Positions 1 through 64,000 of a stretch of 64,000 nt of DNA are shown here, one piece after another (the stretch's first letter is position 1; each line of letters opens with the position of its first letter). The stretch is from Paracoccaceae bacterium (lineage in GTDB: Bacteria; Pseudomonadota; Alphaproteobacteria; Rhodobacterales; Rhodobacteraceae). The stretch spans positions 232,492 through 296,491 of the forward strand of contig CBDCFL010000021.1 of the NCBI GenBank assembly GCA_965216135.1, given 5' to 3'. The translations under genes were made by a program, and so were the position numbers. The notes beneath the pieces are model-generated. The model was not told the origin of the DNA. It saw only the letters and a program-made list of their open reading frames with translations, and made no database searches.

Positions 1-737
1 AGGGCCAGATCGCCCAAAGCGTCCAGCATCTTGTGGCGCACTGCTTCGTCGGCGCGCCGCGCGCCGCCGGGGGTCAGAATATCATCGCCGTCCACGACCA
101 ATGCGTTTTGCATATTGCCGCCTTTGGCAAGGCCAGCCGCGTGCATATCCTCGACATCGCCCAAGGTGCAGAATGTCCGGCAGTCCGACAATTCGCGCAC
201 AAAGGCGCCGTTGGCCATGTCGAGCAATTTGTGCTGGGTACCGATGGCGGCATCGGCAAATTCAATGCCGAATTCGATCTGAAATCCTGGCGAAGGTGCA
301 AGCATGGCCCAGGACGACCCATCTTCGACGATGACCTCCTGCAACACCTCGATCACGTGCAGCGGTTTGTCCTGATCGGTGACGCCGGCGGTCAGGATCG
401 AGGCGACGTAATTGGCGGCGGAACCGTCGAGGATCGGCAACTCGGGCCGGTCAACTTCGACGATGGCATTGTTGATGCCACATCCGGCAAGTGCGGCCAT
501 GACGTGCTCAACCGTCGAAACCTCAGTTCCGTCGCGATTTGCCAGAGCCGTGCACAGGCGTGTTGATCTTACGTTGTCCCAACTGGCCGCGATCTGGTTG
601 TCGCCAGCGACCTCGTCGGTGCGGCGAAACCATATGCCGGTATCAACCGGCGCGGGAAGAATGCGCGCACGGACTTTGTGGCCTGAATGCAGACCGTGGC
701 CCTCAAATTCGAGAACATGGCTAATTGTCTTTTGCAC
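1..737 (-). CDS. lpxC: UDP-3-O-acyl-GlcNAc deacetylase LpxC, 5' part (gene runs off the left edge)
   Basis: Reverse translation from GTG at 737-735 gives VQKTISHVLEFEGHGLHSGHKVRARILPAPVDTGIWFRRTD...STVEHVMAALAGCGINN. Absent from the ORF track because it is open at the window edge. Lies directly downstream of ftsZ, as in dcw clusters. Confidence 0.85.
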   Translation of the reverse strand, partial: MQKTISHVLEFEGHGLHSGHKVRARILPAPVDTGIWFRRTDEVAGDNQIAASWDNVRSTRLCTALANRDGTEVSTVEHVMAALAGCGINNAIVEVDRPELPILDGSAANYVASILTAGVTDQDKPLHVIEVLQEVIVEDGSSWAMLAPSPGFQIEFGIEFADAAIGTQHKLLDMANGAFVRELSDCRTFCTLGDVEDMHAAGLAKGGNMQNALVVDGDDILTPGGARRADEAVRHKMLDALGDLA

Positions 738-910
738 GAATGCCTGCCGTTACTTTCCAAAGGCGCAAAAACGCATCTGCTTTATGATTTCCTAGCGCCA
801 GCAGGCAATGGCTCTCAACTCACCTTTTGCAACCGCTTGTAACATCCCCCATATGCAGGCGGGAAATTGCCGAAATCTGCAAAAATGACACGAAATACCG
901 GTTTCTAAAC

Positions 911-943
911 AGTAAAAGAGCCGCAATTTGCGGCTCTTTTACT
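911..943 (-). terminator. Intrinsic-terminator-like hairpin after ftsZ
   Basis: AAAAGAGCCGC / GCGGCTCTTTT forms a perfect 11-bp stem (914-924 with 930-940), about 20 nt past the ftsZ stop. It is followed by a T-rich run on the ftsZ strand. Confidence 0.6.
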
Positions 944-959
944 GAAAGGGTTTGAAACG

Positions 960-2516
960 TCAGTTCGCCTGGCGGCGCAGAAAAGCCGGGATTTCGATAC
1001 GTTCCTGCTCTGGGTCGTGCTCGTCTTCTGTCTCGACTGACTCGACGCTTGGCTGGATGCGCGGTGGCGTTGTTGGCTGGCCTTCGCCGGCGCTGCCGGT
1101 CATCCGGTTGATCAGCGAGTTGATGCCAATGCGGGCTTTGTCGACCGCACTCTCGTGCGGAGCGGCAGGCACCGCCGGCCTGGCCACGTTGTGGGGAACG
1201 CGCTGAACGGCTGCCTGCAGGCGGGCCATAGCCTCGGGTGTCGGGGTGCCAGGGGCGCGGGGCGCGACAAAGTCTTCGCCATCGGCGCTCTCGGCTTGCG
1301 GCTGGTATGCCGGTGGCGGCAGTTCGTCGTCATCCGATGCGGCGGCCTCTGCGGTCACATCAAACAGGCTGGGTTCGACCGCGGCGGCCTCGGCCCCAGC
1401 GGCATGTTGAAATTGGATTTGTTCCAGCGCTACCTCGTCAGACGGGGTCATGGCGACGCGCGTGGCAATTTGCTCAACCGCATCGCGACGTTGCGCGGGT
1501 GCGTCCGACAGGCTGCGGTTGGCGTCAATGCCAGTGGCCACCACCGAGACACGCATCCGCCCCTCCATTTCCGTATCCAGTGTCGAGCCGACGATGATAT
1601 TGGCGTCGGGGTCGACCTCTTCACGAATGCGGTTGGCCGCTTCATCGAGCTCGAACAGCGTCAGGTCATAGCCGCCGGTGATGTTGATCAGCACGCCTTT
1701 GGCGCCTTTCAGGCTGATCTCGTCCAACAGCGGATTGGCGATGGCCTTTTCGGCGGCCTGGATGGCACGATCTTCGCCGTCGCCTTCGCCGGTGCCCATC
1801 ATCGCCTTGCCCATTTCGTCCATCACCGCGCGGACATCGGCAAAGTCGAGATTAATGAGGCCGGGCCGGACCATCAGATCGGTCACGCCCTTGACGCCCT
1901 GATAAAGCACGTCGTCGGCCATTGAGAAGGCTTCGGTGAATGTGGTGTTCTCATTAGCCAGCCGGAACAGGTTCTGGTTGGGGATAATGATCAGCGTGTC
2001 GACCATTTTCTGCAGAGCGTCGACGCCGTCTTCGGCCTGACGCATCCGCTTGGCACCTTCAAACTGGAAGGGCTTGGTGACAACGCCGACGGTCAGGACG
2101 CCCAATTCGCGCGCCGCCTGGGCAATGATCGGGGCCGCGCCGGTGCCGGTGCCGCCGCCCATGCCTGCGGTGATAAAGGCCATATGCGCGCCGGCCAGCT
2201 GATCGACGATCGCCTCGATGGTTTCTTCGGCCGCTGCCGCGCCGACCGATGGACGCGCGCCTGCGCCAAGCCCTTCGGTGACTTTCACGCCCATCTGTAT
2301 TTTCTGCTCGGCATTGGATTGCTGGAGCGCCTGGGCATCGGTATTGGCCACGACAAATTCCACGCCCTGCAGGCACTTGTCGATCATGTTGTTGACCGCG
2401 TTTCCACCGGCCCCGCCAACCCCGAATACGGTGATCCTTGGTCTAAGCTCATCATGCTGGGGCATCATCAAATTTAATGTCATAACTGTCCGCCTGTCTT
2501 CATTACGCCAGCCCAC
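960..2516 (-). CDS. ftsZ: Cell division GTPase FtsZ with a long Pro/Ala-rich C-terminal linker
   Basis: Tubulin signature [10 protein letters not shown] and the N-terminal [17 protein letters not shown]. The true start may be the internal Met at 2483 (MTLNLMMPQ...). Confidence 0.97.
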
Positions 2517-2659
2517 ACCCCGGCCAGACTGTTTCGATTTTGCGCGATCCTACTGAGTCTCGCATGAAACGTCACCCCAAAATCACAAAAATGACACAAT
2601 ATCTTGGGGTAGTTTTGCCGCATTTAGCGGTATTTTGCCGATATGCCAACATATTGTAG

Positions 2660-3997
2660 CTACCAGTTCTCTTTGAACCATTTTACCGCCCGGCGAATCG
2701 ACCGGGCGGGCATTCCCGCTGACGGGATTTCGAAATCCCACCATTCGTCCTGGGGATGTGCCGCAAACAGACACAGGCCCACAGCAGCAGCAAATCCGGC
2801 ACCGGTGGCAGCTTGCGGCAGCCCGAGAACGCGCAGCGGGCGACCGATGCGCACCCGCTGACCCAGTATTTTCGGAGCCAGCGTGTCCAGCCCCGGGATC
2901 TGGCTGGCACCCCCGGTCAGAACAATCTGCTGGCTGGGCAGATGATCAAAACCCGCCGCGTCCAGCCGCAGCCGAACCTCTTCGAGAATTTCCTCAACCC
3001 GCGGGCGCATTATTCCGATCAGTTCCGAGCGGCTTACGGTGCGCCGGTCATGCTCCCAATCGCCGCTGTCGCCGCCGATCTCGATCATTTCGCGGTCGTC
3101 CATTCCGGTCGCAATGACACCGCCGTAAAAGGTCTTGATCCGTTCGGCATTGGTGAACGGTATCCGCAGACCCATGGAAATGTCGTTGGTCACATGGCTG
3201 CCGCCCAGCCGCACGCAATCGGTGTAGATCATGTGCCGTTTGATAAAGATCGATACTCCGGTCGCCCCGCCGCCCATGTCAATGCAGGCGGCCCCAAGTT
3301 GCTGTTCGTCTTCGACCAGTGCTGCAAGGCCCGCCGCGTAAGCGGAAGAGGCAAGCCCCGCCAGCTCAAGATCGCAGCGTTTGATGCAATAGAGCAGGTT
3401 TTCAACCGCTGCGGTGTCAACAGTCAGCAAGTGCATGTCAACGGCCAGCCGCGCGCCGATCTGGCCGCGCGGGTCGCTCAGACCAGAGCGATGATCAAGC
3501 GCGAAATTGACCGGCTGGGCATGCAGGACATCGCGATCGGTGCCGAAATCCGGCACATCACATGCCGCCAACGCGCGGCCCACGTCGCGTTCGTTGACCA
3601 CATTGGCGGCAACGTCCACCTCGCTGGCAAGGCCATATGATCTGGGCCCCGCACCCGAAAAGCAGGCCACCACATGGTCAACGCGGATGTTGGCCATTTT
3701 CTGCGCGGCCTGCACCGCGGTGCGGATCGCGCGCTCGGTTTCGCCCATCGCGTCAATCTCGCCGAACTTCACACCGCGCGATTTGGTTGTCGCCGCGCCC
3801 AGCACCCGGAACATCGACTGACCGCCCAGCGAGCCCACGCCGTCGGTGCCGGGGATACGCTCTGGTCCGTCAAACCGCAGAATGAGGCAGGCGATCTTGG
3901 ACGACCCGATGTCGAGGATCGCCACCACCCCGCGCTGCATGGCTGCCTGACGCATGGCCCGCATGGCGCGTTGACTGGCATATAAATCGGTCATCAC
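2660..3997 (-). CDS. ftsA: Cell division protein FtsA (actin-like ATPase)
   Basis: DIGSSKIACLI, CIDMGGGATGVSIF and LTGGASQIPGL motifs. Sits between ftsQ and ftsZ. Confidence 0.95.
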   Translation of the reverse strand: MMTDLYASQRAMRAMRQAAMQRGVVAILDIGSSKIACLILRFDGPERIPGTDGVGSLGGQSMFRVLGAATTKSRGVKFGEIDAMGETERAIRTAVQAAQKMANIRVDHVVACFSGAGPRSYGLASEVDVAANVVNERDVGRALAACDVPDFGTDRDVLHAQPVNFALDHRSGLSDPRGQIGARLAVDMHLLTVDTAAVENLLYCIKRCDLELAGLASSAYAAGLAALVEDEQQLGAACIDMGGGATGVSIFIKRHMIYTDCVRLGGSHVTNDISMGLRIPFTNAERIKTFYGGVIATGMDDREMIEIGGDSGDWEHDRRTVSRSELIGIMRPRVEEILEEVRLRLDAAGFDHLPSQQIVLTGGASQIPGLDTLAPKILGQRVRIGRPLRVLGLPQAATGAGFAAAVGLCLFAAHPQDEWWDFEIPSAGMPARSIRRAVKWFKENW

Positions 3998-4896
3998 TGA
4001 TTACTCCCGGTCTGGCCGTTTTTCGTGGCTTTCATGTGCTCAACGGCGGTCTGGCCAAGACGCAAAATCGGTCGCGCCGGATTGCGGAAATCGACAAGGA
4101 TCAGGTCGCGATCCAGTAAATCCCGGGCCTGGTGCAGAGCCATGATCTGTTCAAGCGCTTCAAGAGGCTGAGTTTCCGGCAGCATGATCCGCTGGTCGCG
4201 GTCGAGCACCAGATCCCAGCGCCGCTCGCCCACCCGCAGCAGGCCCCTGATCCGCTCTGCAACCGGCGCCGCGGCGGCAAGAAGCGCCAGAGCCTCGGGC
4301 ACCGCCTGCTCAGCACCCAGCCCGGCCAGCAGCGGCAATTCCGGCCGGTCCAGACGCGAGGCGATCACCGCTACACGATGCCCCTCGCCGTCGAGCAGTT
4401 CCAGCCCACCCTCTGCACGCCAGACGGCGGCGGGCTGACGCTCAACAATGTCCACCTGCAACACGCCGCCAGAGCGGATGCGCACATCGACGCGCGCGAC
4501 CGCGTCCAGTTCGGCGATCCGCGCCTGCATTCCCGGCAAATCAAGGTCAAAGGACGTCAGCGGCAAATCCACCGGCACGATCTCGCGAATATCCTCGGCA
4601 ATGCTGGCCGACGCGCCGTCGATGGCCATAACATGGACCATGAATTCCGGCCGCTCCTCGACGAAGCGGCGCAGTTCGGCGTATTTGGCCTGCATGGCAA
4701 ACCGGTAGGTCTCGGTCGACCAGATCATGATTGCCGCTGTTGATAACGCCAGAAACGGCAAACCATAGCGCAGGTAGAACCTGAATGTCGGTGTCAGCCA
4801 CAGCCGTTGCAGCCGATAGCGCAGGCGCGACGGGGCCGGATCGCGGCGGGTTGGATTTAGCGCAGACATGACGCGTCCTTCACCATCCAGTCGCAA
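3994..4896 (-). CDS. ftsQ: Cell division protein FtsQ
   Basis: Single N-terminal TM segment followed by a POTRA-like region. Stop overlaps the ftsA start. The start could be the Met at 4869. Confidence 0.85.
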
Positions 4897-5771
4897 AACT
4901 CAGTAAAGGATATGCCGCAATGCGCCGCCTGTTCAGGGCTGAGAGAGGTCGGCGTCATCCCCGGCTGGGTATTGGTTTCCAACAGGATCAGACCGTCGCG
5001 GCCGCGCGCCTCGTCCCAGCGGAAATCGGCGCGGCTAACACCCCGGCAGCCCAGAACAGCGTGCGCGCGCAGGGCCAGCGACCGGCAAGCGGTATCAATA
5101 TCGTCAGGAATGTCCGCAGGCACGACGTGGCGTGAGCCACCGTCATCGTATTTGGCGTGATAGTCGTACCACCCGTCGGTAACGATGTCGGTAACCGCCA
5201 GCGCCCTGTTGCCCATCACCGTGACCGTCAGTTCGCGCCCGGGCACATAATCTTCGACTATCATTTCATCGGGCAGGTCGCGGGCCAGACGCGGCGGGCC
5301 GTTGGCATTTTCCTGGACGATGTATACGCCGACGGAAGAGCCTTCGTTGTTTGGCTTGATCACATAGGGCGGTTTGAGGATGTGGCCCGCTTCGATCGCC
5401 TCGCGCGCGGCGATGACGCTTTGGGCGACCGGCAGGCCGACGGCGGCGAACACATCCTTGCTTTTCTGTTTGTCCATCGCCAGGGCCGAGGCCAAAACCC
5501 CGGAATGGGTATACGGGATGGCCATCCATTCGAGCAGGCCCTGAACGCACCCATCCTCACCCCAGCGCCCGTGCAGCGCGTTGAAGGCGACATCGGGGCT
5601 GGCCGCGGCCAGACGCGCGGCAAGGTCTGGACCGGCGTCCAGTTCTTCAACCTGATAATCTGCCTCCCGCAGTGCGGCGGCGCACTCGCGCCCCGATACC
5701 AGCGACACTTGGCGCTCAGCCGAAATGCCGCCCATCAATACCGCCACTTTGGGGGTTGCCCTGCTCGACAT
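4857..5771 (-). CDS. ddl: D-alanine--D-alanine ligase
   Basis: ATP-grasp motifs ([22 protein letters not shown]). dcw position. Confidence 0.95.
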
Positions 5772-5795
5772 GCCCCGGTCCGTATTTTTTGCCTG

Positions 5796-6755
5796 TTACC
5801 TGGCCTTTTTGTCGGCCAGTTGTTCATTTGCACGCGGGACTGCCTCACCAACCCGCATGATCTCCCATTCTAGGGAGATTCCCGACGTTTGGAAAACCCT
5901 TTTTCGCACCTGCTCGCCCAGCGATTCCAGTTCCGCAGCCGTGGCAGCGCCGGTATTGGTCAGAAAGTTCGGATGTTTGGGGTGCATCTGGGCACCGCCC
6001 AGCGAAAATCCGCGCAGGCCCGCGTCGTCGATAACTTTCCAGGCTTTGTGATCATCGCTGTCATCGGGCTGCCCGGTGGACGAAAACCCAGCAGGATTGC
6101 GAAAGGTCGATCCGGCGGTGCGGTCCCTGGTCGGCTGGGTGGCGTCGCGCCGGGCCATCTGGTCAGCCATCTTTGCCTCAAGGACATCTGGGTCACCGGA
6201 GTGACCTTCAAACGTGGCCGATACCAGCACATGGCCGGGCGCCAGATCGCTGGACCGGTAGGCGAAATTCAGATCGCGCGCTGTCAGGGTCACAACCTCG
6301 CCTGTCCGGGTGATGGCCTGGGCTTGGGTGAAATGATCGCCAACGTAAGAGCCATAGCATCCTGCGTTCATCCTGACCGCGCCGCCGATGGCCCCGGGAA
6401 TGGTGCGCAGAAAGGTCAGATCAACGCCAGCGCTTGCGGCCTTGCGCGCAACATGGGCATCGAGCGCCGCAGCACCTGCGGTGACGCGGGTGCGGTCGAT
6501 GGTGATGGCGTTAAAGCCCCGCCCCAGCCGGACCACCACACCCCGAATGCCGCCATCGCGCACGATCAGGTTAGACCCGACGCCGATGGGAAATAACGGG
6601 ACGGACGGGTCCAGGGCGGCCAGAAACTGGCTGAGGTCACCGGGATCGGCGGGTTGGAACAGCCAGTCGGCGGGGCCACCGACCCGCAGCCAGGTGAGGT
6701 CGTTCAGGGGGCGGTTGGGGGTCAGGGTGCCGCGGGTGGGGGGGAGATTGGTCAC
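5796..6755 (-). CDS. murB: UDP-N-acetylenolpyruvoylglucosamine reductase
   Basis: FAD-binding N-terminal domain ([24 protein letters not shown]) and C-terminal GSTFRNP motif. GTG start at 6755. Confidence 0.95.
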
Positions 6756-7999
6756 GGATTTGACGTGTCTTTAGGCGCAACCTCTTTGGCGCGCGTGGCA
6801 ACGTCAGCAAGTTTTTTTCCGCCATAGGCGACGGCTGCGACGCCCGCCGCGACCAATATTGGCATACCGGCCAGAGCCATGATTCCTGTGGCCCCGCCAA
6901 CCAAGACTAGCCGCGCGGTGCTGTCGACCAAATCGGCGGCGTTTTCCTTGGGCCATCTTTCGAATTCAGTCTTGAATTCTGCGAACAGCCCAATGCTTTC
7001 CAGCGCCTCGGCTTCGCTTGGCGCTCCATCTTCCGGGATCAGGTTTGCCAAACTCAGTAATGAGCAATGCATATCGGTGAGAAACGTCAAAACGTGTTCT
7101 TTCTCGGTCTGCGCGATATCTGAATCTGGATTCTTGCCGCGAATTCTTTCCATTTCATTATTCAGCACTGCCAACATCGCTTCCAGTTGCGCGTGAATGG
7201 CAGAAGCGTGTTTGGCGACATTCTGCTGAACAGATTCGATTGCCTGAGGGCTCGGCGATTTCCTGGCAATTACGCCGCGCTCGTCCAGCAATATTTTAAT
7301 CACCGCGTGCACCCGCTCCGGCCCTGCATCCCAATCTTCCTTGGCCACCGCGCCCGCGATCTGGTTGAGAAGCGGCCAGTTGAGTGATCCGGCCAGCGCA
7401 TCCTCGTACCAGTTTATCCAGAAGCGCCAGGCTTCGCCTTTTTCCTCGAGAATTTCTTTGGCCCGGTCCCAGATGCCCGTGGGCGGGCTACCTAGGCCAT
7501 ACCACAGGGGTGTTTGCGAAAGGGCATTGCCCGTCGCCAATATCCGGCAATCACGGCGAACGGCCTCCCACAATGCGCTGATGCCCGACCTCGGGTAGGT
7601 CGAGTAAGCGTCGCGAATGCTTTGGCGGGCGTGGTATCCGCCGACACCGGTGGCGTAGGCGGCCATGGCGGCGGCCCGGGCGACCGGGTGTGTGTAGGCG
7701 GCGGCGGCTTCGTAGGCAGCACGGGCGGCAGCGCGGTTATCCTGGGTTGAATACACTCCAAAAACCCCGGAAGTAAGCAATGCACGGCAAATCGCCAATC
7801 CAAGCAAATCAAATTGCGGCAGCATCGCTTTCTTTTCGATGTCCCAATAGACGGGCATCACCCGCATCGCTGAGCGAAACGCGACCGCGGGCCCGTGTTT
7901 GTTTTTTTGCTCACTCAGCCAATGAAATAAGCTATCTTCATCGCGGATGTCCTCGATCTCCACCATCTGCCCTACCCGCCCGTCATTCGTTTCGCCCAT
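6752..7999 (-). CDS. Hypothetical protein with C-terminal membrane anchor, embedded in the dcw operon
   Basis: Long ORF on the operon strand. Its TGA overlaps the murB GTG (GTGA at 6752-6755). I placed the start at Met 7999; the alternative is Met 7966. The ORF-track extension to 8287 overlaps the upstream gene in another frame. I recognise no motif. Confidence 0.6.
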
Positions 8000-8220
8000 C
8001 GCCACATATACCAGACCGGCCAGCGCAGCACGCTGGCGGCGGCGATCAGGGCGAGCAGCGCGATGAACCAGCCGTTTTGGAGATAGACCCAGACCAGCAG
8101 CGGCAGGCCGACAGTCATCAGCGCATAGGCTGTGCGCCAGTGGTTGCGTTTGGCGGGCAACATAGCCGAGACATTGGCCACGACCAGCCACACAAAAGCG
8201 AGGATAAGCGAGGCGCTCAT
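7972..8220 (-). CDS. Small membrane protein (DUF2484-like; family name from memory, unverified)
   Basis: Starts at the internal Met MSASLILAFVWLVVANV. Two hydrophobic helices. Paralogous to the next gene. Confidence 0.6.
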   Translation of the reverse strand: MSASLILAFVWLVVANVSAMLPAKRNHWRTAYALMTVGLPLLVWVYLQNGWFIALLALIAAASVLRWPVWYMWRWAKRMTGG

Positions 8221-8495
8221 GATTTCGGTTTTCGGCGGAATTCGGGCGGTAATTCCACCGTTTCGCCGCGGGCGCGCCGCCAGACATAGCGAAGCGGGTA
8301 GCGAAACATCGACCCGAACGCTAATAGCGCGATCAGCGCCGCCCAAATGCCATAGTCAATCCCGATCAACACGATCAGCACCGGCGCTGCAACCAACAGC
8401 GGCAGGCCGGACCATTTCTGGTGGCGCATCGGCAGCATCGCGGTGATCGCTCCCAACAGCACCCAGAAAAATCCTGCGATAATGGATGGGGTCAT
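8217..8495 (-). CDS. Small membrane protein (DUF2484-like; family name from memory, unverified)
   Basis: Starts at the internal Met MTPSIIAGFFWVLLGAI. Similar to 7972-8220 (shared LPxxxxxW...RYPLRYVW / RWPVWYMW pattern). Confidence 0.6.
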   Translation of the reverse strand: MTPSIIAGFFWVLLGAITAMLPMRHQKWSGLPLLVAAPVLIVLIGIDYGIWAALIALLAFGSMFRYPLRYVWRRARGETVELPPEFRRKPKS

Positions 8496-8592
8496 GTAGT
8501 CCTCGGGTCTGGCTGGCGCGCATCGCTTTCTGCGGGCGCTCTTCGGCATTTGGCAGCGAGTAGGGCCGCAAGCCCGCCCAAGCGCACGCCGG

Positions 8593-10002
8593 TCACTGCG
8601 CGGCTTTCAGCTTGTCGGGCAGTTCATTGGCCCAGGTTGAGATCGTGCCAGCGCCGAGACAAACAACGATATCGCCCGGTTTGGTCTGCTCCAGAACCAG
8701 GCGGGTCAGATCGTCCTGTTTTTCAAGCGCCACCGCGTGCCGGTGCCCATGCGCGATCAGGCCCGCCACAAGATCATCGCGGCTGGCCCCGGGGATGGGG
8801 TCTTCGCCCGCCGAAAACACCTCAGCAATGGCGACAACATCGGCATCGTTGAAACAGGCGCAAAAATCGCCGAACAGGTTTGACAGGCGTGTGTAACGAT
8901 GCGGCTGATGCACGGCGATCACCCGGCCATCGCTGGCTTGCCGGGCGGCTTTCAGCACGGCGGCAATCTCAACCGGGTGGTGGCCGTAATCGTCGATGAT
9001 AGTGACGCCATCTACCTCTGCCACTTTCGTAAACCGCCGGTTCACCCCGCCAAATGCCGCCAGCGCGTCAGGAATTTCTGCCGCCTTCATGCCCAGATGG
9101 CGGGCAACGGCAACCGCGGCAAGCGCATTGGATACGTTATGATCGCCCGGCATCGGCAAGGTGCAGCCCTCGATCACCATGTCGTCTGCTTGCAAGCCAA
9201 TATCAAAATGCGCGACGCCCTTGCGATAGGTCAGGTTCATCGCCCGCACGTCGGCCTGTGAATTGAACCCGAACGTCACCACGCGCCGGTCAGTGATCCG
9301 GCCCACCAGTGCCTGGACTTCCGGGTGGTCGGTGCAGCAGACCGCCAACCCGTAGAACGGAATGTTCGAGACGAAATCGTAGAACCCCTGTCGCAGGTTT
9401 TCGATCGTGCCCCAGTGTTCCATGTGTTCAGCGTCAATGTTGGTGACAATCGCAATTGTGGCGGGCAGGCGGTTGAAAGTGCCGTCTGACTCGTCGGCCT
9501 CGACAACCATCCACTCGCCCTGCCCCATCCGCGCGTTGGACCCATAAGCATGGATGATGCCGCCATTGATCACGGTCGGGTCTATGCCGCCGCCGACCAG
9601 CACTTCGGCCACCATCGTCGTTGTCGTGGTCTTGCCGTGGGTGCCGCCGACGGCGATGTTGGATTTCAGCCGCATCAGCTCGGCCAGCATCTCGGCGCGG
9701 CGCACCACCGGCAGACCGGCCGCGCGCGCCGCATCCAGTTCGGTGTTGCCCGGTTTAATGGCGCTGGAGATGACAACAACCTGGGCACCCTCAAGATTTT
9801 CCGCCCGCTGGCCTTCAAATATCCGTGCGCCCTTGGCCGCCAGCCGCTCGGTGATCTTGGTTGATTTCAGGTCAGAGCCCTGAACCTGGTAGCCATGATT
9901 GACCAGCACCTCGGCAATGCCCGACATGCCGATACCGCCGATGCCGACAAAATGGATCGGGCCCATATCGGTGGGTAATTTGGTCGCCGCTGCGGCACTC
10001 AT
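8593..10002 (-). CDS. murC: UDP-N-acetylmuramate--L-alanine ligase
   Basis: [18 protein letters not shown] and [10 protein letters not shown]-loop. Confidence 0.96.
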
Positions 10003-11102
10003 GGCTTGGTTCCTGTTTCAGCCAGTGTTTCGATCATCTCCACCAGACGCGCCGTCGCATCCAGCCGCGCCAGCGCCAGCGCCGCATGGGCCATTTTGAC
10101 CGCAGCGTCCGGTATCGACAGAACCGCCTCGATCTGCTCTGCCAGCGCGGCCGCGTCAAGCCTGCTTTCGGGGATCAGGATCGCCGCGCCCGCATCCACC
10201 AGTGCGCGGGCGTTGGCCACCTGGTGGTTCCCGGCGGCGGCGGCGAAGGGGATCAGGATCGCGGGCCGCCCGATAGCGGCCAGATCGGCAAGGGTAGAAG
10301 CACCGGCGCGGGAGATAACCAGCTGTGCATCGGCTATCCGGTCAGCGATGTCATCGAAAAAAGGCGCGCAGTCGGCGGTGATCCCGGCCCGATCATAGAA
10401 ACCCTGAACGCGCGCCAGGTCTTCCGGCCTAGCCTGATGGCTGATCCGCAAATGTTGCGTGAGACCTGGCGGCAAGTCAGCGATAGCCTGCGGCACCACA
10501 TCCGACAATATCCGCGCGCCCTGGCTACCGCCGATGATCAGCACCGACATCGGATATTGGCCGGGCGGAATATAAGGCGCACCCTCACGCTTGACGATAT
10601 TTGCACGCACCGGATTGCCGGTGTGCTGGCTGGTGACCCCGCCGGGCAGCGACGTTGGCCAAGTGCCGCAGGCAACCGCATCAACGCGGGCCGCAAACAG
10701 CCGGTTGGCGCGGCCGAGCACGCCGTTTTGTTCGTGGATCATGCGCGGGCGGCGCAGGGCCCAAGCCGCTGCCAGCGCCGGGATCGACGGATAGCCGCCA
10801 AAGCCCACCACCACCTTGGGGCGGTCGCGCAGCATGCCCCAAATCGCGGTGACGACACCCGCGCACAGACGAAACGGAGCGACCGCGCGCGCCAGAAGCG
10901 GCCCGCGTGAGAATGTCGCGCTGGCAACCTGTTCGATCTCGATCACATGGGGAAAGCCACCGCTGTAGCGTGCACCACGTTCGTCGGTCGATAATTTGAC
11001 CCGCCAGCCCTTGCGCAACACCGCCTCGGCCAGCGCCTGGGCGGGAAACATATGCCCGCCGGTGCCGCCCGCGGCGATGACCAAAAGGGGCGGCCTAGCC
11101 AT
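9999..11102 (-). CDS. murG: Undecaprenyl-PP-MurNAc-pentapeptide GlcNAc transferase
   Basis: [17 protein letters not shown]-terminus. Stop overlaps the murC start. Confidence 0.95.
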
Positions 11103-11106
11103 ATGA

Positions 11107-12273
11107 CTAACGGTGCCGCTGGATCAGATAATCGCTGATGGCACCTTGTGGACGGGTGCGGGTTATGGCCAGCAACATGCCGACAGCGATCCCACCGGCG
11201 ATCAGCGACGAACCGCCGTAGGACACAAACGGCAGGGTCATGCCCTTGGCCGGCAGCATCCGCACGGCAACACCGGTGTTGATCAGCGCCTGAACGGCAA
11301 AGATGCACACCAGCCCGGTGCCGGCCAGGCGCGCAAACGGATCACGCTCGCGCATCAGCCGGATCAGCGAGCGCAGTGTCACGACGACATAAAGTGCAAG
11401 GATCAGCAGAACCAGCACCAGCCCGTATTCCTCGGCCGCGACCGCGATGATGAAATCGGTATGGGCGTCGGGCAGCGACCACTTGACTTCACCCTCACCG
11501 ACACCGACGCCGAAAAATCTACCTTCCTGAATGGCGTTAGTGGCGTAGCCAAGCTGGGTGCGCGGGTCGAGTTCCGGGGACAAAAAACCGTCGATGCGGC
11601 TCGCGAAATGCTCGGATTTCTGGTAGGTCAGTGTCCCTGCCCCAAGCGTCAACAGACCGAGCGCAATAAGCAATGGTATCGAAGCGCCGCCGACGAAATA
11701 CATCACCCCCCAGCCGAACAGGATCAGACAGGCCTGCCCGAAATCGGGCTGCATCGCCAAAAGCGCTGCGACGATCAGCGCGATCACCAGAGAATAGAGG
11801 CGCCCCGGCGGTCCGCCAATTTCCTGCGACGCCGCCATCAGCCAGGCGCAGATCACCACGAAAGCCGGTTTCAGAAATTCCGACGGCTGCAGCGACCCGA
11901 AGCCGAGCGAATACCATCTGACCGCGCCTTTGCCGAAATCCGTGCCGAAAACCGGCAGCAGAGCCATCGCGACGAGCGTGATAAAAAACCCGATAACGCC
12001 AAGCCGCCTGATCTGGCGCGGGGTCAGGATCGTCAGCAACAGCATCACCACCATCGCCAGCCCGCCAAAGATAATCTGGCGCTCGACATAATAAAATGCC
12101 GGCAATCCGTTGCGTTCGGCCAGGGGCGGCGAGGCGGCCAGCCCTAACAGCAGACCCAAGCCAAACAGAGTGAAAATGCAAAGAATGCTGACCTTGTCCA
12201 CGCTGCGCCACCAGCGGGGCAAGATCGGATCGCCGCGCCCTGCCGGAACCGCGCCGTAGACCATTTCCGTCAT
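11107..12273 (-). CDS. ftsW: SEDS peptidoglycan polymerase FtsW
   Basis: About 10 TM segments. [12 protein letters not shown] and PFVSYGGSS motifs. Confidence 0.93.
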
Positions 12274-12411
12274 TTCAGATTCCGCCTGGAACTGCCTGTA
12301 TTCGCCCGGTTAACCGGGTCTGGTGGGTCATCATTAGCGAATAATGTGTTGAAGGGCCAGCGAAATGGCGGCTTCGGCGGTATGCCGCGCGCGGATCACT
12401 TGGCGGGATAA

Positions 12412-12487
<76 letters not shown>

Positions 12488-12685
12488 GTCCGGGCGCATC
12501 CTTTAGCGCCACTTGCCGCGCTGGGCAAGTCCTCGCATTTGTCTCGGACGCGCTTAATTCTCAGTGCAGGCTTGCGCACAGTAAAAATCGAGCGGATGCC
12601 GACGAAAGCGCGCGGCGAGGTGTTATGTGAACATCCTCAACGCCCATATCTCGGGTGTAAACGAAACAGCTCGCACTCGTCTGCC

Positions 12686-13153
12686 CTATTCAGCCAGTTC
12701 CGCAATTGGTTCGGCACTCGACTTTTCCCCGACCTTGCGCCCCAATTTGCAAATCAGAACCTCAACATCGGCCATTTCGCGTTTGCGATTTACGCTGAGC
12801 TTGCCAAGCGACGGATGTTGAAGCGTGTGGCCTTGTGACAAAAGGCGTCCCAACTCGTCCATTGCCGCGTCCAGAACCGGGCGCACTTTTTGGGCGCGCA
12901 AACCGGTGCGGGCTGCTACGCGCAACAGGAATTCTCTTTGCTTGACGATCTCGCTCAAATCCGGTGCGGCCTGTTCTTCGATGGTTTCCCCATCTTCGGC
13001 GATGGTTGCCGGTTCTGCTGTTTGCGCCAGATCGGCCGTTGACTCGGGTTCGGCGATTTTTGCCGTGTCGGGCTCGTCGACCGATTCGGCGATTTTGGCG
13101 GTGCTCGTTTTGGTGCGGGTCGTGACCATCTTGGCCCCCTGCTCAATTATCAT
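12686..13153 (-). CDS. HU/IHF-like DNA-binding protein with an acidic, repetitive N-terminal extension
   Basis: The C-terminal ~90 aa (EFLLRVAARTGLRAQKVRPVLDAAMDELGRLL...GKLSVNRKRE) resembles the HU fold. The N-terminus carries AKIAE-type repeats. A better SD (AGGGGG) precedes the second Met at 13129. Confidence 0.55.
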   Translation of the reverse strand: MIIEQGAKMVTTRTKTSTAKIAESVDEPDTAKIAEPESTADLAQTAEPATIAEDGETIEEQAAPDLSEIVKQREFLLRVAARTGLRAQKVRPVLDAAMDELGRLLSQGHTLQHPSLGKLSVNRKREMADVEVLICKLGRKVGEKSSAEPIAELAE

Positions 13154-13276
13154 TATTTCTCAGCATATAGACGATCGGCCGGTGCCGATACAAGCGCTGG
13201 TGCGGGCTGCGCAAAATTGGCCGGAACCTGTGATCTTTTGGTGCGCGGATTGCGCGCAATAAAAAGCTGCCCAGAG

Positions 13277-15688
13277 CTAATGCGTCACCTGCGCCGAGCT
13301 TTCGGGTTGCGCGATGTTCCTTGCTTTGGCGGCTTCCTCGGCCTCGGCGGCTTCGTCCCAGATGATCGGCTCGGGTTCATCAACAAGCGCCATCTTGAGA
13401 ACTTCGCGCACGTGAGAAACCGGTATGATCTCCAGCCCGTCTTTCACATTGTCCGGGATCTCCGGCAATTCCTTGGCGTTGTCCTCGGGGATCAGCACGG
13501 TGCGCACGCCGCCGCGCAGGGCGGCCAGCAGTTTTTCTTTCAAACCACCAATGGGCAAAACATTGCCGCGCAGGGTCACTTCGCCGGTCATGGCCATGTC
13601 CCTTCTGACCGGGATCTGCGTCAGCACCGAAACGATCGACGTTACCATGGCAACTCCAGCGCTTGGCCCGTCCTTGGGCGTCGCGCCCTCGGGCACGTGC
13701 ACGTGGATGTCGATATGTTCAAAAATCGGCGGTTTGACGCCAATTTTCGGCGCGATAGAGCGGACATATGACGAAGCAGCATCGATGCTTTCCTTCATCA
13801 CATCGCCGAGCTTGCCGGTAGTCTTCATCCGGCCCTTGCCTGGCAGCCGCAAGGCCTCAATCGACAACAGATCGCCGCCCGCGGATGTCCACGCCAATCC
13901 GGTGACGACGCCGATCTGATCTTCTTTTTCGGCCAGCCCATAGCGGAATCGATTGACGCCAAGGAAGCCTTCAAGATTGTCGCGCGACACGACGACGCTA
14001 TCGGCTTCTTTTTTCACCAGCTTGGTCACAGCTTTACGCGCCAGCTTGGCGATCTCGCGCTCGAGATTACGCACTCCGGCCTCACGCGTATACGTGCGGA
14101 TGATCTCTTGCAGAGCGTCGGCCTCGATCACGAATTCGGTCTTTTTCAGCCCGTGGTTCTTGGTTTGCTTGGGGATCAGATGCTGCAGCGCGATCTCGGT
14201 CTTTTCATCTTCGGTATAGCCAGCCAGCGCCAATGTCTCCATCCGATCCAACAGCGGGCTCGGCATGTTGTAGGTGTTGGCCGTGGTGATGAACATCACG
14301 TTGGACAGATCGTATTCAACCTCAATGTAATGATCGATAAAGGTCGAATTCTGTTCGGGATCGAGCACTTCCAACATCGCGCTCGCCGGATCGCCACGAA
14401 AATCCTGACCCATCTTGTCGATCTCATCGAGCAGGATCAGCGGGTTGGTGGTTTTCGCCTTTTTCATGGCTTGAATGATCTTGCCGGGCATCGAGCCGAT
14501 GTACGTCCGCCGGTGGCCCCGGACCTCAGACTCGTCGCGCACGCCGCCCAGGCTGATGCGGATAAACTCGCGCCCTGTGGCACGCGCAACCGATTGGCCA
14601 AGTGAGGTCTTGCCCACGCCTGGTGGGCCGACCAGACACATGATCGGACCTTTCAGCTTTTTCGAGCGCTGCTGGACGGCGAGATATTCAACGATCCGCT
14701 CTTTGACCTTTTCCAGCCCGTAATGATCGTCATCAAGGACTTTCTGGGCCCGTGTCAGATCCTTTTTGACGCGGCTTTTCACGCCCCAGGGGATCGACAG
14801 CATCCAATCGAGATAATTGCGCACCACGGTCGCCTCAGCCGACATCGGCGACATGGATTTCAGCTTTTTAAGCTCGCCCTCGGCCTTCTCGCGCGCTTCT
14901 TTGGATAGTTTGGTTTCAGCGATCTTGGCTTCCAGTTCGGCGATCTCGTTGCTGCCGTCCTCAGCATCGCCCAGCTCCTTCTGAATGGCCTTCATTTGCT
15001 CATTCAGGTAATATTCACGCTGGGTGCGCTCCATCTGAGATTTCACGCGGGTTTTGATCTTTTTCTCAACCTGCAGAACCGACATTTCGCCCTGGATATG
15101 GGCGAATACTTTCTCCAGCCGTTCCTCGACCGAAAGCGTCTCCAAAAGCGCCTGTTTTTCTTCGACCTCAACGCCCAGATGCCCGGCGACCAGATCGGCG
15201 AGTTTCTCGGGTTCCCGGCTCTCAGCAACGGCGGCTAAAGCCTCCTCGGGAATGTTTTTCTTTATCTTGGCGTAGCGTTCAAATTCCTCGGCCACGGTGC
15301 GTACCAAGGCCTCGATCGCAATCGGATTGCCGGCAATTTCAACCAGACCTTCGGCGCGGGCCTCAAAGAAATCGTCATTTTCCAGAAATTCCGTGATCCG
15401 CACCCGCGAGCGTCCCTCAACCAGCACTTTGACGGTGCCATCTGGCAGCTTTAGCAGCTGCAGCACATTGGCCATCACGCCGACGCGGAAAATCTCGTCA
15501 GCGGTCGGCTCATCAACGGTTGGATCGACCTGGCTGGCCAGCAGAATTTCTTTGTCATCGGCCATGACCGCTTCCAGCGCCTTGACCGACTTTTCACGCC
15601 CGACAAACAGCGGGACGATCATATGGGGAAAAACCACAATGTCGCGAAGTGGCAATACCGGGTGAGAGGGTGCAAATTGCTCGTGCAT
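13277..15688 (-). CDS. lon: ATP-dependent Lon protease
   Basis: 803 aa with Walker A GPPGVGKTS and catalytic PKDGPSAG. Confidence 0.98.
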   Translation of the reverse strand: MHEQFAPSHPVLPLRDIVVFPHMIVPLFVGREKSVKALEAVMADDKEILLASQVDPTVDEPTADEIFRVGVMANVLQLLKLPDGTVKVLVEGRSRVRITEFLENDDFFEARAEGLVEIAGNPIAIEALVRTVAEEFERYAKIKKNIPEEALAAVAESREPEKLADLVAGHLGVEVEEKQALLETLSVEERLEKVFAHIQGEMSVLQVEKKIKTRVKSQMERTQREYYLNEQMKAIQKELGDAEDGSNEIAELEAKIAETKLSKEAREKAEGELKKLKSMSPMSAEATVVRNYLDWMLSIPWGVKSRVKKDLTRAQKVLDDDHYGLEKVKERIVEYLAVQQRSKKLKGPIMCLVGPPGVGKTSLGQSVARATGREFIRISLGGVRDESEVRGHRRTYIGSMPGKIIQAMKKAKTTNPLILLDEIDKMGQDFRGDPASAMLEVLDPEQNSTFIDHYIEVEYDLSNVMFITTANTYNMPSPLLDRMETLALAGYTEDEKTEIALQHLIPKQTKNHGLKKTEFVIEADALQEIIRTYTREAGVRNLEREIAKLARKAVTKLVKKEADSVVVSRDNLEGFLGVNRFRYGLAEKEDQIGVVTGLAWTSAGGDLLSIEALRLPGKGRMKTTGKLGDVMKESIDAASSYVRSIAPKIGVKPPIFEHIDIHVHVPEGATPKDGPSAGVAMVTSIVSVLTQIPVRRDMAMTGEVTLRGNVLPIGGLKEKLLAALRGGVRTVLIPEDNAKELPEIPDNVKDGLEIIPVSHVREVLKMALVDEPEPIIWDEAAEAEEAAKARNIAQPESSAQVTH

Positions 15689-15766
15689 CGAATTTCCTCA
15701 TTTGGCAGGATCGCCCTAGCCCCGAAATTCGGCAACCTTGTGGCGTTCCCCTTGTTTGGCTTTTAC

Positions 15767-15794
15767 ATTTGGGGCCTTTTGATCCCGTTTCAAC
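15767..15794 (-). promoter_or_regulatory. Putative RpoH (sigma-32)-type promoter of lon
   Basis: The minus strand reads GTTGAAA-N13-CCCCAAAT about 80 nt upstream of the lon ATG. Compare the consensus CTTGAAA-N13-17-CCCCATNT. Confidence 0.45.
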
Positions 15795-15887
15795 GCCTCT
15801 GACGGACGAATTACGCACCGCAGAATGCCCGCGGCAGTCGCGATGAGCAAGACCAATTGCAGCCACGTGCGATGAATTCTTCCACCT

Positions 15888-16613
15888 GTGAGCATATCCT
15901 GCTGGCCCATAGACGCAGGCAAACATAGACAATTTGTTAAGACCTTGGGCGCCAGAATTAGCACTATGCCCGTGCGCAGAAATTCCCGCTCAACGCCCGT
16001 GCGTAACGCCACTAATTTGAACAAATTGCGCCGTAGTTCCGACGCCTTCGCGGCCGAGATTGGCGCGATGAATGCTGCCGGTATTTCCTATTTTTGGCGT
16101 TTGGTCTGGTTGCGCGCCTATCGCGACCGCAGACGCATCGCCTTTGTCGTTTCGCTGGCGTTTGTCGCCGGCTACGTGCTCTATCTGCGCCACGGCGGGC
16201 AGGTTTTGGGCGTGCCGGTGCCGGTCTTTACCGGGCTTGTTTATGCGGTCTTTATCGGGCTGGCCACGTTGCTGACCGGCGTCATCTTGCCCGGGCTTCG
16301 ATTTGCGACCGAGGCTATTGCGGTCTCGCGCCTGATCCTGGCGCTGGTGATCTGGACCGCACCTGCGCTTGCCCATCCGATCATGTCACAACCGCTGATC
16401 AGCGCCACGATCGTCGTTGGCGGTGCCGTGCTCTTGCAACGGCTGGTCTATGGCGGTTGGCTCGACGCCCTATTCGGGCGGGACATTCTGCAGACAAACC
16501 GCGCGGCTGAATGGCTGGACGACAGCCTCGGCCGTATTGCCGATCAAGCCACCTTGGGCGGATTCACAGCAGAGAAGCTGCATAATCCAGAGCAGACCGC
16601 AATCGCTGCGTGA
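15888..16613 (+). CDS. Hypothetical polytopic membrane protein
   Basis: Four to five hydrophobic helices. Start uncertain (internal Mets at 15966 and 16068). No motif recognised. Confidence 0.45.
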   Translation: MSISCWPIDAGKHRQFVKTLGARISTMPVRRNSRSTPVRNATNLNKLRRSSDAFAAEIGAMNAAGISYFWRLVWLRAYRDRRRIAFVVSLAFVAGYVLYLRHGGQVLGVPVPVFTGLVYAVFIGLATLLTGVILPGLRFATEAIAVSRLILALVIWTAPALAHPIMSQPLISATIVVGGAVLLQRLVYGGWLDALFGRDILQTNRAAEWLDDSLGRIADQATLGGFTAEKLHNPEQTAIAA

Positions 16614-16650
16614 TGCGTTATTTTACTGCGCATCAAAATTTTATTGCGCA

Positions 16651-17772
16651 TCAAATGTCACCCAACTGGCACGTTGCGTGAAATTCTGATTCGAATGCGT
16701 CAAACTTGCCTGCCCTGATGGCCGCGCGCATGTCTTCCATAAGCTCCTGATAATAATGCAGATTGTGCCAGGTCAGCAGCATCGCACTGATGATCTCACC
16801 CGCCCGGAATACATGGTGCAGATAGGCGCGCGAATAGCTTCGACATGCCGGACAGGTGCAATTTTCGTCCAAGGGGCGCGGATCATCCTGGTGGCGGGCG
16901 TTTTTGATATTCAGCACGCCGCGCCGGGTAAATACCTGCCCTGTGCGCCCCGAACGGGTCGGCAAAACGCAATCCATCATGTCCACGCCGCGCTTGACCG
17001 CACCGACAATGTCATCGGGCTTGCCGACGCCCATAAGATAGCGCGGTTTGTCGTGAGGGAACTGCCCCTGTGCATCGTCCAGAACGGCGAACATCGCGTC
17101 CTGCCCCTCGCCCACCGCCAGCCCACCGATTGCATAGCCGTCAAATCCGATATCGGTTAGTTTTCCAGCACTTTCGGCGCGAAGTTCAGGGAAAATACCG
17201 CCCTGTTGGATGCCAAACAGCGCATATCCAGGCCGGTCACCGAGTGCCTGCCTGGATCGCTCTGCCCAGCGCATCGACAGAGCCATACTGTCTGCTGTTT
17301 CTGCCTCGGTGGCCGGATGCGGCGTGCATTCATCGAAGGCCATCACGATGTCGCTGCCCAGAAGCGCCTGAATTTCCATCGACCGGGCCGGGCCGAGGAA
17401 ATGTTCCGAGCCGTCGATGTGCGAGCGAAACTGCACCCCGTCTTCGCTAACCTTGCGCAATTTGGCCAGTGACATCACCTGAAATCCGCCGCTATCGGTC
17501 AGGATCGGGCCGTCCCAGTTCATGAACCGGTGCAAGCCACCCAAATCCTTGATGCGCTCAGCCGTTGGCCGCAGCATCAGATGATAGGTATTGCCAAGCA
17601 GGATGTCGGCACCTGTCGCGCGCACGTTTTCGGGCAGCATTGCCTTGACGGTCGCTGCGGTGCCCACGGGCATGAATGCCGGCGTTCTGATCGTTCCGTG
17701 GGCCGTCTCGATTACCCCGGTGCGCGGTTTACCATCGGTTGCAAGCACGTTGAACGCGAAGGATTTTGTCAT
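16651..17772 (-). CDS. tgt: Queuine tRNA-ribosyltransferase
   Basis: [17 protein letters not shown] and the zinc motif CTCPAC...H. Confidence 0.96.
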
Positions 17773-17983
17773 CTGGCGGGCCTCACAGATTTGCGTGACG
17801 TTGTCCAGTGGTGGCCCGGGGGGCGCTCTTCAGTCCTTTCGGACTTCATCGCTTCGCAGAAAAATGACCCAGCGATGAGCGCATGCACGTGAGCGAAGAG
17901 TGCCCTGCATGCGGTCCAGCCACGCTCTGGACGGAGCACGCCGAAATCCCTATATGTTTTGTCGGGATTAGGATGAAACCGAC

Positions 17984-18346
17984 ATGACCGCAGAAACCGC
18001 CCCGATCGAAGGTGCCCCGCTGATCCGCCCGTCCAGCACCGATCACCCGCTGTACGACAGCGTGGTTGAGGCGTGCCGCTCGGTCTACGATCCGGAAATC
18101 CCGGTCAATATCTACGACCTGGGTTTGGTTTATACCATTGATATTAATGAAGAAAATGAAATAAATCTGGTCATGACCCTGACCGCGCCGGGTTGTCCCG
18201 TGGCTGGCGAGATGCCAGGCTGGCTGGCCGATGCAATCGAGCCCTTGCCGGGCGTGAAACAGATCGATGTCGAGATGACATTTGATCCGCCGTGGGGCAT
18301 GGACATGATGTCAGACGAGGCACGGCTTGAGCTGGGGTTTATGTAA
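17984..18346 (+). CDS. DUF59/SufT-like Fe-S cluster assembly protein
   Basis: PEIPVNIYDLGLVY...LTAPGCPVAG motif. Confidence 0.8.
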   Translation: MTAETAPIEGAPLIRPSSTDHPLYDSVVEACRSVYDPEIPVNIYDLGLVYTIDINEENEINLVMTLTAPGCPVAGEMPGWLADAIEPLPGVKQIDVEMTFDPPWGMDMMSDEARLELGFM

Positions 18347-18433
18347 AACAGCCATACAACTAGTTTAGTTTGTTTTTTCAATTTACACAAATATTAGGTT
18401 GTAATACGTCGCGCGATTCACCATGTATCCGGG

Positions 18434-19075
18434 ATGGAACAGGTGAATCTGGCTGCGGTCCTGACAGGCGACCTTGTCGGCTCTACGCAGAAAACCCCCG
18501 ATCAGGCCGAGCGTGCAATAAGTGCTCTGAGCCGTACCGCGGCGCGCGTCGGGTATTGGCACGGTGCGTCCCCGGCCTTTAGCTGGAGCCGGGGCGATGG
18601 ATGGCAAGTCTGGCTGAACCGGCCCCATCTGGCACTGCGCACCGCGCTGATATTCCGGGCGGCGGTACGATCTTTGCCCGACAAAATTGACACCCGGATC
18701 GCCGTGGCCATCGGAATGGTGACATCGCCAGCAACACCCGATCTGAACGCCGAGACCGGGACACCTTACATCACATCGGGTCGCGCCCTTGAGCAGATGG
18801 AGCCGCACCGGACTCTGCGCGTCGTTGGTGCAGGCGGCGCGCTGGCGGCAGCGGCCGTGTTGGCAGATCATACTGCATCAGGCTGGACCATCGCTCAGGC
18901 ATCGGCCATGGATATTGCGTTAGACACCAACAAGCCCGTCGACCGTGAAATCGCAAAAACGCTTGAAATATCCCAGCAAGCGGCCAACAAACGGCTGGCA
19001 AGCGCCGGATTTCACGCAATTAATCAGGCGCTCGACCTGATTGAAAATGATCCCGTGGAAGGTTGGCTCGTATGA
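18434..19075 (+). CDS. SatD-family protein with C-terminal HTH
   Basis: N-terminal GDLVGS...RGDGWQ pattern and C-terminal REIAKTLEISQQAANKRL. The ATGA overlap with a DUF3307 gene is the classic satD-satE pairing. Confidence 0.55.
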   Translation: MEQVNLAAVLTGDLVGSTQKTPDQAERAISALSRTAARVGYWHGASPAFSWSRGDGWQVWLNRPHLALRTALIFRAAVRSLPDKIDTRIAVAIGMVTSPATPDLNAETGTPYITSGRALEQMEPHRTLRVVGAGGALAAAAVLADHTASGWTIAQASAMDIALDTNKPVDREIAKTLEISQQAANKRLASAGFHAINQALDLIENDPVEGWLV

Positions 19076-19498
19076 TCGAGACCTTCGTCGCGCTCGCCTT
19101 CGCCCATATCCTGGCCGATTACGTGTTTCAGCCCGCCTGGATGGTGCAGCGCAAGAAAAGACTCCGGAATTCTGCTGCTGCATATCGCCATGCGCGCTTA
19201 TGCCGCGCCCGATGACAACGACGGCGCCGACCTTCCCAAAGGTGGGGCGACCATCGGTTTCCTCGAACGCGGGCTGATCTACATTTTGGTTGTCGGCGGC
19301 CAGCCCGCATCGATCGGTTTTCTGATCGCAGCGAAATCGATCCTGCGCTTTGGCGTCATCGACGAAAACCGCGCTGTGTCGGAATATGTGATCATCGGCA
19401 CTTTGGCCAGCTTTGGCTGGGCCATCGCTGTGGTATTCACGGTTCTGTGGTTGGCCAATGGCTTGGTGCCGCTTGAGTTAAGCACCGCCGCACATTAA
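19072..19498 (+). pseudogene. DUF3307 (SatE-like) membrane protein, frameshifted
   Basis: Frame 0 gives MIETFVALAFAHILADYVFQPAWMVQRKK and then stops at 19215. The family continues in the +1 frame (GILLLHIAMRAYAAP...IGFLERGLIYILVV...LIAAKSILRF) to 19498. The shift lies near the AAGAAAAGA run at about 19152-19160. Confidence 0.55.
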
Positions 19499-19531
19499 GT
19501 TGATCAAGGCAAGTTTGACGGAATAGCCAAG

Positions 19532-19885
19532 ATGTTCTCGACACCCGGAAATCAAGCGGTCAGCATGACCCCGGCAGCAGCGGCCAAAATTGCCGAACTG
19601 ATGGCGCGCGACGCAAGCCAAGGCTTGCGTATCGGCGTCAAGAAAGGCGGCTGTGCGGGCATGGAATATACCATGGAATATGTGGCCGAAGTTGACCCGC
19701 ATGATGAAGTGGTCGAGCAGGACGGTGCGCGTGTGATGATCGCGCCGATGGCCCAGATGTTTTTGTTTGGCACCAAAATTGACTATGAGGTATCCCTGCT
19801 AGAGAGCGGATTTCGCTTCATAAACCCAAATGTGGTGGATGAATGCGGTTGCGGCGAATCGATAAAATTCGCAGAGCAGGAATGA
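19532..19885 (+). CDS. HesB/IscA-family iron-sulfur cluster insertion protein
   Basis: GCAGMEY and the C-terminal CGCGESF-like motif (ECGCGESIKF). Confidence 0.9.
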   Translation: MFSTPGNQAVSMTPAAAAKIAELMARDASQGLRIGVKKGGCAGMEYTMEYVAEVDPHDEVVEQDGARVMIAPMAQMFLFGTKIDYEVSLLESGFRFINPNVVDECGCGESIKFAEQE

Positions 19886-20205
19886 GCCTCAGTCAGCAGC
19901 AAATCGACCACACATTGGAACTATTTAACGGACTTGGCGCGCTGACGACACGCACGATGATGGGCGGCCTTTGCATTTATTCTGACGGTCAGATTTTCGC
20001 GATCCTGCACAGCGACGGCTCTGTCTGGCTGAAGGGTGCAAAGGAATTCGCCGAGCGCCTGACAGGTGAAGGCTGGGAGCGCTGGACATATTCGCGCGAT
20101 GGCAAGAAATCCACGGCCATGCCTTATTGGCGGCTGCCAGAGGACGCGCTCGATGATCCCGATCTTGCCTGCGAATGGGTGCGCAAGGCGCTTGAACATC
20201 TCTGA
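19882..20205 (+). CDS. TfoX N-terminal domain protein
   Basis: [17 protein letters not shown]...[11 protein letters not shown] pattern. The start is placed at the internal Met overlapping the iscA stop. Confidence 0.6.
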
Positions 20206-20254
20206 GAGGGCGATAAAATCCCGCCAGGCAGCCAGACGCCAAAGGGCCATATCC

Positions 20255-20995
20255 ATGTCACCGCCAAAGCTCGCCGCCGGAAACTGGAAGATGAACGGGA
20301 CCGGACCTGCCCTGACGGAGCTCGACGGGTTGGCCTCAATTGGACCGTTTGACGTAGATGTGTTGATCTGCCCGCCAGCCACGCTGATTTCGCGTGCTTC
20401 GGCGCATTCGGGTGACATATGTATCGGCGCGCAGGATTGCCATTTCGCCCAAGCTGGTGCGCATACGGGCGACATATCGTGCGATATGCTGGCCGATGCC
20501 GGCGCGTCACATGTCATTGTCGGCCATTCCGAACGCCGCGCCGACCACGGCGAGACCGACGCGCAGGTGCGCGCCAAGGCCGAAGCAGCGTTTGCCGCAG
20601 GTCTGGTGGTTATCATCTGTGTCGGTGAAACGCTTGATGAGCGCGAGGCTGGACACACGCTTGATGTTGTCGGCACTCAGATTGACGGCTCGGTCCCGCG
20701 CGGCGCATCTCAGGGCAAACTGGTTGTCGCCTACGAGCCGGTCTGGGCCATCGGCACCGGCAAAGTGCCAACCCTGGCCGAGATCGGTGAGGTGCATGAT
20801 TTCATCCGCAGCCGGCTTGCGGCGCTGGGCATCGCGGGCGCTGTCGATGTCCCAATCCTCTACGGCGGCTCGGTCAAACCGGCCAACGCGGCGGAAATTT
20901 TCGCGGTGCCAAATGTCGATGGCGCTTTGGTCGGTGGCGCCTCGCTGAAAGCAACCGATTTTTCCGGGATCATCACGGCGCTCGAGGCCGCATAG
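20255..20995 (+). CDS. tpiA: Triosephosphate isomerase
   Basis: [27 protein letters not shown]. The real start is the Met at 20255; the ORF-track 5' extension is spurious. Confidence 0.96.
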
Positions 20996-21064
20996 AACAG
21001 TTTGCTTTTCTTGATTACCCCACGTCCCTGACATGATCTTGGATCTTGCCGTCGCTCCTCGGAA

Positions 21065-21236
21065 GGGCAGCGCCCGGACGCGGGCGGGCGCGGACACGGG
21101 TGCCGGTCCTCGCTTTATCGTGCCGCCCGCATCTTGGGTATGTTCGGGTGTGCAACGACACAGAAGCGCCCGCCCACATGGGCGGTCGGGCGCTGCCCGG
21201 CGGCACGTTCCGTGCCTTGTTCCGGGCAAGTGCGCC
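21065..21236 (+). repeat. Structured intergenic element, copy R1
   Basis: Shares ordered sequence blocks with 26427-26600 and 63315-63529. GGGCAGCGCCCG (21065-21076) pairs with CGGGCGCTGCCC (21187-21198). A 3' hairpin GGCAC/GTGCC is followed by TTGTTCCGGGC. Confidence 0.8.
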
Positions 21237-21325
21237 TACTGGCAATCATCGCGGGTGACACCCCGTGTGCGACCAACTAAAGAGTGGCTACCTGCCGCCC
21301 CTTGAGGATTCGGAGCTCCGCTGAA

Positions 21326-22792
21326 ATGCGAGACCTGCCCGCTGCCCACGCCTTTGACGACGACAAACTAAAAGAAGAATGCGGGGTTTTCGGGGTGACC
21401 GGGCTGGGCGATGCGGCCAATTTCGTCGCTCTCGGCCTGCACGCGCTGCAACATCGCGGACAGGAAGCCGGCGGCATCGTCTCTTACGCACCTGAGACCG
21501 GGTTTAACTCGGCGCGGCGCTTTGGCTATGTGCGCGACACATTCACCAAGGCCAGCCTGATGGAAACCCTGCCCGGCGAGATTGCCATCGGGCATGTCCG
21601 CTATTCGACCGCCGGGTCCAAGGGTCATACGCAGATTCGCGACGTTCAGCCGTTTTTTGGTGAATTTTCCATGGGCGGGGCGGCGATTTCGCATAACGGC
21701 AATATCACCAACGCCGAGGCGCTCAGGCGCGAGCTGATCGACCGCGGCTCGATCTTTCAAAGTGGCTCGGACAGCGAATGCATCGTGCATCTGATGGCGC
21801 GGTCCCCGAAAAATACCATCCCCGAGCGGATCAAGGATGCGCTGCAACGTGTCGAGGGCGCGTTTTCCATCGTCGCGATGACGCGGACCAAGCTGATCGG
21901 GGTGCGCGATCCTTTGGGCGTGCGCCCGCTGGTGCTGGGCCAATTGCCCGGTGGCGGTTTTGCGCTGTCGTCGGAAACCTGTGCGCTCGACATTATCGGG
22001 GCGGAATTCCTGCGCGAGATTGAGCCCGGCGAGATGGTGGTTATCGAAAAAGGCAAGGTCAGATCGCACCGGCCTTTTGCCGATGCCAAGCCGCGGTTTT
22101 GCATCTTTGAACATGTATATTTCAGCCGCCCCGATTCGATATTGGGTGGCCGCTCGGTCTATGAAACCCGCCGCCAGATCGGGGTGGAATTGGCCCGCGA
22201 GGCCCCGGTTGAGGCCGATCTGGTCTGCCCTGTGCCAGATGGCGGTGTTCCGGCAGCTATCGGATTTTCTCAGGAGAGCGGCATTCAGTACGCGATGGGA
22301 ATATCACGAAATCAATATGTTGGCCGCACGTTCATTGAGCCGACCGAACAGATCCGCAACATGGGCGTGCGTCTGAAACTGAACATCAATCGCGCGCTGA
22401 TCAAGGGCAAACGGATTATTTTGGTTGACGACAGTGTTGTGCGCGGCACCACCAGCATGAAGATCAAAGGTATGCTGATGGACACGGGCGCTGCCGAAGT
22501 TCATTTTCGGATCGCCTCGCCTCCGACGGCCTGGCCATGCTTTTACGGCGTCGACACGCCGGAGCGCGAAAAACTGCTGGCATCGTCGATGACCGAAGAC
22601 CAAATGCGCGACCATCTTGGAGTGACTTCGCTGCGGTTCATTTCGCTCGACGGTCTCTATCGCGCGGTGGGTGAGGCCAAGGGCCGGAACGCGAAAATCC
22701 CTCAATACTGCGATGCGTGTTTTTCCGGGCAATATCCGGTGCGCCCTGCGGACATGATCGCAAAGGGCTTTGAGCTTGAGGCGGCGGAGTAG
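21326..22792 (+). CDS. purF: Amidophosphoribosyltransferase
   Basis: ECGVFGV N-terminal nucleophile and PRPP motif ILVDDSVVRGTT. Confidence 0.97.
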   Translation: MRDLPAAHAFDDDKLKEECGVFGVTGLGDAANFVALGLHALQHRGQEAGGIVSYAPETGFNSARRFGYVRDTFTKASLMETLPGEIAIGHVRYSTAGSKGHTQIRDVQPFFGEFSMGGAAISHNGNITNAEALRRELIDRGSIFQSGSDSECIVHLMARSPKNTIPERIKDALQRVEGAFSIVAMTRTKLIGVRDPLGVRPLVLGQLPGGGFALSSETCALDIIGAEFLREIEPGEMVVIEKGKVRSHRPFADAKPRFCIFEHVYFSRPDSILGGRSVYETRRQIGVELAREAPVEADLVCPVPDGGVPAAIGFSQESGIQYAMGISRNQYVGRTFIEPTEQIRNMGVRLKLNINRALIKGKRIILVDDSVVRGTTSMKIKGMLMDTGAAEVHFRIASPPTAWPCFYGVDTPEREKLLASSMTEDQMRDHLGVTSLRFISLDGLYRAVGEAKGRNAKIPQYCDACFSGQYPVRPADMIAKGFELEAAE

Positions 22793-22943
22793 GCCTTTTT
22801 TTGGCCGATACACTCCCGCCGGAGGCTGCGCCGCAGGCGCTAACAAAAAATATGACGCCGCAGGCGTCGCTATTTCCTAGGACGGCGCGATCCCGGCAAA
22901 ACGCAGATTGACCTTGGACGATGAACAAACCAAACCGCGTCGC

Positions 22944-23582
22944 ATGACCCAGGCCGCCCTGATCACCGGAGCCTCGCGCGGGCTTGGCGCAGCCCTGGCC
23001 TTGGCACTCGCGCCAAGCCATCACATCATCGCCGTAGCGCGCACCACCGGCGCGTTGGAGGAACTTGACGACCGGATCAAGGCCGCAGGCGGCGCGGCCA
23101 CGCTTGCATCAATGGACATCACCAATTCGGACGCGATGGCGCAACTTTGCCTGTCAATCCATGAGCGCTGGGGCGGGCTGGATTTATGGGCGCATTGTGC
23201 CATCCATGCGGCGGCGCTGGCACCGGCGGGGCATCTCGACGCCAAAGATTGGGACCGCTCGGTTGAGGTAAATGTCACCGCCACAGGTCGCCTGATCCCG
23301 ATGGTCGCGCCACTACTGGGCGGCGGCGGCAAGGCGCTCTTTTTCGACGATACGCGTGCTGGCGAAAAATTCTTTGCCGCCTACGGTTCAACAAAGGCCG
23401 CCCAGATCGCGTTGGCACGATCCTGGGCGTGTGAGGCCGGGACAACCGGCGCACGCGTGCATATTGCCCGACCCGCAGCCATGCCGACCGCAACCCGTGC
23501 GCGGTTTTTCCCCGGTGAGGATCGCCAGACGCTGGCCGATCCGGCCACGGAAGCGGCGCGCATTTTGACTGAAATATCCTGA
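22944..23582 (+). CDS. Short-chain dehydrogenase/reductase
   Basis: ITGASRGLG and YGSTKAA motifs. Confidence 0.85.
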   Translation: MTQAALITGASRGLGAALALALAPSHHIIAVARTTGALEELDDRIKAAGGAATLASMDITNSDAMAQLCLSIHERWGGLDLWAHCAIHAAALAPAGHLDAKDWDRSVEVNVTATGRLIPMVAPLLGGGGKALFFDDTRAGEKFFAAYGSTKAAQIALARSWACEAGTTGARVHIARPAAMPTATRARFFPGEDRQTLADPATEAARILTEIS

Positions 23583-23761
23583 CCTCGGGGCGGCTCGATC
23601 AGCCCTGCCGGGCTTCCTCGCTGACGCTCTGAAAGAGATGAGGCCCGAAAGGGCCGAAGAGCGCCTGCCCTGCATATGTCGCACGAATGGACCGTGCCAC
23701 CTTGCCGCCCTGAACCGCCTGCTCTAATCAGATGCCAATCTGGCGGCGGACCACGGGGCCC

Positions 23762-24544
23762 ATGCAAATCCTGATCACCAATGACGATGGCATCAACGCG
23801 CCGGGGCTGCAGATTCTGCATGACATCGCGACCGAGATTGCCGGGCCGCAAGGTGAGGTCTGGACCGTCGCGCCGGCTTTTGAGCAGTCCGGTGTCGGCC
23901 ATTGCATCAGTTTTACCCATCCGATGATGATCGCTGAATTCGACGAGCGGCGATTTGCCGCCGAAGGCTCGCCTGCCGATTGCGTGCTGGCGGCGATTTA
24001 CGATGTCATGCCCGCGCCGCCCGATCTGGTACTATCCGGCGTCAACCGGGGCAATAATGCCGCCGAGAACACGCTTTATTCCGGCACCATCGGTGCGGCG
24101 ATGGAGGCGGCTTTGCAGCGATTGCCGGCGATTGCCTTGTCGCAGTTCTATGGGCCCGATAACCGCGACCTGAAAGACCCGTTCGAGGCAGCCCGCACGA
24201 ACGGTGCGGCGGTGGTGCGGGCATTGCTGGACGACGGCATCTGGGATCGCGACGATTACAGGCTGTTTTACAACGTCAATTTCCCGCCGCTGCCCGCAGC
24301 GGATGTGAAGGGCACCAGGATCGTGGCGCAGGGGTATCGGCGAGAAACCTTTTTCGGCGTCGAGCCGCATCGCTCGCCATCGGGGCGCAAGTTCTTATGG
24401 ATCAAGGGCGGGCCGCAACTTCTGCCGACCGGCCCGGACACAGATGTCACCGCCAATCTCGACGGCTATATCTCGATCACGCCGATGCGCTGTGACCTGA
24501 CTGCGCATGATGTGATCGAAGACCTTAGGGTCCGCCTTGGCTGA
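23762..24544 (+). CDS. surE: 5'/3'-nucleotidase SurE
   Basis: [16 protein letters not shown]-terminus and GVNRGNN. Confidence 0.95.
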
Positions 24545-24554
24545 GGGGGTGGCA

Positions 24555-25199
24555 ATGACCAGCGATGCGACGCGCAAAATGCAGTTTCTGTTTGCCTTAC
24601 GCAGCCACGGGGTGACCGACAAGGCCGTGTTGGAAGCGATGGAAAAGGTTGACCGTGCGATGTTTCTGGGTCGTGGCATATTCGCCGAGCGGGCTTATGC
24701 CGACATGCCCCTGCCGATTGCTTGCGGACAAACGATCAGCCAACCGTCGATTGTTGGCCTGATGACCCAGGCCCTGAACATTCAGCCGCGCCACAAGGTG
24801 CTGGAGGTGGGCACAGGCTCTGGCTATCAGGCCGCGATCCTGAGCCGTCTGGCGCGGCGCATCTATACGGTTGATCGCCATGCCCGGCTGGTGCGCGAGG
24901 CGCGCGTGGTATTTGAGGAACTGGATCTGACCAATGTGACCGCGATTGTCGCCGATGGCAGCCGCGGGCTGCCTGATCAGGCGCCGTTTGACCGGATCAT
25001 GGTGACGGCGGCGGCCGAGGATGCGCCTGGTCCGCTCTTGGCGCAACTCAGAATTGACGGTATCATGGTTCTGCCGGTCGGGCAGTCAGATGCGGTGCAA
25101 AGCCTGATCAAAGTGACACGGCTGGACAAGGGCTATGATTACGAAGAGCTTTGCCCGGTGCGTTTTGTGCCCCTGATCGAAGGGATGGGGCAGGAATAG
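24555..25199 (+). CDS. pcm: Protein-L-isoaspartate O-methyltransferase
   Basis: [10 protein letters not shown] and [13 protein letters not shown]. Conserved surE-pcm-nlpD order. Confidence 0.95.
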
Positions 25200-25267
25200 G
25201 CCGCTTGAATTGCGGGCGTTTCATGAAAGTTCGAAAAATAACGGACCAGAAGGTGAGGAAAGAGCAG

Positions 25268-26386
25268 ATGGGTGGACTACTGAGATTAGCATTCATATCG
25301 ACCGCAGCGCTGACGCTGGCGGGTTGCGACGGCGCACCGATTGATTTTGATCTGCGCAGTTTTGGCAATGGCTTCGATACGTCAAGTACTGCGCAAAACG
25401 CCACCGCAACGCGCCCGCAGGCGGATGCGCGCGGGGTTATTTCTTATCCGAATTATCAGATCGTGGTGGCCAGGCGCGGCGATACGGTTGCCGGGATCGC
25501 CAACAGGATCGGCCTCGGCGCCGATGAGCTGGCGCGTCACAACGGCCTTTTGCCCGATGTGGGGCTGCGGGCCGGCAAAGTGCTGGCCCTGCCCCGCCGG
25601 GTCGAAGAACCCTCGACCGCGACAGGCGCGATTACATCGGGACCGTTGACACCGGGTGGTGTGGACCTGACATCGCTGGCCGGTCAGGCGATTGACCGCG
25701 CCTCGGCGCTTGAGCCAGGCCACGCTCCGACGCGCGAGGTTGCAGCCGGGGTTGAGCCGATCCGCCACAAGGTTGAGCGCGGTGAGACGGCGTTCACCAT
25801 CTCGCGGCTTTATAACGTGTCGGTTCGCGCGCTGGCTGACTGGAACGGATTGAGCAGCGATCTGGCGGTGCGCGAAGGGCAATTCCTGCTGATCCCGGTG
25901 GTGATTGATCCACCCGCGCCGGACCCTGAGACGGCAACGCCCGAACCGCCAAGTGCCGCTGATCCGTTGCCCACGGAAACCCCGGGCGCGGATGCCGAGG
26001 CACCACCGTCGCCAGAGCTGGGCGGTGATGATGCGGCGGTTGGCTTTCAGATGCCGGTCGCGGGCTCGATCATCCGCGAATTTTCCAAAGGCAAGAATGA
26101 CGGCATTGATATTGCCGCCAGCCCCGGTGCCACGGTGGTGGCAGCAGCCGACGGAACCGTGGCGGCGATCACGCGCGATACCGATCAGGTGCCGATCATC
26201 GTGCTCAGACATGCGGATAATATCCTGACCGTCTATGCTGGTGTCGATCAGGTCACCGTGGCCAAGGGTGCCAGCGTCAAGCGCGGCCAGAAAATAGCGG
26301 TGATCCGCGACGCCGATCCCAGTTTCCTGCACTTTGAGGTGCGGCGCGGCCTGGATTCGGTCGATCCGATGGATTTTCTGAGCTGA
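25268..26386 (+). CDS. nlpD: LysM/LytM (M23) lipoprotein, NlpD-like
   Basis: Lipobox LTLAGC, two LysM repeats and a C-terminal M23-like domain. Confidence 0.85.
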   Translation: MGGLLRLAFISTAALTLAGCDGAPIDFDLRSFGNGFDTSSTAQNATATRPQADARGVISYPNYQIVVARRGDTVAGIANRIGLGADELARHNGLLPDVGLRAGKVLALPRRVEEPSTATGAITSGPLTPGGVDLTSLAGQAIDRASALEPGHAPTREVAAGVEPIRHKVERGETAFTISRLYNVSVRALADWNGLSSDLAVREGQFLLIPVVIDPPAPDPETATPEPPSAADPLPTETPGADAEAPPSPELGGDDAAVGFQMPVAGSIIREFSKGKNDGIDIAASPGATVVAAADGTVAAITRDTDQVPIIVLRHADNILTVYAGVDQVTVAKGASVKRGQKIAVIRDADPSFLHFEVRRGLDSVDPMDFLS

Positions 26387-26426
26387 GGTAGCTCGGGGTG
26401 TCAGCTGGAACGTCGTGCGCATCACA

Positions 26427-26600
26427 GGGCAGCGCCTGACCGCGGGCGGGCGCGTCTGACCGTGACGGTCCGCGCTTTATGGTGCCGCTGCATCTTTCGT
26501 TTGAACGGCTGCGCGGGCGGTGACGATGCGCGCGACCACCCCGGGCGGTCGGGCGCTGCCCGGGCCGCTGGCGCGGCTGTTCCGGGCAAAGGGCGATGCC
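26427..26600 (+). repeat. Structured intergenic element, copy R2 (internally rearranged)
   Basis: GGGCAGCGCCTG (26427-26438) pairs with CGGGCGCTGCCC (26550-26561). A 3' hairpin GCCGC/GCGGC is followed by TGTTCCGGGC. Confidence 0.75.
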
Positions 26601-26629
26601 TTGCTCTCACCCTCACCCAGGAGGAGTGA

Positions 26630-27789
26630 TACCAACGGCCCCCAGATTTGACTCAAGGGGATTCCCACGAGCGGCGTGATCTGATTCAGTGGCATCAAGG
26701 CAAGGGAGGCTTTGATGGCAGTAAGGATTACGCGCAAAGACAAGTCCGCAGGCGAGCTTCGCCAGGAAGCGGCGCGGTGCCGGGATGGGAAAGCGGCGCG
26801 ACGGATGTTGGCGATTGCCCTGGTTCTGGATGGGGTTGACCGCAAGACGGCGGCAGAAAACTGCGGCATGGATCGGCAGACGCTGCGGGATTGGGCCCAC
26901 CGTTACAATGCGGAGGGCGTGTCGGGCCTGTTCAACCGTCGCCCGCCGGATCCACCCTGTCTGCTGAGCGCGGCACAGAAGGAGGAGTTGGCGGAAATGG
27001 TTCGGGCGGGTCCCGACCCCGAAACCGATGGGGTTGTGCGCTGGCGGCGCATTGATCTGAAACGCAAGATCGAAGAGCGCTTCGGCGTCACCATGCATGA
27101 GCGAACTGTTGGCAAACAATTGGCAAGCCTGGGCTTTCGGCGTCTGTCGGTGCGCCCGCAGCATCCGAAATCCGACCCGGATGCACAGGAGGCTTTTAAA
27201 AAAACTTCGCCGCAGAGGTAGAAGCAGCCTTGCCGGAAACAGCCCGCAGCAAGCCCCTGGAGATATGGTTTCAGGATGAAGCGCGGGTTGGCCAGCAGGG
27301 CACGCTCACCCGTATCTGGGCCGAGCGTGGAACACGCCCCCGTGCCCCGCGCGACACCCGCTATATCTGGAGCTACATTTTCGGTGCCGTCTGCCCGGAA
27401 CGGGCTGAAGCGGCCGCTCTGATCATGCCACATGCCGACACACAGGCCATGAGCGCGCATCTCGCCGAGATCGCTAAAACCGTCGCATCGGGCGCACATG
27501 CCCTTCTCATTCTGGATGGCGCTGGCTGGCACGGTTCGGCAGAGCTGGAGGTACCCGACAACATCACCCTGCTCAAACTCCCGCCCTATTCCCCTGAACT
27601 CAACCCGATGGAAAATGTGTGGGCTTATCTGCGTGCCAACAAGCTCGCCATATCCGTCTTCGACAATTATGAGCAGATCGTCGACAGGTGTTGCGAAGCA
27701 TGGAACTTCTTTGCAAACGACAAAACCGCAATCACGTCAATCACTACCAGACAATGGGCCAAAACGGTCAACGGCTAGGGCCGTTGGTA
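26630..27789 (+). mobile_element. IS630-family insertion sequence (subtype 1)
   Basis: Terminal inverted repeats TACCAACGGCCC at both ends, TA-type flanks, one two-part transposase. Confidence 0.9.
26712..27778 (+). CDS. IS630-family DDE transposase in two frames (26712-27221 and 27230-27778), joined by a -1 shift at an A7 run
   Basis: An HTH half ends ...EAFKK at the run AAAAAAA (27198-27204). The DDE half (LEIWFQDEARVGQ...ELNPMENVW) follows in the -1 frame. The three other IS630 subtypes or copies in the window have A8 there and a single ORF. Confidence 0.85.
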
Positions 27790-27876
27790 TTAAAGGCAAC
27801 AGGTGCTGTACGCAACAGAAATTTCTGACGCTTTGCAATCCATTGGCGACGCGAGCGAAACAAAACCCCCGGATTC

Positions 27877-28587
27877 TTACGCACCATCCACGATTTGTCG
27901 CATGTGCCACGCCAGCGCCTGATTGCTGGACAAAACCGGCTTGCCAAGCTCGGTTTGTATGCTCGGTATCGCCTCATAGGTGCGTAAATTTGTGCAGCTC
28001 AGAAAAACGCCGTCTACCGATGGATCACGGCCAAGTTCCAGTGCTGCGGCAATGATCGAGCTTGGCGCAATCCGCGCGACGTTTGCGTCATCGGCTTCGC
28101 TGAAAGTGCCAAACACCTCGGTGGCGATCCCATTGTCGGCAAAAGCCTTGCGCAAAGGCTCGTTCACCTCCTCGACATATGGCGACAAAAGCGCCAGCCG
28201 CGAAACGCCCTGGCTTGCGCAACAGGCAATTGCAGCGCGCAGAGGGTTGGTCACATATGCCGCATCGCATGTCGATTGGACGAGGGTTTCGACCGCTTCA
28301 GAGCCGATCAGCGAGCTGGCCGATGTACAGCCGTAACCCACGACCGCAAAGCGCATCCGGCTTGGCAGCAGCGCGGCGGCGGCAGGAAGTTCGGCCTGCA
28401 TCTGTTGCAGCATGTCGCGCGTGACGTTGCGCCCGCTGGGAATGCGGCTCACCAGGATCGGGTTTGGCGTATCGGCGAAATATCGACGAAAATCGGCCTC
28501 GATGGTTTCGTCGGTTTGCAGCACGATCAGACCTAACGGCGCGGCAACGGGATCATCGGGCTCAATTTCATAAGGCAGATGGTTCAT
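27877..28587 (-). CDS. Asp/Glu/hydantoin-racemase superfamily protein, EutA-like
   Basis: GLIVLQTDETIE...VGYGCTSAS...FLSCTNLRT pattern typical of the arylmalonate decarboxylase / maleate isomerase / EutA group. Confidence 0.65.
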   Translation of the reverse strand: MNHLPYEIEPDDPVAAPLGLIVLQTDETIEADFRRYFADTPNPILVSRIPSGRNVTRDMLQQMQAELPAAAALLPSRMRFAVVGYGCTSASSLIGSEAVETLVQSTCDAAYVTNPLRAAIACCASQGVSRLALLSPYVEEVNEPLRKAFADNGIATEVFGTFSEADDANVARIAPSSIIAAALELGRDPSVDGVFLSCTNLRTYEAIPSIQTELGKPVLSSNQALAWHMRQIVDGA

Positions 28588-29747
28588 ATCGTTGGCAACT
28601 CCGCACCGGCGCGCGGCGACAGATATTCTGCGGCTTCGCCGGTGATCAGAATATTTTCTTCATGCACCATAATTTTGCCGTCAACCGAAATAACCGGTTC
28701 CAGCGTCAGGACCATGCCTGCTTCCAGCGGCGTGTGATCGCTCGCCATCAATGACGGCCATTCGGTCAGCGACATGCCCAGCCCATGTCCGAGCCGGCCC
28801 GCGCTCGCTTTATCATCACCGCTGTTCAGCACCCTGTTCATCGCGTCGAATAGCCCTGACGCGGTCTGGCCGGGGCGCGCGCACGCGAAGGCTGCGTCGC
28901 TGGCTTCGATCAGGCGGGCATGGGCATCGCGAACCGCCCGGGTGGGCGCCCCAAGCGACCAGTTGCGATGTTGGGTTTCGTAATCGCAGAAATAGCCATC
29001 CCACACACAGCCGATATCCAGCATCAGCACATCGCCGCGCGCCAGAGCAGATGTGTCGGCGGGCGCGATCACATCACTATAGCCGCCCTCTGCGGCCGCA
29101 CCTGCCAGATAGGGCACCCAATCAACACCTTCCTCCAAGCAGAGCATCTGAAACTCGCGAAAAACCTGCTCCAGCGGTGACCCTTCAGCGGCAATCTGTG
29201 GCACGCGGGCAAAGGCCCGGCCCGCCATCGCGCAGACAGTTCGGATCTTGGCTATTTCGGCGGGCGATTTCACCATCCGCAGGGTTCGCATTATCGACTG
29301 ATCGCCAACTAGCTGGCGTTCACCAAGGCTTGCGCGCAGACGCTGGACATCGGCGAGGGGCATGCGCACATGCGTCTCGTGGCCGTCGGGCAACCCAATT
29401 CGGGCACCGTTTTCGGTCAGCTCATTCAGGGTTTCTGTCAACAGGCCGATGCCATCGTCGCTCAGATCAGGCGAGGCCCAGGTGCAGATGTCGTCGATCC
29501 AAGTCGCGCCCATCAGCGCCGCACCGATCGACGGGATCACCGCCACCGGCTTGCCGCTGGAAGGGACGATCACAAACCAGGGCCGCGTCGGGCTTTGCCA
29601 GAACCGGGTCAGGTAACCGGTGAAATAACGCACCTCCGGCTCGGTGGTCAGCAACAGCGCGCCCAGGTGGTGCGCAGCCATCTGCGCCTGGGCCCGATCA
29701 AGCCGTGCCTGATATTCGCCTTCAGCAAACCCGCGCCGCGCCGTCAT
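28584..29747 (-). CDS. M24-family Xaa-Pro peptidase/creatinase-like hydrolase
   Basis: Pita-bread fold motifs (MLDIG...DGYFCD, GHGLGMSLTEWP, LTLEP, HEENI). Confidence 0.8.
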   Translation of the reverse strand: MTARRGFAEGEYQARLDRAQAQMAAHHLGALLLTTEPEVRYFTGYLTRFWQSPTRPWFVIVPSSGKPVAVIPSIGAALMGATWIDDICTWASPDLSDDGIGLLTETLNELTENGARIGLPDGHETHVRMPLADVQRLRASLGERQLVGDQSIMRTLRMVKSPAEIAKIRTVCAMAGRAFARVPQIAAEGSPLEQVFREFQMLCLEEGVDWVPYLAGAAAEGGYSDVIAPADTSALARGDVLMLDIGCVWDGYFCDYETQHRNWSLGAPTRAVRDAHARLIEASDAAFACARPGQTASGLFDAMNRVLNSGDDKASAGRLGHGLGMSLTEWPSLMASDHTPLEAGMVLTLEPVISVDGKIMVHEENILITGEAAEYLSPRAGAELPTI

Positions 29748-30796
29748 TCAGCCACCTCTGACAAAATCGCCAGCACGCGGGCGTCCGCACCGATGTTGAG
29801 CGTCTCGCGCGCCGTGGGGTTCAGCGCCAGGGCAATCCCCGCCCCGCCAGAGGCTGTCGTGGCCAGCCCGGCCCCCGTCATCGCGGGCAGGGCGCCGACA
29901 ACCTCATCATCGGACAGGGTGACAAACCAGTCCGCATCGCGGCCCAGCCCGTTGAGCGCGATCAGTGAGGGTTCCTTGCAGTCGAGCCGCCCCATGATGC
30001 TGGCCGGTCCCTCTGTCAGCACGGATTTTCCGGCGACGATACTGGCCTGCAGCGCGCGCGCGGCCTGGGGTTCGACCACCACGATCACCGGGTCATCGCC
30101 CCATTGTTTGCGCGCAAAAGCCGCCACTGCGCCCGCCAACCCGCCGACGCCAGCCTGCAAGACGATATGCGTGGGTATATCCGGGCATTGGCGCACCGCC
30201 TCTGCGGCGAGCTGCAGGTAGCCCTCCATCAAAACATAGGGAAGCTCGGTATATCCCGGCCAGGACGTGTCCGACAGAAGCGTCCAGTTGTTGTCGCGCG
30301 CCCCGTCGCAGGCAGCGGCCAGGCTGGCGGCATAATCTGCGCCTATGCGGTGCACCTCGGCGCCCTGCTCACTTAGACGCTCGGCGAAACTGGCGGGCAC
30401 GGTTTCGGCAATATACACAACCGCGCGCGCGCCGAAGATACGGGCACCGGCGGCGACCGAAAGCCCATGGTTTCCGGCACTGGCGGTGACATAGGTGCAA
30501 CCGGCAAGGGTTGAGCGGTCCAGGTTTTCCGCCAGATCAGCAGCCTGGCGGGCGATCACATAGGCCGCGCCGAGCGCTTTGAAAGAGCCAAGGCCCATGC
30601 GGGGGCGCTCGTCCTTGACCCACAGCGCGCCAATGCCTGCCTCGCGCGCCAATGTGTCACACGACACCAGCGGCGTCTCTTCAGCGGCCGAACAGCGCGC
30701 CAAAAGTTCGCCGACGCGCCAGGCAGCGACACTGGGATAGGGCGCATCCGGTGCCAGTTTGGCGCCATCGCGATGCGGGTTTTTGACGGCCTTCAT
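29744..30796 (-). CDS. PLP-dependent fold-type II enzyme (threonine dehydratase / diaminopropionate ammonia-lyase / EutB-like)
   Basis: SFKALGAAY PLP-lysine motif and ASAGNHG. Start placed at the internal Met MKAVKNP. Confidence 0.7.
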   Translation of the reverse strand: MKAVKNPHRDGAKLAPDAPYPSVAAWRVGELLARCSAAEETPLVSCDTLAREAGIGALWVKDERPRMGLGSFKALGAAYVIARQAADLAENLDRSTLAGCTYVTASAGNHGLSVAAGARIFGARAVVYIAETVPASFAERLSEQGAEVHRIGADYAASLAAACDGARDNNWTLLSDTSWPGYTELPYVLMEGYLQLAAEAVRQCPDIPTHIVLQAGVGGLAGAVAAFARKQWGDDPVIVVVEPQAARALQASIVAGKSVLTEGPASIMGRLDCKEPSLIALNGLGRDADWFVTLSDDEVVGALPAMTGAGLATTASGGAGIALALNPTARETLNIGADARVLAILSEVAE

Positions 30797-30930
30797 GTCT
30801 CTTCGCTCTCCGATTTGCCCCTCTGGCGGCTCTCGCCCGGTTGCCAGCGTTCGGTTCAACGCCATGCAGCACCGGTTTTTTTGCTTGACGTGACCCAGAG
30901 GCGGCGGCCTTTTTGTTTTGTTCGGCGACA

Positions 30931-32172
30931 ATGCGACAGGATCCGCCTGTCGGCAAGAAATTCGCCCAAGCAAAGCACAGGATAATCGTGCCACACCCAG
31001 ACCCGGCGTTTTCCGCCACCGAATATGCCCGCCGCCTGGCCAAAACCCGCGCTGCCATGGATGTTGCCGGGATCGACCTGTTGTTCGTCGAAGACCCGGC
31101 GAATATTACTTGGCTAACGGGCTATGAAGGCTGGTCGTTTTACGTCCATCAGGGGGCTTTGGTCTTTCATGACCGCGATCCGGTGTGGTGGGGACGCGCC
31201 CAAGATGCCAATGGCGCGCTGCGCACCGTCTGGATGGCCGAGACCGAAGTGCGCGGGTATGCGGATAATTACGTGCAATCCAGCGAACGCCACCCGATGC
31301 AGGACCTGGCGGCACTCATCGGCGAGGTCGGCTATGCGGATAAACGCATCGGTGTCGAGCTAGAGAATTATTATTTCAGCGCAAAGGCTTATCTGACACT
31401 TCTAAAGCTGCTCCCACAGGCCGAATTTGTCGATGCGACGGCGCTGGTCAACTGGCAGCGCGCGGTCAAGTCGGCCGAGGAAATCGCGTTCATGCGCAAG
31501 GCCGCGCGCATCGCCGAGCATGTCATGGATGGCGTGGTCGAGCGCATCGAACCGGGGATGCGCAAGAACGACCTGGTTGCCGAAATTTACCGCGACACGA
31601 TCCGTGGCGTTGGCGCCGATTGGGGCGATTACACATCATTGGTGCCGCTTCTGCCCTCGGGCAGTGACGCCGCCGCGCCGCATCTGACCTGGAATGGCGC
31701 ACCATTTCGCCGGGGCGAGGGGACATTTTTTGAACTGGCGGGGTGTTATCGCCGCTATCACACGCCGTTTTGCCGGACGGTCTTTTTGGGCGATCCGCCC
31801 GAATTTCTGAAAGTGGCAGAGGCTGCTCTGGTCGAAGGGCTGGAGGCCGGGCTGGATGCCGCGCGCGCGGGCAATCGCGCCTGCGATATTGCCAATGCGC
31901 TGGCGGCACCGTTGCGGCGCGCCGGGATCGAGCGCGGCGCGCGCTGTGGGTATCCCATTGGGCTTTCCTACCCGCCCGATTGGGGCGAACGCACCGTGTC
32001 GTTTCGCGAAGAGGATGAAACCGTGTTAGAGCCGGGCATGACATTTCACTTCATGCCCGGTCTATGGATGGACGATTGGGGACTGGAGATAACCGAGCCG
32101 ATCCTGATCAAAGAAACCGGCCCCGCCGAATGTTTCTGCGACCGCCCGCGCGAATTGATTGTCAAACGCTGA
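30931..32172 (+). CDS. doeA: Ectoine hydrolase DoeA/EutD-like M24 enzyme
   Basis: End-to-end resemblance to DoeA as I remember it (WLTGYEGWSFYVHQ, ENYYFSAKAY, AAAPHLTW, GYPIGLSYPPDWGERT, MTFHFMPGLW, DWGLEITE). Confidence 0.75.
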   Translation: MRQDPPVGKKFAQAKHRIIVPHPDPAFSATEYARRLAKTRAAMDVAGIDLLFVEDPANITWLTGYEGWSFYVHQGALVFHDRDPVWWGRAQDANGALRTVWMAETEVRGYADNYVQSSERHPMQDLAALIGEVGYADKRIGVELENYYFSAKAYLTLLKLLPQAEFVDATALVNWQRAVKSAEEIAFMRKAARIAEHVMDGVVERIEPGMRKNDLVAEIYRDTIRGVGADWGDYTSLVPLLPSGSDAAAPHLTWNGAPFRRGEGTFFELAGCYRRYHTPFCRTVFLGDPPEFLKVAEAALVEGLEAGLDAARAGNRACDIANALAAPLRRAGIERGARCGYPIGLSYPPDWGERTVSFREEDETVLEPGMTFHFMPGLWMDDWGLEITEPILIKETGPAECFCDRPRELIVKR

Positions 32173-33326
32173 TGCTCGAGAAAACCATCGCGCATCTGGG
32201 CAATCTGATCGCTTTTCCGGTCATCTCTGGCGACGACAATCTGGCCATCGTCGACTATCTGCAGGACCGTCTTGAGGCCGCTGGTGCGGTGTGCTGGCGC
32301 AATTGCGATACCAGCGGTACCAGGGCAAACCTGTTCGCCACGCTTGGACCCCTCGATGGCCGCGGTATTCTGTTATCGGGCCACACCGATGTTGTGCCGG
32401 TTGGCCGGCAGAACTGGACCAGCGAGCCGTTCAAAATGGACCGCCGTGCGGGCCAACTTTTTGGCCGCGGTACCTGCGACATGAAGGGATTTGTCGCGGT
32501 CTGCGTGGCTCTTGCCGAGACGATTTCACCCGGCGATCTGACCCGCCCCCTGCATTTCGCGTTTTCCTATGACGAGGAAACCGGCTGTCTGGGGGCGCAA
32601 AATCTGGTCCGCGAGCTGGCCGCGAGACATATCCGCCCCGAAATCACCATTGTCGGCGAGCCGACGCAGATGCGGATCATCGACGGGCACAAGGGGTGTT
32701 ATGAATACGCGGTGGAATTCACCGGCCTAGATGGTCACGGGTCCGCCCCTGAACGCGGCGTAAACGCGGTGGAATGTGCGGTGCGTTACGCGGCGCGCCT
32801 GTTGGAAATGCGCGAAAAACTGAAAGAGCGCGCCCCGGCCGAAAGCCGGTTTGATCCGCCATCGACGACGCTGAACATTGGCCGGTTGAGGGGCGGTGTG
32901 GCCACCAATGTCATTGCCGGGCAGGCGCACCTCGACTGGGAAATGCGCCCCGTCCAGGACAGCGATGCGGATTTTGTGAAAGATGCGTTGCGCGATTACA
33001 CCGAAAACGACCTGCTGCCAGCGATGCGTTCTGTGTACCCCGGCGCGAATATCGAGACCTCCGTGATTGGCGAGGTCGTCGGCCTTGATCCCCAGGAAAA
33101 AAACGCGGCGCGCGATCTGCTGGCGGAATTGACCGGAAATGACACCGCCGATCTGGTCGCGTTCGGCACCGAAGCCGGTCTATTTCAAGGGCTTGGCAGT
33201 GATGTGGTGGTCTGCGGGCCGGGCTCGATTGCCCAGGCCCACAAGCCCGACGAATATATTGAAATCGCCGAGCTTGCCAAATGCTGCGAAGTTCTGGCCG
33301 CGGTCGCCGCGACACTTTCGCGCTAG
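32172..33326 (+). CDS. M20-family deacylase (ArgE/acetylornithine deacetylase-like)
   Basis: LSGHTDVVP, RGTCDMKG, DEETGC motifs. TGATG overlap with doeA. Confidence 0.8.
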   Translation: MLEKTIAHLGNLIAFPVISGDDNLAIVDYLQDRLEAAGAVCWRNCDTSGTRANLFATLGPLDGRGILLSGHTDVVPVGRQNWTSEPFKMDRRAGQLFGRGTCDMKGFVAVCVALAETISPGDLTRPLHFAFSYDEETGCLGAQNLVRELAARHIRPEITIVGEPTQMRIIDGHKGCYEYAVEFTGLDGHGSAPERGVNAVECAVRYAARLLEMREKLKERAPAESRFDPPSTTLNIGRLRGGVATNVIAGQAHLDWEMRPVQDSDADFVKDALRDYTENDLLPAMRSVYPGANIETSVIGEVVGLDPQEKNAARDLLAELTGNDTADLVAFGTEAGLFQGLGSDVVVCGPGSIAQAHKPDEYIEIAELAKCCEVLAAVAATLSR

Positions 33327-33403
33327 GCCAAATTTGCGGTCCATTTTGCGCGCTGTCATGCGATGCGGGCCAATTGCGCTTAAAAAGCAACAGAATTGCC
33401 ATC

Positions 33404-33430
33404 ACGCCCGTACTTTCCGGGGCGTTTTTC
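33404..33430 (+). terminator. Intrinsic-terminator-like hairpin
   Basis: ACGCCC-gtactttcc-GGGGCGT followed by TTTTT, 78 nt after the M20 gene stop. Confidence 0.5.
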
Positions 33431-33501
33431 TGGACCGTTCCCGACGGGCTGGGTATGGTTTGGAAATACGGGGCGGCACGACCCTGCAATTTGAGGCACG
33501 A

Positions 33502-34025
33502 ATGACGTTTCCAGAGCGGTTCTCTGACCTGCCGGAATATGCGTTTCCGCGATTGCGGAGGCTCTTGGACGCCCACCCCCCCGGTGGCGAGGTGGTGCAT
33601 ATGTCCATCGGCGAGCCGAAACATGCCTTTCCCGATTGGGTGGGTGCGATTGTCGCCGAAAATGCTGACGGGTTCGGCCGCTATCCGCCAAACGATGGCA
33701 CGCCGGAGCTTTTGGGGGCCATCGCCGATTGGTATCAGCGCCGATACGGCCAGACGCTGGACCCGGCAATCCAGATCATGGCCTTGAACGGCAGCCGCGA
33801 AGGGCTGTTCAACGCGGCGCTGGCGCTCTGCCGCGAAGACATTCGCGGGCAAAGACCCGCCATACTGATCCCGAACCCGTTTTATCAGGTTTACGCCATC
33901 GGCGCGCGTCAGTGGGTGCCGAGCGGGCAAACCCCGGCGAAAATTACATCCGGGTCGCGATGGTGGCCCCAATACAAGAAACCAAGCGCGGGCTTACGGC
34001 AATCCGCGAAACTTTGTACGCATGA
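33502..34025 (+). pseudogene. Class I aminotransferase (DapC-like) remnant with a large internal deletion
   Basis: The first ~136 codons (LPEYAFPRLRRLL...MSIGEPKHAFP...LNGSREGLF...IPNPFYQVY) are typical. The last ~35 codons (VGAERANPGENYIRVAMVAPIQETKRGLTAIRETLYA*) are in another frame. About 220 codons, including the PLP-lysine region, are missing. Confidence 0.8.
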
Positions 34026-34036
34026 GGGTAATGTAA

Positions 34037-36775
<2,739 letters not shown>

Positions 36776-36982
36776 CGCAACCAGCGCTCATCAGCTCTCG
36801 CGGGCTATTTCGCTGTGCCAAACGAAGAGCGCCCGCAAGGGAGCGATAATCGCCGCGCCGGGCAACCGATCGCTCCCGGGCTTGTTATCGCCTATCAACG
36901 CACCGTTATGGCCTAGCATCCATAGGATTGCTAAACCCCGCTCAGGTGCCAAAGCACCCGATCCAATGTGCAGGAAAGACCC

Positions 36983-37576
36983 ATGTTCCGATTTGTTAGC
37001 GCGCTCACGCTTGTCATTCTCAGCGGCTCACCCGGCGTTGCCGCCCAGCTTACGTTGCAGGAAATATCCGATTACCTCAACGGCATCCGCACCGCCTCGG
37101 CTCGGTTCGAACAGATCAACGCCGATGGTTCGCGCTCACAGGGCCAGCTGTTTATCCGCCGACCAGGCCGGATGCGGTTTGAATATGACGCCCCCGACAA
37201 AAGCATCGTGATTGCGGGTGGGGGCCTTGTCGCCATATTCGACGCGCGCTCGAACCAAAAGGCCCAGCAGTTCCAACTGGCCAATACGCCGCTCAAGCTC
37301 TTGCTGTTTGAGGATATAGACCTGCGCCAGGAACGCCTGGTGATCGGCACCAGCTACCAAAACGGCGAAACCACCGTGGTGACCCAGGACCCAAAACATC
37401 CCGAATACGGCTCGCTGCATTTGCGGTTTCGCGACACGCCCGAGCTGACCGGCTGGAGCGTCATTGACGGCGGTGGCAGCCGAACGACGGTGTTTCTGGT
37501 CGGTTTTGAAACCGAAGTGCGCCTGCGCAACAACCTGTTCAACGTCCGCGACGAGATCGAGGCGCGCGAAAGATAG
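36983..37576 (+). CDS. lolA: Outer-membrane lipoprotein carrier LolA
   Basis: Signal peptide, then FEQ...G.L.I.RPG.MRFEY pattern. Conserved ftsK-lolA order. Confidence 0.85.
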   Translation: MFRFVSALTLVILSGSPGVAAQLTLQEISDYLNGIRTASARFEQINADGSRSQGQLFIRRPGRMRFEYDAPDKSIVIAGGGLVAIFDARSNQKAQQFQLANTPLKLLLFEDIDLRQERLVIGTSYQNGETTVVTQDPKHPEYGSLHLRFRDTPELTGWSVIDGGGSRTTVFLVGFETEVRLRNNLFNVRDEIEARER

Positions 37577-37592
37577 TGCTCCGGCGTCCCGA

Positions 37593-38168
37593 TCAGGTGC
37601 AGCTGCGCAGTTGCTTGTCGTAAACAATAGCCCGTGTTTCGACCTCATTTGCCACGTTCAAGAGCCAGGATTTGGACTTGTGGGTGCCACGGGCATAGCC
37701 GGATCGGCCCTCGTGATAGGCCAGATACTGGTTTTTCGTGTCACTTGTTGAGATCCCCAGCCGCTCATTTGAGCCGGCCATGTACCAACCGATAAAATCG
37801 CTGGCAGCGCCAAAAGAGCCGCGGCTGGCATAACGATTACCGGTATCCTCACGGTATTCGGCCCAGGTTCCATCAAGCGCCTGACTGTAGCCTCGCGCCG
37901 AACTGACGCGACCTGCCGGGATAAAACCCAGCAGCCGTTTTCGCGGCGTTTTGGCGTTACCGACGAATTTGCTCTCCTGGTAAATCACCGCCATTTGCAC
38001 CGCAACTGGCACCGACCATTTGGTCTGTGTGCGTGCCATTGCGCGCATATATGAAGGCTCTTGCGCGATTATCGCGCAGGCGTTTTCGAGGTTTTTCGGC
38101 GCTTGATTGATGCTTGCACAAGCCGACACGGCCAAAGCCGCCGCAAGTGCACTCAGGGTTCTGCTCAT
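37593..38168 (-). CDS. Lipoprotein with a transglycosylase SLT-like domain
   Basis: Lipobox LAVSAC, then IYQESKF and AYHEG motifs. Confidence 0.5.
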   Translation of the reverse strand: MSRTLSALAAALAVSACASINQAPKNLENACAIIAQEPSYMRAMARTQTKWSVPVAVQMAVIYQESKFVGNAKTPRKRLLGFIPAGRVSSARGYSQALDGTWAEYREDTGNRYASRGSFGAASDFIGWYMAGSNERLGISTSDTKNQYLAYHEGRSGYARGTHKSKSWLLNVANEVETRAIVYDKQLRSCT

Positions 38169-38447
38169 CTGCCTCTCGTCTTCTTTTTTTCTTATCCTAG
38201 CAGAGGACAACAGATGGTGAAATACACCTATCGATCACTTTTAGCCGATGGCGGCGGGAATTCGCGCGACAGTCGCCCCGGTAAGCGGGGAAATGGCGCT
38301 TCGGCACCAAACCGCGTCACGTTTGTGCGGTCGGCGCGGCGCGACTGTCAAAAACAGGTTCACAGTCTGTTTCCTTTTCGGCGCATCGCAATCGTGGACA
38401 TCGCCGCGCCGCTGCGTCTACAGTATTTCATTGGGGGTTGTTACGTG

Positions 38448-38774
38448 ATGCTGAGAACGCGCGCGAAATATCATCTTGGTCAGATTGTCCGCCACCGGAA
38501 GCATCCGTTCCGGGGCGTGGTTTTTGACGTCGATGCGATGTTTTCCAACACCGACGAATGGTATGACGCCATTCCCGAAGAAAGCCGTCCGTCCAAAGAT
38601 CAGCCGTTTTACCATCTGCTCGCCGAGAACGACCAGAATTACTATGTCGCTTATGTGTCCGAGCAGAACCTGATCGCCGATTATTCCGGCAAGCCGGTCA
38701 CCCACCCCAACCTGCCCGATCTGTTCGGTGACTTTGAAGACGGTCAATACCCGCTGCAATTTCAGCTGAATTGA
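38448..38774 (+). CDS. hspQ: Heat-shock protein HspQ (hemimethylated-DNA-binding YccV family)
   Basis: YHLGQIVRHRKHPFRGVVFDVD...PFYHLL..ENDQNYYVAYVSEQNL. Confidence 0.85.
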   Translation: MLRTRAKYHLGQIVRHRKHPFRGVVFDVDAMFSNTDEWYDAIPEESRPSKDQPFYHLLAENDQNYYVAYVSEQNLIADYSGKPVTHPNLPDLFGDFEDGQYPLQFQLN

Positions 38775-38911
38775 GTGCGGCTCACAGTCCCAGACGTGCC
38801 GTAGGTTGCGCGATTTCTACTGAGGTTGGGTGTGCCTGTCCAAACCTGTAACCGCTCAACGTTGGCGATTTCTAAGATATTGGCCAAGGCGCAGGTCCGC
38901 TCGCGGTAATC

Positions 38912-39364
38912 TCATACCGGCAGTGCCGTGGTCTTGAACACTTCCCTCAGCGCGAAAGACGAATGCATTTGCGCGACCCCCGGCAGGCGGGCCAGGTGGT
39001 GGCGGTGGATCTGGGCGAAGTGATCAGTGTCGGCGGCCACGACTTTCAGCAGATAATCGGCCGTGCCTGCCATCAGGTGGCATTCCAGAACATCCGGGAT
39101 TTTCGCCACCCCGCGCTCGAACGCCTCCAGCACTTCGTCGGCCTGCCCCGACAGGGTGATTTCCACGAAAATCGTCGCCGGACGCTCCAGTTTTCGCGGG
39201 TCCAGCAGCGCCACGTAATCGCGGATAAACCCCGATTTCTCCAACTGCTGCACCCGGCGGTGGCAGGCCGAGGGCGACAGGTTCGCACGCTCGGACAATT
39301 CAGCATTGGTGGCGCGCGCATTTTTCTGCAGGGTCCGCCGGTCTGTTTCGTCGATTTCACCCAT
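38912..39364 (-). CDS. Lrp/AsnC-family transcriptional regulator
   Basis: DETDRRTLQKNARATNAELSERANLSPSACHRRVQQLEKSGFI HTH followed by an RAM domain. Start at the internal Met 39364. Confidence 0.9.
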   Translation of the reverse strand: MGEIDETDRRTLQKNARATNAELSERANLSPSACHRRVQQLEKSGFIRDYVALLDPRKLERPATIFVEITLSGQADEVLEAFERGVAKIPDVLECHLMAGTADYLLKVVAADTDHFAQIHRHHLARLPGVAQMHSSFALREVFKTTALPV

Positions 39365-39561
39365 GGCGCAAAATAATCCTGCAAATTGGATCACATGCGC
39401 AATAATTAACGCCGATATGGGCGTATGGCCACCAATATTTTCAAAGCAATTGCACGCATCAAATGCCACAAGCGCGCCCAACTGACCTGCTCCCCGAAAA
39501 CTGGTCCATTTGAAAGGAGGATCTGTTCGCTTAATGTTCACGAGAACGAGGAGAACAGAGA

Positions 39562-39828
39562 ATGCGCAAGTCACGGTTTAGCGAAGAGCAGATTGTTCGG
39601 ATCATTCAGGAGTATGCGGCGGGTGCGAAAGTGTCCGAGTTGTGCCGTAAGCACGGTATGTCGGATGCCACCTTTTAGAAATGGAAAGCCAGGTATGGCG
39701 GCCTTCAGATTTCCGATGTCAGGCGGCTGAAAGACCTGGAATCGGAGAACGGCAAGCTGAAGAAGCTGCTGGCCGAAACCATGCTTGATAATGCTGGCCT
39801 GAAAGGGCTTCTGGCAAAAAACTTCTGA
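39562..39828 (+). pseudogene. IS3 orfA (HTH) with an in-frame TAG
   Basis: MRKSRFSEEQIVRIIQEYAAGAKVSELCRKHGMSDATF*KWKARYGG. The TAG at 39676-39678 is where relatives have Tyr. Confidence 0.8.
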
Positions 39829-39854
39829 AGCCTGCAAGCCGCCGGGAAGCAGTC

Positions 39855-40721
39855 ATGGTTCTTTGCCGTGACTATCAGTTTTCAACTCGGCGGGCCTGTG
39901 GGCTGATTGGGTTTTCCAGATCGAGTAATGAATACAGAGGAAGGCCGGATCGCCATGCGAGGATACGGGAACGGCTGGTCACGCTTTCCGGCAAACACCG
40001 ACGCTATGGCTATCGCATGTTGCATGCCAAGCTTGGCCAGGAGGGTTTCAAGGTGAACGTGAAAGTGGTGGAGCGACTTTACCGAGAGGAGCGCCTGACC
40101 CTGCGCCGCCGCAATCGCAAGAAAATCCCCAAGGGCGTGCACGAAGGTGCCTGGTGCCCGATCGCCGCCAACCAGCGGTGGAGCCTGGACTTCACCATGG
40201 ATGCGCTCGCCAACGGCAGGAAGTTCCGCACCGTCAATCTGAAAGACGACTGCACACGGGAATGTCCGGCGATTGATGTGGCCCTGTCGATCCCCGGCTC
40301 CCGTGTGGTGGAAATGCTGGAACGGGTGGCTCGTGAGCGGGGGTACCCGGATGTTCTGACCGTTGACAATGGGCCTGAACTACGAGGCCGCGCGCTTGAT
40401 GGCTGGGCAGATGATCACGGCGTGCAGCTCTACTTCATCGACCCGGGCAAGCCGACCCAGAACGCCTACATCGAAAGTTTCAACGGCCGGTTTCGCGAAG
40501 AATGCCTGAACTTGAACTGGTTCACCTCGCTGGCCGAGGCAGAAAGGATCATCGAGGACTGGCGGATCGATTACAATCAAAACCGGCCCCACTCTTCGCT
40601 GAACTATCAAACCCCGGAAGAATTTGCCGCAAACAGGCCTTTCCATAAACCGCAATGGGCAGCGACGCTTGAGCTATCTGAAGGCTCCGCGCCACCGCCC
40701 ATTGCTCACGCCGCCGAATAA
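39855..40721 (+). CDS. IS3 orfB (DDE integrase-like catalytic domain)
   Basis: YGYRMLHAKL, WSLDFT, DNGPEL, NAYIESFNGRFREECLN, YNQNRPHSSL. Confidence 0.9.
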   Translation: MVLCRDYQFSTRRACGLIGFSRSSNEYRGRPDRHARIRERLVTLSGKHRRYGYRMLHAKLGQEGFKVNVKVVERLYREERLTLRRRNRKKIPKGVHEGAWCPIAANQRWSLDFTMDALANGRKFRTVNLKDDCTRECPAIDVALSIPGSRVVEMLERVARERGYPDVLTVDNGPELRGRALDGWADDHGVQLYFIDPGKPTQNAYIESFNGRFREECLNLNWFTSLAEAERIIEDWRIDYNQNRPHSSLNYQTPEEFAANRPFHKPQWAATLELSEGSAPPPIAHAAE

Positions 40722-40781
40722 TGGCAAACAAAAGAGGAACAGAGTCTACCTAAAAGTGGCCCTCAAATTGGGGGCAGGTCA

Positions 40782-41289
40782 CGGCTGGAATTCCATGGTT
40801 CGAAGATCAGTTCAAATGGCGGATTGCTGTTGTTCCGGGAACTGGATGAAGTGCCCGGCCGGCACGACATTGCGGGTAGATTGCTGAGAGACACGCGAAC
40901 TGGCCACAATCGCCTGCACTCACTGGTCGGCCTGTTGCGCCAGTCGGTCTTTGGTCGGCTGGCCGGGTACGATGATGTGAATGATGCGGATCGTTTATCG
41001 CTTGATCCGGTAATGCGGCAGGTGGTCGGCGGACGGGCTGTGGATGCCAGGGCCGCATCCTCAAGCCAGATGGGACGGTTCGAAACCGAGGTGCTGGCAA
41101 CTTCGGATAATCGCACTGCGCTGGCTGACTTGTCAGGGCAATGGATCGACCGGATTCACGAACGCAAACCTCCCAAGTGGATCACGCTGAATATGGACAG
41201 GTCGGTCAGCCCGACCCACAGAGCGCAGGAAGACACGGCCTGGAACGGTCATTTCGGCTGCATGTGTTATCACCCGCTGTTCGTCTTCA
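40782..41289 (+). pseudogene. IS1380-family transposase, N-terminal piece (truncated at both ends)
   Basis: SSNGGLLLFRELDE...GRLAGYDDVNDADRL...WNGHFGCMCYHPLFVF is collinear with the copy at 53186-54535. The 5' end is cut by the IS3 element and the 3' end stops at codon ...FVF. Confidence 0.85.
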
Positions 41290-42405
41290 CCCGCATTCCC
41301 CAGATGGATGCCCGTTTCTTCACCCGCAGAAGCGTGATATACTCGATTATACAATGAGTTAACCGGGTTGGAGCGGGAATTTGCGAGCGAACGCGACGGG
41401 TGAAGTACAAATCGTGCCTATCCGGTTGTCACCCACACCCACTACATCTAGGGTGCTCCCAGTCGCCCGAGTAAAGCTCGGCGTAAGTGGGAGCGGTGAC
41501 ATCGCCAGCGATTCCGAGCAGGGACCGGAAGGCGTTGAACGGGTAGAACCGCCTGTTGAAGCGGAAGGTGAACTCGTTGAGGTAGGCTTGGAGGTGCTGG
41601 TGGCTCACGCCGTGATGAATGCCACTCAGCCACGTCTTCAGGTTGGCGAAGACGAGATGAATGATCGGCAGATACTCCTCAGCGACCTGGGAGTTGCCTC
41701 GCTCGGCGACGGCGAGGTGTTTGTAGCCGCGCTTGGCGAGGCTGGTATAGCCGGACCAATCGTCGGTGATGACCGACGCACCCGAAGTAACGGCACCCTC
41801 GACAAAGCCGCAGAGCGATTCCGCGCTGCGGTCTGGCACGACAGCGAGTCGGACACGTCCGGCGTAGCGACCGCCCTTCCGCTTATCGAGCTTGGTTCCC
41901 GGCTTGCGCTGTCGCACTTCAACGGCGCTGGCGACAAGAAGCTTGTGGTGAACGCCCCGGCCCTTGCCGCGCGTGCGGCCGCCGACCCAGGTTTCGTCGA
42001 CTTCGACATGGTCGCAGGCCTCGCTGCCGATGCGGTCCTGATCCGGCCGAACCATACCAGCGCGGAGCTTGTGGAGGATCTGAAAGGCGGTTTCGTAACG
42101 GGAAAGCCCGACCTGGCGCTGGAACTGTGTGGCAGACATGCCGGGCGTCTGGCTGGCAACCAGATAGGCCGCCCAGAACCATACGCCCAGCGACGTATGG
42201 GAGCGCTCCATGACCGTCCCCGCCGTCAGCCCGGTGTCGCGGCGGCACTTTCGACAGCGCAGGACGCCGGGCCGGCTGGTGAAGCGGAACGGCTCTGCCG
42301 CCGTCTGGCAATGGGGGCAGACGAACCCGTCACCCCACCGCGCCTTCTCCAGGTAGGCGGCACAGGCCGCGTCATCCGGGAAAAGTCGTTGAAACTCGGA
42401 AGCGA

Positions 42406-44541
42406 GGGAGCGTTAGAAATTCCGTGTCATTTCTGTAAACTGAAGAAAAGGAATGACACATGCGAGAAGAATTTGATTTTGATGTAGCTTTGGCGGCTTT
42501 GCAAGATGGCCAGGGCCTTACAGGCAAGGACGGTATTCTGACGCCGTTAGTCAAGCAACTGACCGAAGCTGCATTACAGGCTGAACTGGAGGCGCATTTA
42601 AAGGCCGACAAGTCCAGCAACCGCAGGAACGGAGCTGGCCGTAAGACCATCAAATCCACGTCTGGAAGTTTCGAACTGGCAACGCCACGAGATCGGGCTG
42701 GATCGTTTGAGCCGCAACTGGTGAAAAAACACCAGACCCACATGAGCGACGAGATCGAATGCAAGATTATTTCAATGTTCGGGCTTGGAATGAGCTATCT
42801 GGACATCGCTGGACACATCTCGGAAATCTACGGTCTGGATGTTTCAAACGCCACGATCAGCGCCGTCACTGATAAATTGATCCCTGAAATCAAGCTCTGG
42901 CAGCAGCGGCCCCTGGACAGCCATCACCCGTTTGTTTGGCTTGATGCTATTCACTACAAGGTTAAGCAAGACGGGCGCTACGCAGCCAAAGCGGTTTACA
43001 CGGTTCTGGGGCTTAATCTTGAGGGCAGGAAGGAAATTCTTGGCCTGTATCTATCTGAAACCGAAGGTGCAAACTTCTGGCTCTCGGTGCTGACGGACCT
43101 GAACAATCGCGGCCTGCAAGACATCCTGATTGCTTGTGTCGATGGCCTCACGGGCTTTCCAGAGGCGATCAACGCGATCTTTCCCCAGACCGAAGTCCAG
43201 CTTTGTGTCATCCACCAAATCCGCAATTCTCTGAAATATGTAGCCAGCAAAAACCAGAAGGAATTCATGGCTGATCTAAAGCCGGTTTATAAGGCTGAAA
43301 CTGTGAAAGCGGCTGAAATCGCGTTGGATGCGTTAGAAGAAAAATGGGGAACTAATACCAACGGCATCAATTTCTGACTCTGTGGGGATTCCCAAATCGG
43401 TTTTGATCTGATTCAAGGTTGGCAAAGGAGGATCGCCATGCCAGCCAGTGTTCCGCTTCGTCGCGACTTTGATGCCCGACCTTCGTAAACTCGCCAGCCG
43501 TTGCAAGGATGCCCGGCAGAGCCGCCGTCTGTTGTCTCTTGCGGCGGTCTACGATGGCATGCGCCGTGGAGAGGCCGCAAGGATCGGTGGGATGGATCGC
43601 CAAACCCTGCGGGACTGGGTTCACCGGTTCAACGAAGAGGGACGGATGGCCTCACCAACCGCAAGGGCGCGGGCCGGACGCGCTACCTGAGCGATGTCCA
43701 GATGAAAGAACTTGGCGAGATTGTCGAGACCGGCCCCGATCCGGCGGTGGACTGTGTGGCAGACATCCGAGCGCGGGCAGACTGCTTGGCGAACTGGGGC
43801 CCATATCAGCGCCCGCCCGCAGCATCCCAGGCAGGATAAGCGGATCATCGAGGCGTTTAAAAAAAACTTCGCCGACACGCTCCAGGTGCATATAGCTGAC
43901 CTGCCAGCGGGAACGCCGGTGGAGATCTGGTTCCAGGACGAAGCACGCCTTGGCCAGAAGAATGGCCTGACGCGCCTGTGGGCGAGAAAGGGCACGCGCC
44001 CCCGCCAGCCGGCCGATCAGCGCTATCACAACGCCTATCTGTTCGGCGCCATCTGTCCGGCTCACGGCAAGGGGGCGGCGCTATGGGAGCGCTCCATGAC
44101 CGTCCCCGCCGTCAGCCCGGTGTCGCGGCGGCACTTTCGACAGCGCAAGACGCCGGGCCGGCTGGTGAAGCGGAACGAAAATGGGCTCTGCCGCTGGTAT
44201 AAATACCCAATCGTCATTAAATCATGGCGTAAAAAATGGCCCAATTTGTCGGTCTACTTCAAATATCCAGCTGACATTCGGCGGGTAATTTACACCACCA
44301 ACGCAATCGAGGCCGTGCATCGCCAGTTCCGAAAACTGACCAAAACCAAGGGCGCGTTTCCCAATGAAAACAGTTTGCTCAAACTGCTGTATATGGGGAT
44401 CCAGAACGCTTCAAAAAAATGGACCATGCCATTGCAAAACTGGAATTTGACTTTGTCCCAACTTTCCATCTATTTTGAGGGAAGGTTAGACGATGTCTTG
44501 GACATCTAGACTAACCCCGTGACACGGAATTCTGAACACCC
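42406..44541 (+). mobile_element. IS256-family element, copy 1, interrupted by an IS630 relic
   Basis: Ends are GGGAGCGTTAGAAATTCCGTGTCA and, reverse-complemented, GGGTGTTCAGAATTCCGTGTCA. The direct repeat TCGGAAGCGA occurs at 42396-42405 and 44542-44551. The transposase spans 42460-43355 plus 44200-44509 (…EEKWGTN / KYPIVIKSWRKKW…). Confidence 0.9.
43356..44199 (+). mobile_element. Degraded IS630-family copy C (same subtype as 49559-50720)
   Basis: Both IS termini are present. Several 1-5-nt deletions. One 77-nt segment and the whole 3' half are replaced by IS1595-derived sequence. Confidence 0.85.
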
Positions 44542-44668
44542 TCGGAAGCGACCGCGGAAACGAAAGGTCTTCGCGCTGCGGAACATCCATCCCCGCTTCG
44601 TCCGCCTCCCGAGCCACTCGACGCCACACCCTACATATAGTGGGTGTGGGTGACAACCGGATAGGCAC

Positions 44669-44833
44669 GGTTTGTTCTACGACGCAGATCTCACGGATCG
44701 CGTCAATACGCGCCATCCCTTGCCCAACCAGAACCTCAACCTGGCGCAGCTTGGTAACAATCTCTTCGGGTTTGTGCCTTTTGATTCCCATCTTTGATCC
44801 TCCATTTCCTAACTATAGGGGCGGACCAATTCA
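44669..44833 (-). mobile_element. Left end and first ~41 codons of a second IS3-family element
   Basis: Minus-strand IR TGAATTGGTCCGCCCC..., then MGIKRHKPEEIVTKLRQVEVLVGQGMARIDAIREICVVEQT, cut by IS1595. Confidence 0.7.
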
Positions 44834-44844
44834 TTGGGGGAGGA

Positions 44845-45054
44845 TCACGCGTCGACAGCGTGCTCGTCTATGTCAAAACACCATGATACTTTGTTGCCGT
44901 CTCGGTCCAGATATTCTGGCCAGGTGACAACGAACTCCGCATTACGCTGTTCCAGCTTTGCCAGACGCGCCTCGGAGCGCGGGATAGGCGGCGCGCGGCA
45001 GTCTGCTCGCTGATCTCCGCCGAGTCCGAGTTCTTCGTCCTGACAAGCGTCCAC
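44845..45054 (-). CDS. Small hypothetical protein (69 codons, GTG start), last gene of the cargo operon
   Basis: ORF on the operon strand with a protein-like C-terminal half (EARLAKLEQRNAEFVVTWPEYLDRDGNKVSWCFDIDEH). A competing frame (44868-45086) starts at an ATG overlapping the upstream stop. I cannot decide between them by eye. Confidence 0.3.
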   Translation of the reverse strand: MDACQDEELGLGGDQRADCRAPPIPRSEARLAKLEQRNAEFVVTWPEYLDRDGNKVSWCFDIDEHAVDA

Positions 45055-45085
45055 GAAACCGGGTGCCGGTCGGAAGAATCAGTCA

Positions 45086-46102
45086 TCAACCATAGTGATC
45101 TTCTTCTTCATCGACCGTAAGTTCGGCTCGGGTCGTGACGTCGCCGGCCACATCGATGGTGTTTTGATAAGCAACGTATGTGAACCCAGAAACGTGGAGC
45201 TTGTACGTGCCTTTGGTCACCTTGACCTTGGCCACCCCATTCTCGTCGGTGAGAGCCCTGTACGGATGCAGAAGGACGTGCACGCCCTTGATCGGGGTGT
45301 GCTTTTGGGCGTCGAACGCCTCGACCGTCACTTCGTAGTCCGGGGCGCCGACCACCTTGACCCCGAAGGGGAACGCGCCGGCAGCGTGCGGGAACTCCGA
45401 GTCCGACTGGGCCTCCCAGGCACCGGACTTCAGCTCCCACTTGTAGTCGCCGACGGCACCGGGAGCCTCCACTTCCACCTCGGCGTAGTACAGCGCCGTC
45501 GTGCCCGGCCACGGCTCGTCGACGAGGGTCGTGGTGGCGACCTCGGCACCCTCGTGGTCGACGACGGTCAGCGCCTTGCCGGCGAGCTTGCAGCCCTGGG
45601 AGCATTTCAAGCCGACCTTCAGCTTGAAGCGCTCGCCGGCGACGATCGCCGACGCCATGCCCCAGACGTTCAAGCGCGCGGCGTGGGCGTTGACCGTGAA
45701 GGAGAACTTGGCGGCGGTCTCCTCGTGCGAGACGCCGTTCTTTTCAACCGCTGGCAGCACCGCCCGATAGGTGTGCTCGCCCGGCTTGCCCGGCACCTTC
45801 ACGACGATGTCGGTGGCGTAGTCGTACTCCTCGTGCGCGTCTTCGTCGTCATCGTCGTCATCGTCGGCCTCGTCGTGCCGGTCCTCGTCCTCCTCGGCGT
45901 CCTCCGGTTCTGCCAGCTCGGCGGTCGCGACCTCGTTGTCGTACTCGTCCCGGATCGAGACGCTTTGCCCCGTCAGGTCGTCGCCGAACGGGCAGGCGAC
46001 CCAGACCGTCAGGGTGAGCTCGGCACCGGCATCGACCTCGCCGGGCGAGACATCGACCGTGCACTTGCGCTGACCGTGCGCCGCGACTTCGTCTGCTGCC
46101 AT
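45086..46102 (-). CDS. Hypothetical acidic multi-domain protein (Ig-like repeats, 30-residue D/E run, C-terminal CarboxypepD_reg-like beta-sandwich)
   Basis: GGAGGA lies 9 nt upstream of the ATG at 46102. The ORF-track GTG at 46111 is too close to the SD. No signal peptide. The C-terminus YEVTVEAFDAQKHTPIKGVHVLL...DENGVAKVKVTKGTYKLHVSGFTY resembles carboxypeptidase-regulatory-like folds. Confidence 0.75.
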   Translation of the reverse strand: MAADEVAAHGQRKCTVDVSPGEVDAGAELTLTVWVACPFGDDLTGQSVSIRDEYDNEVATAELAEPEDAEEDEDRHDEADDDDDDDEDAHEEYDYATDIVVKVPGKPGEHTYRAVLPAVEKNGVSHEETAAKFSFTVNAHAARLNVWGMASAIVAGERFKLKVGLKCSQGCKLAGKALTVVDHEGAEVATTTLVDEPWPGTTALYYAEVEVEAPGAVGDYKWELKSGAWEAQSDSEFPHAAGAFPFGVKVVGAPDYEVTVEAFDAQKHTPIKGVHVLLHPYRALTDENGVAKVKVTKGTYKLHVSGFTYVAYQNTIDVAGDVTTRAELTVDEEEDHYG

Positions 46103-46270
46103 GTTGTTCACTCCTCCGAAACTCCGAACGCGAGATTATGCGCCACCGGCCCGCCGAAAAAGGGGTGACAGAGCGCCAACCGAGGCCTGACGCGGCCCGG
46201 CTGGGGCGCTGCCCTCGGGACATCGGAACGCCCGGGCTAGGTGACCCGGGCGTTCCGCTTCTCGGTGGGC

Positions 46271-46302
46271 AATACCGGGGGGGGGCCGGCCCCCCCGGTA
46301 TT
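46271..46302. repeat. G/C-homopolymer palindrome AATACC-G9-CCGG-C7-GGTATT
   Basis: Read directly from the sequence. It lies in the 227-nt spacer between the flavoprotein stop (46330) and the next gene's start (46102). Confidence 0.9.
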
Positions 46303-46329
46303 CTCGGTCGGTTTCTTAGGCCCGCCCGT

Positions 46330-48402
46330 TCACACCGCGTTGGTGCCGGCCATGTAGCCGTGGACGGCCGCGCGCCCAATGCCGTGCATCATGCCACCTC
46401 CACTTGCCTCGCCACCTGCATAGAGGCCCGGGACGACCTGGCCTTCGGTGTCCACGACCTGGGCCTTGCCGTTGATCCTGAGGCCCCCATAGGAATCGCC
46501 AACGTACATCGGCGCTATAAGCGCGTAGAAGGGCGGCGTGTCGATCCTGTGCATGACCGGCTTCTCGAAGTCGTCGTCCATGCCCGCGTCGGCAAACCCG
46601 TTGAACTTGGCCACCGTTTCTTCAAGATACTTGAGAGGCATAGTCTGATATGGGTTCCCAGTGGCTAGTCTAGCCAGTTCGGCCAGCGTATCGGCCTGGA
46701 AGAAATATCCGTCGGGCGGATCGGCGATATAGGGATACCGCAACTCCCACCCTCCCCGCTCCACCGCGGCCGCGTCGAAGATCGCCCACACCGGTCCCGA
46801 CGAGTAGGTTGGTGCCCGCGAACCCTCGTTCATCGCCAAGGCCGCATCCGAAGCAGAGGTCCTCGAATAAGCCGCCTTGATGTGCTCGACACTCGCGTTG
46901 CGCCAATCCAGCGGGACCCACGGGTCGCGGGTGTTGGATTGCCCCCCCCCCCCGGGGCCGGAATACCTGGCAGCGGTGGTACCATCATCTGGAATAGCCA
47001 TCTCGTTGTAGAACCTCTGCCCGACCTGGTTGACCGTGATCACATTTTCCCATCCGCTGTTGCCGATACTGACACCCCAGGACCGTCCGAACAGGAATCC
47101 GGGGTGTCCGGGGAAGATCTGCGTCGTCGCCTGGGTCGCCAGTATGTTTCTTATTCCGGGAGTAGCGTCGTAAAAGTAGTTATGCATCATGCCGGCGAGG
47201 TTCGCGCCGATTCTCATGCCGGCGATGATCCCGCTGCCGTCCATGCTGAGAGGTCCGACATCGTTGTTACCCGAATACCCGATCGACGGCTCTGTCATTC
47301 GCGGATCGAACATCGTGCGGAGTTGCACATTGCCGTGCATGCCGCCGGTGCCGATGATGACGGCCCGTCTTGCCCGGATGTAGATCGTGTCGGCGCGCTC
47401 GTCGACATTGCCGTTCTGCCAGAAGCTTTCCAGACGCTCGCCGGTCTCGGGGTTGAACCGCGGCGTGTAGCTCGCCCGGACGCCCACAACCCTGCCGGAC
47501 AAAGGCTGCTCGCGGATGATCTCGTCCAGATGCCGGTTGACCATGAACTGGACGCCCTTCTCGCGGGCGCTGAACTCGAGCGGCCGGGCGATCGTGAAGC
47601 CGCCGAAAACCCATCCGGGGGCACCTACCTCTTCCGCCGGGTTGCCGGGGATCCTACGCATCGGATTGAACGGCGAGTGGCGCTCGGCAGCGGGGTCGCC
47701 CCGGTCCTCCGGCGACAGGGTTCCGGCCCTGATGTCGGTGACGTCGGCGAGCTTCATGATGGCGCGCGCGGACCGGCCGCGGCTCATGCCGCCGCCGCTA
47801 TGGGTGCCATTGATTCGCGCATACCGGACATAGTTGTCCATCGTGAATTGCCTGGTTGCGGCGGCGTTATCCGCCCAGCCACGATGCAGTCCTCGGTCAT
47901 TGTGTCGGTAGTAAGGGGTACCCGCATTGGTTACGACCGACCAGTCGGTCATGTCTTGGAAGAGCCGGTCGGGGTCATCTTCCAGGTCTTCGGGCGGGAC
48001 CAGCGGTTCGGTCAGCCCCATGCCGTCGGGGTCGGCGGCCATGCGGTCGCGTTCCTGGATGGCGTCCCCGCCGCCGTAGGACGACCAGCCGCCGCTGTGC
48101 AAGAGCTTCCCGCCGACGTCGAAGTTCGCGTCGATCACAAGCACTGAGGCTCCGAGATCGCGTGCCCTGATAGCGGCAGGCAGCCCCGTACACCCCGACC
48201 CACAGACAACAATATCCACTTCGTAGTCCCAGCGAATGTCAGCAACGGTCGACTGCGCCTGGGCCTTGCCCGGCGCCGACAGGACGGCCGCCCCGGCACC
48301 AGCGGCAGCTCCTGCCTTGACGAAATCTCGCCTACTGAGGGCTGCTGGGGTGCCTTCGTCCTGAGGCGCTCGTCTTTTCCGGCTCTTGTGCTTCTTCGTC
48401 AT
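46330..48402 (-). CDS. Tat-exported FAD-dependent oxidoreductase (FAD_binding_2 / fumarate-reductase-KstD-like flavoprotein)
   Basis: Twin-arginine signal SRRDFVKAGAAAGAGAAVL...AQA. Dinucleotide fold DIVVCGSGCTGLPAAIRARDLGASVLVID. C-terminal VPGLYAGGEASGG. Strong SD GGAGGA. Confidence 0.9.
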   Translation of the reverse strand: MTKKHKSRKRRAPQDEGTPAALSRRDFVKAGAAAGAGAAVLSAPGKAQAQSTVADIRWDYEVDIVVCGSGCTGLPAAIRARDLGASVLVIDANFDVGGKLLHSGGWSSYGGGDAIQERDRMAADPDGMGLTEPLVPPEDLEDDPDRLFQDMTDWSVVTNAGTPYYRHNDRGLHRGWADNAAATRQFTMDNYVRYARINGTHSGGGMSRGRSARAIMKLADVTDIRAGTLSPEDRGDPAAERHSPFNPMRRIPGNPAEEVGAPGWVFGGFTIARPLEFSAREKGVQFMVNRHLDEIIREQPLSGRVVGVRASYTPRFNPETGERLESFWQNGNVDERADTIYIRARRAVIIGTGGMHGNVQLRTMFDPRMTEPSIGYSGNNDVGPLSMDGSGIIAGMRIGANLAGMMHNYFYDATPGIRNILATQATTQIFPGHPGFLFGRSWGVSIGNSGWENVITVNQVGQRFYNEMAIPDDGTTAARYSGPGGGGQSNTRDPWVPLDWRNASVEHIKAAYSRTSASDAALAMNEGSRAPTYSSGPVWAIFDAAAVERGGWELRYPYIADPPDGYFFQADTLAELARLATGNPYQTMPLKYLEETVAKFNGFADAGMDDDFEKPVMHRIDTPPFYALIAPMYVGDSYGGLRINGKAQVVDTEGQVVPGLYAGGEASGGGMMHGIGRAAVHGYMAGTNAV
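46942..46953 (-). repeat. G12 (coding-strand) homopolymer inside the flavoprotein gene
   Basis: Twelve consecutive C on the plus strand, encoding GGGG in ...YSGPGGGGQSN.... Confidence 0.95.
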
Positions 48403-48945
48403 GTCCGTTCCTCCGTAGTATCTCCGCCGTTAAGTGTTGCTGGCCGATGAACGGGTACTTGGCAACGAATCCCGAACCGGCTTCCGGTTCAGAGAGACCT
48501 TCGCGACCGCTGGCCAACGTGGCTCGCACGGAAACGGCATCACCGTGCCAACCGATTCTGTAAGTCTTTTAGCGGGTTACTCTCAGTTTTACCGCTGATA
48601 GAAACCGCAGGTCTTCAGGTTAACATGTGATTTAATATTCCGCAAGTGTCGGTAACAGACAATCGCGCTCCAATCTGCGCGGGCACCTTGGACGGTCCCC
48701 GGTAGTCTAACCGGCCGCCGGATCGTGCGAGCGGAAACATATCGGACCGCCACCCAAGTCCGCTCCCCGGGAAGCGAGCGCAAGACCACCGATGTCAGCC
48801 GTTTTCCGAATCGCGAGAGCTGAAGCGCAGAAAAAGCGTACCTGTCAGTGAGATCCGCGGGGCACCTTTCCCGGCCGCCATCCCCGCGCGCGAATTGGCG
48901 CCCGGTTTTGGCGCGTGGGAAGGCGGTCTGCCATGACCGGCGCGG

Positions 48946-49413
48946 CTAGTTCTGGACGATCTCCCCCAGCAAATAGTCGACCAGAGCCTCGATCTCGTCG
49001 GCGTCAAATGCTCCGGACACTACCGTCCCTGCCGGCGCCGGGCCGAGCTCGAGCTCGTAGCAGGCGGTCTCTGTGTAGGCCCCGGCAAGCCATGCCGGCA
49101 TTGGCGTCTCTGGCCGCCCGCAGCTGATCAATTCTATCAGTTGGTCGCGGTCCAATTCGGTTGACCGTACACTCGGGCCGGTCGCCTGCTCGCTACCGGC
49201 ACCGCCGTGGCCGCCGTGTCCCGAACGGCCATGGCAACCGGCGCATCCTCCCCCATGCCAAAACTGTTTGCCCACTTCCGCCGCATCCTGCGCGAACGCC
49301 GGCGCAGGCATGGCCAGGAAGGCGACGACCGCCAGCCCTACTATCCCCGCGCGTCGGGTCTTATGCGATGTACCTTGCCGATTTCGTCCGATTTCGTTCG
49401 TTTCCGAGTTCAT
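48946..49413 (-). CDS. Class I c-type cytochrome, secreted
   Basis: Sec signal ...AMPAPAFAQD, heme motif CAGCH and a distal PMPAW Met. Start taken at ATG 49413. Confidence 0.85.
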   Translation of the reverse strand: MNSETNEIGRNRQGTSHKTRRAGIVGLAVVAFLAMPAPAFAQDAAEVGKQFWHGGGCAGCHGRSGHGGHGGAGSEQATGPSVRSTELDRDQLIELISCGRPETPMPAWLAGAYTETACYELELGPAPAGTVVSGAFDADEIEALVDYLLGEIVQN

Positions 49414-49558
49414 ATCAAACAACCCTTTTCAAACCACCCTTTTTGGCGAAAGACCGAGGGGCCGGCGAGAGGCGAAACCAGCCACAATCGCCCCTTCTGT
49501 ATCAGAAGCGGCATGAGACAGCCATGAAAATCACGAGGAAGAAATGCGAAATCCGTTA

Positions 49559-50720
49559 TACCAACGGCATCAATTTCTGACTCTGTGGGGATTCCCAAAT
49601 CGGTTTTGATCTGATTCAAGGTTGGCAAAGGAGGATCGCCATGCCAGCCAGTGTTCCGCTTCGTCGCGACTTTGATGCCCGCCACCTTCGTAAACTCGCC
49701 AGCCGTTGCAAGGATGCCCGGCAGAGCCGCCGTCTGTTGTCTCTTGCGGCGGTCTACGATGGCATGCGCCGTGGAGAGGCCGCAAGGATCGGTGGGATGG
49801 ATCGCCAAACCCTGCGGGACTGGGTTCACCGGTTCAACGAAGAGGGACCGGATGGCCTCACCAACCGCAAGGGCGCGGGCCGGACGCGCTACCTGAGCGA
49901 TGTCCAGATGAAAGAACTTGGCGAGATTGTCGAGACCGGCCCCGATCCGGCGGTGGACGGGGTTGTCCGCTGGCGGCGGATCGACCTGAAGCGGGTGATC
50001 GAGGCGCGCTTTGGCGTCATCTATTCCGAGCGCGGGATATCCAGACTGCTTGGCGAACTGGGCTTTGCCCATATCAGCGCCCGCCCGCAGCATCCCAGGC
50101 AGGATAAGCGGATCATCGAGGCGTTTAAAAAAAACTTCGCCGACACGCTCCAGGTGCATATAGCTGACCTGCCAGCGGGAACGCCGGTGGAGATCTGGTT
50201 CCAGGACGAAGCACGCCTTGGCCAGAAGAATGGCCTGACGCGCCTGTGGGCGAGAAAGGGCACGCGCCCCCGCCAGCCGGCCGATCAGCGCTATCACAAC
50301 GCCTATCTGTTCGGCGCCATCTGTCCGGCTCACGGCAAGGGGGCGGCGCTCATGCTGCCTTGGGCGGACGCGCAAGCCATGCAGATGCATCTCGACGAGA
50401 TCAGCCGCCACGTCGCCCGAAAGGCCCATGCGGTTGTGCTGATGGATCGGGCCGGATGGCACACCACCGGCAAACTCAAAGTCCCGAAGAACCTCACCAT
50501 CATCCTGCTGCCATCGCGCGCTCCGGAACTGAACCCGGTGGAAAATATCTGGCAGTACTTGCGCGCCAATTGGCTCTCCAACCGCGTGTTCGAAGACTAC
50601 AATGCCATCGTCGATGCTGGATGCGAAGCTTGGAACAAGCTCATCGCACAGCCCGAAACCATCACATCAATCGGAATGCGAAAATGGGCCCATATCGGTC
50701 AATGTTAAATGCCGCTGGTA
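49559..50720 (+). mobile_element. IS630-family element, subtype 2, copy A (1162 bp)
   Basis: IRs are TACCAACGGCATCAATTTCTGAC and, reverse-complemented, TACCAGCGGCATTTAACATTGAC. Same length as copy B, and the encoded transposases are identical. Confidence 0.93.
49641..50708 (+). CDS. IS630-family transposase (355 aa, intact)
   Basis: HTH half, then EIWFQDEARLGQ...MDRAGWH...ELNPVENIW DDE half in a single frame (A8 run). Confidence 0.93.
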   Translation: MPASVPLRRDFDARHLRKLASRCKDARQSRRLLSLAAVYDGMRRGEAARIGGMDRQTLRDWVHRFNEEGPDGLTNRKGAGRTRYLSDVQMKELGEIVETGPDPAVDGVVRWRRIDLKRVIEARFGVIYSERGISRLLGELGFAHISARPQHPRQDKRIIEAFKKNFADTLQVHIADLPAGTPVEIWFQDEARLGQKNGLTRLWARKGTRPRQPADQRYHNAYLFGAICPAHGKGAALMLPWADAQAMQMHLDEISRHVARKAHAVVLMDRAGWHTTGKLKVPKNLTIILLPSRAPELNPVENIWQYLRANWLSNRVFEDYNAIVDAGCEAWNKLIAQPETITSIGMRKWAHIGQC

Positions 50721-50999
50721 TTACCCAAGATCAGCAGCCTGCCGGGCTCGGTGCACATCGAGTGGAAGCGATGCGGGCGGTCCAACTGCCGCTGCCGAGC
50801 TTGAAGGCTTCATGGGCCCGACTACGCGCGCCACTGGCGTGAGGGAGGGCGGCAGAAGAAAGCCTATGTTCCGTCTGGCGATGTGCACGCCATTATACTG
50901 GTTGTCGAACTGAGGCGCGCGCTCGTTCCGGCGTGTTCCGAGATGAGAAGGCGCGTCGAGGGCTCCCTTTCCGGACAACCTCTGAGGGTCGAACGATGA
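50721..50999 (+). pseudogene. 5'-truncated small Cys-rich gene with in-frame TGA (DUF6788-like; family name from memory, unverified)
   Basis: ...SLPGSVHIEWKRCGRSNCRCRA*RLHGPDYARHWREGGRQKKAYVPSGDV.... Begins at the IS630 boundary. TGA at 50802-50804. Its final TGA overlaps the next ATG. Confidence 0.45.
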
Positions 51000-51646
51000 G
51001 CACTGCAGACAAAGCACGGGGCGCCATCGCCGAGGGATCGGTTGGAGACCATCCGCCGCCCGCGCCTTCACCTGATGAGGCTCAGCGCCGTGCCGACGAG
51101 CACGAGCGTCGGGTCCGTGACGAGATGGAGAGCCAATTTGCGCGGCTGAAGGATGAAGGCAAGGCACTGTTTGGCATGGTCGAGGGACGCCCCGGTGTGA
51201 AATCGCCACCCGAGTGGGCCAAGCGTCTCGACCAGGCCGGCGACGACATCGGCAACGGTCGCTTCGTCGTCCGTTATCTCGGCACCGAACGGTACCTCGA
51301 CGCGGAAACCGTGACGGTGCTGGTCACTCTGCGTCAGAACCTGATCGCCGAGTTGCCTCGACCGTCGACCGCCGACCTGATGATGATCGATGCGGCGATC
51401 GTCGCCTATTACAACTTCCTCCGCGTCCAGGGCTGGATCGGCAACTCGGCCCTTGTCTTCGAAGGTGAATTGTTCGGTCAGAAGCCCCTCAGCGAGATCC
51501 ACGGCGACATGGTGGGCAGCCGATTGAGGGAGCAATTGGAGCGTCTCAGCGAGGTCATCCTGCCGCTTCAGGACCGCTGCCACCGGATGATGGTGCGCAG
51601 CCTGGGACAATTGGCGAGGACGGGCGAACGGAGGCCAGCTGCATGA
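50996..51646 (+). CDS. Hypothetical protein (216 aa)
   Basis: ATGA-coupled to the preceding remnant, with a GAGGG SD-like sequence. No motif recognised. Confidence 0.5.
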   Translation: MSTADKARGAIAEGSVGDHPPPAPSPDEAQRRADEHERRVRDEMESQFARLKDEGKALFGMVEGRPGVKSPPEWAKRLDQAGDDIGNGRFVVRYLGTERYLDAETVTVLVTLRQNLIAELPRPSTADLMMIDAAIVAYYNFLRVQGWIGNSALVFEGELFGQKPLSEIHGDMVGSRLREQLERLSEVILPLQDRCHRMMVRSLGQLARTGERRPAA

Positions 51647-51787
51647 AGCGAGGCACCGGGCCTGGGGGACGTGGGTGCGGCGAGAGTCACTGACGACCGT
51701 CGGCTGGATATCCAACCCGGGGCGCAAACCGTTGTCGGTCACGTGGTTTTGACAGAGTAGCGCCAACCAAAAGAAAGGAGCGTACCC

Positions 51788-51988
51788 ATGAACCGGATCT
51801 ACGCGGCTGCATGTAGCCTCGACAACGAGGTCATTCGACTCGTTTATGTTGCCGAAGACCAGCCGGATTGGGCGCGCAAGGAGCGCCAGGAACTCGAACG
51901 GGAGTTCCGTCGGAACCCACCCGTGCTTTGGCGGTGGGTTCAACCGATCGCCGCAACACACTCTGCGAACATCTCTGCTGGCGTTTGA
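51788..51988 (+). CDS. Hypothetical small protein (66 aa)
   Basis: Good SD (AAAGGAG 7 nt upstream). The 3' end overlaps the IS30 fragment, so it may be truncated or chimeric. Confidence 0.3.
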
Positions 51989-52073
51989 TATTGCAAGGTC
52001 TTGCGTGGCCGCTCGTTCAGCTGACGTGCAATGGCGCTCAGCTTTGCCTGGGAGTGGAGAGCTAAGTCCGTTC
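51939..52073 (-). mobile_element. IS30-family transposase, C-terminal 44 codons only
   Basis: The minus strand reads [44 protein letters not shown], cut by IS1595 copy 2. Confidence 0.75.
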
Positions 52074-53185
52074 CGTGCCTATCCGGTTGTCACCCACACC
52101 CACTATATGTAGGGTGTGGCGTCGAGTGGCTCGGGAGGCGGACGAAGCGGGGATGGATGTTCCGCAGCGCGAAGACCTTTCGTTTCCGCGGTCGCTTCCC
52201 GAGTTTCAACGACTTTTCCCGGATGACGCGGCCTGTGCCGCCTACCTGGAGAAGGCGCGGTGGGGTGACGGGTTCGTCTGCCCCCATTGCCAGACGGCGG
52301 CAGAGCCGTTCCGCTTCACCAGCCGGCCCGGCGTCCTGCGCTGTCGAAAGTGCCGCCGCGACACCGGGCTGACGGCGGGGACGGTCATGGAGCGCTCCCA
52401 TACGTCGCTGGGCGTATGGTTCTGGGCGGCCTATCTGGTTGCCAGCCAGACGCCCGGCATGTCTGCCACACAGTTCCAGCGCCAGGTCGGGCTTTCCCGT
52501 TACGAAACCGCCTTTCAGATCCTCCACAAGCTCCGCGCTGGTATGGTTCGGCCGGATCAGGACCGCATCGGCAGCGAGGCCTGCGACCATGTCGAAGTCG
52601 ACGAAACCTGGGTCGGCGGCCGCACGCGCGGCAAGGGCCGGGGCGTTCACCACAAGCTTCTTGTCGCCAGCGCCGTTGAAGTGCGACAGCGCAAGCCGGG
52701 AACCAAGCTCGATAAGCGGAAGGGCGGTCGCTACGCCGGACGTGTCCGACTCGCTGTCGTGCCAGACCGCAGCGCGGAATCGCTCTGCGGCTTTGTCGAG
52801 GGCGCCGTTACTTCGGGTGCGTCGGTCATCACCGACGATTGGTCCGGCTATACCAGCCTCGCCAAGCGCGGCTACAAACACCTCGCCGTCGCCGAGCGAG
52901 GCAACTCCCAGGTCGCTGAGGAGTATCTGCCGATCATTCATCTCGTCTTCGCCAACCTGAAGACGTGGCTGAGTGGCATTCATCACGGCGTGAGCCACCA
53001 GCACCTCCAAGCCTACCTCAACGAGTTCACCTTCCGCTTCAACAGGCGGTTCTGCCCGTTCAACGCCTTCCGGTCCCTGCTCGGAATCGCTGGCGATGTC
53101 ACCGCTCCCACTTACGCCGAGCTTTACTCGGGCGACTGGGAGCACCCTAGATGTAGTGGGTGTGGGTGACAACCGGATAGGCACG
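52074..53185 (+). mobile_element. IS1595-family element, copy 2 (1112 bp, intact)
   Basis: Same ~32-bp inverted repeats as copy 1. Its flanks belong to two different ISs (IS30 and IS1380) and there is no TSD. Confidence 0.92.
52153..53169 (+). CDS. IS1595-family (ISXO2-like) transposase
   Basis: N-terminal zinc ribbon (CPHC...CRKC), then VEVDETWVGG...ITDDWSGY...NLKTWLSGIHHGVS. Start placed at MDVPQRE. Confidence 0.9.
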   Translation: MDVPQREDLSFPRSLPEFQRLFPDDAACAAYLEKARWGDGFVCPHCQTAAEPFRFTSRPGVLRCRKCRRDTGLTAGTVMERSHTSLGVWFWAAYLVASQTPGMSATQFQRQVGLSRYETAFQILHKLRAGMVRPDQDRIGSEACDHVEVDETWVGGRTRGKGRGVHHKLLVASAVEVRQRKPGTKLDKRKGGRYAGRVRLAVVPDRSAESLCGFVEGAVTSGASVITDDWSGYTSLAKRGYKHLAVAERGNSQVAEEYLPIIHLVFANLKTWLSGIHHGVSHQHLQAYLNEFTFRFNRRFCPFNAFRSLLGIAGDVTAPTYAELYSGDWEHPRCSGCG

Positions 53186-54535
53186 GTACAAACAAGCCCT
53201 CTTCGGTTCCAATTCGACTGCTCGGTCAAGGTCGCGTTCCGTGGATCGTCGATCAGTTCGGACGGCGGGCTATTGCTCCACCGCGAGTTGGACGACGCCC
53301 TCGGGCTGACGGACATGGCGGCGGGGCTGATCACCGATCCGCGCACTGGCCGGAATGGCCGCCACAATCTCGCCGGCCTTCTGCGCCAATCGGTTTTCCC
53401 ACGCCTTGCCGGCTATGAGGACGTCAACGACGCCGACCGACTGTGCCGTGATCCGGTGATGCGCCAACTCATCGGTGGACGTGCGGTGAAGCGGGGTGCG
53501 GCGTCGGCCAGCGCCATGGGTCGGTTCGAGACGAAGATGCTGACCCGACCGGAGAACCTCGCCGCCCTCGCTGATCTGCCCGGCCGCTGGATCGACGCGG
53601 TGCATGACCGGAGGCCGCCGAAGAGCATCACGCTGGATATGGACAGCTCCGAGAGCCCTGTGCATGGCGATCAGGAAGGTGCAATGTGGAACGGGCATTT
53701 CCAATCCAAGTGCCTGCACCCACTGTTCGTGTTCAACCAGTTCGGCGATCTGGAGCGATGTGCGCTGCGTCCCGGCAATGTCCACAGCGCCGATGGCCGG
53801 GAGGATGTGCTGCGCCCGGTGCTGGCAAGATATTCGAGCGACACGCGACCCTCGATCACCCGGCGCTATTTCCGAGGTGACGCCGCCTTTGCCATCCCTA
53901 CGCTGTTCGATCTCCTGGAGGCCGAGGGCTGGGGTTACGCCATCCGGATCAAGGGCAACAGCAAGCTCTATGAGCGGATTTCCCGGCTGCTGCGGCGCAG
54001 GCCGGGTCGGCCGTCGCACACGGTGATCCGCACCTGCACCAGCTTCCAGTATCAGGCGGGGAGCTGGGTGAAGCCGCGCCGGGTGGTGTCCAGGGTCGAG
54101 TTCCATCCGGGCGGGTTGTTCCCGCGCGTGGGCTTCATCGTCACCAATCGCAGCCTGCCCAATGAGCGGGTGCCGGCGTTCTACAACGGCTGGGGCACAG
54201 CCGGGCAGCACATCAAGGAAGGCAAGTACGCGCTGAAGTGGACGCGGCTTTCCTGCATGCGCTTTGCCGCCAACGCCGTCCGGCTACAGCTTCATGCCCT
54301 CGCCTACAATCCGGCGAACTTCCTGCGCACGCCAGCGACGCCCAGCGAGATCGAGACATGGTCACTGACCTCTTTGCGCGAACGGCTGATCAAGACCGGT
54401 ACGCGGCTGGGGCGCCATGGCCGCTACGCCATCTTCCAGATGGCCGAGGCGGCACTGCCGCGGCAAGTGTTCGCCGGGATTCCTGGCCTGATCAACGGGC
54501 TGCGCGATCCGCCTGCCGCAACAGGGTGCACATGA
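53186..54535 (+). pseudogene. IS1380-family transposase lacking its own start codon
   Basis: SSDGGLLLHRELDD...GYEDVNDADRL...WNGHFQSKCLHPLFVFNQFGDLERC...GTAGQHIKEGK. The ORF-track start at 53096 lies inside IS1595. Confidence 0.85.
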
Positions 54536-54757
54536 CCAGAAACCCGCCCAGATCGGCTAAATCCAACGCTGGTGACAGGAAAGGTGTGTCCGAAAACGCG
54601 TCGAGAGACGCCTTAAGCGGTCGGATCGGCCTGTTTGGTCGTGCTATCCGGCCGGCACGCAGCACCACACGCGGATCGGAGGCAGAAATCGCCTGGAAAG
54701 TCGCCTTCGGTTGCTTTAGCCTCACGGGAGGCAAGCCAAATGGAGAATGCCGGGTTA
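53186..54757 (+). mobile_element. IS1380-family element, nearly full length but 5'-truncated by IS1595
   Basis: The left IR and first codons are missing. The right end (…TGGAGAATGCCGGGTTA) aligns with 57544-57560 of the other IS1380. Confidence 0.85.
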
Positions 54758-55632
54758 TGCTTTCCACCTCTCTGAAATCAGTTTTACATCACGCTAGATA
54801 CTTCCCTTTGTGGTCGGCGCTTACTGTTTTTCGCTGGCGCACCTTTGATTTGCGGTCCCGTGGTTTGGGCACAACTTTTGGAACGGTCATGCGTTGGTTT
54901 CCGCCTGCAAGAAGCCGATTTGACCGCGAAGCAAAACGAGTTTTTCCCAATATGAAGCGCAGCGCGCGCGGGAAGCTTGGTCAAAATATGGGCAGGCATA
55001 TGGGGCGAACACTTTTTGAGATATACCACGATGCTGAATTTCAAACGCAACACCACAAATTCAGAAGCTCTGGCCCCGGCCTTGCCGCCCTGAAAGAGGC
55101 GAACGCAGCTGGTAAAGGGGCGATTATTGTTTCCGGCCATTTTGGGCAATGGGAAGCAGTTCGCGCCGTGATCAAATTGCACGGGATGGAAAGCGGAGGC
55201 GTCTATCGCCCCCATAAAAATCGCCATTACGCACGCCGAATTCTTGCTGGTATCGAAGCGGGGGGAAAACCGATTTTGGCAACCGGCCACGTTGGTACTA
55301 GGGCCCTTGTGCGTCATCTGCGGGATGGCGGCATTATTTCTATCTTGTTAGATGAAAAATATCCGGAAGGTGTACGGATACCGTTTCTTGGTCTTGACGC
55401 CCTCACATCTCTCTCCCCTGCCCAGCTTGCACTCAAATACGATCTGCCCATGATCCCTGCTTATGGTATTCGCATTGATGACGGGAACGCATTTCGAGTG
55501 GAATTCGAAGCCCCAATCCCCCACACCGACAGCATCACCATGACCCGTGCCTTTAATGACAGTCTATCTGCGCGGATCCTAGCAGACCCAGAACAGTGGT
55601 ATTGGATGCTGAGACGTTGGGACGGTGTTTGA
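54757..55632 (+). CDS. Lipid A biosynthesis lauroyl/LpxL-family acyltransferase
   Basis: IVSGHFGQWE (HX4E-type acyltransferase motif) and ILLDEKYPEGVRIPFLG. A sampled 60-nt line (54781-54840) is 50% G+C. The A of the ATG is the last base assigned to IS1380. Confidence 0.75.
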   Translation: MLSTSLKSVLHHARYFPLWSALTVFRWRTFDLRSRGLGTTFGTVMRWFPPARSRFDREAKRVFPNMKRSARGKLGQNMGRHMGRTLFEIYHDAEFQTQHHKFRSSGPGLAALKEANAAGKGAIIVSGHFGQWEAVRAVIKLHGMESGGVYRPHKNRHYARRILAGIEAGGKPILATGHVGTRALVRHLRDGGIISILLDEKYPEGVRIPFLGLDALTSLSPAQLALKYDLPMIPAYGIRIDDGNAFRVEFEAPIPHTDSITMTRAFNDSLSARILADPEQWYWMLRRWDGV

Positions 55633-55792
55633 AGGTCGGCATAGCCCTGCGATTTCAACCGGTCGACGCAACACTTTAACGTATGCGTCCGGCGTCGCCG
55701 ACCTTGCGGATTTTCTGACACCTGAGAGTCTTACGCTTCGATAGCGGGCGATGGTGCCCACTATCGATGGTGGACACTATCGGGGATCATCG

Positions 55793-56152
55793 ATGGCGAG
55801 GAAGCGGCGGCGTCGGATCTGGGAAGACGATGAGAAGCGCCGGATCGTGGCGCAGACGCGGGTGCCGGGGGTCTCGGTTTCTCAGGTTGCGCGTCGTTAT
55901 GACGTGAACGCCAACATGGTTTTCAAATGGCTTCGCGATCCACGGTTCATGCCGTCGGCAGATGATCTTCCGTCGTTCTTGCCGGTCGAGGTTCTGCCCG
56001 ACGCTTCACCTGGCGCAGCCATGGCGAATGGCGATGCCGTCGCCTCGGACAGCAGGATCGAGATCACATTGTCCAACGGTCTCAGTCTCTGCGTGAGTGG
56101 CGGTTTTGATCCTGACGCGGTGTCGCGCCTTGTGCGCGGCCTGGCGACATGA
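55793..56152 (+). CDS. IS66-family accessory protein TnpA
   Basis: [40 protein letters not shown]. Confidence 0.85.
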
Positions 56153-56496
56153 TCCCGGTTCCGGCATCGACGAAGATCTGGCTTGCGGGCGGTGTGACGG
56201 ACATGCGCAAGGGGTTTGTCGGCTTGTCATCTCTGGCTGAGGCGGTTCTTCGCCAAGACCCGTATTCCGGTCATCTGTTTGTTTTCCGGGGTCGTCGCGG
56301 CGATCTGATCAAGGTGATCTGGTGGGACGGCCAAGGCGCGTGCCTGTTCTCCAAGCGGTTAGAGCGCGGACGGTTCGTCTGGCCGTCGATTGCGGCTGGC
56401 AAGCTGACGATCAGCCCGGCGCAGCTGGCGATGTTGCTGGAAGGCATAGACTGGCGAGCGCCGCTGCGAACATGGCGCCCACTGACGGCTGGATAG
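56149..56496 (+). CDS. IS66-family TnpB
   Basis: [18 protein letters not shown]...[37 protein letters not shown]. The tnpC gene that should follow is absent. Confidence 0.9.
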
Positions 56497-56563
56497 AGTG
56501 AGAAAGCCAACAATAAAGGGCTGATTGAGCGCCTTCGGGATTCCCTTGATCGGCGTCATCGGC

Positions 56564-57560
56564 TCTTCAATCAGTTTGGTCATCTTGAACGCTGCGCTCT
56601 GCGGCCCGGCAATGTGCACAGTGCGGATGGTTGGAAAGACGTTCTGAAGTCGGTCATGGCGCGATATGCAGATCGCCACCTGATGCGGTTCTTCCGAGGT
56701 GACGCCGCCTTCGCCATCCCGGACCTCTACGGGATGCTCGAAGCGGAGAGCTGTTTCTATGCCATCCGGCTCCGCACCAATCGTGTTCTTCAGGGCAGGA
56801 TTGCGCATCTGCTCAAGCGCCCTGTGGGCCGTCCGCCCAACCATGTGCGACGCACCTGCGGCGACTTCCAATATCAGGCTGCGTCCTGGGACAAACCCCG
56901 TCGTGTCATCGCCAAGGTGGAATGGCATCCGGGTGAATTGTTCCCGAGGGTTGGTTTTGTCGTTACCAATATGCCAATGGAGGCAGACTGGATCATTCAG
57001 TTCTACAATCAGCGTGGCACCGCTGAGCAGCACATCAAAGAGGGAAAGCAGGCAATCAACTGGACGCGCCTGTCCTGCAAGGGCATGGCGCAGAACGAGG
57101 TCCGCCTTCAGCTTCACGCACTGGCCTACAATCCCGGTGTCTTCCTGCAAGGCACTGATCTGCCCGGGGAGATAGCCGACTGGTCGCTGACCAGCCTGCA
57201 GACACGACTGATCAAAACCGGCGCGAGGGTCGTCCGCCACGCCCGCGCCATTACCTTCCAGCTTGCCGAGGTTGCGGTCAGCGGAAATTTGTTCAACCGC
57301 GTCCTTGCCGCCATCCAAAGGCTACGCGCGCCACCGGTTCCAACATGACGGTGTCAGCGGCAAAACCTGAAGAAAAGCGGCTCGGCTAGTTTGTTCCAAC
57401 CGCTGTTGATCAGGCTGAAAGCTGCGTCAAACCAGCCGCTGAGGGCAGAAACCTCGCTAGGATGCCAAATCCACAGCACAGCGAAACCGAAAGGCTTGAT
57501 CATGGCCCAAATTGGTTGAGGCATACAGAAGATGGCCTTCTACTTGGGGAATGTCGGTTA
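56564..57560 (+). pseudogene. IS1380-family transposase C-terminal piece plus right end; partner of 40782-41289
   Basis: (L)FNQFGHLERCALRPGNVHSADGW...GTAEQHIKEGK...RLRAPPVPT* (stop at 57348). It begins at exactly the codon where the N-terminal piece ends. Confidence 0.85.
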
Positions 57561-57682
57561 AGTGCATTCCGAATATTTTTGCTTCATTTTATAGTATATA
57601 AACGAAATTACTGCAAGAAAAACAAACAGTTATCCCGTATCTGCAAATCTAAACTCCTGTATTCGCCGCAAGTTATGGCTTA

Positions 57683-58844
57683 TACCAGCGGCATTTAACA
57701 TTGACCGATATGGGCCCATTTTCGCATTCCGATTGATGTGATGGTTTCGGGCTGTGCGATGAGCTTGTTCCAAGCTTCGCATCCAGCATCGACGATGGCA
57801 TTGTAGTCTTCGAACACGCGGTTGGAGAGCCAATTGGCGCGCAAGTACTGCCAGATATTTTCCACCGGGTTCAGTTCCGGAGCGCGCGATGGCAGCAGGA
57901 TGATGGTGAGGTTCTTCGGGACTTTGAGTTTGCCGGTGGTGTGCCATCCGGCCCGATCCATCAGCACAACCGCATGGGCCTTTCGGGCGACGTGGCGGCT
58001 GATCTCGTCGAGATGCATCTGCATGGCTTGCGCGTCCGCCCAAGGCAGCATGAGCGCCGCCCCCTTGCCGTGAGCCGGACAGATGGCGCCGAACAGATAG
58101 GCGTTGTGATAGCGCTGATCGGCCGGCTGGCGGGGGCGCGTGCCCTTTCTCGCCCACAGGCGCGTCAGGCCATTCTTCTGGCCAAGGCGTGCTTCGTCCT
58201 GGAACCAGATCTCCACCGGCGTTCCCGCTGGCAGGTCAGCTATATGCACCTGGAGCGTGTCGGCGAAGTTTTTTTTAAACGCCTCGATGATCCGCTTATC
58301 CTGCCTGGGATGCTGCGGGCGGGCGCTGATATGGGCAAAGCCCAGTTCGCCAAGCAGTCTGGATATCCCGCGCTCGGAATAGATGACGCCAAAGCGCGCC
58401 TCGATCACCCGCTTCAGGTCGATCCGCCGCCAGCGGACAACCCCGTCCACCGCCGGATCGGGGCCGGTCTCGACAATCTCGCCAAGTTCTTTCATCTGGA
58501 CATCGCTCAGGTAGCGCGTCCGGCCCGCGCCCTTGCGGTTGGTGAGGCCATCCGGTCCCTCTTCGTTGAACCGGTGAACCCAGTCCCGCAGGGTTTGGCG
58601 ATCCATCCCACCGATCCTTGCGGCCTCTCCACGGCGCATGCCATCGTAGACCGCCGCAAGAGACAACAGACGGCGGCTCTGCCGGGCATCCTTGCAACGG
58701 CTGGCGAGTTTACGAAGGTGGCGGGCATCAAAGTCGCGACGAAGCGGAACACTGGCTGGCATGGCGATCCTCCTTTGCCAACCTTGAATCAGATCAAAAC
58801 CGATTTGGGAATCCCCACAGAGTCAGAAATTGATGCCGTTGGTA
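57683..58844 (-). mobile_element. IS630-family element, subtype 2, copy B (inverted relative to copy A)
   Basis: 1162 bp, TATA at both junctions, transposase identical to that of copy A. Confidence 0.93.
57695..58762 (-). CDS. IS630-family transposase (355 aa, intact)
   Basis: Protein identical to 49641-50708. Confidence 0.93.
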   Translation of the reverse strand: MPASVPLRRDFDARHLRKLASRCKDARQSRRLLSLAAVYDGMRRGEAARIGGMDRQTLRDWVHRFNEEGPDGLTNRKGAGRTRYLSDVQMKELGEIVETGPDPAVDGVVRWRRIDLKRVIEARFGVIYSERGISRLLGELGFAHISARPQHPRQDKRIIEAFKKNFADTLQVHIADLPAGTPVEIWFQDEARLGQKNGLTRLWARKGTRPRQPADQRYHNAYLFGAICPAHGKGAALMLPWADAQAMQMHLDEISRHVARKAHAVVLMDRAGWHTTGKLKVPKNLTIILLPSRAPELNPVENIWQYLRANWLSNRVFEDYNAIVDAGCEAWNKLIAQPETITSIGMRKWAHIGQC

Positions 58845-59224
58845 TAATGGCTGTCCAGGGGCCGCTGCTGCCAGAGCTTGATTTCAGGGATCAATTTATC
58901 AGTGACGGCGCTGATCGTGGCGTTTGAAACATCCAGACCGTAGATTTCCGAGATGTGTCCAGCGATGTCCAGATAGCTCATTCCAAGCCCGAACATTGAA
59001 ATAATCTTGCATTCGATCTCGTCGCTCATGTGGGTCTGGTGTTTTTTCACCAGTTGCGGCTCAAACGATCCAGCCCGATCTCGTGGCGTTGCCAGTTCGA
59101 AACTTCCAGACGTGGATTTGATGGTCTTACGGCCAGCTCCGTTCCTGCGGTTGCTGGACTTGTCGGCCTTTAAATGCGCCTCCAGTTCAGCCTGTAATGC
59201 AGCTTCGGTCAGTTGCTTGACTAA

Positions 59225-60389
59225 TACCAACGGTCATTGATCAGAACCCATGCGCCCATTTGCGTATGCCGAGGGACATGATCTTCCATGGTTGGTCGAT
59301 GAGGTTGTTCCAGGCTTGGCAGCACAGCGCGACGATGTCTTCGTAGGATTTGAAGATCCGGTTCGACAACCAGTTGTCGCGCATGAATTGCCAGACATTC
59401 TCCACCGGGTTCAACTCGGGCGATCGTGGCGGCAGCGCCAGGACGGTGATGTTGTCGGGGATCGCCAGCTTGGGCGTCAAGTGCCAACCGGCCTGATCGA
59501 CGATCAGCACCGCATGGGTGCCGGGATCGACGGCGGCACTGATCTCGATGAGGTGCGCCGCCATGGCGTCGGTGTCGCACCAGGGCATGACCAGCCCGGC
59601 GCCTTTCCCCTTCGCGGGACAGATCGCGCCGAAGATATAGGCCCATTCGGTGCGCTGGTCGCGGGGCGCCCGCGGGCGCGTGCCACGTCTGGCCCATCGG
59701 CGTGTGAGCTTATTCTTCTGGCCGATGCGGGCTTCATCTTGCCACCACAGCTCTATCTCGACGCCTTTCGGGAGCCTCGCCCGGATCTTCGCCAGTTCGG
59801 CGGGGAAGTTTTTTTTAAAAGCCTCGACGGCCAGCTCGTTTTGCGCGTAGTGGCGCGGCCGCGCCGAGATCTTGGCGAAGCCGAGCGCCTTCAACTCGCG
59901 CCCGACCGTGGTCTCGTCGAGCGAGATGGCGAACGTCTCCAAGAGCCACCGCGCCAGGTCCTTGCGCCGCCAGCGCACGACGCCGTCCACCGCCGGGACC
60001 GGGCCGGCCTCAACAACCTCCGCCAGTGCGCGGCGGTGATCGGCGTTGAGCTTCGAGGGTGCGCCCGGTGACTTCCCATCGACCAGCCCGTCCGGTCCGC
60101 GGGCGTTGAAGCGCAGCACCCAGTCGCGAATGATCTGCAGACCGACGCCGCCGATCCGCGACGCATCCGTCCTGCTGCCACCATCGTAGACCTCGGCCAA
60201 CGCCAGCAGACGACGGCTCTGGGTCGCGTCCCTGGTCCTCTTCGCGAGGCGCCGCAGTGAGACGCTGTCAAAATCGTTCCGTAAGTCGATAGGCGCTGCC
60301 ATGGCGAACCTCATTGGTTCACCACATTGAGTCAGAGATCGGACCGCTTGGGAATCCCCAACGTGAGTCAGGCATTCCGCTCGGTGGTA
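59225..60389 (-). mobile_element. IS630-family element, subtype 3 (copy D)
   Basis: Ends are TACCAACGGTCATTGATC and, reverse-complemented, TACCACCGAGCGGAATGC, flanked by TAA on both sides. Removing it restores the copy-1 sequence GACTAACGG. Confidence 0.9.
59241..60301 (-). CDS. IS630-family transposase (353 aa, intact)
   Basis: MAAPIDLRNDFD...ELWWQDEARIGQ...VDQAGWH...ELNPVENVW, with an A8 run in frame. The ORF-track extension to 60479 is read-through from the IS256 start. Confidence 0.9.
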
Positions 60390-60533
60390 TAACGGCGTCA
60401 GAATACCGTCCTTGCCTGTAAGGCCCTGGCCATCTTGCAAAGCCGCCAAAGCTACATCAAAATCAAATTCTTCTCGCATGTGTCATTCCTTTTCTTCAGT
60501 TTACAGAAATGACACGGAATTTCTAACGCTCCC

Positions 60534-60822
60534 CATTGCATCCCACAATGCAGAACAAGGCGGCACAAACCTCCAAAAATTCTTCATCCCTGGGCAGAAA
60601 GTTCCCTTTCCCCAAAAGCCTTTACGCCGTGGAAGACGCGTTGCGGTTCTTCGTAACGGACATTTCTGACGCAACGGTCCTTGATTTCTTCTCAGGTTCT
60701 GGCACCACCGCCCATGCTCTAATGCGTCTAAACCGTCAGGATGGTGGTCGTCGCCAATGTATCTCGGTCACAAACAACGAGGTTGCCGCCAACGAACAAG
60801 CCGCGCTGCGCCAGGATGGTCT
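60534..60822 (+). pseudogene. Fragment of an N6/N4 DNA methyltransferase (AdoMet motif region only)
   Basis: ...FPFPKSLYAVEDALRFFVTD.SDATVLDFFSGSGTTAHALMRLNRQDGGRRQCISVTNNEV..NEQAALR.... Cut 5' by IS256 and 3' by IS21. The 3' boundary is approximate. Confidence 0.65.
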
Positions 60823-61538
60823 CTGCGCATTCCGGGCACATCCGCCCGGTGATTCCGATTTAATCCGCCCACCCGTACCGATCTGATCCGCCGGGGATTC
60901 CGGGGCATCCGCCCACCCCTTGATGCGCTGCTGCGAGGTGATCTGTAGCGGGCTACTTTGCCGTTCATTTTGAACGGAAGAGAGCCCAATGAAGAGATTA
61001 TCGATGCGGAAGATACGAGAGGCTTTGCGCCTGTCCTTTGAAGGTTTGTCGACGCGCGAGATGGCGCTGAGTTTGGCGATTGGTCGCACAACCCTGCGTG
61101 AGTATTTAGGCCGCGCCCGTGATGCTGGTTTGAGCTGGCCGTTGCCCGATGCGCTGTCGGATGCCGATTTGGAACATGTGCTTTTCCCACGGCGTTCTGC
61201 GGACAGTTCTCAACCGATCCCTCAGCCGGATTGGACCTATGTGCACGCCGAGCTACGGCGCAAAGGGGTGACGCTTTCGCTGTTGTGGCAGGAGTATCGA
61301 GAGGTTCACACAGACGGCTATGGCTACAGCCGGTATTGCGAGCTCTATACTCGTTGGGAGGGCAAACTCTCGCCAGTGATGCGGCAGCGACACCCTGCTG
61401 GTGAACGCCTGTTTGTTGATTATGCGGGCCACACCATAGATGTTGCCTGCCCTAAGACGGGCGAGATACGCACGGCCCAAATCTTTGTCGCGGCACTTGG
61501 CGCATCGAACTACACCTATGTTGAAGCCACTTGGACAC
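60823..61538 (+). mobile_element. IS21-family left end and istA 5' portion
   Basis: Four ATCCGCC(C) repeats between 60840 and 60914. istA' (60989-61538): MKRLSMRKIREALRL...GRTTLREYL...LFVDYAGHT.... Cut by the IS5/IS903 element. Confidence 0.8.
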
Positions 61539-62639
61539 GGCGTTGTTGCATGGATCAGACAATAGTCGCAAGCCGCCCTTACCCGTGATACAGGCTATGA
61601 GATTTGTTTGAACACGGGTCGGCCGAGTTCGGTCATTTTGTTGAGAATGGCGACGCCGATTTTGGCCTCCGTTTGCTGATTTTCGAAACAGCGGGCTTTC
61701 AGTTTTGGCCCGATAATAGCCTTCCAGCGCCCCATCTGTGTCTCAATTCTACTGCGCTGATTGTAGCCACTGCCAGATTGCCAGGCCATGCGGCCATGAG
61801 TTTGAATTTTAACAATATGTCGGTCTCGAAGTGAGGGAAAACACTTGGATTGCGGGCTTGGAATGGCGTTCTTCGGTGGAGGAATAATGATTTCAACCGC
61901 CTCGCCAAATCGTGCCTTAAGCAAGTCACTGGTCGGTGCGCCGTCGTAGGCACCGTCCGCTATAAACCGGGAGACCGGAGTGCCAATCTGATTTAATAGA
62001 TCAGGCAGCACTGTTGGATCGCCAACGTCATCCAGCGTTAAATCCGAACAAACGATATCGCCAGTCACAAGGTTCAGACCAAGGTGAAGTTTACGCCACC
62101 GTTTGCGTTTGGCCTTTACATTATACTTGCTTTGCAGCCACTCACCCTCATCGAAAACCTTCAAACCCGTACTGTCGATGGCCAAGTGGACCGGATCTGT
62201 TATTTTGATTTTGGGCCTTGCCGGAAGGCTCAGACCACGCCCTCGGCGCGACAGGGTCGAGAAATCAGGAACTGAAATTTCCAGCAGCATCAGCTTTGAT
62301 ATGCTGCGTATCAGCCCTTGGGTCTGGCGCAGCGGCAACCTGTAAACCATGCCCAGCGTCAGGCACATCGTGATCGCCAGATCCGAGTATCGCGGCTGGC
62401 CGCCGCGTGACCTGCGCCGTGCTGCTGCCCAGTGCTTTCGCGCATCCCCTGTGATCCAGACCGTCAAATCACCACGATTTCGCAGGCTTTCATTATACCC
62501 GCACCAGTTCGTCACCCGATATTTCTTCTTCGCAAACTTGTGCCGGCGGGAGGTGTTGAATTTATGCGGCATTAAGCATATCCGTGGTCGTGGCAAAAGC
62601 CTATGTTAACACTTGACACCCGATCCGTGCAACAACGCC
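61539..62639 (-). mobile_element. IS5-family (IS903-group-like) element, 1101 bp
   Basis: 18-bp inverted repeats GGCGTTGTTGCA(T/C)GGATC. The flanks differ, so there is no TSD. Confidence 0.9.
61595..62572 (-). CDS. IS5/IS903-type DDE transposase
   Basis: MPHKFNTSRRHKF...YRVTNW..YN..L..RG...HLAIDSTGLKV...FIADGAYD...YNQRSRIET. Confidence 0.9.
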   Translation of the reverse strand: MPHKFNTSRRHKFAKKKYRVTNWCGYNESLRNRGDLTVWITGDARKHWAAARRRSRGGQPRYSDLAITMCLTLGMVYRLPLRQTQGLIRSISKLMLLEISVPDFSTLSRRGRGLSLPARPKIKITDPVHLAIDSTGLKVFDEGEWLQSKYNVKAKRKRWRKLHLGLNLVTGDIVCSDLTLDDVGDPTVLPDLLNQIGTPVSRFIADGAYDGAPTSDLLKARFGEAVEIIIPPPKNAIPSPQSKCFPSLRDRHIVKIQTHGRMAWQSGSGYNQRSRIETQMGRWKAIIGPKLKARCFENQQTEAKIGVAILNKMTELGRPVFKQIS

Positions 62640-62701
62640 AATACGACGGAATTTCCGGCGCTCTGCGTTTAGGTTCTGACGCGTATCGAAAGGACCTCGC
62701 C

Positions 62702-63298
62702 ATGCTCATCCGGATTTCGCCCTATTGGTTGTGGTTTTTACTGTCGATCCCGGCCATCGGGATGCTGGGCGCGACCTTGTCGTCAACTGATCCCGAAGTC
62801 TTCAAGTCACAGCTGCACCCGTCGGGCGAATTTTCCGCCCGCTTCATGATTATCGCGATGATGGCCTCGCCTTTGGCCCTAGTTTTGCGCGGCTGGCGCG
62901 GGCCCAGATGGCTGGTCAAGAACCGCCGCTATTTCGGCGTCGCCGCATTTGGTTATGCGTTGCTGCACACGATCTTTTACCTGATCGACCGTGGTTCGGC
63001 TGAAACCATCGCCGAGCTGCCACGCTTTTACATCTGGACTGGCTGGGCGGCGTTTATCGTATTTATCCCACTGGTCCTGACCTCGATGGACGTCATGCAG
63101 CGCAAAATGGGCCGGCATTGGAAAACCTTTCAGCGTTGGACATACGCGGCCGCGGTGCTGACACTGCTACATTGGGCCGCACTCTACGATTGGGGCGGCG
63201 CGATACCCGCCGCCGTGCACTTCGGACCGTTGGCGGCATTGTCTGCCTATCGGTTGTGGTACTGGTATCTGCGCCCGCGTCCCGCCAGAATGGCTTAA
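62702..63298 (+). CDS. msrQ: MsrQ/YedZ-like ferric-reductase-type transmembrane protein
   Basis: Six TM helices with paired histidines (YALLHTIFY, LTLLHWAALY). Start at the Met MLIRISPYW. Confidence 0.7.
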   Translation: MLIRISPYWLWFLLSIPAIGMLGATLSSTDPEVFKSQLHPSGEFSARFMIIAMMASPLALVLRGWRGPRWLVKNRRYFGVAAFGYALLHTIFYLIDRGSAETIAELPRFYIWTGWAAFIVFIPLVLTSMDVMQRKMGRHWKTFQRWTYAAAVLTLLHWAALYDWGGAIPAAVHFGPLAALSAYRLWYWYLRPRPARMA

Positions 63299-63314
63299 TG
63301 CCCGCAACTCAGGC

Positions 63315-63529
63315 GGGCAGCGCCCAGCCGCGGGTGGGCGCTGCCGCGGTTGAAGTCTGCACTTTATCGTGCCACCACATCTTGCGCCCGTATGGGTGTG
63401 TAACGGTGACGTAGCGCCCGCCCGTCGCACCGGAGGTGCGCCACTAAACATTGGCATGCCTCCGGAATGACAGGGAGGTCGGGCGCTGCCCGGCGGCGCT
63501 TCGCGCCTTGTTCCGGGCTTGTACGCGCC
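63315..63529 (+). repeat. Structured intergenic element, copy R3
   Basis: GGGCAGCGCCCA (63315-63326) pairs with CGGGCGCTGCCC (63480-63491). A 3' hairpin GGCGC/GCGCC is followed by TTGTTCCGGGC. Confidence 0.8.
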
Positions 63530-64000
63530 CTACCCCTCCCGCCTGATCTCCACATGATGCGGATAGGGGATGGTGATGCCACCGGCATCAAACGCCTCTT
63601 TCACTGCCTTGGTCAGATCGAACTTCAGCGTCCAGATGTCATCGCCCGTGCACCACAGCCGCGCGGTGATATCGACCGAGAAATCGCCCAAACCAGTCAC
63701 CCGCACCCAGGGTTCGGGGTCGGCAAACACCCGGTCCTCGGCCGCTGCCACATCAAGAATAATCTGCATCGCGACTTGCGCGTCATCGCCGTAATCAATG
63801 CCGAATGTCAGATCCAGCCGCCGGTCGCCATGGTGCGAGTAATTGGTGATGACCGATCCCCAGGCCTGTCCGTTGGGCACGATGATCTGCACGTTTTGCG
63901 GGGTGACCAGTTCGGTGACAAACAGGTTGATCTCGACAACCGTGCCCGCCGTGCCGCCGATATCCACATATTGGCCCAGCTTGTAGGGGCGAAACAGGAT
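63530..64000 (-). CDS. MscS-family mechanosensitive channel, C-terminal part (gene runs off the right edge)
   Basis: ...GTVVEINLFVTELVTPQNVQIIVPNGQAWGSVITNYS... beta-domain pattern. The reading frame is still open at 64000. Confidence 0.8.
   Translation of the reverse strand: MLFRPYKLGQYVDIGGTAGTVVEINLFVTELVTPQNVQIIVPNGQAWGSVITNYSHHGDRRLDLTFGIDYGDDAQVAMQIILDVAAAEDRVFADPEPWVRVTGLGDFSVDITARLWCTGDDIWTLKFDLTKAVKEAFDAGGITIPYPHHVEIRREG

Follow-up and report, generated by a model that had tools for sequence, protein, structure and literature searches.

A probable family of REP- and MITE-like palindromic repeats dispersed between the genes of Rhodobacterales

Examination of three structured elements (R1, R2 and R3) carried by a 64-kb window, i.e. 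the whole stretch of DNA that was analysed, revealed that they form a true family, as the original prediction had supposed, and that this repeat family is large and Rhodobacterales-wide. We consider it probable that they belong to a group of palindromic repeats scattered between genes that had not been catalogued before, of the REP/BIME/REPIN- and MITE-like kind. On present evidence, a new regulatory RNA is not revealed. A literature search, which was not exhaustive, returned no paper with the core sequence and none describing this repeat family.

The extent of the family was assessed in a collection containing one genome per species, using as an exact pattern the 3' module GGGCGCTGCCCGG-N10-22-GTTCCGGGC; such a scan favours intact 3' modules, and each genome was sampled in part. 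At least 105 stretches match the pattern, nearly all of them from Rhodobacterales. The repeat is carried by at least 20 genera of this order, marine as well as freshwater, and is also present on plasmids and chromids. Genera among the matches listed include Frigidibacter, Gemmobacter, Pseudosulfitobacter, Sulfitobacter, Thioclava, Leisingera, Roseovarius, Defluviimonas, Tabrizicola, Marivivens, Pseudodonghicola, Pseudooceanicola, Brevirhabdus and Thalassovita. Outside the order, the few pattern matches, actinobacterial among others, lack a full-length match with nhmmer or the covariance model and are chance fits to a GC-rich pattern. A search of the collected loci with nhmmer gave 79 full-length copies of ~160-170 nt together with ~14 short forms, and the covariance model, run on 0.7 Mb of loci, gave ~90 sense-strand matches, including copies that lie outside the search pattern. 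Frigidibacter albus alone harbors at least 15 copies in the collection scan. In a plasmid collection, 147 plasmid or chromid records match, their hosts being Pseudosulfitobacter, Leisingera, Sulfitobacter, Paroceanicella, Ruegeria and Tritonibacter, and no annotated feature lies beneath the match in any of these records (0/147). Carriage by phages was rejected, a single match being found among viral contigs. The source of the window is a roseobacter, sequenced as long-read metagenome contigs, whose nearest TpiA relatives are 73% identical.

The consensus of the element reads (C-R-A-C-A-G-A) GGGCAGCGCCCGACCGC(C) GGGTGGGCGC ... GCGCTTTATGG ... AAGCGCCCGCCC GAGG GGGCGGTCGGGCGCTGCCC GG CGGCGC-TTCG-GCGCC TTGTTCCGGGC AAGG. 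A semi-conserved lead-in, C-R-A-C-A-G-A, is situated 5' of palindrome module A (GGGCAGCGCCCGACCGC(C)-GGGTGGGCGC), which is separated by a spacer of ~75 nt, ~48% conserved except for the CTTTATGG box, from palindrome module B, itself module A inverted (GCGCCCGCCC-GAGG-GGGCGGTCGGGCGCTGCCC); the palindrome module is also written GGGCAGCGCCCGACCGCC. Module B is followed by GG, the covarying hairpin P3, the tail TTGTTCCGGGC and then a purine-rich flank. Because the first 28 nt are the reverse complement of GCGCCCGCCC...CTGCCC, the element can be described as a ~30-nt imperfect palindrome present twice, the second time inverted. In the fold of one strand, helices P1 and P2 make up a long hairpin, which is accompanied by a small 3' hairpin. 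Two irregularities of the palindrome are conserved: a T.G wobble in module A and a TC bulge in module B. Across genera, mean pairwise identity falls from 83% in the 5' arm to 48% in the spacer, and the 84% found in the 3' part is inflated by the exact match required there by the search pattern; the tail is also conserved in copies outside that pattern, with variants such as TTGATTCCGGGC. Mini copies, which consist of a single palindrome, the hairpin and the tail, look like deletions between two direct AGCGCCCG repeats. The loop of module B takes an extra hairpin in R3, in loci L061, L100 and L063 and in the long Frigidibacter copies, and the insert of R3 resembles that of L063 (Pseudosulfitobacter). 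In Gemmobacter MAGs (L068:7566-7590 and L026:3018-3040), conservation runs ~20 nt beyond the tail as GGGGGAAGGGCTCACACGG, which appears to be a lineage-specific 3' extension.

Compensatory changes support the long hairpin as well as the short one. The fold that was scored contains 17 pairs in P1, 10 in P2 and 5 in P3. Across the family, 95.5% of its cells are paired, against 38-48% when the partners are slid by 1-3 columns. Double-sided changes affect 8 pairs and 49 cells, and neither this cell count nor the covariation score was reached in any of 500 shuffles (0/500), so the structure-preserving stem changes originally claimed from the three copies are borne out across many genomes. Double changes occur at 5 of the 17 pairs of P1 and at 3 of the 5 pairs of P3, for which six different stems were found; P2 shows none in the family alignment, with 94.7% of its cells paired. 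Examples of compensation are an A-U to U-A exchange in all Frigidibacter copies, CAGGGCCCGG with CCGGGCCCTG in L086, and CCCTCCCT with AGGGAGGG in L073. Two other foldings gained no support from covariation: a pair of small hairpins is compatible with the alignment (95% paired) yet barely covaries, and a possible closing helix P0, formed by ACA of the lead-in and UGU of the tail, is 75% paired without covariation. On the + strand, G.U pairs outnumber A.C pairs in P1 (45:12) and in P2 (63:15, 51 of the 63 G.U pairs coming from one fixed position). Sense copies (14:7) do not differ from antisense copies (15:10) in the G.U:A.C ratio; this asymmetry is therefore intrinsic to the element and not a product of host transcription.

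The three copies of the window were all recovered at the places and on the + strand where they had been reported. R1 starts at 21065 (GGGCAG) and its tail GTTCCGGGC ends at 21227; the corresponding positions are 26427 and 26587 for R2 and 63315 and 63518 for R3. A covariance model built from 63 copies and applied to the 64-kb window with filters off returned exactly R1 (123 bits, E 1e-32), R2 (104 bits, E 3e-27) and R3 (65 bits, E 1e-16), with no fourth copy; since R1 and R2 are among the 63 model-building copies, only the score of R3 is independent. The exact 17-mer GGTCGGGCGCTGCCCGG occurs 3 times in the window, on the + strand, where ~1 match is expected even at 3 mismatches, and a partial reverse complement of it is found at the 5' end of R2 and R3. 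Whole-length alignment showed all the blocks said to be common to the three copies, in the order described. Starting points predicted at 70, 40 and 16 nt after the upstream stop codons were measured at 68, 39 and 16 nt. According to Pfam, the gene order is tpiA, R1, purF for the first copy; an M23/LysM peptidase gene (nlpD-like), R2 and IS630-type ORFs for the second; and an msrQ-like gene, R3 and a convergent mscS-type gene for the third, the stop codon of the latter (63530-63532) lying 11 nt from the end of the R3 tail.

Each copy folds into a long closing helix and a small 3' hairpin, with fold z-scores of -2.7, -2.3 and -5.1 for R1, R2 and R3. The closing helix proved longer than initially described, up to 17 bp, with two mismatches in P1 of R1. 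The nested helix attributed to R1 and R3 is present in both, and in R2 it contains two mismatched pairs. The short hairpin placed after the closing helix does vary in sequence among R1-R3 while keeping its complementarity. R2 had been regarded as internally rearranged; the covariance-model alignment indicates instead that it is divergent in the middle. The IS630 proposed downstream of R2 is supported by Pfam, which detects IS630-type HTH and DDE_3 domains in two ORFs (26712-27221 and 27230-27778), probably one frameshifted transposase; a terminal inverted repeat of this IS630 was looked for near R2 and not found.

Table 1. Coordinates of the repeat copies of the window, of their parts and of an IS110-family element inserted in a plasmid copy (positions of the window unless a locus is given)
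Feature	Position	Strand	Partner, neighbours and basis
R1 full copy	21058..21231	+	tpiA (stop 20995) to purF (start ~21326); model positions 1-175; Pfam neighbours
R1 P1 5' strand GGGCAGCGCCCGGACGC, in palindrome module A	21065..21081	+	partner 21182-21198
R1 P2 5' strand GGGCGGGCGC (inner helix)	21082..21091	+	partner 21166-21175
R1 CTTTATCGTGCC box, in variable spacer	21113..21124	+	alignment columns 63-67 nearly invariant
R1 P2 3' strand GCGCCCGCCC, opens palindrome module B	21166..21175	+	
R1 P1 3' strand GCGGTCGGGCGCTGCCC	21182..21198	+	
R1 short hairpin P3, GGCAC / GTGCC	21202..21216	+	
R1 tail TTGTTCCGGGC	21217..21227	+	
R2 full copy	26421..26591	+	39 nt past nlpD-like stop; IS630-type ORFs downstream; covariance model and Pfam
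R2 P3 GCCGC / GCGGC	26564-26568 / 26573-26577	+	
R2 tail	26578-26587	+	
R3 full copy with extra hairpin	63309..63522	+	16 nt past msrQ-like stop; covariance model and Pfam
R3 extra hairpin ~49 nt, in loop of palindrome module B	63424..63472	+	
IS110-family element in tail of copy	L114:19968-21120		Pseudosulfitobacter sp. DSM 107133 pDSM107133_a, NZ_CP085155.1

Other features of the window and of related assemblies were recorded. The other assemblies of the same species all keep R1 and R3, and in one of them (L107:3812, ENA ERZ25068966) 10 nt of the R1 5' arm, GGCAGCGCCC (window 21066-21075), are absent, through strain variation or through an error in the long-read assembly. An IS5-type transposase gene (DDE_Tnp_1_5, 61595-62596) is situated directly upstream of msrQ, at the place expected for msrP, and a different IS (DUF772/DDE_Tnp_1) occupies the region upstream of msrQ in another same-species assembly (L119:838-2226); as the IS differs between two assemblies of one species, this site attracts IS insertions. 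The region 41400-60500 contains a cluster of repeated segments, with 100%-identical stretches at 43355-44082 and 49558-50350 and inverted 43-45-nt ends at 41413/44627 and 52074/53143, which look like several IS copies. A tRNA gene (12415-12487, - strand) is the sole Rfam match in the window.

Comparison of copies within and between genomes gives some indication of how the family is maintained. Identity is 82% between copies of the same genome versus 67% between genomes. Two copies in one genome reach a maximum identity of 93%, with no identical pair under partial sampling of each genome, and recent mobility is not supported for this reason. Some sites are common to different hosts: one is found in two Frigidibacter species (L042 and L104), another in two different Rhodobacterales MAGs (L029 and L081), and a third, with orthologous genes on both flanks, in Frigidibacter (L044) and Gemmobacter (L093). 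At the sites shared across genera, the copies are 61-63% identical to each other, and the Frigidibacter copies are 86-88% identical to their genome-mates. Such low same-site and high genome-mate identities point to turnover or homogenisation within genomes. Site occupancy also differs: HLUCCO07 carries a copy after tgt and none after tpiA, and the window shows the opposite. The chromid of DSM 107133 has a copy between ALDH and CoA-transferase genes which is absent from plasmid P5 of Pseudosulfitobacter pseudonitzschiae, a comparison blurred by a RelBE insertion. RelE/RelB pairs are present in P. pseudonitzschiae plasmids P6 (L116:1500-2061) and P5 (L117:1120-1681), in the intergenic regions that hold the repeat in the DSM 107133 chromid; P6 keeps a copy beside the pair and P5 is without one. 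When the flanks of every copy were paired across all loci, no clean filled/empty site was obtained, and no target-site duplication or footprint was found, the flanks CRACAGA and AAGG not being duplicates of each other; like the retention of R1 and R3 in the other same-species assemblies, this speaks against recent mobility.

The search for an enzyme able to move the repeat was negative where it was made. A tblastn search with E. coli RayT gave nothing in 0.8 Mb of loci plus the window, nor on Rhodobacterales plasmids, and RAYTs are reported to be rare in Alphaproteobacteria (PMC5581495). The sole gene seen with two flanking head-to-head copies is that of ribosomal protein L25 (L078:3534-4818); tandem copy pairs occur in L086, L071 and L008. 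In plasmid pDSM107133_a, an IS110-family element is inserted exactly within the tail of a copy (junction ...GTGCCTTGT / IS / TTCCGGGCTTTGG), in agreement with the fact that REPs are known to be targeted by IS elements (PMC1525189). Another, shorter transposase gene of the IS110 family on the same locus (L114, 32264-33037; 774 nt vs 945 nt) has no adjoining copy. The tail of the repeat may be a preferred, bridge-RNA-addressable IS110 target, for which GCCTTGTTCCGGGC is a candidate sequence.

This precise insertion is one of the observations that would be expected if the repeat were a non-autonomous transposable-element derivative or attachment site, either a palindrome-associated remnant of IS200/IS605, of which a TnpB guide-RNA scaffold would be one form, or a landing site kept in many copies together with IS110-family elements; it is nevertheless a single insertion among ~100 copies, and by eye the left end of the IS110 has no obvious similarity to the repeat. 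The conserved irregularities of the palindrome resemble the hairpins recognised by Y1 transposases, as in the IS608 and REP-RAYT structures, and the conserved 5' lead-in without duplication recalls IS200/IS605; however, TnpA and TnpB are absent from the most frequent families of 144 neighbouring proteins, none of the copies seen has a gene between its halves, and 3'-half-only copies likewise occur without any ORF between halves. We regard such an origin as unlikely. There is a comparably slim chance that the family is a long-lived, strand-specific alphaproteobacterial replicator working with a non-RAYT enzyme, or an active structured RNA or ssDNA, the tail being a programmed IS110 landing site.

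Several properties of the repeat could also suggest multicopy, independently transcribed structured RNAs (trans-acting sRNA, catalytic or guide RNA) that have spread as small genes: P1 and P3 covary, the wobble pairs are strand-specific independently of the orientation of host genes, the arms, the CTTTATGG box and the tail are conserved order-wide, and an insert of variable length is accepted in one loop only, as in many structured RNAs. Against these stand an upstream conservation of ~7 nt only, the absence of a sigma-70-like promoter in or before R1 and R3 in a promoter scan, the persistence of mini forms lacking half of the element, and copies pressed between stop codons on both sides with no room for a promoter. 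Rfam gave no match either: with Rfam 15, the repeat has none at gathering score in the window, R1 has none at E up to 10 and ten loci (~13 copies) have none at E up to 0.1, in accordance with the early statement that no known RNA family could be recognised. RNA genes of this type thus appear quite improbable.

The genomic context of the copies was examined with gene calls from a codon model that is frame-specific and had two Rhodobacterales replicons (84 annotated CDS) as its training set; in cross-tests this model recovered 42/44 and 39/40 annotated genes and, in the window, 5/5 Pfam-validated genes. Among the 98 copies placed in this way, only one overlaps a predicted gene. Both neighbours were called for 77 copies: 31 of these lie between convergent genes, 20 between co-directional genes in sense, 21 between co-directional genes in antisense and 5 between divergent genes. 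Gene 3' ends are faced by 117 of 174 element sides, often at 2-30 nt from the stop codon. The copies are enriched at gene ends and avoid divergent promoter regions, so that the location "just 3' of genes" given in the original prediction is correct loosely, and fails as a stricter rule. The orientation of the upstream gene, shared by R1, R2 and R3 as was then noted, does not extend to the family, and the counts of 20 sense and 21 antisense copies make the three-for-three orientation in the window a small-sample accident. Pfam confirms ten genes flanking antisense copies, as exemplified by pgk and a DeoC-type aldolase gene in L009 and by ABC ATPase and permease genes in L014, each pair separated by an antisense copy. 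Four distinct plasmid sites with annotation are flanked by convergent genes, and a fifth, discounting an IS, is antisense between co-directional genes. The 144 neighbouring proteins match 186 Pfam families. No family stands out by enrichment, and the most frequent ones include no transposase; the neighbours are unrelated housekeeping genes, without a partner gene or regulon. The + strand of the element falls on the locally C-rich strand in 62 of 98 copies (binomial p ~0.01, confounded by gene orientation and repeated loci), a placement that may hint at a replication-strand bias.

A cis-acting RNA of the upstream transcript, read in sense as a 3'-UTR structure, a 3'-UTR-derived sRNA or a unidirectional terminator, would agree with the sense position of R1-R3 at 16-68 nt past a stop codon, with the same arrangement at the four distinct annotated plasmid sites, with the resemblance of P3 and the following UUGUU to a weak terminator and with the excess of G.U over A.C pairs on the + strand, but it is largely refuted by the orientation counts (21 antisense versus 20 sense between co-directional genes, with Pfam-confirmed neighbours for the antisense copies), and as the G.U:A.C ratio is independent of orientation, the terminator scan of the + strand of R1 and R3 is empty and the neighbouring genes have no common function, we consider it highly improbable.

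Other candidates were examined and rejected. The inverted repeat stops ~30 nt short of the 3' boundary and no target duplication is present, which does not correspond to a TIR-type MITE. As for intrinsic terminators, the scan was empty on the + strand, and on the - strand it gave a single weak site, in R1, with nothing in R3; the T runs are short, both in the tail (UUGUU) and on the reverse strand (UUCU/UUUU). An integron attC site was discarded on the grounds that the tail GTTCCGG misfits GTTRRRY and that the neighbours are core housekeeping genes (tpiA, purF, pgk, L25); the commonest of the 186 neighbour families include no integrase. Resemblances to group II intron domain V, a tRNA T-arm and an IHF site were rejected by eye.

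Among the candidates initially listed, "MITE-like DNA" came closest to the outcome, and a 3'-UTR RNA or a terminator of the upstream gene were not upheld (20 versus 21); the first description was correct at the sequence level and over-interpreted on orientation. Under the reading that we favour, a dispersed intergenic palindromic repeat, the family would be maintained as a population inside the genome, by occasional copying events or by gene conversion. By analogy, the natural candidate for this activity would be a single-strand-specific enzyme of the HUH/Y1 type, none of which was found in the loci, the window or the plasmids. The GC-rich hairpin is very stable and, whichever side it is transcribed from, probably constitutes an orientation-independent barrier at transcript 3' ends, which could stabilise the transcript, pause the polymerase or cause weak termination. 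In E. coli, REPs act as such barriers within and between operons. Some observations run counter to this reading. Across genera the arms are 83% conserved versus 48% for the spacer and some sites are common to several genera, a pattern that would also fit host-level selection on each copy; and the element is asymmetric, P3 and the tail being outside the inverted repeat, a layout foreign to classical REPINs and to TIR-type MITEs.

These findings provide an order-wide and well-defined repeat family for roseobacters and their relatives, in which the literature search found none. Its recognition can be used for masking false ORFs and false sRNA calls, for explaining contig breaks in metagenome bins and for strain typing. 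The repeat also allows one to ask whether populations of the REP kind can persist where no RAYT is recognisable, and offers natural target sites for IS110-family (bridge-RNA) recombinases.

Known systems share parts of this architecture. The subterminal hairpins of IS200/IS605 elements and their miniature derivatives likewise show imperfect hairpins whose irregularities are conserved, features specific to one strand, a short 5' sequence under conservation and no duplication; in contrast to them, neither an associated tnpA/tnpB nor an IS with matching ends was found for the repeat among the neighbours of the collected loci. RIME and Sm-repeats of Rhizobiales, Correia elements of Neisseria and ERIC/IRU are mosaic or MITE-like structured repeats, transcribed with their neighbours and with reported effects on termination or RNA stability. 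They too are intergenic elements of 100-200 nt with long inverted repeats and with insertion sites varying between relatives, a likeness of architecture, with none expected in sequence; the present repeat differs in having neither terminal inverted repeats at its true ends nor a target duplication.

Closer relatives in form are the CGTC-tagged REPs reported to be typical of alpha-Proteobacteria, which are palindromic, intergenic and mostly arranged as head-to-head dimers, with 8-9-bp stems opening with A/T pairs, 4-5-nt loops, a terminal CGTC and a CCA tail (Di Nocera et al. 2013, PMC3733652). The Rhodobacterales repeat is likewise palindromic and intergenic, whereas its stems are GC-rich and of 10-17 bp, its tail is different, and CGTC is confined to the Frigidibacter subfamily, where an A-to-T change creates it incidentally. 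The REP/BIME of Enterobacteria and the REPINs of Pseudomonas resemble it in most respects: they are extragenic with many copies per genome (97/98 copies free of genes here), consist of a ~30-nt GC-rich imperfect palindrome present as an inverted doublet able to form two small hairpins or one long hairpin, preserve this long hairpin through compensatory changes, occur as singlets beside doublets, lie at gene 3' ends and inside operons in either orientation, serve as IS targets and have copies that cluster by genome. In contrast to these systems, the Rhodobacterales repeat lacks a GTAG (or CGTC) tag in its consensus, where the lead-in C-R-A-C-A-G-A is found, has no RAYT in the loci, window or plasmids and no identical copies (maximum 93%), possesses an additional asymmetric 3' module composed of the P3 hairpin and TTGTTCCGGGC, and is conserved over a whole order, not one genus.

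Follow-up and report, generated by a model that had tools for sequence, protein, structure and literature searches.

An IS1380-family element interrupted by an ISEcp1/ISPme1-type transposition unit carrying an LpxL-like acyltransferase gene in a Paracoccaceae genome

The window, the whole 64,000-nucleotide stretch of DNA analysed here, contains two pieces of a single IS1380-family element separated by 15.3 kb. The element, termed ISx1, is 1,652 bp long with imperfect short inverted repeats at its termini (CTCGCATTCCCCAAGTA ... TACTTGGGGAATGTCGG), and the two pieces are neighbouring parts of it on the plus strand. The N piece (40782-41289) corresponds to ISx1 bp 157-664 and is 98.2-98.6% identical to intact copies at C15 and C23; its 3' end is the left copy of a target duplication, CTTCA (41285-41289). 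The C piece (56565-57557) corresponds to bp 660-1652, with 99.9% identity to the same copies. It starts with the right CTTCA (56565-56569) and finishes with the right inverted repeat, ...GGGGAATGTCGG. The N piece covers positions 25-175 of PF13701, the IS1380-type transposase model, and the C piece covers positions 177-434. ISx1, represented by its C15 copy, scores 361.5 bits against NF033539, the NCBI curated IS1380 family model, which has a cut-off of 180 bits. The N piece falls short of a full N-terminal half: the window lacks ISx1 bp 1-156, which were removed where an IS3-family element (39483-40781, plus strand; rve/HTH_21 domains; 9-10 copies in the genome) abuts ISx1 position 157. The ISx1 copy in the window is dead. 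On its 3' side, a plus-strand flank (57558-57682) that is also found beside the intact C15 copy leads to an IS630 starting at 57683. IS copies in the genome number in the hundreds, among them about 105 of IS630 and about 42 of IS1595.

Two copies of ISx1 elsewhere in the genome are uninterrupted over the break point. One lies at C15:32172-33823. The other lies on the minus strand of C23 between about 90958 and 87717, contains an unrelated 1.6-kb insert, and has the target duplication CTAAG. In both copies the two window pieces abut, and their overlap is limited to the short repeat. In the transposase gene the break falls between the codons for ...PLFVF and those for NQFG...; rejoining the pieces gives an open frame of 428 codons, of which 420 are identical to the C15 transposase. 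The preliminary description was thus right that the halves form one contiguous element that can be rejoined in frame. TCTTCA is present on both sides of the break, at 41284-41289 and 56564-56569, as had been reported, but the shared 6 bp overstate the duplication. The actual duplication is the 5-bp CTTCA, and the sixth base, the T at 56564, belongs to IS66 sequence. A target duplication of 4-5 bp is typical of the IS1380 family in the ISfinder description.

An origin of the pieces from two different ISx1 copies, juxtaposed by recombination or deletion with the short repeat arising by chance or microhomology, could be suspected from the unequal density of mismatches to intact ISx1 (9/508 in the N piece and 1/1119 in the C piece; p = 2e-4), and from the 3' flank that the C piece shares with the C15 copy. 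However, the intact C15 and C23 copies show the same asymmetry relative to each other (p = 0.017), both breakpoints fall at one ISx1 position, and they coincide exactly with the ends of a unit that recurs at two unrelated loci, there with identical ends and 5-bp repeats of its own. Such an origin is therefore extremely improbable. The ISx1 halves are one contiguous IS1380-family copy, split by a single transposition event with a short target duplication.

The DNA between the halves begins and ends with the parts of a transposition unit (41290-56564, plus strand). This unit spans 15,275 bp in the window, or about 3,494 bp once later inserts are subtracted, and it consists of a second IS1380-family element (ISx2), an acyltransferase gene and a 5' fragment of IS66. 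ISx2 is about 1,683 bp long and different from ISx1, with the termini CCCGCATTCCCCAGATGG ... CCAAATGGAGAATGCCGG; its right end was defined by comparing 10 copies. In length and in their short imperfect terminal repeats, ISx1 and ISx2 both fit IS1380-family elements of about 1.65-1.7 kb. Its bp 1-123 occupy 41290-41412 (plus strand), starting with the left inverted repeat CCCGCATTCCCCAGATGG, and its remainder, with the transposase gene and the right inverted repeat ...CCAAATGGAGAATGCCGG, lies at 53186-54753 on the same strand. The ISx2 transposase scores 341.6 bits against NF033539 (cut-off 180) and 393 bits against PF13701. The left inverted repeat sits just inside the left junction and is identical in the 10 copies, and the 122-bp left-end stretch occurs 10 times in the genome, each time at an ISx2 left end. 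The genuine right end is used by 7 of the 10 copies. Plain copies have 5-bp repeats directly after it: TTTAG at C15, TTGAT at C18, GGTAC at C23 and (A)TTCAA at C1. ISx2 is a real IS, since its right terminus is found at nine distinct metagenome sites, where the pentamer flanks lean towards A/T.

Beyond the right end of ISx2 at 54753, the unit continues through the complete acyltransferase gene and then 887 bp of IS66. The gene (54757-55632, plus strand) encodes 291 amino acids and starts with an ATG 3 nt past the ISx2 end. It belongs to the lipid A biosynthesis acyltransferase family (PF03279, 130 bits against a cut-off of 22) and would by sequence be an LpxL-like member of the superfamily; against the NCBIfam equivalogs it falls far below all cut-offs, the best score being 83 bits against 273. 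The IS66-family fragment (55678-56564, plus strand; TnpB_IS66 and HTH_Tnp_1 domains) comprises the first 887 bp of the element, namely the left end, tnpA, tnpB and 68 bp more. The cut, which lies 11 bp ahead of where tnpC starts, forms the right end of the unit. The sole full-length IS66 of this type in the genome, at C22:481959, runs on beyond the cut into TnpC.

Two sister units with the same two ends are present in the genome, at C22:356119->351159 and C17:182197->175319. Once the inserts that each has acquired later are subtracted, they measure about 3.5 kb, and they share 99.4-99.9% identity with the window unit. At all three loci the ISx2 left inverted repeat adjoins the left direct repeat, and all three units share their final base (...CATCGGCT). 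In the window this base is the T at 56564, which is also there in the full-length IS66 and in both sister units. Each unit is flanked by 5-bp direct repeats specific to its site, CTTCA/CTTCA in the window, GTAAT/GTAAT at C22 and, with one mismatch, TGTAC/TGTAA at C17. No repeat follows the ISx2 right end in any of the three; instead, the same 924 + 887 bp (1,811 bp) follow. The empty site of the window unit is represented by the intact ISx1 copies, and joining the C22 flanks minus one repeat restores a frame that stays open for at least 340 codons. With identical ends at three loci, direct repeats and restored empty sites, this is a transposition unit of the ISEcp1/ISPme1 type, also called a transposable module. 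The earlier proposal of a single insertion with a short duplication is borne out, but the second IS1380 is not a passenger, as had been assumed: its left repeat forms the left terminus of the unit at three loci, and ISx2 probably drives the unit.

An assembly artefact, in which the contig was mis-joined through IS copies, has to be considered in a genome saturated with repeats and hundreds of IS copies. Both ISx1 junctions consist of unique sequence rather than joining repeat to repeat, the 5-bp duplication is precise, and the same architecture is found at two further loci. A mis-join within the pair of IS1595 copies described below is harder to exclude than one at the ISx1 junctions. We regard an artefact as very unlikely overall.

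Matching inverted repeats had been reported absent at the two inner boundaries, and this observation stands. The reason lies in the unit's right end, a probable surrogate inside IS66 and not an IS terminus; the accompanying view that the inserting entity was unidentified, or its ends remodelled, no longer applies to a unit that has intact ends and is probably driven by ISx2. The right end matches the ISx2 inverted repeat at 8 of 18 positions, a level that 277 of 2,365 downstream positions (about 12%) equal or exceed. The ISx2 transposase is the probable mover, presumably through recognition of this surrogate end. Movement by other means, either by the ISx1 transposase acting in trans or with the right end as a decayed genuine terminus, would fit the lack of convincing similarity between the right end and the ISx2 right inverted repeat. 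It would also fit the similar termini of ISx1 and ISx2 (CTCGCATTCCCCAAGTA and CCCGCATTCCCCAGATGG) and the TCGG that precedes the terminal ...CT of the unit, as it does at the ISx1 right end. Movement of this kind is nevertheless improbable: the left end of the unit is the exact ISx2 terminus, its 5-bp repeats agree with those around plain ISx2 copies, and in ISEcp1, too, surrogate ends resemble the genuine repeat only weakly (PMC6061673). Among the 10 ISx2 copies, only a single surrogate end point, equivalent to 56564, was found.

Most of the length between the ISx1 halves is contributed by an IS1595-bounded block of 11,773 bp (41413-53185) within ISx2. The block has IS1595a at its left (41413-44669, minus strand), which is interrupted by an IS256 that itself contains an IS630 relic, and IS1595b at its right (52074-53185, plus strand). 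Single-copy DNA encoding a cytochrome c, a Tat flavoprotein and others lies between them (44681-49550 and 50735-52060), around another IS630 (about 49555-50730). The outer flanks of the block form an 8-bp repeat with one mismatch (GTACAAAT/GTACAAAC), the left copy being the last 8 bp of the left ISx2 piece, while the inner flanks of the two IS1595 copies differ (GTTTGTTC, GTCCGTTC). Perfect 8-bp repeats flank 36 of the 38 other full IS1595 copies. The block behaves as a composite transposon with two inverted IS1595 copies, and it probably arrived separately from the unit. It had been proposed that everything between the halves, or its precursor, entered as one unit. The wording "or its precursor" holds, but joint entry of the whole 15 kb is unlikely, given that the block is missing from the sister units of about 3.5 kb and has its own 8-bp duplication.

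Entry in one step would mean that the unit already held the 11.8-kb block when it reached ISx1. The window itself does not set the order of the two insertions, and the mismatch in the IS1595 repeat, against the perfect CTTCA, could mean that the IS1595 event is the older one. On the other hand, both sister units lack the block despite their near identity to the window unit, and its unique DNA is single-copy in the genome. ISPme1 modules are reported to copy themselves (PMC9330008), and a unit that copies itself in this way should leave a 15.3-kb donor, none of which is present in the genome. One-step entry retains a minor but appreciable share of the probability.

The best explanation, to which we assign a probability of roughly 0.85, is that a one-ended unit driven by ISx2 entered ISx1 and that the IS1595 block inserted separately, most likely later. 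We infer the following order of events. ISx2 would once have lain 3 nt upstream of the acyltransferase gene, with IS66 just downstream of the gene. In the one-ended manner already described for ISEcp1 and ISPme1, the ISx2 transposase would then have paired the genuine left end with a surrogate right end 1.8 kb downstream, at IS66 position 887. The product would be the 3.5-kb unit of ISx2, acyltransferase gene and IS66 fragment, which appears to have undergone at least three transpositions in this genome, with a 5-bp target duplication in every case. One copy would have hit ISx1 at bp 660-664, splitting the transposase gene and duplicating CTTCA. Separately, and most likely afterwards, the 11.8-kb IS1595 structure would have entered ISx2 at bp 116-123, a site that is a preferred IS1595 target (GTACAAAC), and widened the gap in ISx1 to 15.3 kb. 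A donor locus combining ISx2, the gene and a full-length IS66 was not found in the genome.

The cargo gene is 66-92% identical to chromosomal genes across Rhodobacteraceae, and in this genome it is limited to the three units. The cargo segment has a G+C content of 52%, against 59.7% for the genome. With the ATG only 3 nt from the IS end, transcription presumably begins inside ISx2; a scan of 54450-55750, which does not model alphaproteobacterial promoters, gave no match to the sigma-70 consensus. It is conceivable, though we consider it doubtful, that an otherwise conserved chromosomal acyltransferase-family gene survives solely as the cargo of a three-copy IS1380 unit, and that the unit is not junk but has been selected for the dosage or rescue of a gene with an envelope function. 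As part of the same doubtful idea, the fixed end between IS66 tnpB and tnpC, which is unlike the inverted repeat, might reflect a rule of IS1380 end recognition beyond terminal-repeat similarity.

Single copies of IS1380-family elements are known to move 3'-adjacent DNA with 5-bp repeats (PMC9330008, PMC3281130, PMC6061673). The ISEcp1 units, such as ISEcp1-blaCMY-2 and ISEcp1-blaCTX-M, resemble the present unit in having one IS1380-family copy at the left whose own right inverted repeat is kept internally, in carrying 3'-adjacent DNA that includes a complete gene lying immediately beyond the IS, in ending at a site that is not an IS terminus, and in recurring with differing, A/T-leaning 5-bp repeats (PMC6061673). 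In contrast, ISx2 is a distant and different member of the family in a Rhodobacteraceae-type genome, its cargo is a putative lipid A acyltransferase-family gene instead of a resistance gene, and the right end lies inside IS66 without convincing inverted-repeat similarity. An outward promoter comparable to that of ISEcp1 was not detected by the sigma-70 scan, in which alphaproteobacterial promoters are not modelled. The ISPme1 and IS1247a modules (TMos) of Paracoccus are likewise driven by alphaproteobacterial IS1380-family elements that mobilise 3'-adjacent DNA (PMC3281130, PMC9330008). Those were captured experimentally, whereas the present unit is known from genome sequence alone. The ISPme1-like element here is ISx1, with about 74% DNA identity to ISPme1-type elements on plasmids, but the probable driver is ISx2, and the strong outward promoter reported for ISPme1 has no counterpart found by the sigma-70 scan. 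ISEcp1 and ISPme1 use variable end points, in contrast to the one fixed end point shared by three copies here. Such variability characterises the phenomenon as a whole and not any individual unit; one ISEcp1 unit has also been found repeatedly with a single end point (PMC6061673). Composite transposons are matched by the inner 11.8-kb block, with two inverted IS1595 copies and one 8-bp duplication, but not by the outer 15.3-kb insert, only one of whose two ends is that of an IS.

Gene movement by this route is already known from ISEcp1 and ISPme1, and the knowledge of its mechanism is unchanged. An "unidentified" 15-kb insertion is resolved into an ordered history in which an IS captured a gene, the resulting unit spread three-fold and a composite transposon became nested in it. 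In annotation, a single mobile unit should be recorded for the "second IS1380", the LpxL-like gene and the IS66 fragment together. The case suggests that a conserved envelope-biosynthesis gene can come to exist solely as IS cargo. Alongside the ISEcp1 and ISPme1 systems, it adds a purely genomic example of one-ended gene capture by an IS1380-family element outside clinical resistance, with insertions at three independent sites and empty sites that could be reconstructed.

The IS1380-family element designated ISx1 lies in the window as two pieces, an N piece at 40782-41289 and a C piece at 56565-57557. The frame ending ...CYHPLFVF covers positions 25-175 of PF13701, the IS1380-type transposase model, and the frame beginning (L)FNQFGHLERC... 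covers positions 177-434. A BLAST search of the element's own genome (4.12 Mb in 24 contigs; the window is C21:232492-296491) identified two uninterrupted ISx1 copies, one on contig C15 and one on contig C23. ISx1 is 1,652 bp long with termini CTCGCATTCCCCAAGTA... and ...GGGGAATGTCGG, and CTAAG forms a clean 5-bp duplication around the C23 copy. The preliminary description had proposed a single IS1380 element in two halves and an alignment to intact copies as the check. Both intact copies read across the break; aligned to them, the window pieces meet with no overlap other than the short repeat. The rejoined pieces give an open frame of 428 codons that is identical to the C15 transposase at 420 of 428. 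The N piece is incomplete: at its junction with an IS3-family element (39483-40781), the first 156 bp of ISx1 are cut off.

The two pieces differ in their divergence from the intact copies. The N piece carries 9 mismatches in 508 positions and the C piece 1 in 1119 (p = 2e-4), a density about 20 times higher in the N piece. Seven of the eight amino-acid differences from the C15 copy fall in the N piece, and a D-to-N change in the conserved LDMD motif is among its changes. Such an asymmetry could mean that the pieces derive from two source copies. This is ruled out because a comparison of the two intact copies with each other reveals the same regional bias (p = 0.017), and we read the asymmetry as a probable property of this IS lineage. 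The C piece together with 121-125 bp of its 3' flank (57558-57682, matching C15:33824-33948) is also present at the intact C15 copy, an otherwise unique locus flanked by TGTAG on the left and (T)AGTAG on the right. ISx1 too may have taken neighbouring DNA along, forming a small module.

The entity that split ISx1 is a discrete, repeatedly transposed unit with intact ends, at 41290-56564. Directly inside the left break lies a stretch of 122 bp (41290-41411) with 10 genomic copies, each of which is the left terminus of ISx2, a second IS1380-family element. The body of ISx2 follows at 53186-54753; the element matches NCBI's IS1380 model and has termini CCCGCATTCCCCAGATGG... and ...CCAAATGGAGAATGCCGG. 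Plain copies of ISx2 are flanked by 5-bp duplications (TTTAG, TTGAT, GGTAC and (A)TTCAA). Three copies are exceptional, namely that in the window and those at C22:356119->351159 and C17:182197->175319. These have no duplication after the right end of ISx2; instead, a shared segment of 924 bp and then one of 887 bp follow, and all three units stop at the same base, ...CATCGGCT. Direct repeats of 5 bp enclose the entire unit at each locus: CTTCA/CTTCA in the window, GTAAT/GTAAT on C22 and TGTAC/TGTAA on C17. The single mismatch on C17 fits with this unit being the most diverged of the copies. When the C22 flanks are joined and one repeat is left out, an open frame of at least 340 codons is regained. 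The recurrence of the unit with the same ends and its own 5-bp repeats, together with the restored C22 frame, thus establishes it as a discrete mobile entity.

The junctions in ISx1 support a single insertion with a short duplication, as had been proposed. The hexamer TCTTCA is present at both 41284-41289 and 56564-56569, but the duplication itself is 5 bp and not the 6 bp described. The T at 56564 is the unit's own base, found in both sister units and in a full-length IS66, so the sixth match is a coincidence. A microhomology-mediated deletion at the right junction is excluded, as IS66 shares one base (this T) with the ISx1 side. The preliminary description had left the inserting entity without a name, or its ends as remodelled, and had suggested looking for degenerate inverted repeats at the inner boundaries. 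The ends are the same at three loci, and no inverted repeats are found at these boundaries, where likeness to the ISx2 repeat does not rise above background. The right end of the unit agrees with the inverted repeat at 8 of 18 positions, a score reached by about 12% of positions. Inverted repeats are lacking because the right end sits inside IS66.

The DNA carried by ISx2 consists of a gene and a fragment of another IS. The 924-bp segment holds a complete 291-amino-acid gene of the lipid A acyltransferase family (54757-55632; PF03279), whose product is below every NCBIfam equivalog cut-off. Its ATG lies 3 nt from the end of ISx2. Across Rhodobacteraceae and Paracoccaceae, homologues with 66-92% identity are normal chromosomal genes, and in the related genome G015, DNA similarity to the cargo starts at 54756, exactly at the IS boundary. 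In the genome carrying the window, the gene is confined to the three units, and there is otherwise a paralogue with 44% identity. The G+C content of the segment is 52%, lower than the genome's 59.7%. The 887 bp that follow comprise the left end of an IS66-family element, with tnpA and tnpB. A fourth IS66 copy, at C22:481959, was considered as a fourth truncated unit and rejected, for it is a full-length IS66 that runs on past the shared end point and encodes a typical TnpC with its ATG 11 bp beyond that point; further on, this copy is itself interrupted. The right end of the unit is thus an internal IS66 position and no IS terminus.

Several further features surround these elements. Immediately ahead of the left end of IS66 lies a motif of about 30-36 bp (55644-55679) with many occurrences in the related genomes G015 and G014, possibly a REP-like repeat. 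This spot is also where the C17 unit has taken up a 3.4-kb IS nest (55670-55678). The C17 unit itself lies at a near-palindromic site in an IS21-family istA. Compared with related copies, this IS21 is longer by about 42 bp around the point of insertion (C17:182198-182213 and 175290-175318); the additional sequence forms a near-palindrome, TGCATGTAC / TGTAAACATGCA, and upstream there is a 1-bp deletion. Four ISx2 copies (C15, C18, the C22 unit and C23) have the same 1.46-kb insertion at one position, equivalent to 54613-54616 of the window, which suggests a hot spot for nested ISs or the spread of an ISx2 already carrying the insert. On contigs C1 and C24 the DNA left of ISx2 is the same; a duplication or redundancy between the contigs could account for this. 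The IS load of this genome is extreme: an IS630 has about 105 copies, another IS of 1.17 kb about 91 and IS1595 about 42, and several others are present 10-13 times each.

The preliminary description had everything between the halves, or its precursor, entering as one unit. This holds for the unit, as its sisters on C22 and C17 show, but the larger part of the 15.3 kb probably came in by a secondary insertion. The 11.8-kb IS1595 block (41413-53185) lies inside ISx2 and resembles a composite transposon bounded by two inverted IS1595 copies. The left copy is interrupted by an IS256 that itself contains an IS630 relic, and the right copy is intact; between them are single-copy genes for a cytochrome c and a Tat-flavoprotein, other DNA and one IS630. 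The outer flanks of the block form an 8-bp repeat, GTACAAAT/GTACAAAC, at bp 116-123 of ISx2, and the inner flanks are unrelated. Four plain ISx2 copies have a single IS1595, in either orientation, at this site, which looks like an IS1595 hot spot. IS1595 has a loose target preference, G-W-W-C-W-W-W-C, and perfect 8-bp repeats flank 36 of its 38 full copies. From the outer repeat, the reused site and this preference, the block behaves like a composite transposon that landed at a favoured site. An origin by inversion between two copies of IS1595 is excluded, as the outer flanks repeat 8 bp in direct orientation and the inner ones do not match them as reverse complements; integration of a circle is excluded by the inverted orientation of the two copies. 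Both sister units are without the block and its unique DNA is single-copy, so a separate insertion, later than that of the unit, is the more likely order.

ISx2 was also traced outside this genome. Its right terminus is present at nine different metagenome sites, each followed by A/T-leaning pentamers, and by these junctions ISx2 is a real, widespread IS. The cargo gene follows ISx2 at none of the nine sites, and the ISx2/acyltransferase junction has no match in metagenomes. The unit is absent from 40 related genomes and was not found in plasmid records, where the only matches were ISPme1-like and to the ISx1 C piece. The neighbours of the gene in G015 and Candidatus Rhodobacter oscarellae have no counterparts in the genome carrying the window, in which no donor locus survives.

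We identify the inserting entity as a transposition unit of the ISEcp1/ISPme1 type, very probably driven by ISx2. Of the features expected of such a unit, likeness of the right end to the inverted repeat is not clear, and no outward promoter of the sigma-70 type was detected, the scan being a weak test for an alphaproteobacterium. The value of the case lies in annotation and in a non-clinical example of gene capture by the IS1380 family, which will not surprise a specialist. The architecture of ISEcp1 transposition units and of ISPme1/IS1247a transposable modules has been described (PMC6061673, PMC3281130, PMC9330008). Like these, the unit has one IS1380-family copy with a genuine left end, the right end of ISx2 itself is bypassed so that 3'-adjacent DNA is carried, and 5-bp site-specific repeats enclose the whole unit.

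Follow-up and report, generated by a model that had tools for sequence, protein, structure and literature searches.

A putative periplasmic flavoprotein dehydrogenase module with an Ig-like partner protein and a c-type cytochrome in a Paracoccaceae bacterium

The locus described here is part of a 64,000-nt stretch of DNA from a Paracoccaceae bacterium (GCA_965216135.1 CBDCFL010000021.1:232492-296491), in the following called the window. A previous sequence-only reading had singled it out as a four-gene operon bracketed by IS elements. The following features were located, given in the direction of transcription of the module:

49559-50720, plus strand: IS630-A, an IS630-family element with a DDE_3 transposase and HTH domains
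48946-49413, minus strand: cytochrome c gene; the ORF opens at TTG 49422, and the ATG at 49413 yields a protein of 155 aa
48403-48945: spacer of 543 bp between the cytochrome c and flavoprotein genes
46330-48402, minus strand: flavoprotein gene, 690 aa
45086-46102, minus strand: gene of the Ig-like partner, 338 aa from the Met conserved in its family; the ORF extends to 46111
44845-45054 or 44868-45089, minus strand: candidate small ORF(s), without family match and without wider homologues
44544-44833, minus strand: putative remnant of the start of an IS3-like orfA, from the sequence of ORF 44486-44791

The three main genes of the proposed operon turned out to be intact, co-directional minus-strand ORFs encoding the cytochrome c, the flavoprotein and the Ig-like protein, whereas the fourth, the small ORF, is not conserved. 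It had no family match, among 84 loci only near-identical strains have a homologue, and synteny with the 98%-identical genome L007 breaks at 44973, inside this ORF. The small ORF is unlikely to be a gene or to belong to the module.

The IS elements on both sides had been taken to define the unit. On the side of the cytochrome gene the flank is real, as IS630-A carries a DDE_3 transposase, but the element is precisely absent from the near-identical genome L006, in which window positions 49558 and 50721 are contiguous. IS630-A is thus a recent insertion beside the cytochrome gene and outside the module. On the opposite side, the sequence of ORF 44486-44791 makes an IS3 end at 44833 plausible, while Pfam returned no match. 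The IS1595 transposase at 52075 has an N-terminus that recurs in the C-terminal part of this ORF, and the left flank, which is collinear with L006, may represent an IS3-like orfA remnant cut by an IS1595 end. The description of the module as the only non-IS cargo of the IS block was partly right: in L006, native sequence continues past the IS630 site (window position 50721 onwards), and the module is therefore not the cargo of a composite transposon. Moreover, the order cytochrome c, flavoprotein, Ig is common to three related genomes despite different IS insertions. The module was not put together by the IS elements on its flanks. At neither the DNA nor the protein level did a search of 72,556 plasmids give a match to the module, which is hence not known plasmid cargo. 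A horizontal origin had been suggested from base composition, but the signal is weak, with a G+C content of 63.4% in the module versus 60.2% in the whole window (60.7% at positions 1-38000), and the 67% G+C sample falls in a lineage-specific Asp/Glu-rich insert. Horizontal transfer was accordingly dropped as a reading without support.

We collected 80 evaluable genome loci via flavoprotein homologues. The Ig gene adjoins the flavoprotein gene in 61 of them and is located directly downstream in 59, in hosts belonging to the Alphaproteobacteria, Acidobacteriota, Trueperaceae, Burkholderiales and Armatimonadota. In the reverse search from the Ig protein, for which metagenome loci were found with a closer and less diverse Ig alignment, the flavoprotein was encoded upstream of the Ig gene in 52/60 loci, immediately upstream in 35 and within 0.8-4.7 kb in 17 more. 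A conserved gene between the two was considered for these gaps and rejected, the inserts being unrelated and often on the opposite strand. The flavoprotein and Ig distance matrices were correlated (r = 0.745, Mantel p ~0.001, 46 pairs, uncorrected for phylogeny). The flavoprotein and Ig genes are inherited together across phyla. A solo flavoprotein gene occurred in 11/80 loci, and another eight, mainly in the Devosia clade, have a cytochrome but no Ig gene, from which it follows that the Ig protein is not an obligatory relay to the cytochrome c. Among cultured carriers, Devosia ginsengisoli (L025) encodes only the flavoprotein and a cytochrome, whereas Pelagibacterium halotolerans ABH-592 (L043) has the flavoprotein, the Ig protein and a dihaem cytochrome.

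The gene upstream of the flavoprotein had been assigned to a monohaem class I cytochrome c with a Sec signal, and this assignment was confirmed. Its product possesses a CAGCH haem motif, a conserved TPMPAW segment, two further conserved Cys and a cleavable Sec-type signal ending in AFA before QD, and it matches PF13442 above the cut-off (28.6 bits, cut-off 27). It is therefore a monohaem class I c-type cytochrome, with presumed Met ligation. Cytochromes of the window type (36-49% identity) are encoded directly after the flavoprotein or Ig genes in L023-L037, and homologues of the window cytochrome follow the pair or the flavoprotein directly in at least ten loci. As the trio recurs elsewhere, it is not a chance juxtaposition by IS activity, and it looks like a real periplasmic redox enzyme system. 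In four further, independent contexts (L169, L170, L174, L175/L176), members of the same cytochrome subfamily adjoin PQQ dehydrogenase genes; the subfamily is not dedicated to the flavoprotein but accompanies PQQ dehydrogenases as well.

These observations bear on the reading that the flavoprotein-Ig pair alone constitutes the unit, with the window cytochrome c as a mere neighbour that serves periplasmic electron transport in general or is left over from a lost PQQ dehydrogenase cluster. Although the region is IS-rich, three related genomes whose IS events are independent share the order of the genes. Most of the close cytochrome homologues adjoin PQQ dehydrogenases and not flavoproteins, yet subfamily members stand immediately after flavoprotein or Ig genes in the ten or more loci mentioned, and in L177 a distant flavoprotein-Ig pair (33% and 31% identity) has a 50%-identical cytochrome encoded divergently on its upstream side. 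Similarly, the closest flavoprotein clade (~70% identity, Xanthobacteraceae-like) has no adjacent cytochrome, but ~28-33 of the 80 loci (~40%) have some gene with a CxxCH motif directly after the flavoprotein or Ig gene. The 543-bp gap, with its hairpins and no detectable operon signals, also fits separate genes. Overall, we regard a mere neighbourhood of the cytochrome as improbable.

Within this spacer, GGAGG precedes the flavoprotein ATG. No sigma-70 consensus and only weak terminator-like hairpins were detected in it, and an Rfam scan of the spacers returned no meaningful match (one sub-threshold match to ftsZ-DE). The spacer probably holds the flavoprotein's own promoter or a regulatory region. 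Among related genomes, it has received an extra IS at ~48645-48663 in L006 and an 85-bp deletion in L007. The spacer between the flavoprotein and Ig genes measures 227 bp.

For the flavoprotein, the proposed twin-arginine signal, GxGxxG and GLYAGGE motifs were all present, as SRRDFVK, GSGCTG and a C-terminal PGLYAGGE. Alignment of 24 homologues (63-72% identity) showed R24, R25, G68, G70 and G73 to be invariant, along with G659, Y661, G663, G664, E665, H673 and R677 in the C-terminal part. F27 is nearly invariant, giving SRRDF as the Tat motif. The signal sequence, LSRRDFVKAGAAAGAGAAVLSAPGKAQA with cleavage before Q, combines this motif with a subsequent hydrophobic stretch and an AxA cleavage site and scored 21.6 bits against PF10518, slightly below the cut-off of 22.7; the flavoprotein is accordingly a predicted Tat substrate. 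It matched PF00890 in two stretches (91.7 bits, cut-off 20.4, Pfam). Every NCBIfam match was far under its cut-off, including the best curated one, the Fcc3-type TIGR01813 (122.2 bits versus 285.45), of which the protein is not a member, and the KstD equivalogs PRK12844 (100.7 versus 789 bits) and PRK07843 (84.4 versus 788). None of its >1140 homologues carries a name. The expectation that the flavoprotein belongs to no characterised orthologous group thus held.

The flavoprotein shares the GxGxxG, ATGG-like and GLYAGGE...HGxxR motifs with Fcc3, UrdA and KstD/cyclohexanone dehydrogenase. However, only its FAD-binding segments (residues ~57-130, 335-400 and 560-690, about 250 of 690) align to Fcc3, UrdA or KstD structures, leaving the capping domain and a segment of ~130-140 aa unmatched. 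The middle 431 residues alone gave no Pfam match and, in the PDB, matched only at the internal FAD-binding strand. The AF2 model built from the 24-sequence alignment reached a pLDDT of 39, too low for use. In comparison with this group, the module lacks an FMN-binding domain and has the Ig-like partner in addition. Fcc3 resembles the module in its periplasmic location and its partnership with c-type haem, but its tetrahaem domain is fused, whereas the module has a separate monohaem cytochrome; accordingly, no CxxCH motif was found within the 690-aa flavoprotein. We take H365, R402, H504 and R545 of Fcc3 to be the residues of substrate binding and catalysis. The equivalent of R545 is R677, within the invariant H673-G-x-G-R677 that aligns with HGANRLG of flavocytochrome c3, and the aligned Arg of Fcc3 and SdhA binds the substrate carboxylate, a hint that the substrate of the flavoprotein may bear one as well. 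The position of H504 is occupied by Ser or Tyr (DS[YNF]GG), the His not being conserved, and around H365 and R402 the flavoprotein is not alignable. Taken from these comparisons, the protein appears to represent a new PF00890 subfamily with the extra ~130-140-aa segment and a divergent substrate (capping) domain, and would be the catalytic subunit.

The direction of electron flow has to be considered at this point. The top curated match (TIGR01813), the top PDB matches (Fcc3 and UrdA) and the retained Fcc3-type C-terminal H-G-x-x-R motif would also fit a periplasmic terminal reductase, in which the cytochrome c donates electrons and the flavoprotein reduces an unsaturated compound (an enoate, lactone or similar). 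Precedents are the Fcc3 fumarate reductase, urocanate reductase (UrdA) and the cardiac glycoside reductase Cgr1/Cgr2 of Eggerthella lenta, in which the Tat-exported PF00890 reductase Cgr2 is encoded beside its cytochrome c partner (PMC5953540). Cgr1/Cgr2 is, however, an anaerobic reductase with a [4Fe-4S] cluster, a membrane multihaem donor and Gram-positive hosts, and it has no Ig-like subunit. The partner cytochromes of the flavoprotein, in contrast, are monohaem or dihaem class I proteins (PF13442); class I cytochromes typically have a high potential and are hence poor donors to enoate-type acceptors. Furthermore, the flavoprotein occurs mostly in aerobic heterotrophs of soil and sea, and neighbourhood clustering revealed no conserved multihaem or quinol-oxidising donor nearby. 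PQQ dehydrogenases work oxidatively and pass their electrons to c-type cytochromes, and the occurrence of the cytochrome subfamily beside them likewise favours a dehydrogenase over a reductase, with electrons flowing from substrate to FAD to cytochrome c. A reductase is therefore unlikely in our judgement, and we lean towards reading the locus as a periplasmic flavoprotein dehydrogenase system of a type without prior description.

The 338-aa partner had been described as a protein outside any described redox system, and indeed no Pfam or NCBIfam family contains it. Its own family comprises 1177 representative clusters at 50% identity, with proteins of 310-340 aa. The window protein has a pI of 4.4 and an Asp/Glu-rich insert at ~residues 66-96, an acidic stretch that the alignment identified as a clade-specific insert and not as a feature of the family. 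In the AF2 model (mean pLDDT 81.5) it is composed of three beta-sandwich domains. Foldseek with this model retrieved generic multi-Ig, MG and pilin folds only, and PDB profile searches with the family recognised only domain 3, as CarboxypepD_reg-like. For this domain, the window protein scored 22.4 bits against PF13620/PF13715 (cut-off 32.2), 41 of 54 family members matched PF13620 at E < 0.01, and the family profile matched the CarboxypepD_reg-like domain in PDB entry 9gbc.

Domains 1 and 2 are Ig-like and represent a duplication; both contain an H...CxxxC...H motif, which is intact in domain 2 (H143, C170, C174, H242) and degenerate in domain 1 of the window protein (H12, C40, D44, H129). 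The domain 2 pattern is complete in 131 of 148 family representatives. In domain 1, the four equivalent residues are retained or missing as a set (HCCH in 49; pairwise Fisher p 6e-6 to 3e-16, uncorrected for phylogeny), and the four residues lie at one end of the domain in the AF2 topology (DSSP string). This conservation of the His2Cys2 set and its evolution as a unit suggest more than a scaffold. A CuA/cupredoxin or Rieske centre of canonical spacing (H...CxxxCxxxHxxM for CuA, CxH...CxxH for Rieske) was considered and rejected: the motif reads H143...C170-x3-C174...H242, G178 occupies the position of the CuA His, and the Rieske spacing is absent. It is conceivable, if rather doubtful, that the Ig-like partner founds a family of redox-active metallo-subunits with one His2Cys2 centre per duplicated beta-sandwich domain (CuA-like copper or an unusual Fe-S), co-exported as hitchhikers on a Tat flavoprotein within a new, very widespread class of periplasmic dehydrogenases that would feed electrons from a common soil or marine substrate into cytochrome c.

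No signal peptide was found on the Ig-like partner, and 148 diverse family representatives have hydrophilic N-termini. The protein could accordingly be a cytoplasmic maturation or Tat-proofreading factor that is not co-exported; alternatively, it could serve in substrate binding or anchoring, with a Zn site of purely structural function. Maturation proteins of redox enzymes are usually encoded next to their Tat substrates, but known Tat chaperones are small helical or ferredoxin-like proteins and not 300-aa triple beta-sandwiches. Domain 3 resembles the small CarboxypepD_reg-like 'assembly factor' of hydrazine dehydrogenase (6hif_Y, E = 0.0095), yet Ig-like and CarboxypepD_reg domains are overwhelmingly extracytoplasmic. 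Some clades do without the Ig gene altogether; where present, its conserved and jointly evolving His2Cys2 motif speaks against such a role. We consider a partner that stays behind, or serves in this purely structural way, to be a minor possibility compared with co-export.

Two characterised systems resemble the proposed arrangement. The closest functional analogue of the mechanism is NicA2/CycN of Pseudomonas putida S16: NicA2 (Pnao) is a Tat-type periplasmic, oxidase-like flavoprotein whose acceptor is the small dedicated c-type cytochrome CycN, encoded nearby (PMC9396064). NicA2 nevertheless belongs to the flavin amine oxidase family, has a known substrate and has no Ig-like partner, whereas the module flavoprotein belongs to PF00890. 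The three-component plan is shared with the FAD-dependent glucose, fructose, sorbitol and gluconate dehydrogenases, which consist of a catalytic flavoprotein, a small subunit for Tat-hitchhiker export and a cytochrome c subunit (PMC6719666). In these complexes, the catalytic subunit is a GMC-family protein that has a 3Fe-4S cluster but lacks a signal peptide, the Tat signal resides on the small subunit (PF13618) and the cytochrome is membrane-associated and multihaem; in the module, the catalytic subunit is of the PF00890 type, the Tat signal is on the flavoprotein and the cytochrome is monohaem. A GMC-type three-subunit complex (FAD-GDH/FDH/SLDH) was rejected because of the PF00890 catalytic subunit and a partner without PF13618 match or Tat signal. 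No description of a Tat-exported PF00890 protein combined with a cytochrome c and an Ig-like protein was found in the literature searched. The module is best read as a new variant of the periplasmic flavoprotein:cytochrome c dehydrogenase systems, with a previously undescribed partner subunit.

We propose that the cytochrome c is the electron acceptor of the flavoprotein. The flavoprotein would fold with FAD in the cytoplasm and be bound there by the signal-less Ig partner, and Tat would then export the complex, the partner travelling as a hitchhiker. Once in the periplasm, the enzyme would oxidise a small substrate, probably bearing a carboxylate, at a C-C or C-N bond, in the manner of the succinate dehydrogenase/aspartate oxidase/KstD superfamily, and pass the electrons to the soluble cytochrome c and onward to the aerobic respiratory chain. 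The His2Cys2 site(s) of the partner would bind a metal with a structural role or as an electron relay. Hitchhiking, complex formation and metal binding are predictions here.

Periplasmic dehydrogenases that pass electrons directly to cytochrome c allow bacteria to gain energy from compounds that are never imported. Bioenergetics, biosensors and bioremediation have profited from known examples, namely PQQ alcohol dehydrogenases, NicA2 and FAD-glucose dehydrogenase. There is no curated family for either the flavoprotein or the Ig-like protein, nor has a structure been solved or a function described for them. The module is abundant in public data, as judged from the >1100 flavoprotein homologues and 1177 Ig clusters, and its hosts include dominant soil lineages (Xanthobacteraceae-like Alphaproteobacteria, Acidobacteriota) and marine Alphaproteobacteria. 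Once the substrate is identified, thousands of 'hypothetical' genes would gain a function; this could also uncover a cofactor-bearing beta-sandwich subunit and a further case of Tat hitchhiking. Neighbourhood clustering gave no clue to the substrate, with only the Ig and cytochrome genes conserved around the module. Genes for DUF6152, a 316-aa secreted protein, TctC and MarR were each present near a minority of the loci.

Three substantial co-directional ORFs lie within 44845-49422 on the minus strand of the window and encode a cytochrome c, a flavoprotein and an Ig-like partner (Ig protein); the features are:

48946-49422, minus strand: cytochrome c ORF, with the ATG at 49413 giving 155 aa, a start that agrees with the gene call in the sister assembly
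46330-48402, minus strand: flavoprotein, 690 aa (PF00890, 91.7 bits)
45086-46111, minus strand: Ig protein ORF; from the family-conserved Met, 45086-46102, 338 aa (from ORF and alignment)
44845-45089, minus strand: small ORF(s), not counted as a gene
49559-50720: IS630-family element on the right flank of the module, with DDE_3 and HTH domains

The N-terminus of the cytochrome c is positively charged and followed by a hydrophobic segment up to AFA|QD; the protein contains a single CAGCH and scores above the threshold of Pfam Cytochrome_CBB3 (PF13442; 28.6 bits vs 27). The flavoprotein begins with LSRRDFVKAGAAAGAGAAVLSAPGKAQA and carries the motifs GSGCTG and PGLYAGGE; no significant match to the Ig protein was found in Pfam or NCBIfam. 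The feature is real and forms a conserved, uncharacterised module, and the core idea of the sequence-only reading was upheld. Its proposed fourth gene was dropped, as the small ORFs have no family match, their homologues among the flavoprotein loci compared are confined to near-identical strains, and the sequence of a 98%-identical relative (L007) departs from that of the window within them, at 44973.

Starting from the flavoprotein, we obtained 84 non-redundant loci, 80 of them with enough downstream sequence. The Ig gene was adjacent in 61 of these 80 and directly downstream in 59, a cytochrome gene without the Ig gene was present in eight, and neither was present in 11. The hosts are Alphaproteobacteria (Xanthobacteraceae, Devosia, Pelagibacterium, Micropepsaceae, Rhodobacteraceae/Paracoccaceae) and further include Acidobacteriota (Vicinamibacterales, Terriglobia), Trueperaceae, Burkholderiales and Armatimonadota. 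In the reverse direction, 80 metagenome loci were collected via the Ig protein, 60 with at least 400 bp upstream; the flavoprotein 3′ end lay immediately upstream of the Ig gene in 35/60, and in a further 17/60 it was on the same strand but 0.8-4.7 kb away upstream, with unrelated inserts between. It was not seen in the other eight, six of which had <2.3 kb of sequence, and two loci (L109 and L092) are genuine exceptions with an Ig gene lacking a flavoprotein upstream. The neighbourhood conservation proposed as a check thus holds for the flavoprotein-Ig pair. Pairwise distances of the two proteins are correlated (r = 0.745, Mantel p ~0.001), with the Ig protein evolving faster. In 11-16 loci, L041 and L046 among them, genes for a DUF6152 protein and for a ~316-aa secreted protein without annotation lie upstream of the flavoprotein; once its signal peptide is removed, the DUF6152 protein would begin with HHSFAMFD.

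A CxxCH gene comes directly after the flavoprotein or the Ig gene in ~28-33 of the 80 loci, and its product is either monohaem (140-190 aa) or dihaem (~260 aa, two PF13442 domains). The monohaem cytochromes encoded in L023-L037 have 36-49% identity to the window cytochrome and share with it an extra Cys pair and the signature ...CG.P.T.MPAW.KGAY...C.... A search from the window cytochrome returned a small subfamily (52 matches), which in L169, L170, L174 and L175/L176 adjoins 597-598-aa PQQ dehydrogenases, in a conserved cluster that also encodes two or three proteins of 230-300 aa without annotation; the PQQ dehydrogenase cluster itself looks uncharacterised. In a distant branch (L177), the cytochrome gene is divergent from, and upstream of, the gene for a Tat PF00890 flavoprotein (561 aa, 33% identity to that of the window, without the extra segment), which is followed by a 312-aa Ig homologue (31% identity). 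The trio thus does co-occur elsewhere, and the cytochrome is upstream there just as it is in the window. Members of the cytochrome subfamily thus repeatedly accompany periplasmic oxidative dehydrogenases. It is not exclusive to the flavoprotein system, and the closest clade of the window flavoprotein has no adjacent cytochrome; a functional link of the cytochrome to the flavoprotein-Ig pair in the window is likely, if not certain. In L171-L173, the cytochrome follows a CarboxypepD_reg/beta-propeller protein of ~560 aa with a Vgb_lyase/SGL-type propeller (directly upstream in L171, 3210-5411), which also occurs near a solo flavoprotein (L005, 3043-4722) and may be another periplasmic redox enzyme using a window-type cytochrome.

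The genes had been framed as cargo bracketed by IS elements. In the near-identical sister assembly (L006), the three module genes are 99-100% identical to those of the window, and positions 49558 and 50721 of the window are directly joined; the IS630 copy at 49559-50720 is a recent insertion. The sister assembly, whose genes have 99.5% identity, carries an extra IS (8483-9658, 391-aa HTH transposase) inside the 543-bp cytochrome-flavoprotein spacer (window 48645-48663), and IS content is polymorphic within the population. In L007 (7117-9790), a 95-98% relative, the cytochrome gene is cut by an IS to its last 41 codons, beside a DDE transposase fragment, and the gene call for the flavoprotein is split into two ORFs (437 and 171 aa), which could reflect module decay or, with a coverage of only 7x, assembly error. 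As L006 and L007 share the order cytochrome c, flavoprotein, Ig protein and have different IS insertions, this order is older than these IS events, and the module is part of an IS-rich chromosomal region, with FtsK and LolA genes nearby in L006, and not transposon cargo. Neither the flavoprotein nor the Ig gene was present in any of 72,556 plasmids searched. The compositional argument for horizontal origin also lost its basis: G+C is 63.4% in the module vs 60.2% in the whole window (60.7% in the first 38 kb), and the 67% sample cited earlier falls within an Asp/Glu-rich insert of the Ig gene, leaving a compositional signal that is at most weak. Window 39855-44833 is a nest of IS3, IS1595, IS256 and IS630 pieces, in which an IS256-type (Transposase_mut) gene at 42460-44509 is split (profile positions 9-302 at 42460-43377 and 301-377 at ~44195-44425) and interrupted by an IS630 fragment (DDE_3 positions 2-53). 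Just past the IS630 copy lies the cytochrome gene's native neighbour, a 237-aa ORF (50933-51646, plus strand) that is kept in L006 and has neither a Pfam match nor a homologue in the PQQ-cluster loci.

The flavoprotein has >1140 homologues, the best with 63-72% identity and 675-718 aa, essentially all annotated as hypothetical or 'FAD binding domain'. An alignment of 24 homologues shows no variation in R24 and R25 of the Tat motif, in the dinucleotide-binding glycines or in the C-terminal FAD motif. Judged by curated models, the flavoprotein lies outside every known orthologous group, with scores far below the cut-offs for flavocytochrome c (TIGR01813, 122 bits, cut-off 285), KstD (3-ketosteroid delta-1-dehydrogenase; PRK12844, 101 bits, cut-off 789), TcuA (NF006130, 53.5 bits, cut-off 369) and vinyl phenol reductase (NF053717, 73.6 bits, cut-off 600), consistent with the undescribed module proposed earlier. 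Matches of the family profile to solved structures, namely flavocytochrome c3 fumarate reductase (Fcc3), urocanate reductase (UrdA), cyclohexanone dehydrogenase 8AM3 and KstD, are confined to the FAD-binding pieces (~57-130 and 560-690), with a weak internal match for the ATGG strand (~335-400); neither the ~130-140 residues that follow the first Rossmann segment nor any part of the capping region has a match among solved structures. The invariant H673-G-x-G-R677 aligns to HGANRLG of Fcc3, the Arg of which (equivalent to R677) binds a substrate carboxylate in Fcc3, SdhA and NadB, and hints at a carboxylate-bearing substrate. The His of Fcc3 'HHTMGG' is not retained in the family, which has DS[YNF]GG instead. 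One locus (L016, 9944-13867) encodes two distinct tandem Tat-signal PF00890-like flavoproteins (711 and 589 aa) without an Ig gene. In an uncultured Pseudovibrio (L033, 9974-11980), a 58%-identical flavoprotein apparently lacks a twin-arginine signal, and neither an Ig nor a cytochrome gene adjoins it; the protein could be a cytoplasmic form, or its start could be mis-assigned.

For the Ig protein, AF2 gave three beta-sandwich domains (mean pLDDT 81.5), with disorder limited to the N-terminus and residues ~70-95, and Foldseek returned only generic multi-Ig folds (pilins, complement MG domains, S-layer proteins). The disordered ~70-95 stretch is a poly-Asp/Glu insert restricted to the clade of the window protein (P0121-P0123); therefore, the 'acidic' character described earlier is a local decoration, and what stands is a mildly acidic family (median pI 4.9) with typical members of 310-315 aa. 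A word-indexed search found 774 matches and an exhaustive search 1177 clusters at 50% identity, almost all 300-320 aa and with no obvious fusions; a signal peptide was absent from all members examined. Domains 1 and 2 are an internal duplication (...VSCPHGCDLxGQSVSI... vs ...IKCSAGCKLTGRxLSI...), and two-domain forms of ~210 aa without domain 1 exist. Domain 3 is CarboxypepD_reg-like (PF13620 matched in 41/54 members), and its PDB profile matches are to a TonB-linked outer membrane receptor (9gbc), in the equivalent domain, and, with a weak score, to the small 'assembly factor' of hydrazine dehydrogenase (6hif_Y).

We infer that FAD would be inserted into the flavoprotein in the cytoplasm, where the signal-less partner would bind it, and that Tat would export the complex, the partner travelling as a hitchhiker. 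In the periplasm, the complex would oxidise a substrate, probably carboxylate-bearing, and electrons would pass to the soluble class I cytochrome c and on to a terminal oxidase. What was observed directly is the conserved Tat motif, the lack of a signal peptide on the partner, the linkage of the genes and the associations of the cytochrome. Devosia-type loci have the flavoprotein and cytochrome without the Ig gene; therefore, the Ig protein is no obligatory relay; possible roles are stabilising, anchoring or tuning the enzyme, or that of an optional relay. The closest functional analogue is NicA2/Pnao with CycN (PMC9396064), and the closest three-component architecture, with a Tat hitchhiker arrangement, is that of the GMC-type FAD-glucose/fructose dehydrogenase complexes (PMC6719666), which, unlike the module, have the signal on the small subunit and belong to another enzyme family. 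Cgr2 (PMC5953540), which is likewise Tat-exported, of the PF00890 type and paired with a cytochrome, acts as a reductase; by sequence, Fcc3, UrdA and KstD-type enzymes are closest to the flavoprotein. The module fell outside each specific family in membership tests, but its place in the PF00890 superfamily, and among periplasmic flavoprotein:cytochrome c oxidoreductases in general, is clear. It is a good candidate for functional discovery. Nothing so far contradicts established principles, and non-exhaustive literature searches found no description of the flavoprotein subfamily or the Ig partner family.

The undescribed partner family may carry a new metal site. In domain 2, H143, C170, C174 and H242 are all present in 131/148 representatives; the domain 1 equivalents H12, C40, C44 and H129 are all present in 49/148 and otherwise mostly lost jointly (pairwise Fisher p from 6e-6 to 3e-16, uncorrected for phylogeny). 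The four residues lie at one end of the sandwich, at the start of strand A and in the B-C and F-G loops (AF2 strand order), and in the window protein, domain 2 reads HCCH and domain 1 HCDH. This reads as one or two putative His2Cys2 metal sites, with a spacing that is neither canonical CuA nor Rieske. In the Pelagibacterium halotolerans chromosome (L043, 5413-7926), a single case noted in view of the putative metal site of the Ig protein, a copper-type P-type ATPase gene is immediately upstream of a flavoprotein-Ig-dihaem cytochrome operon.
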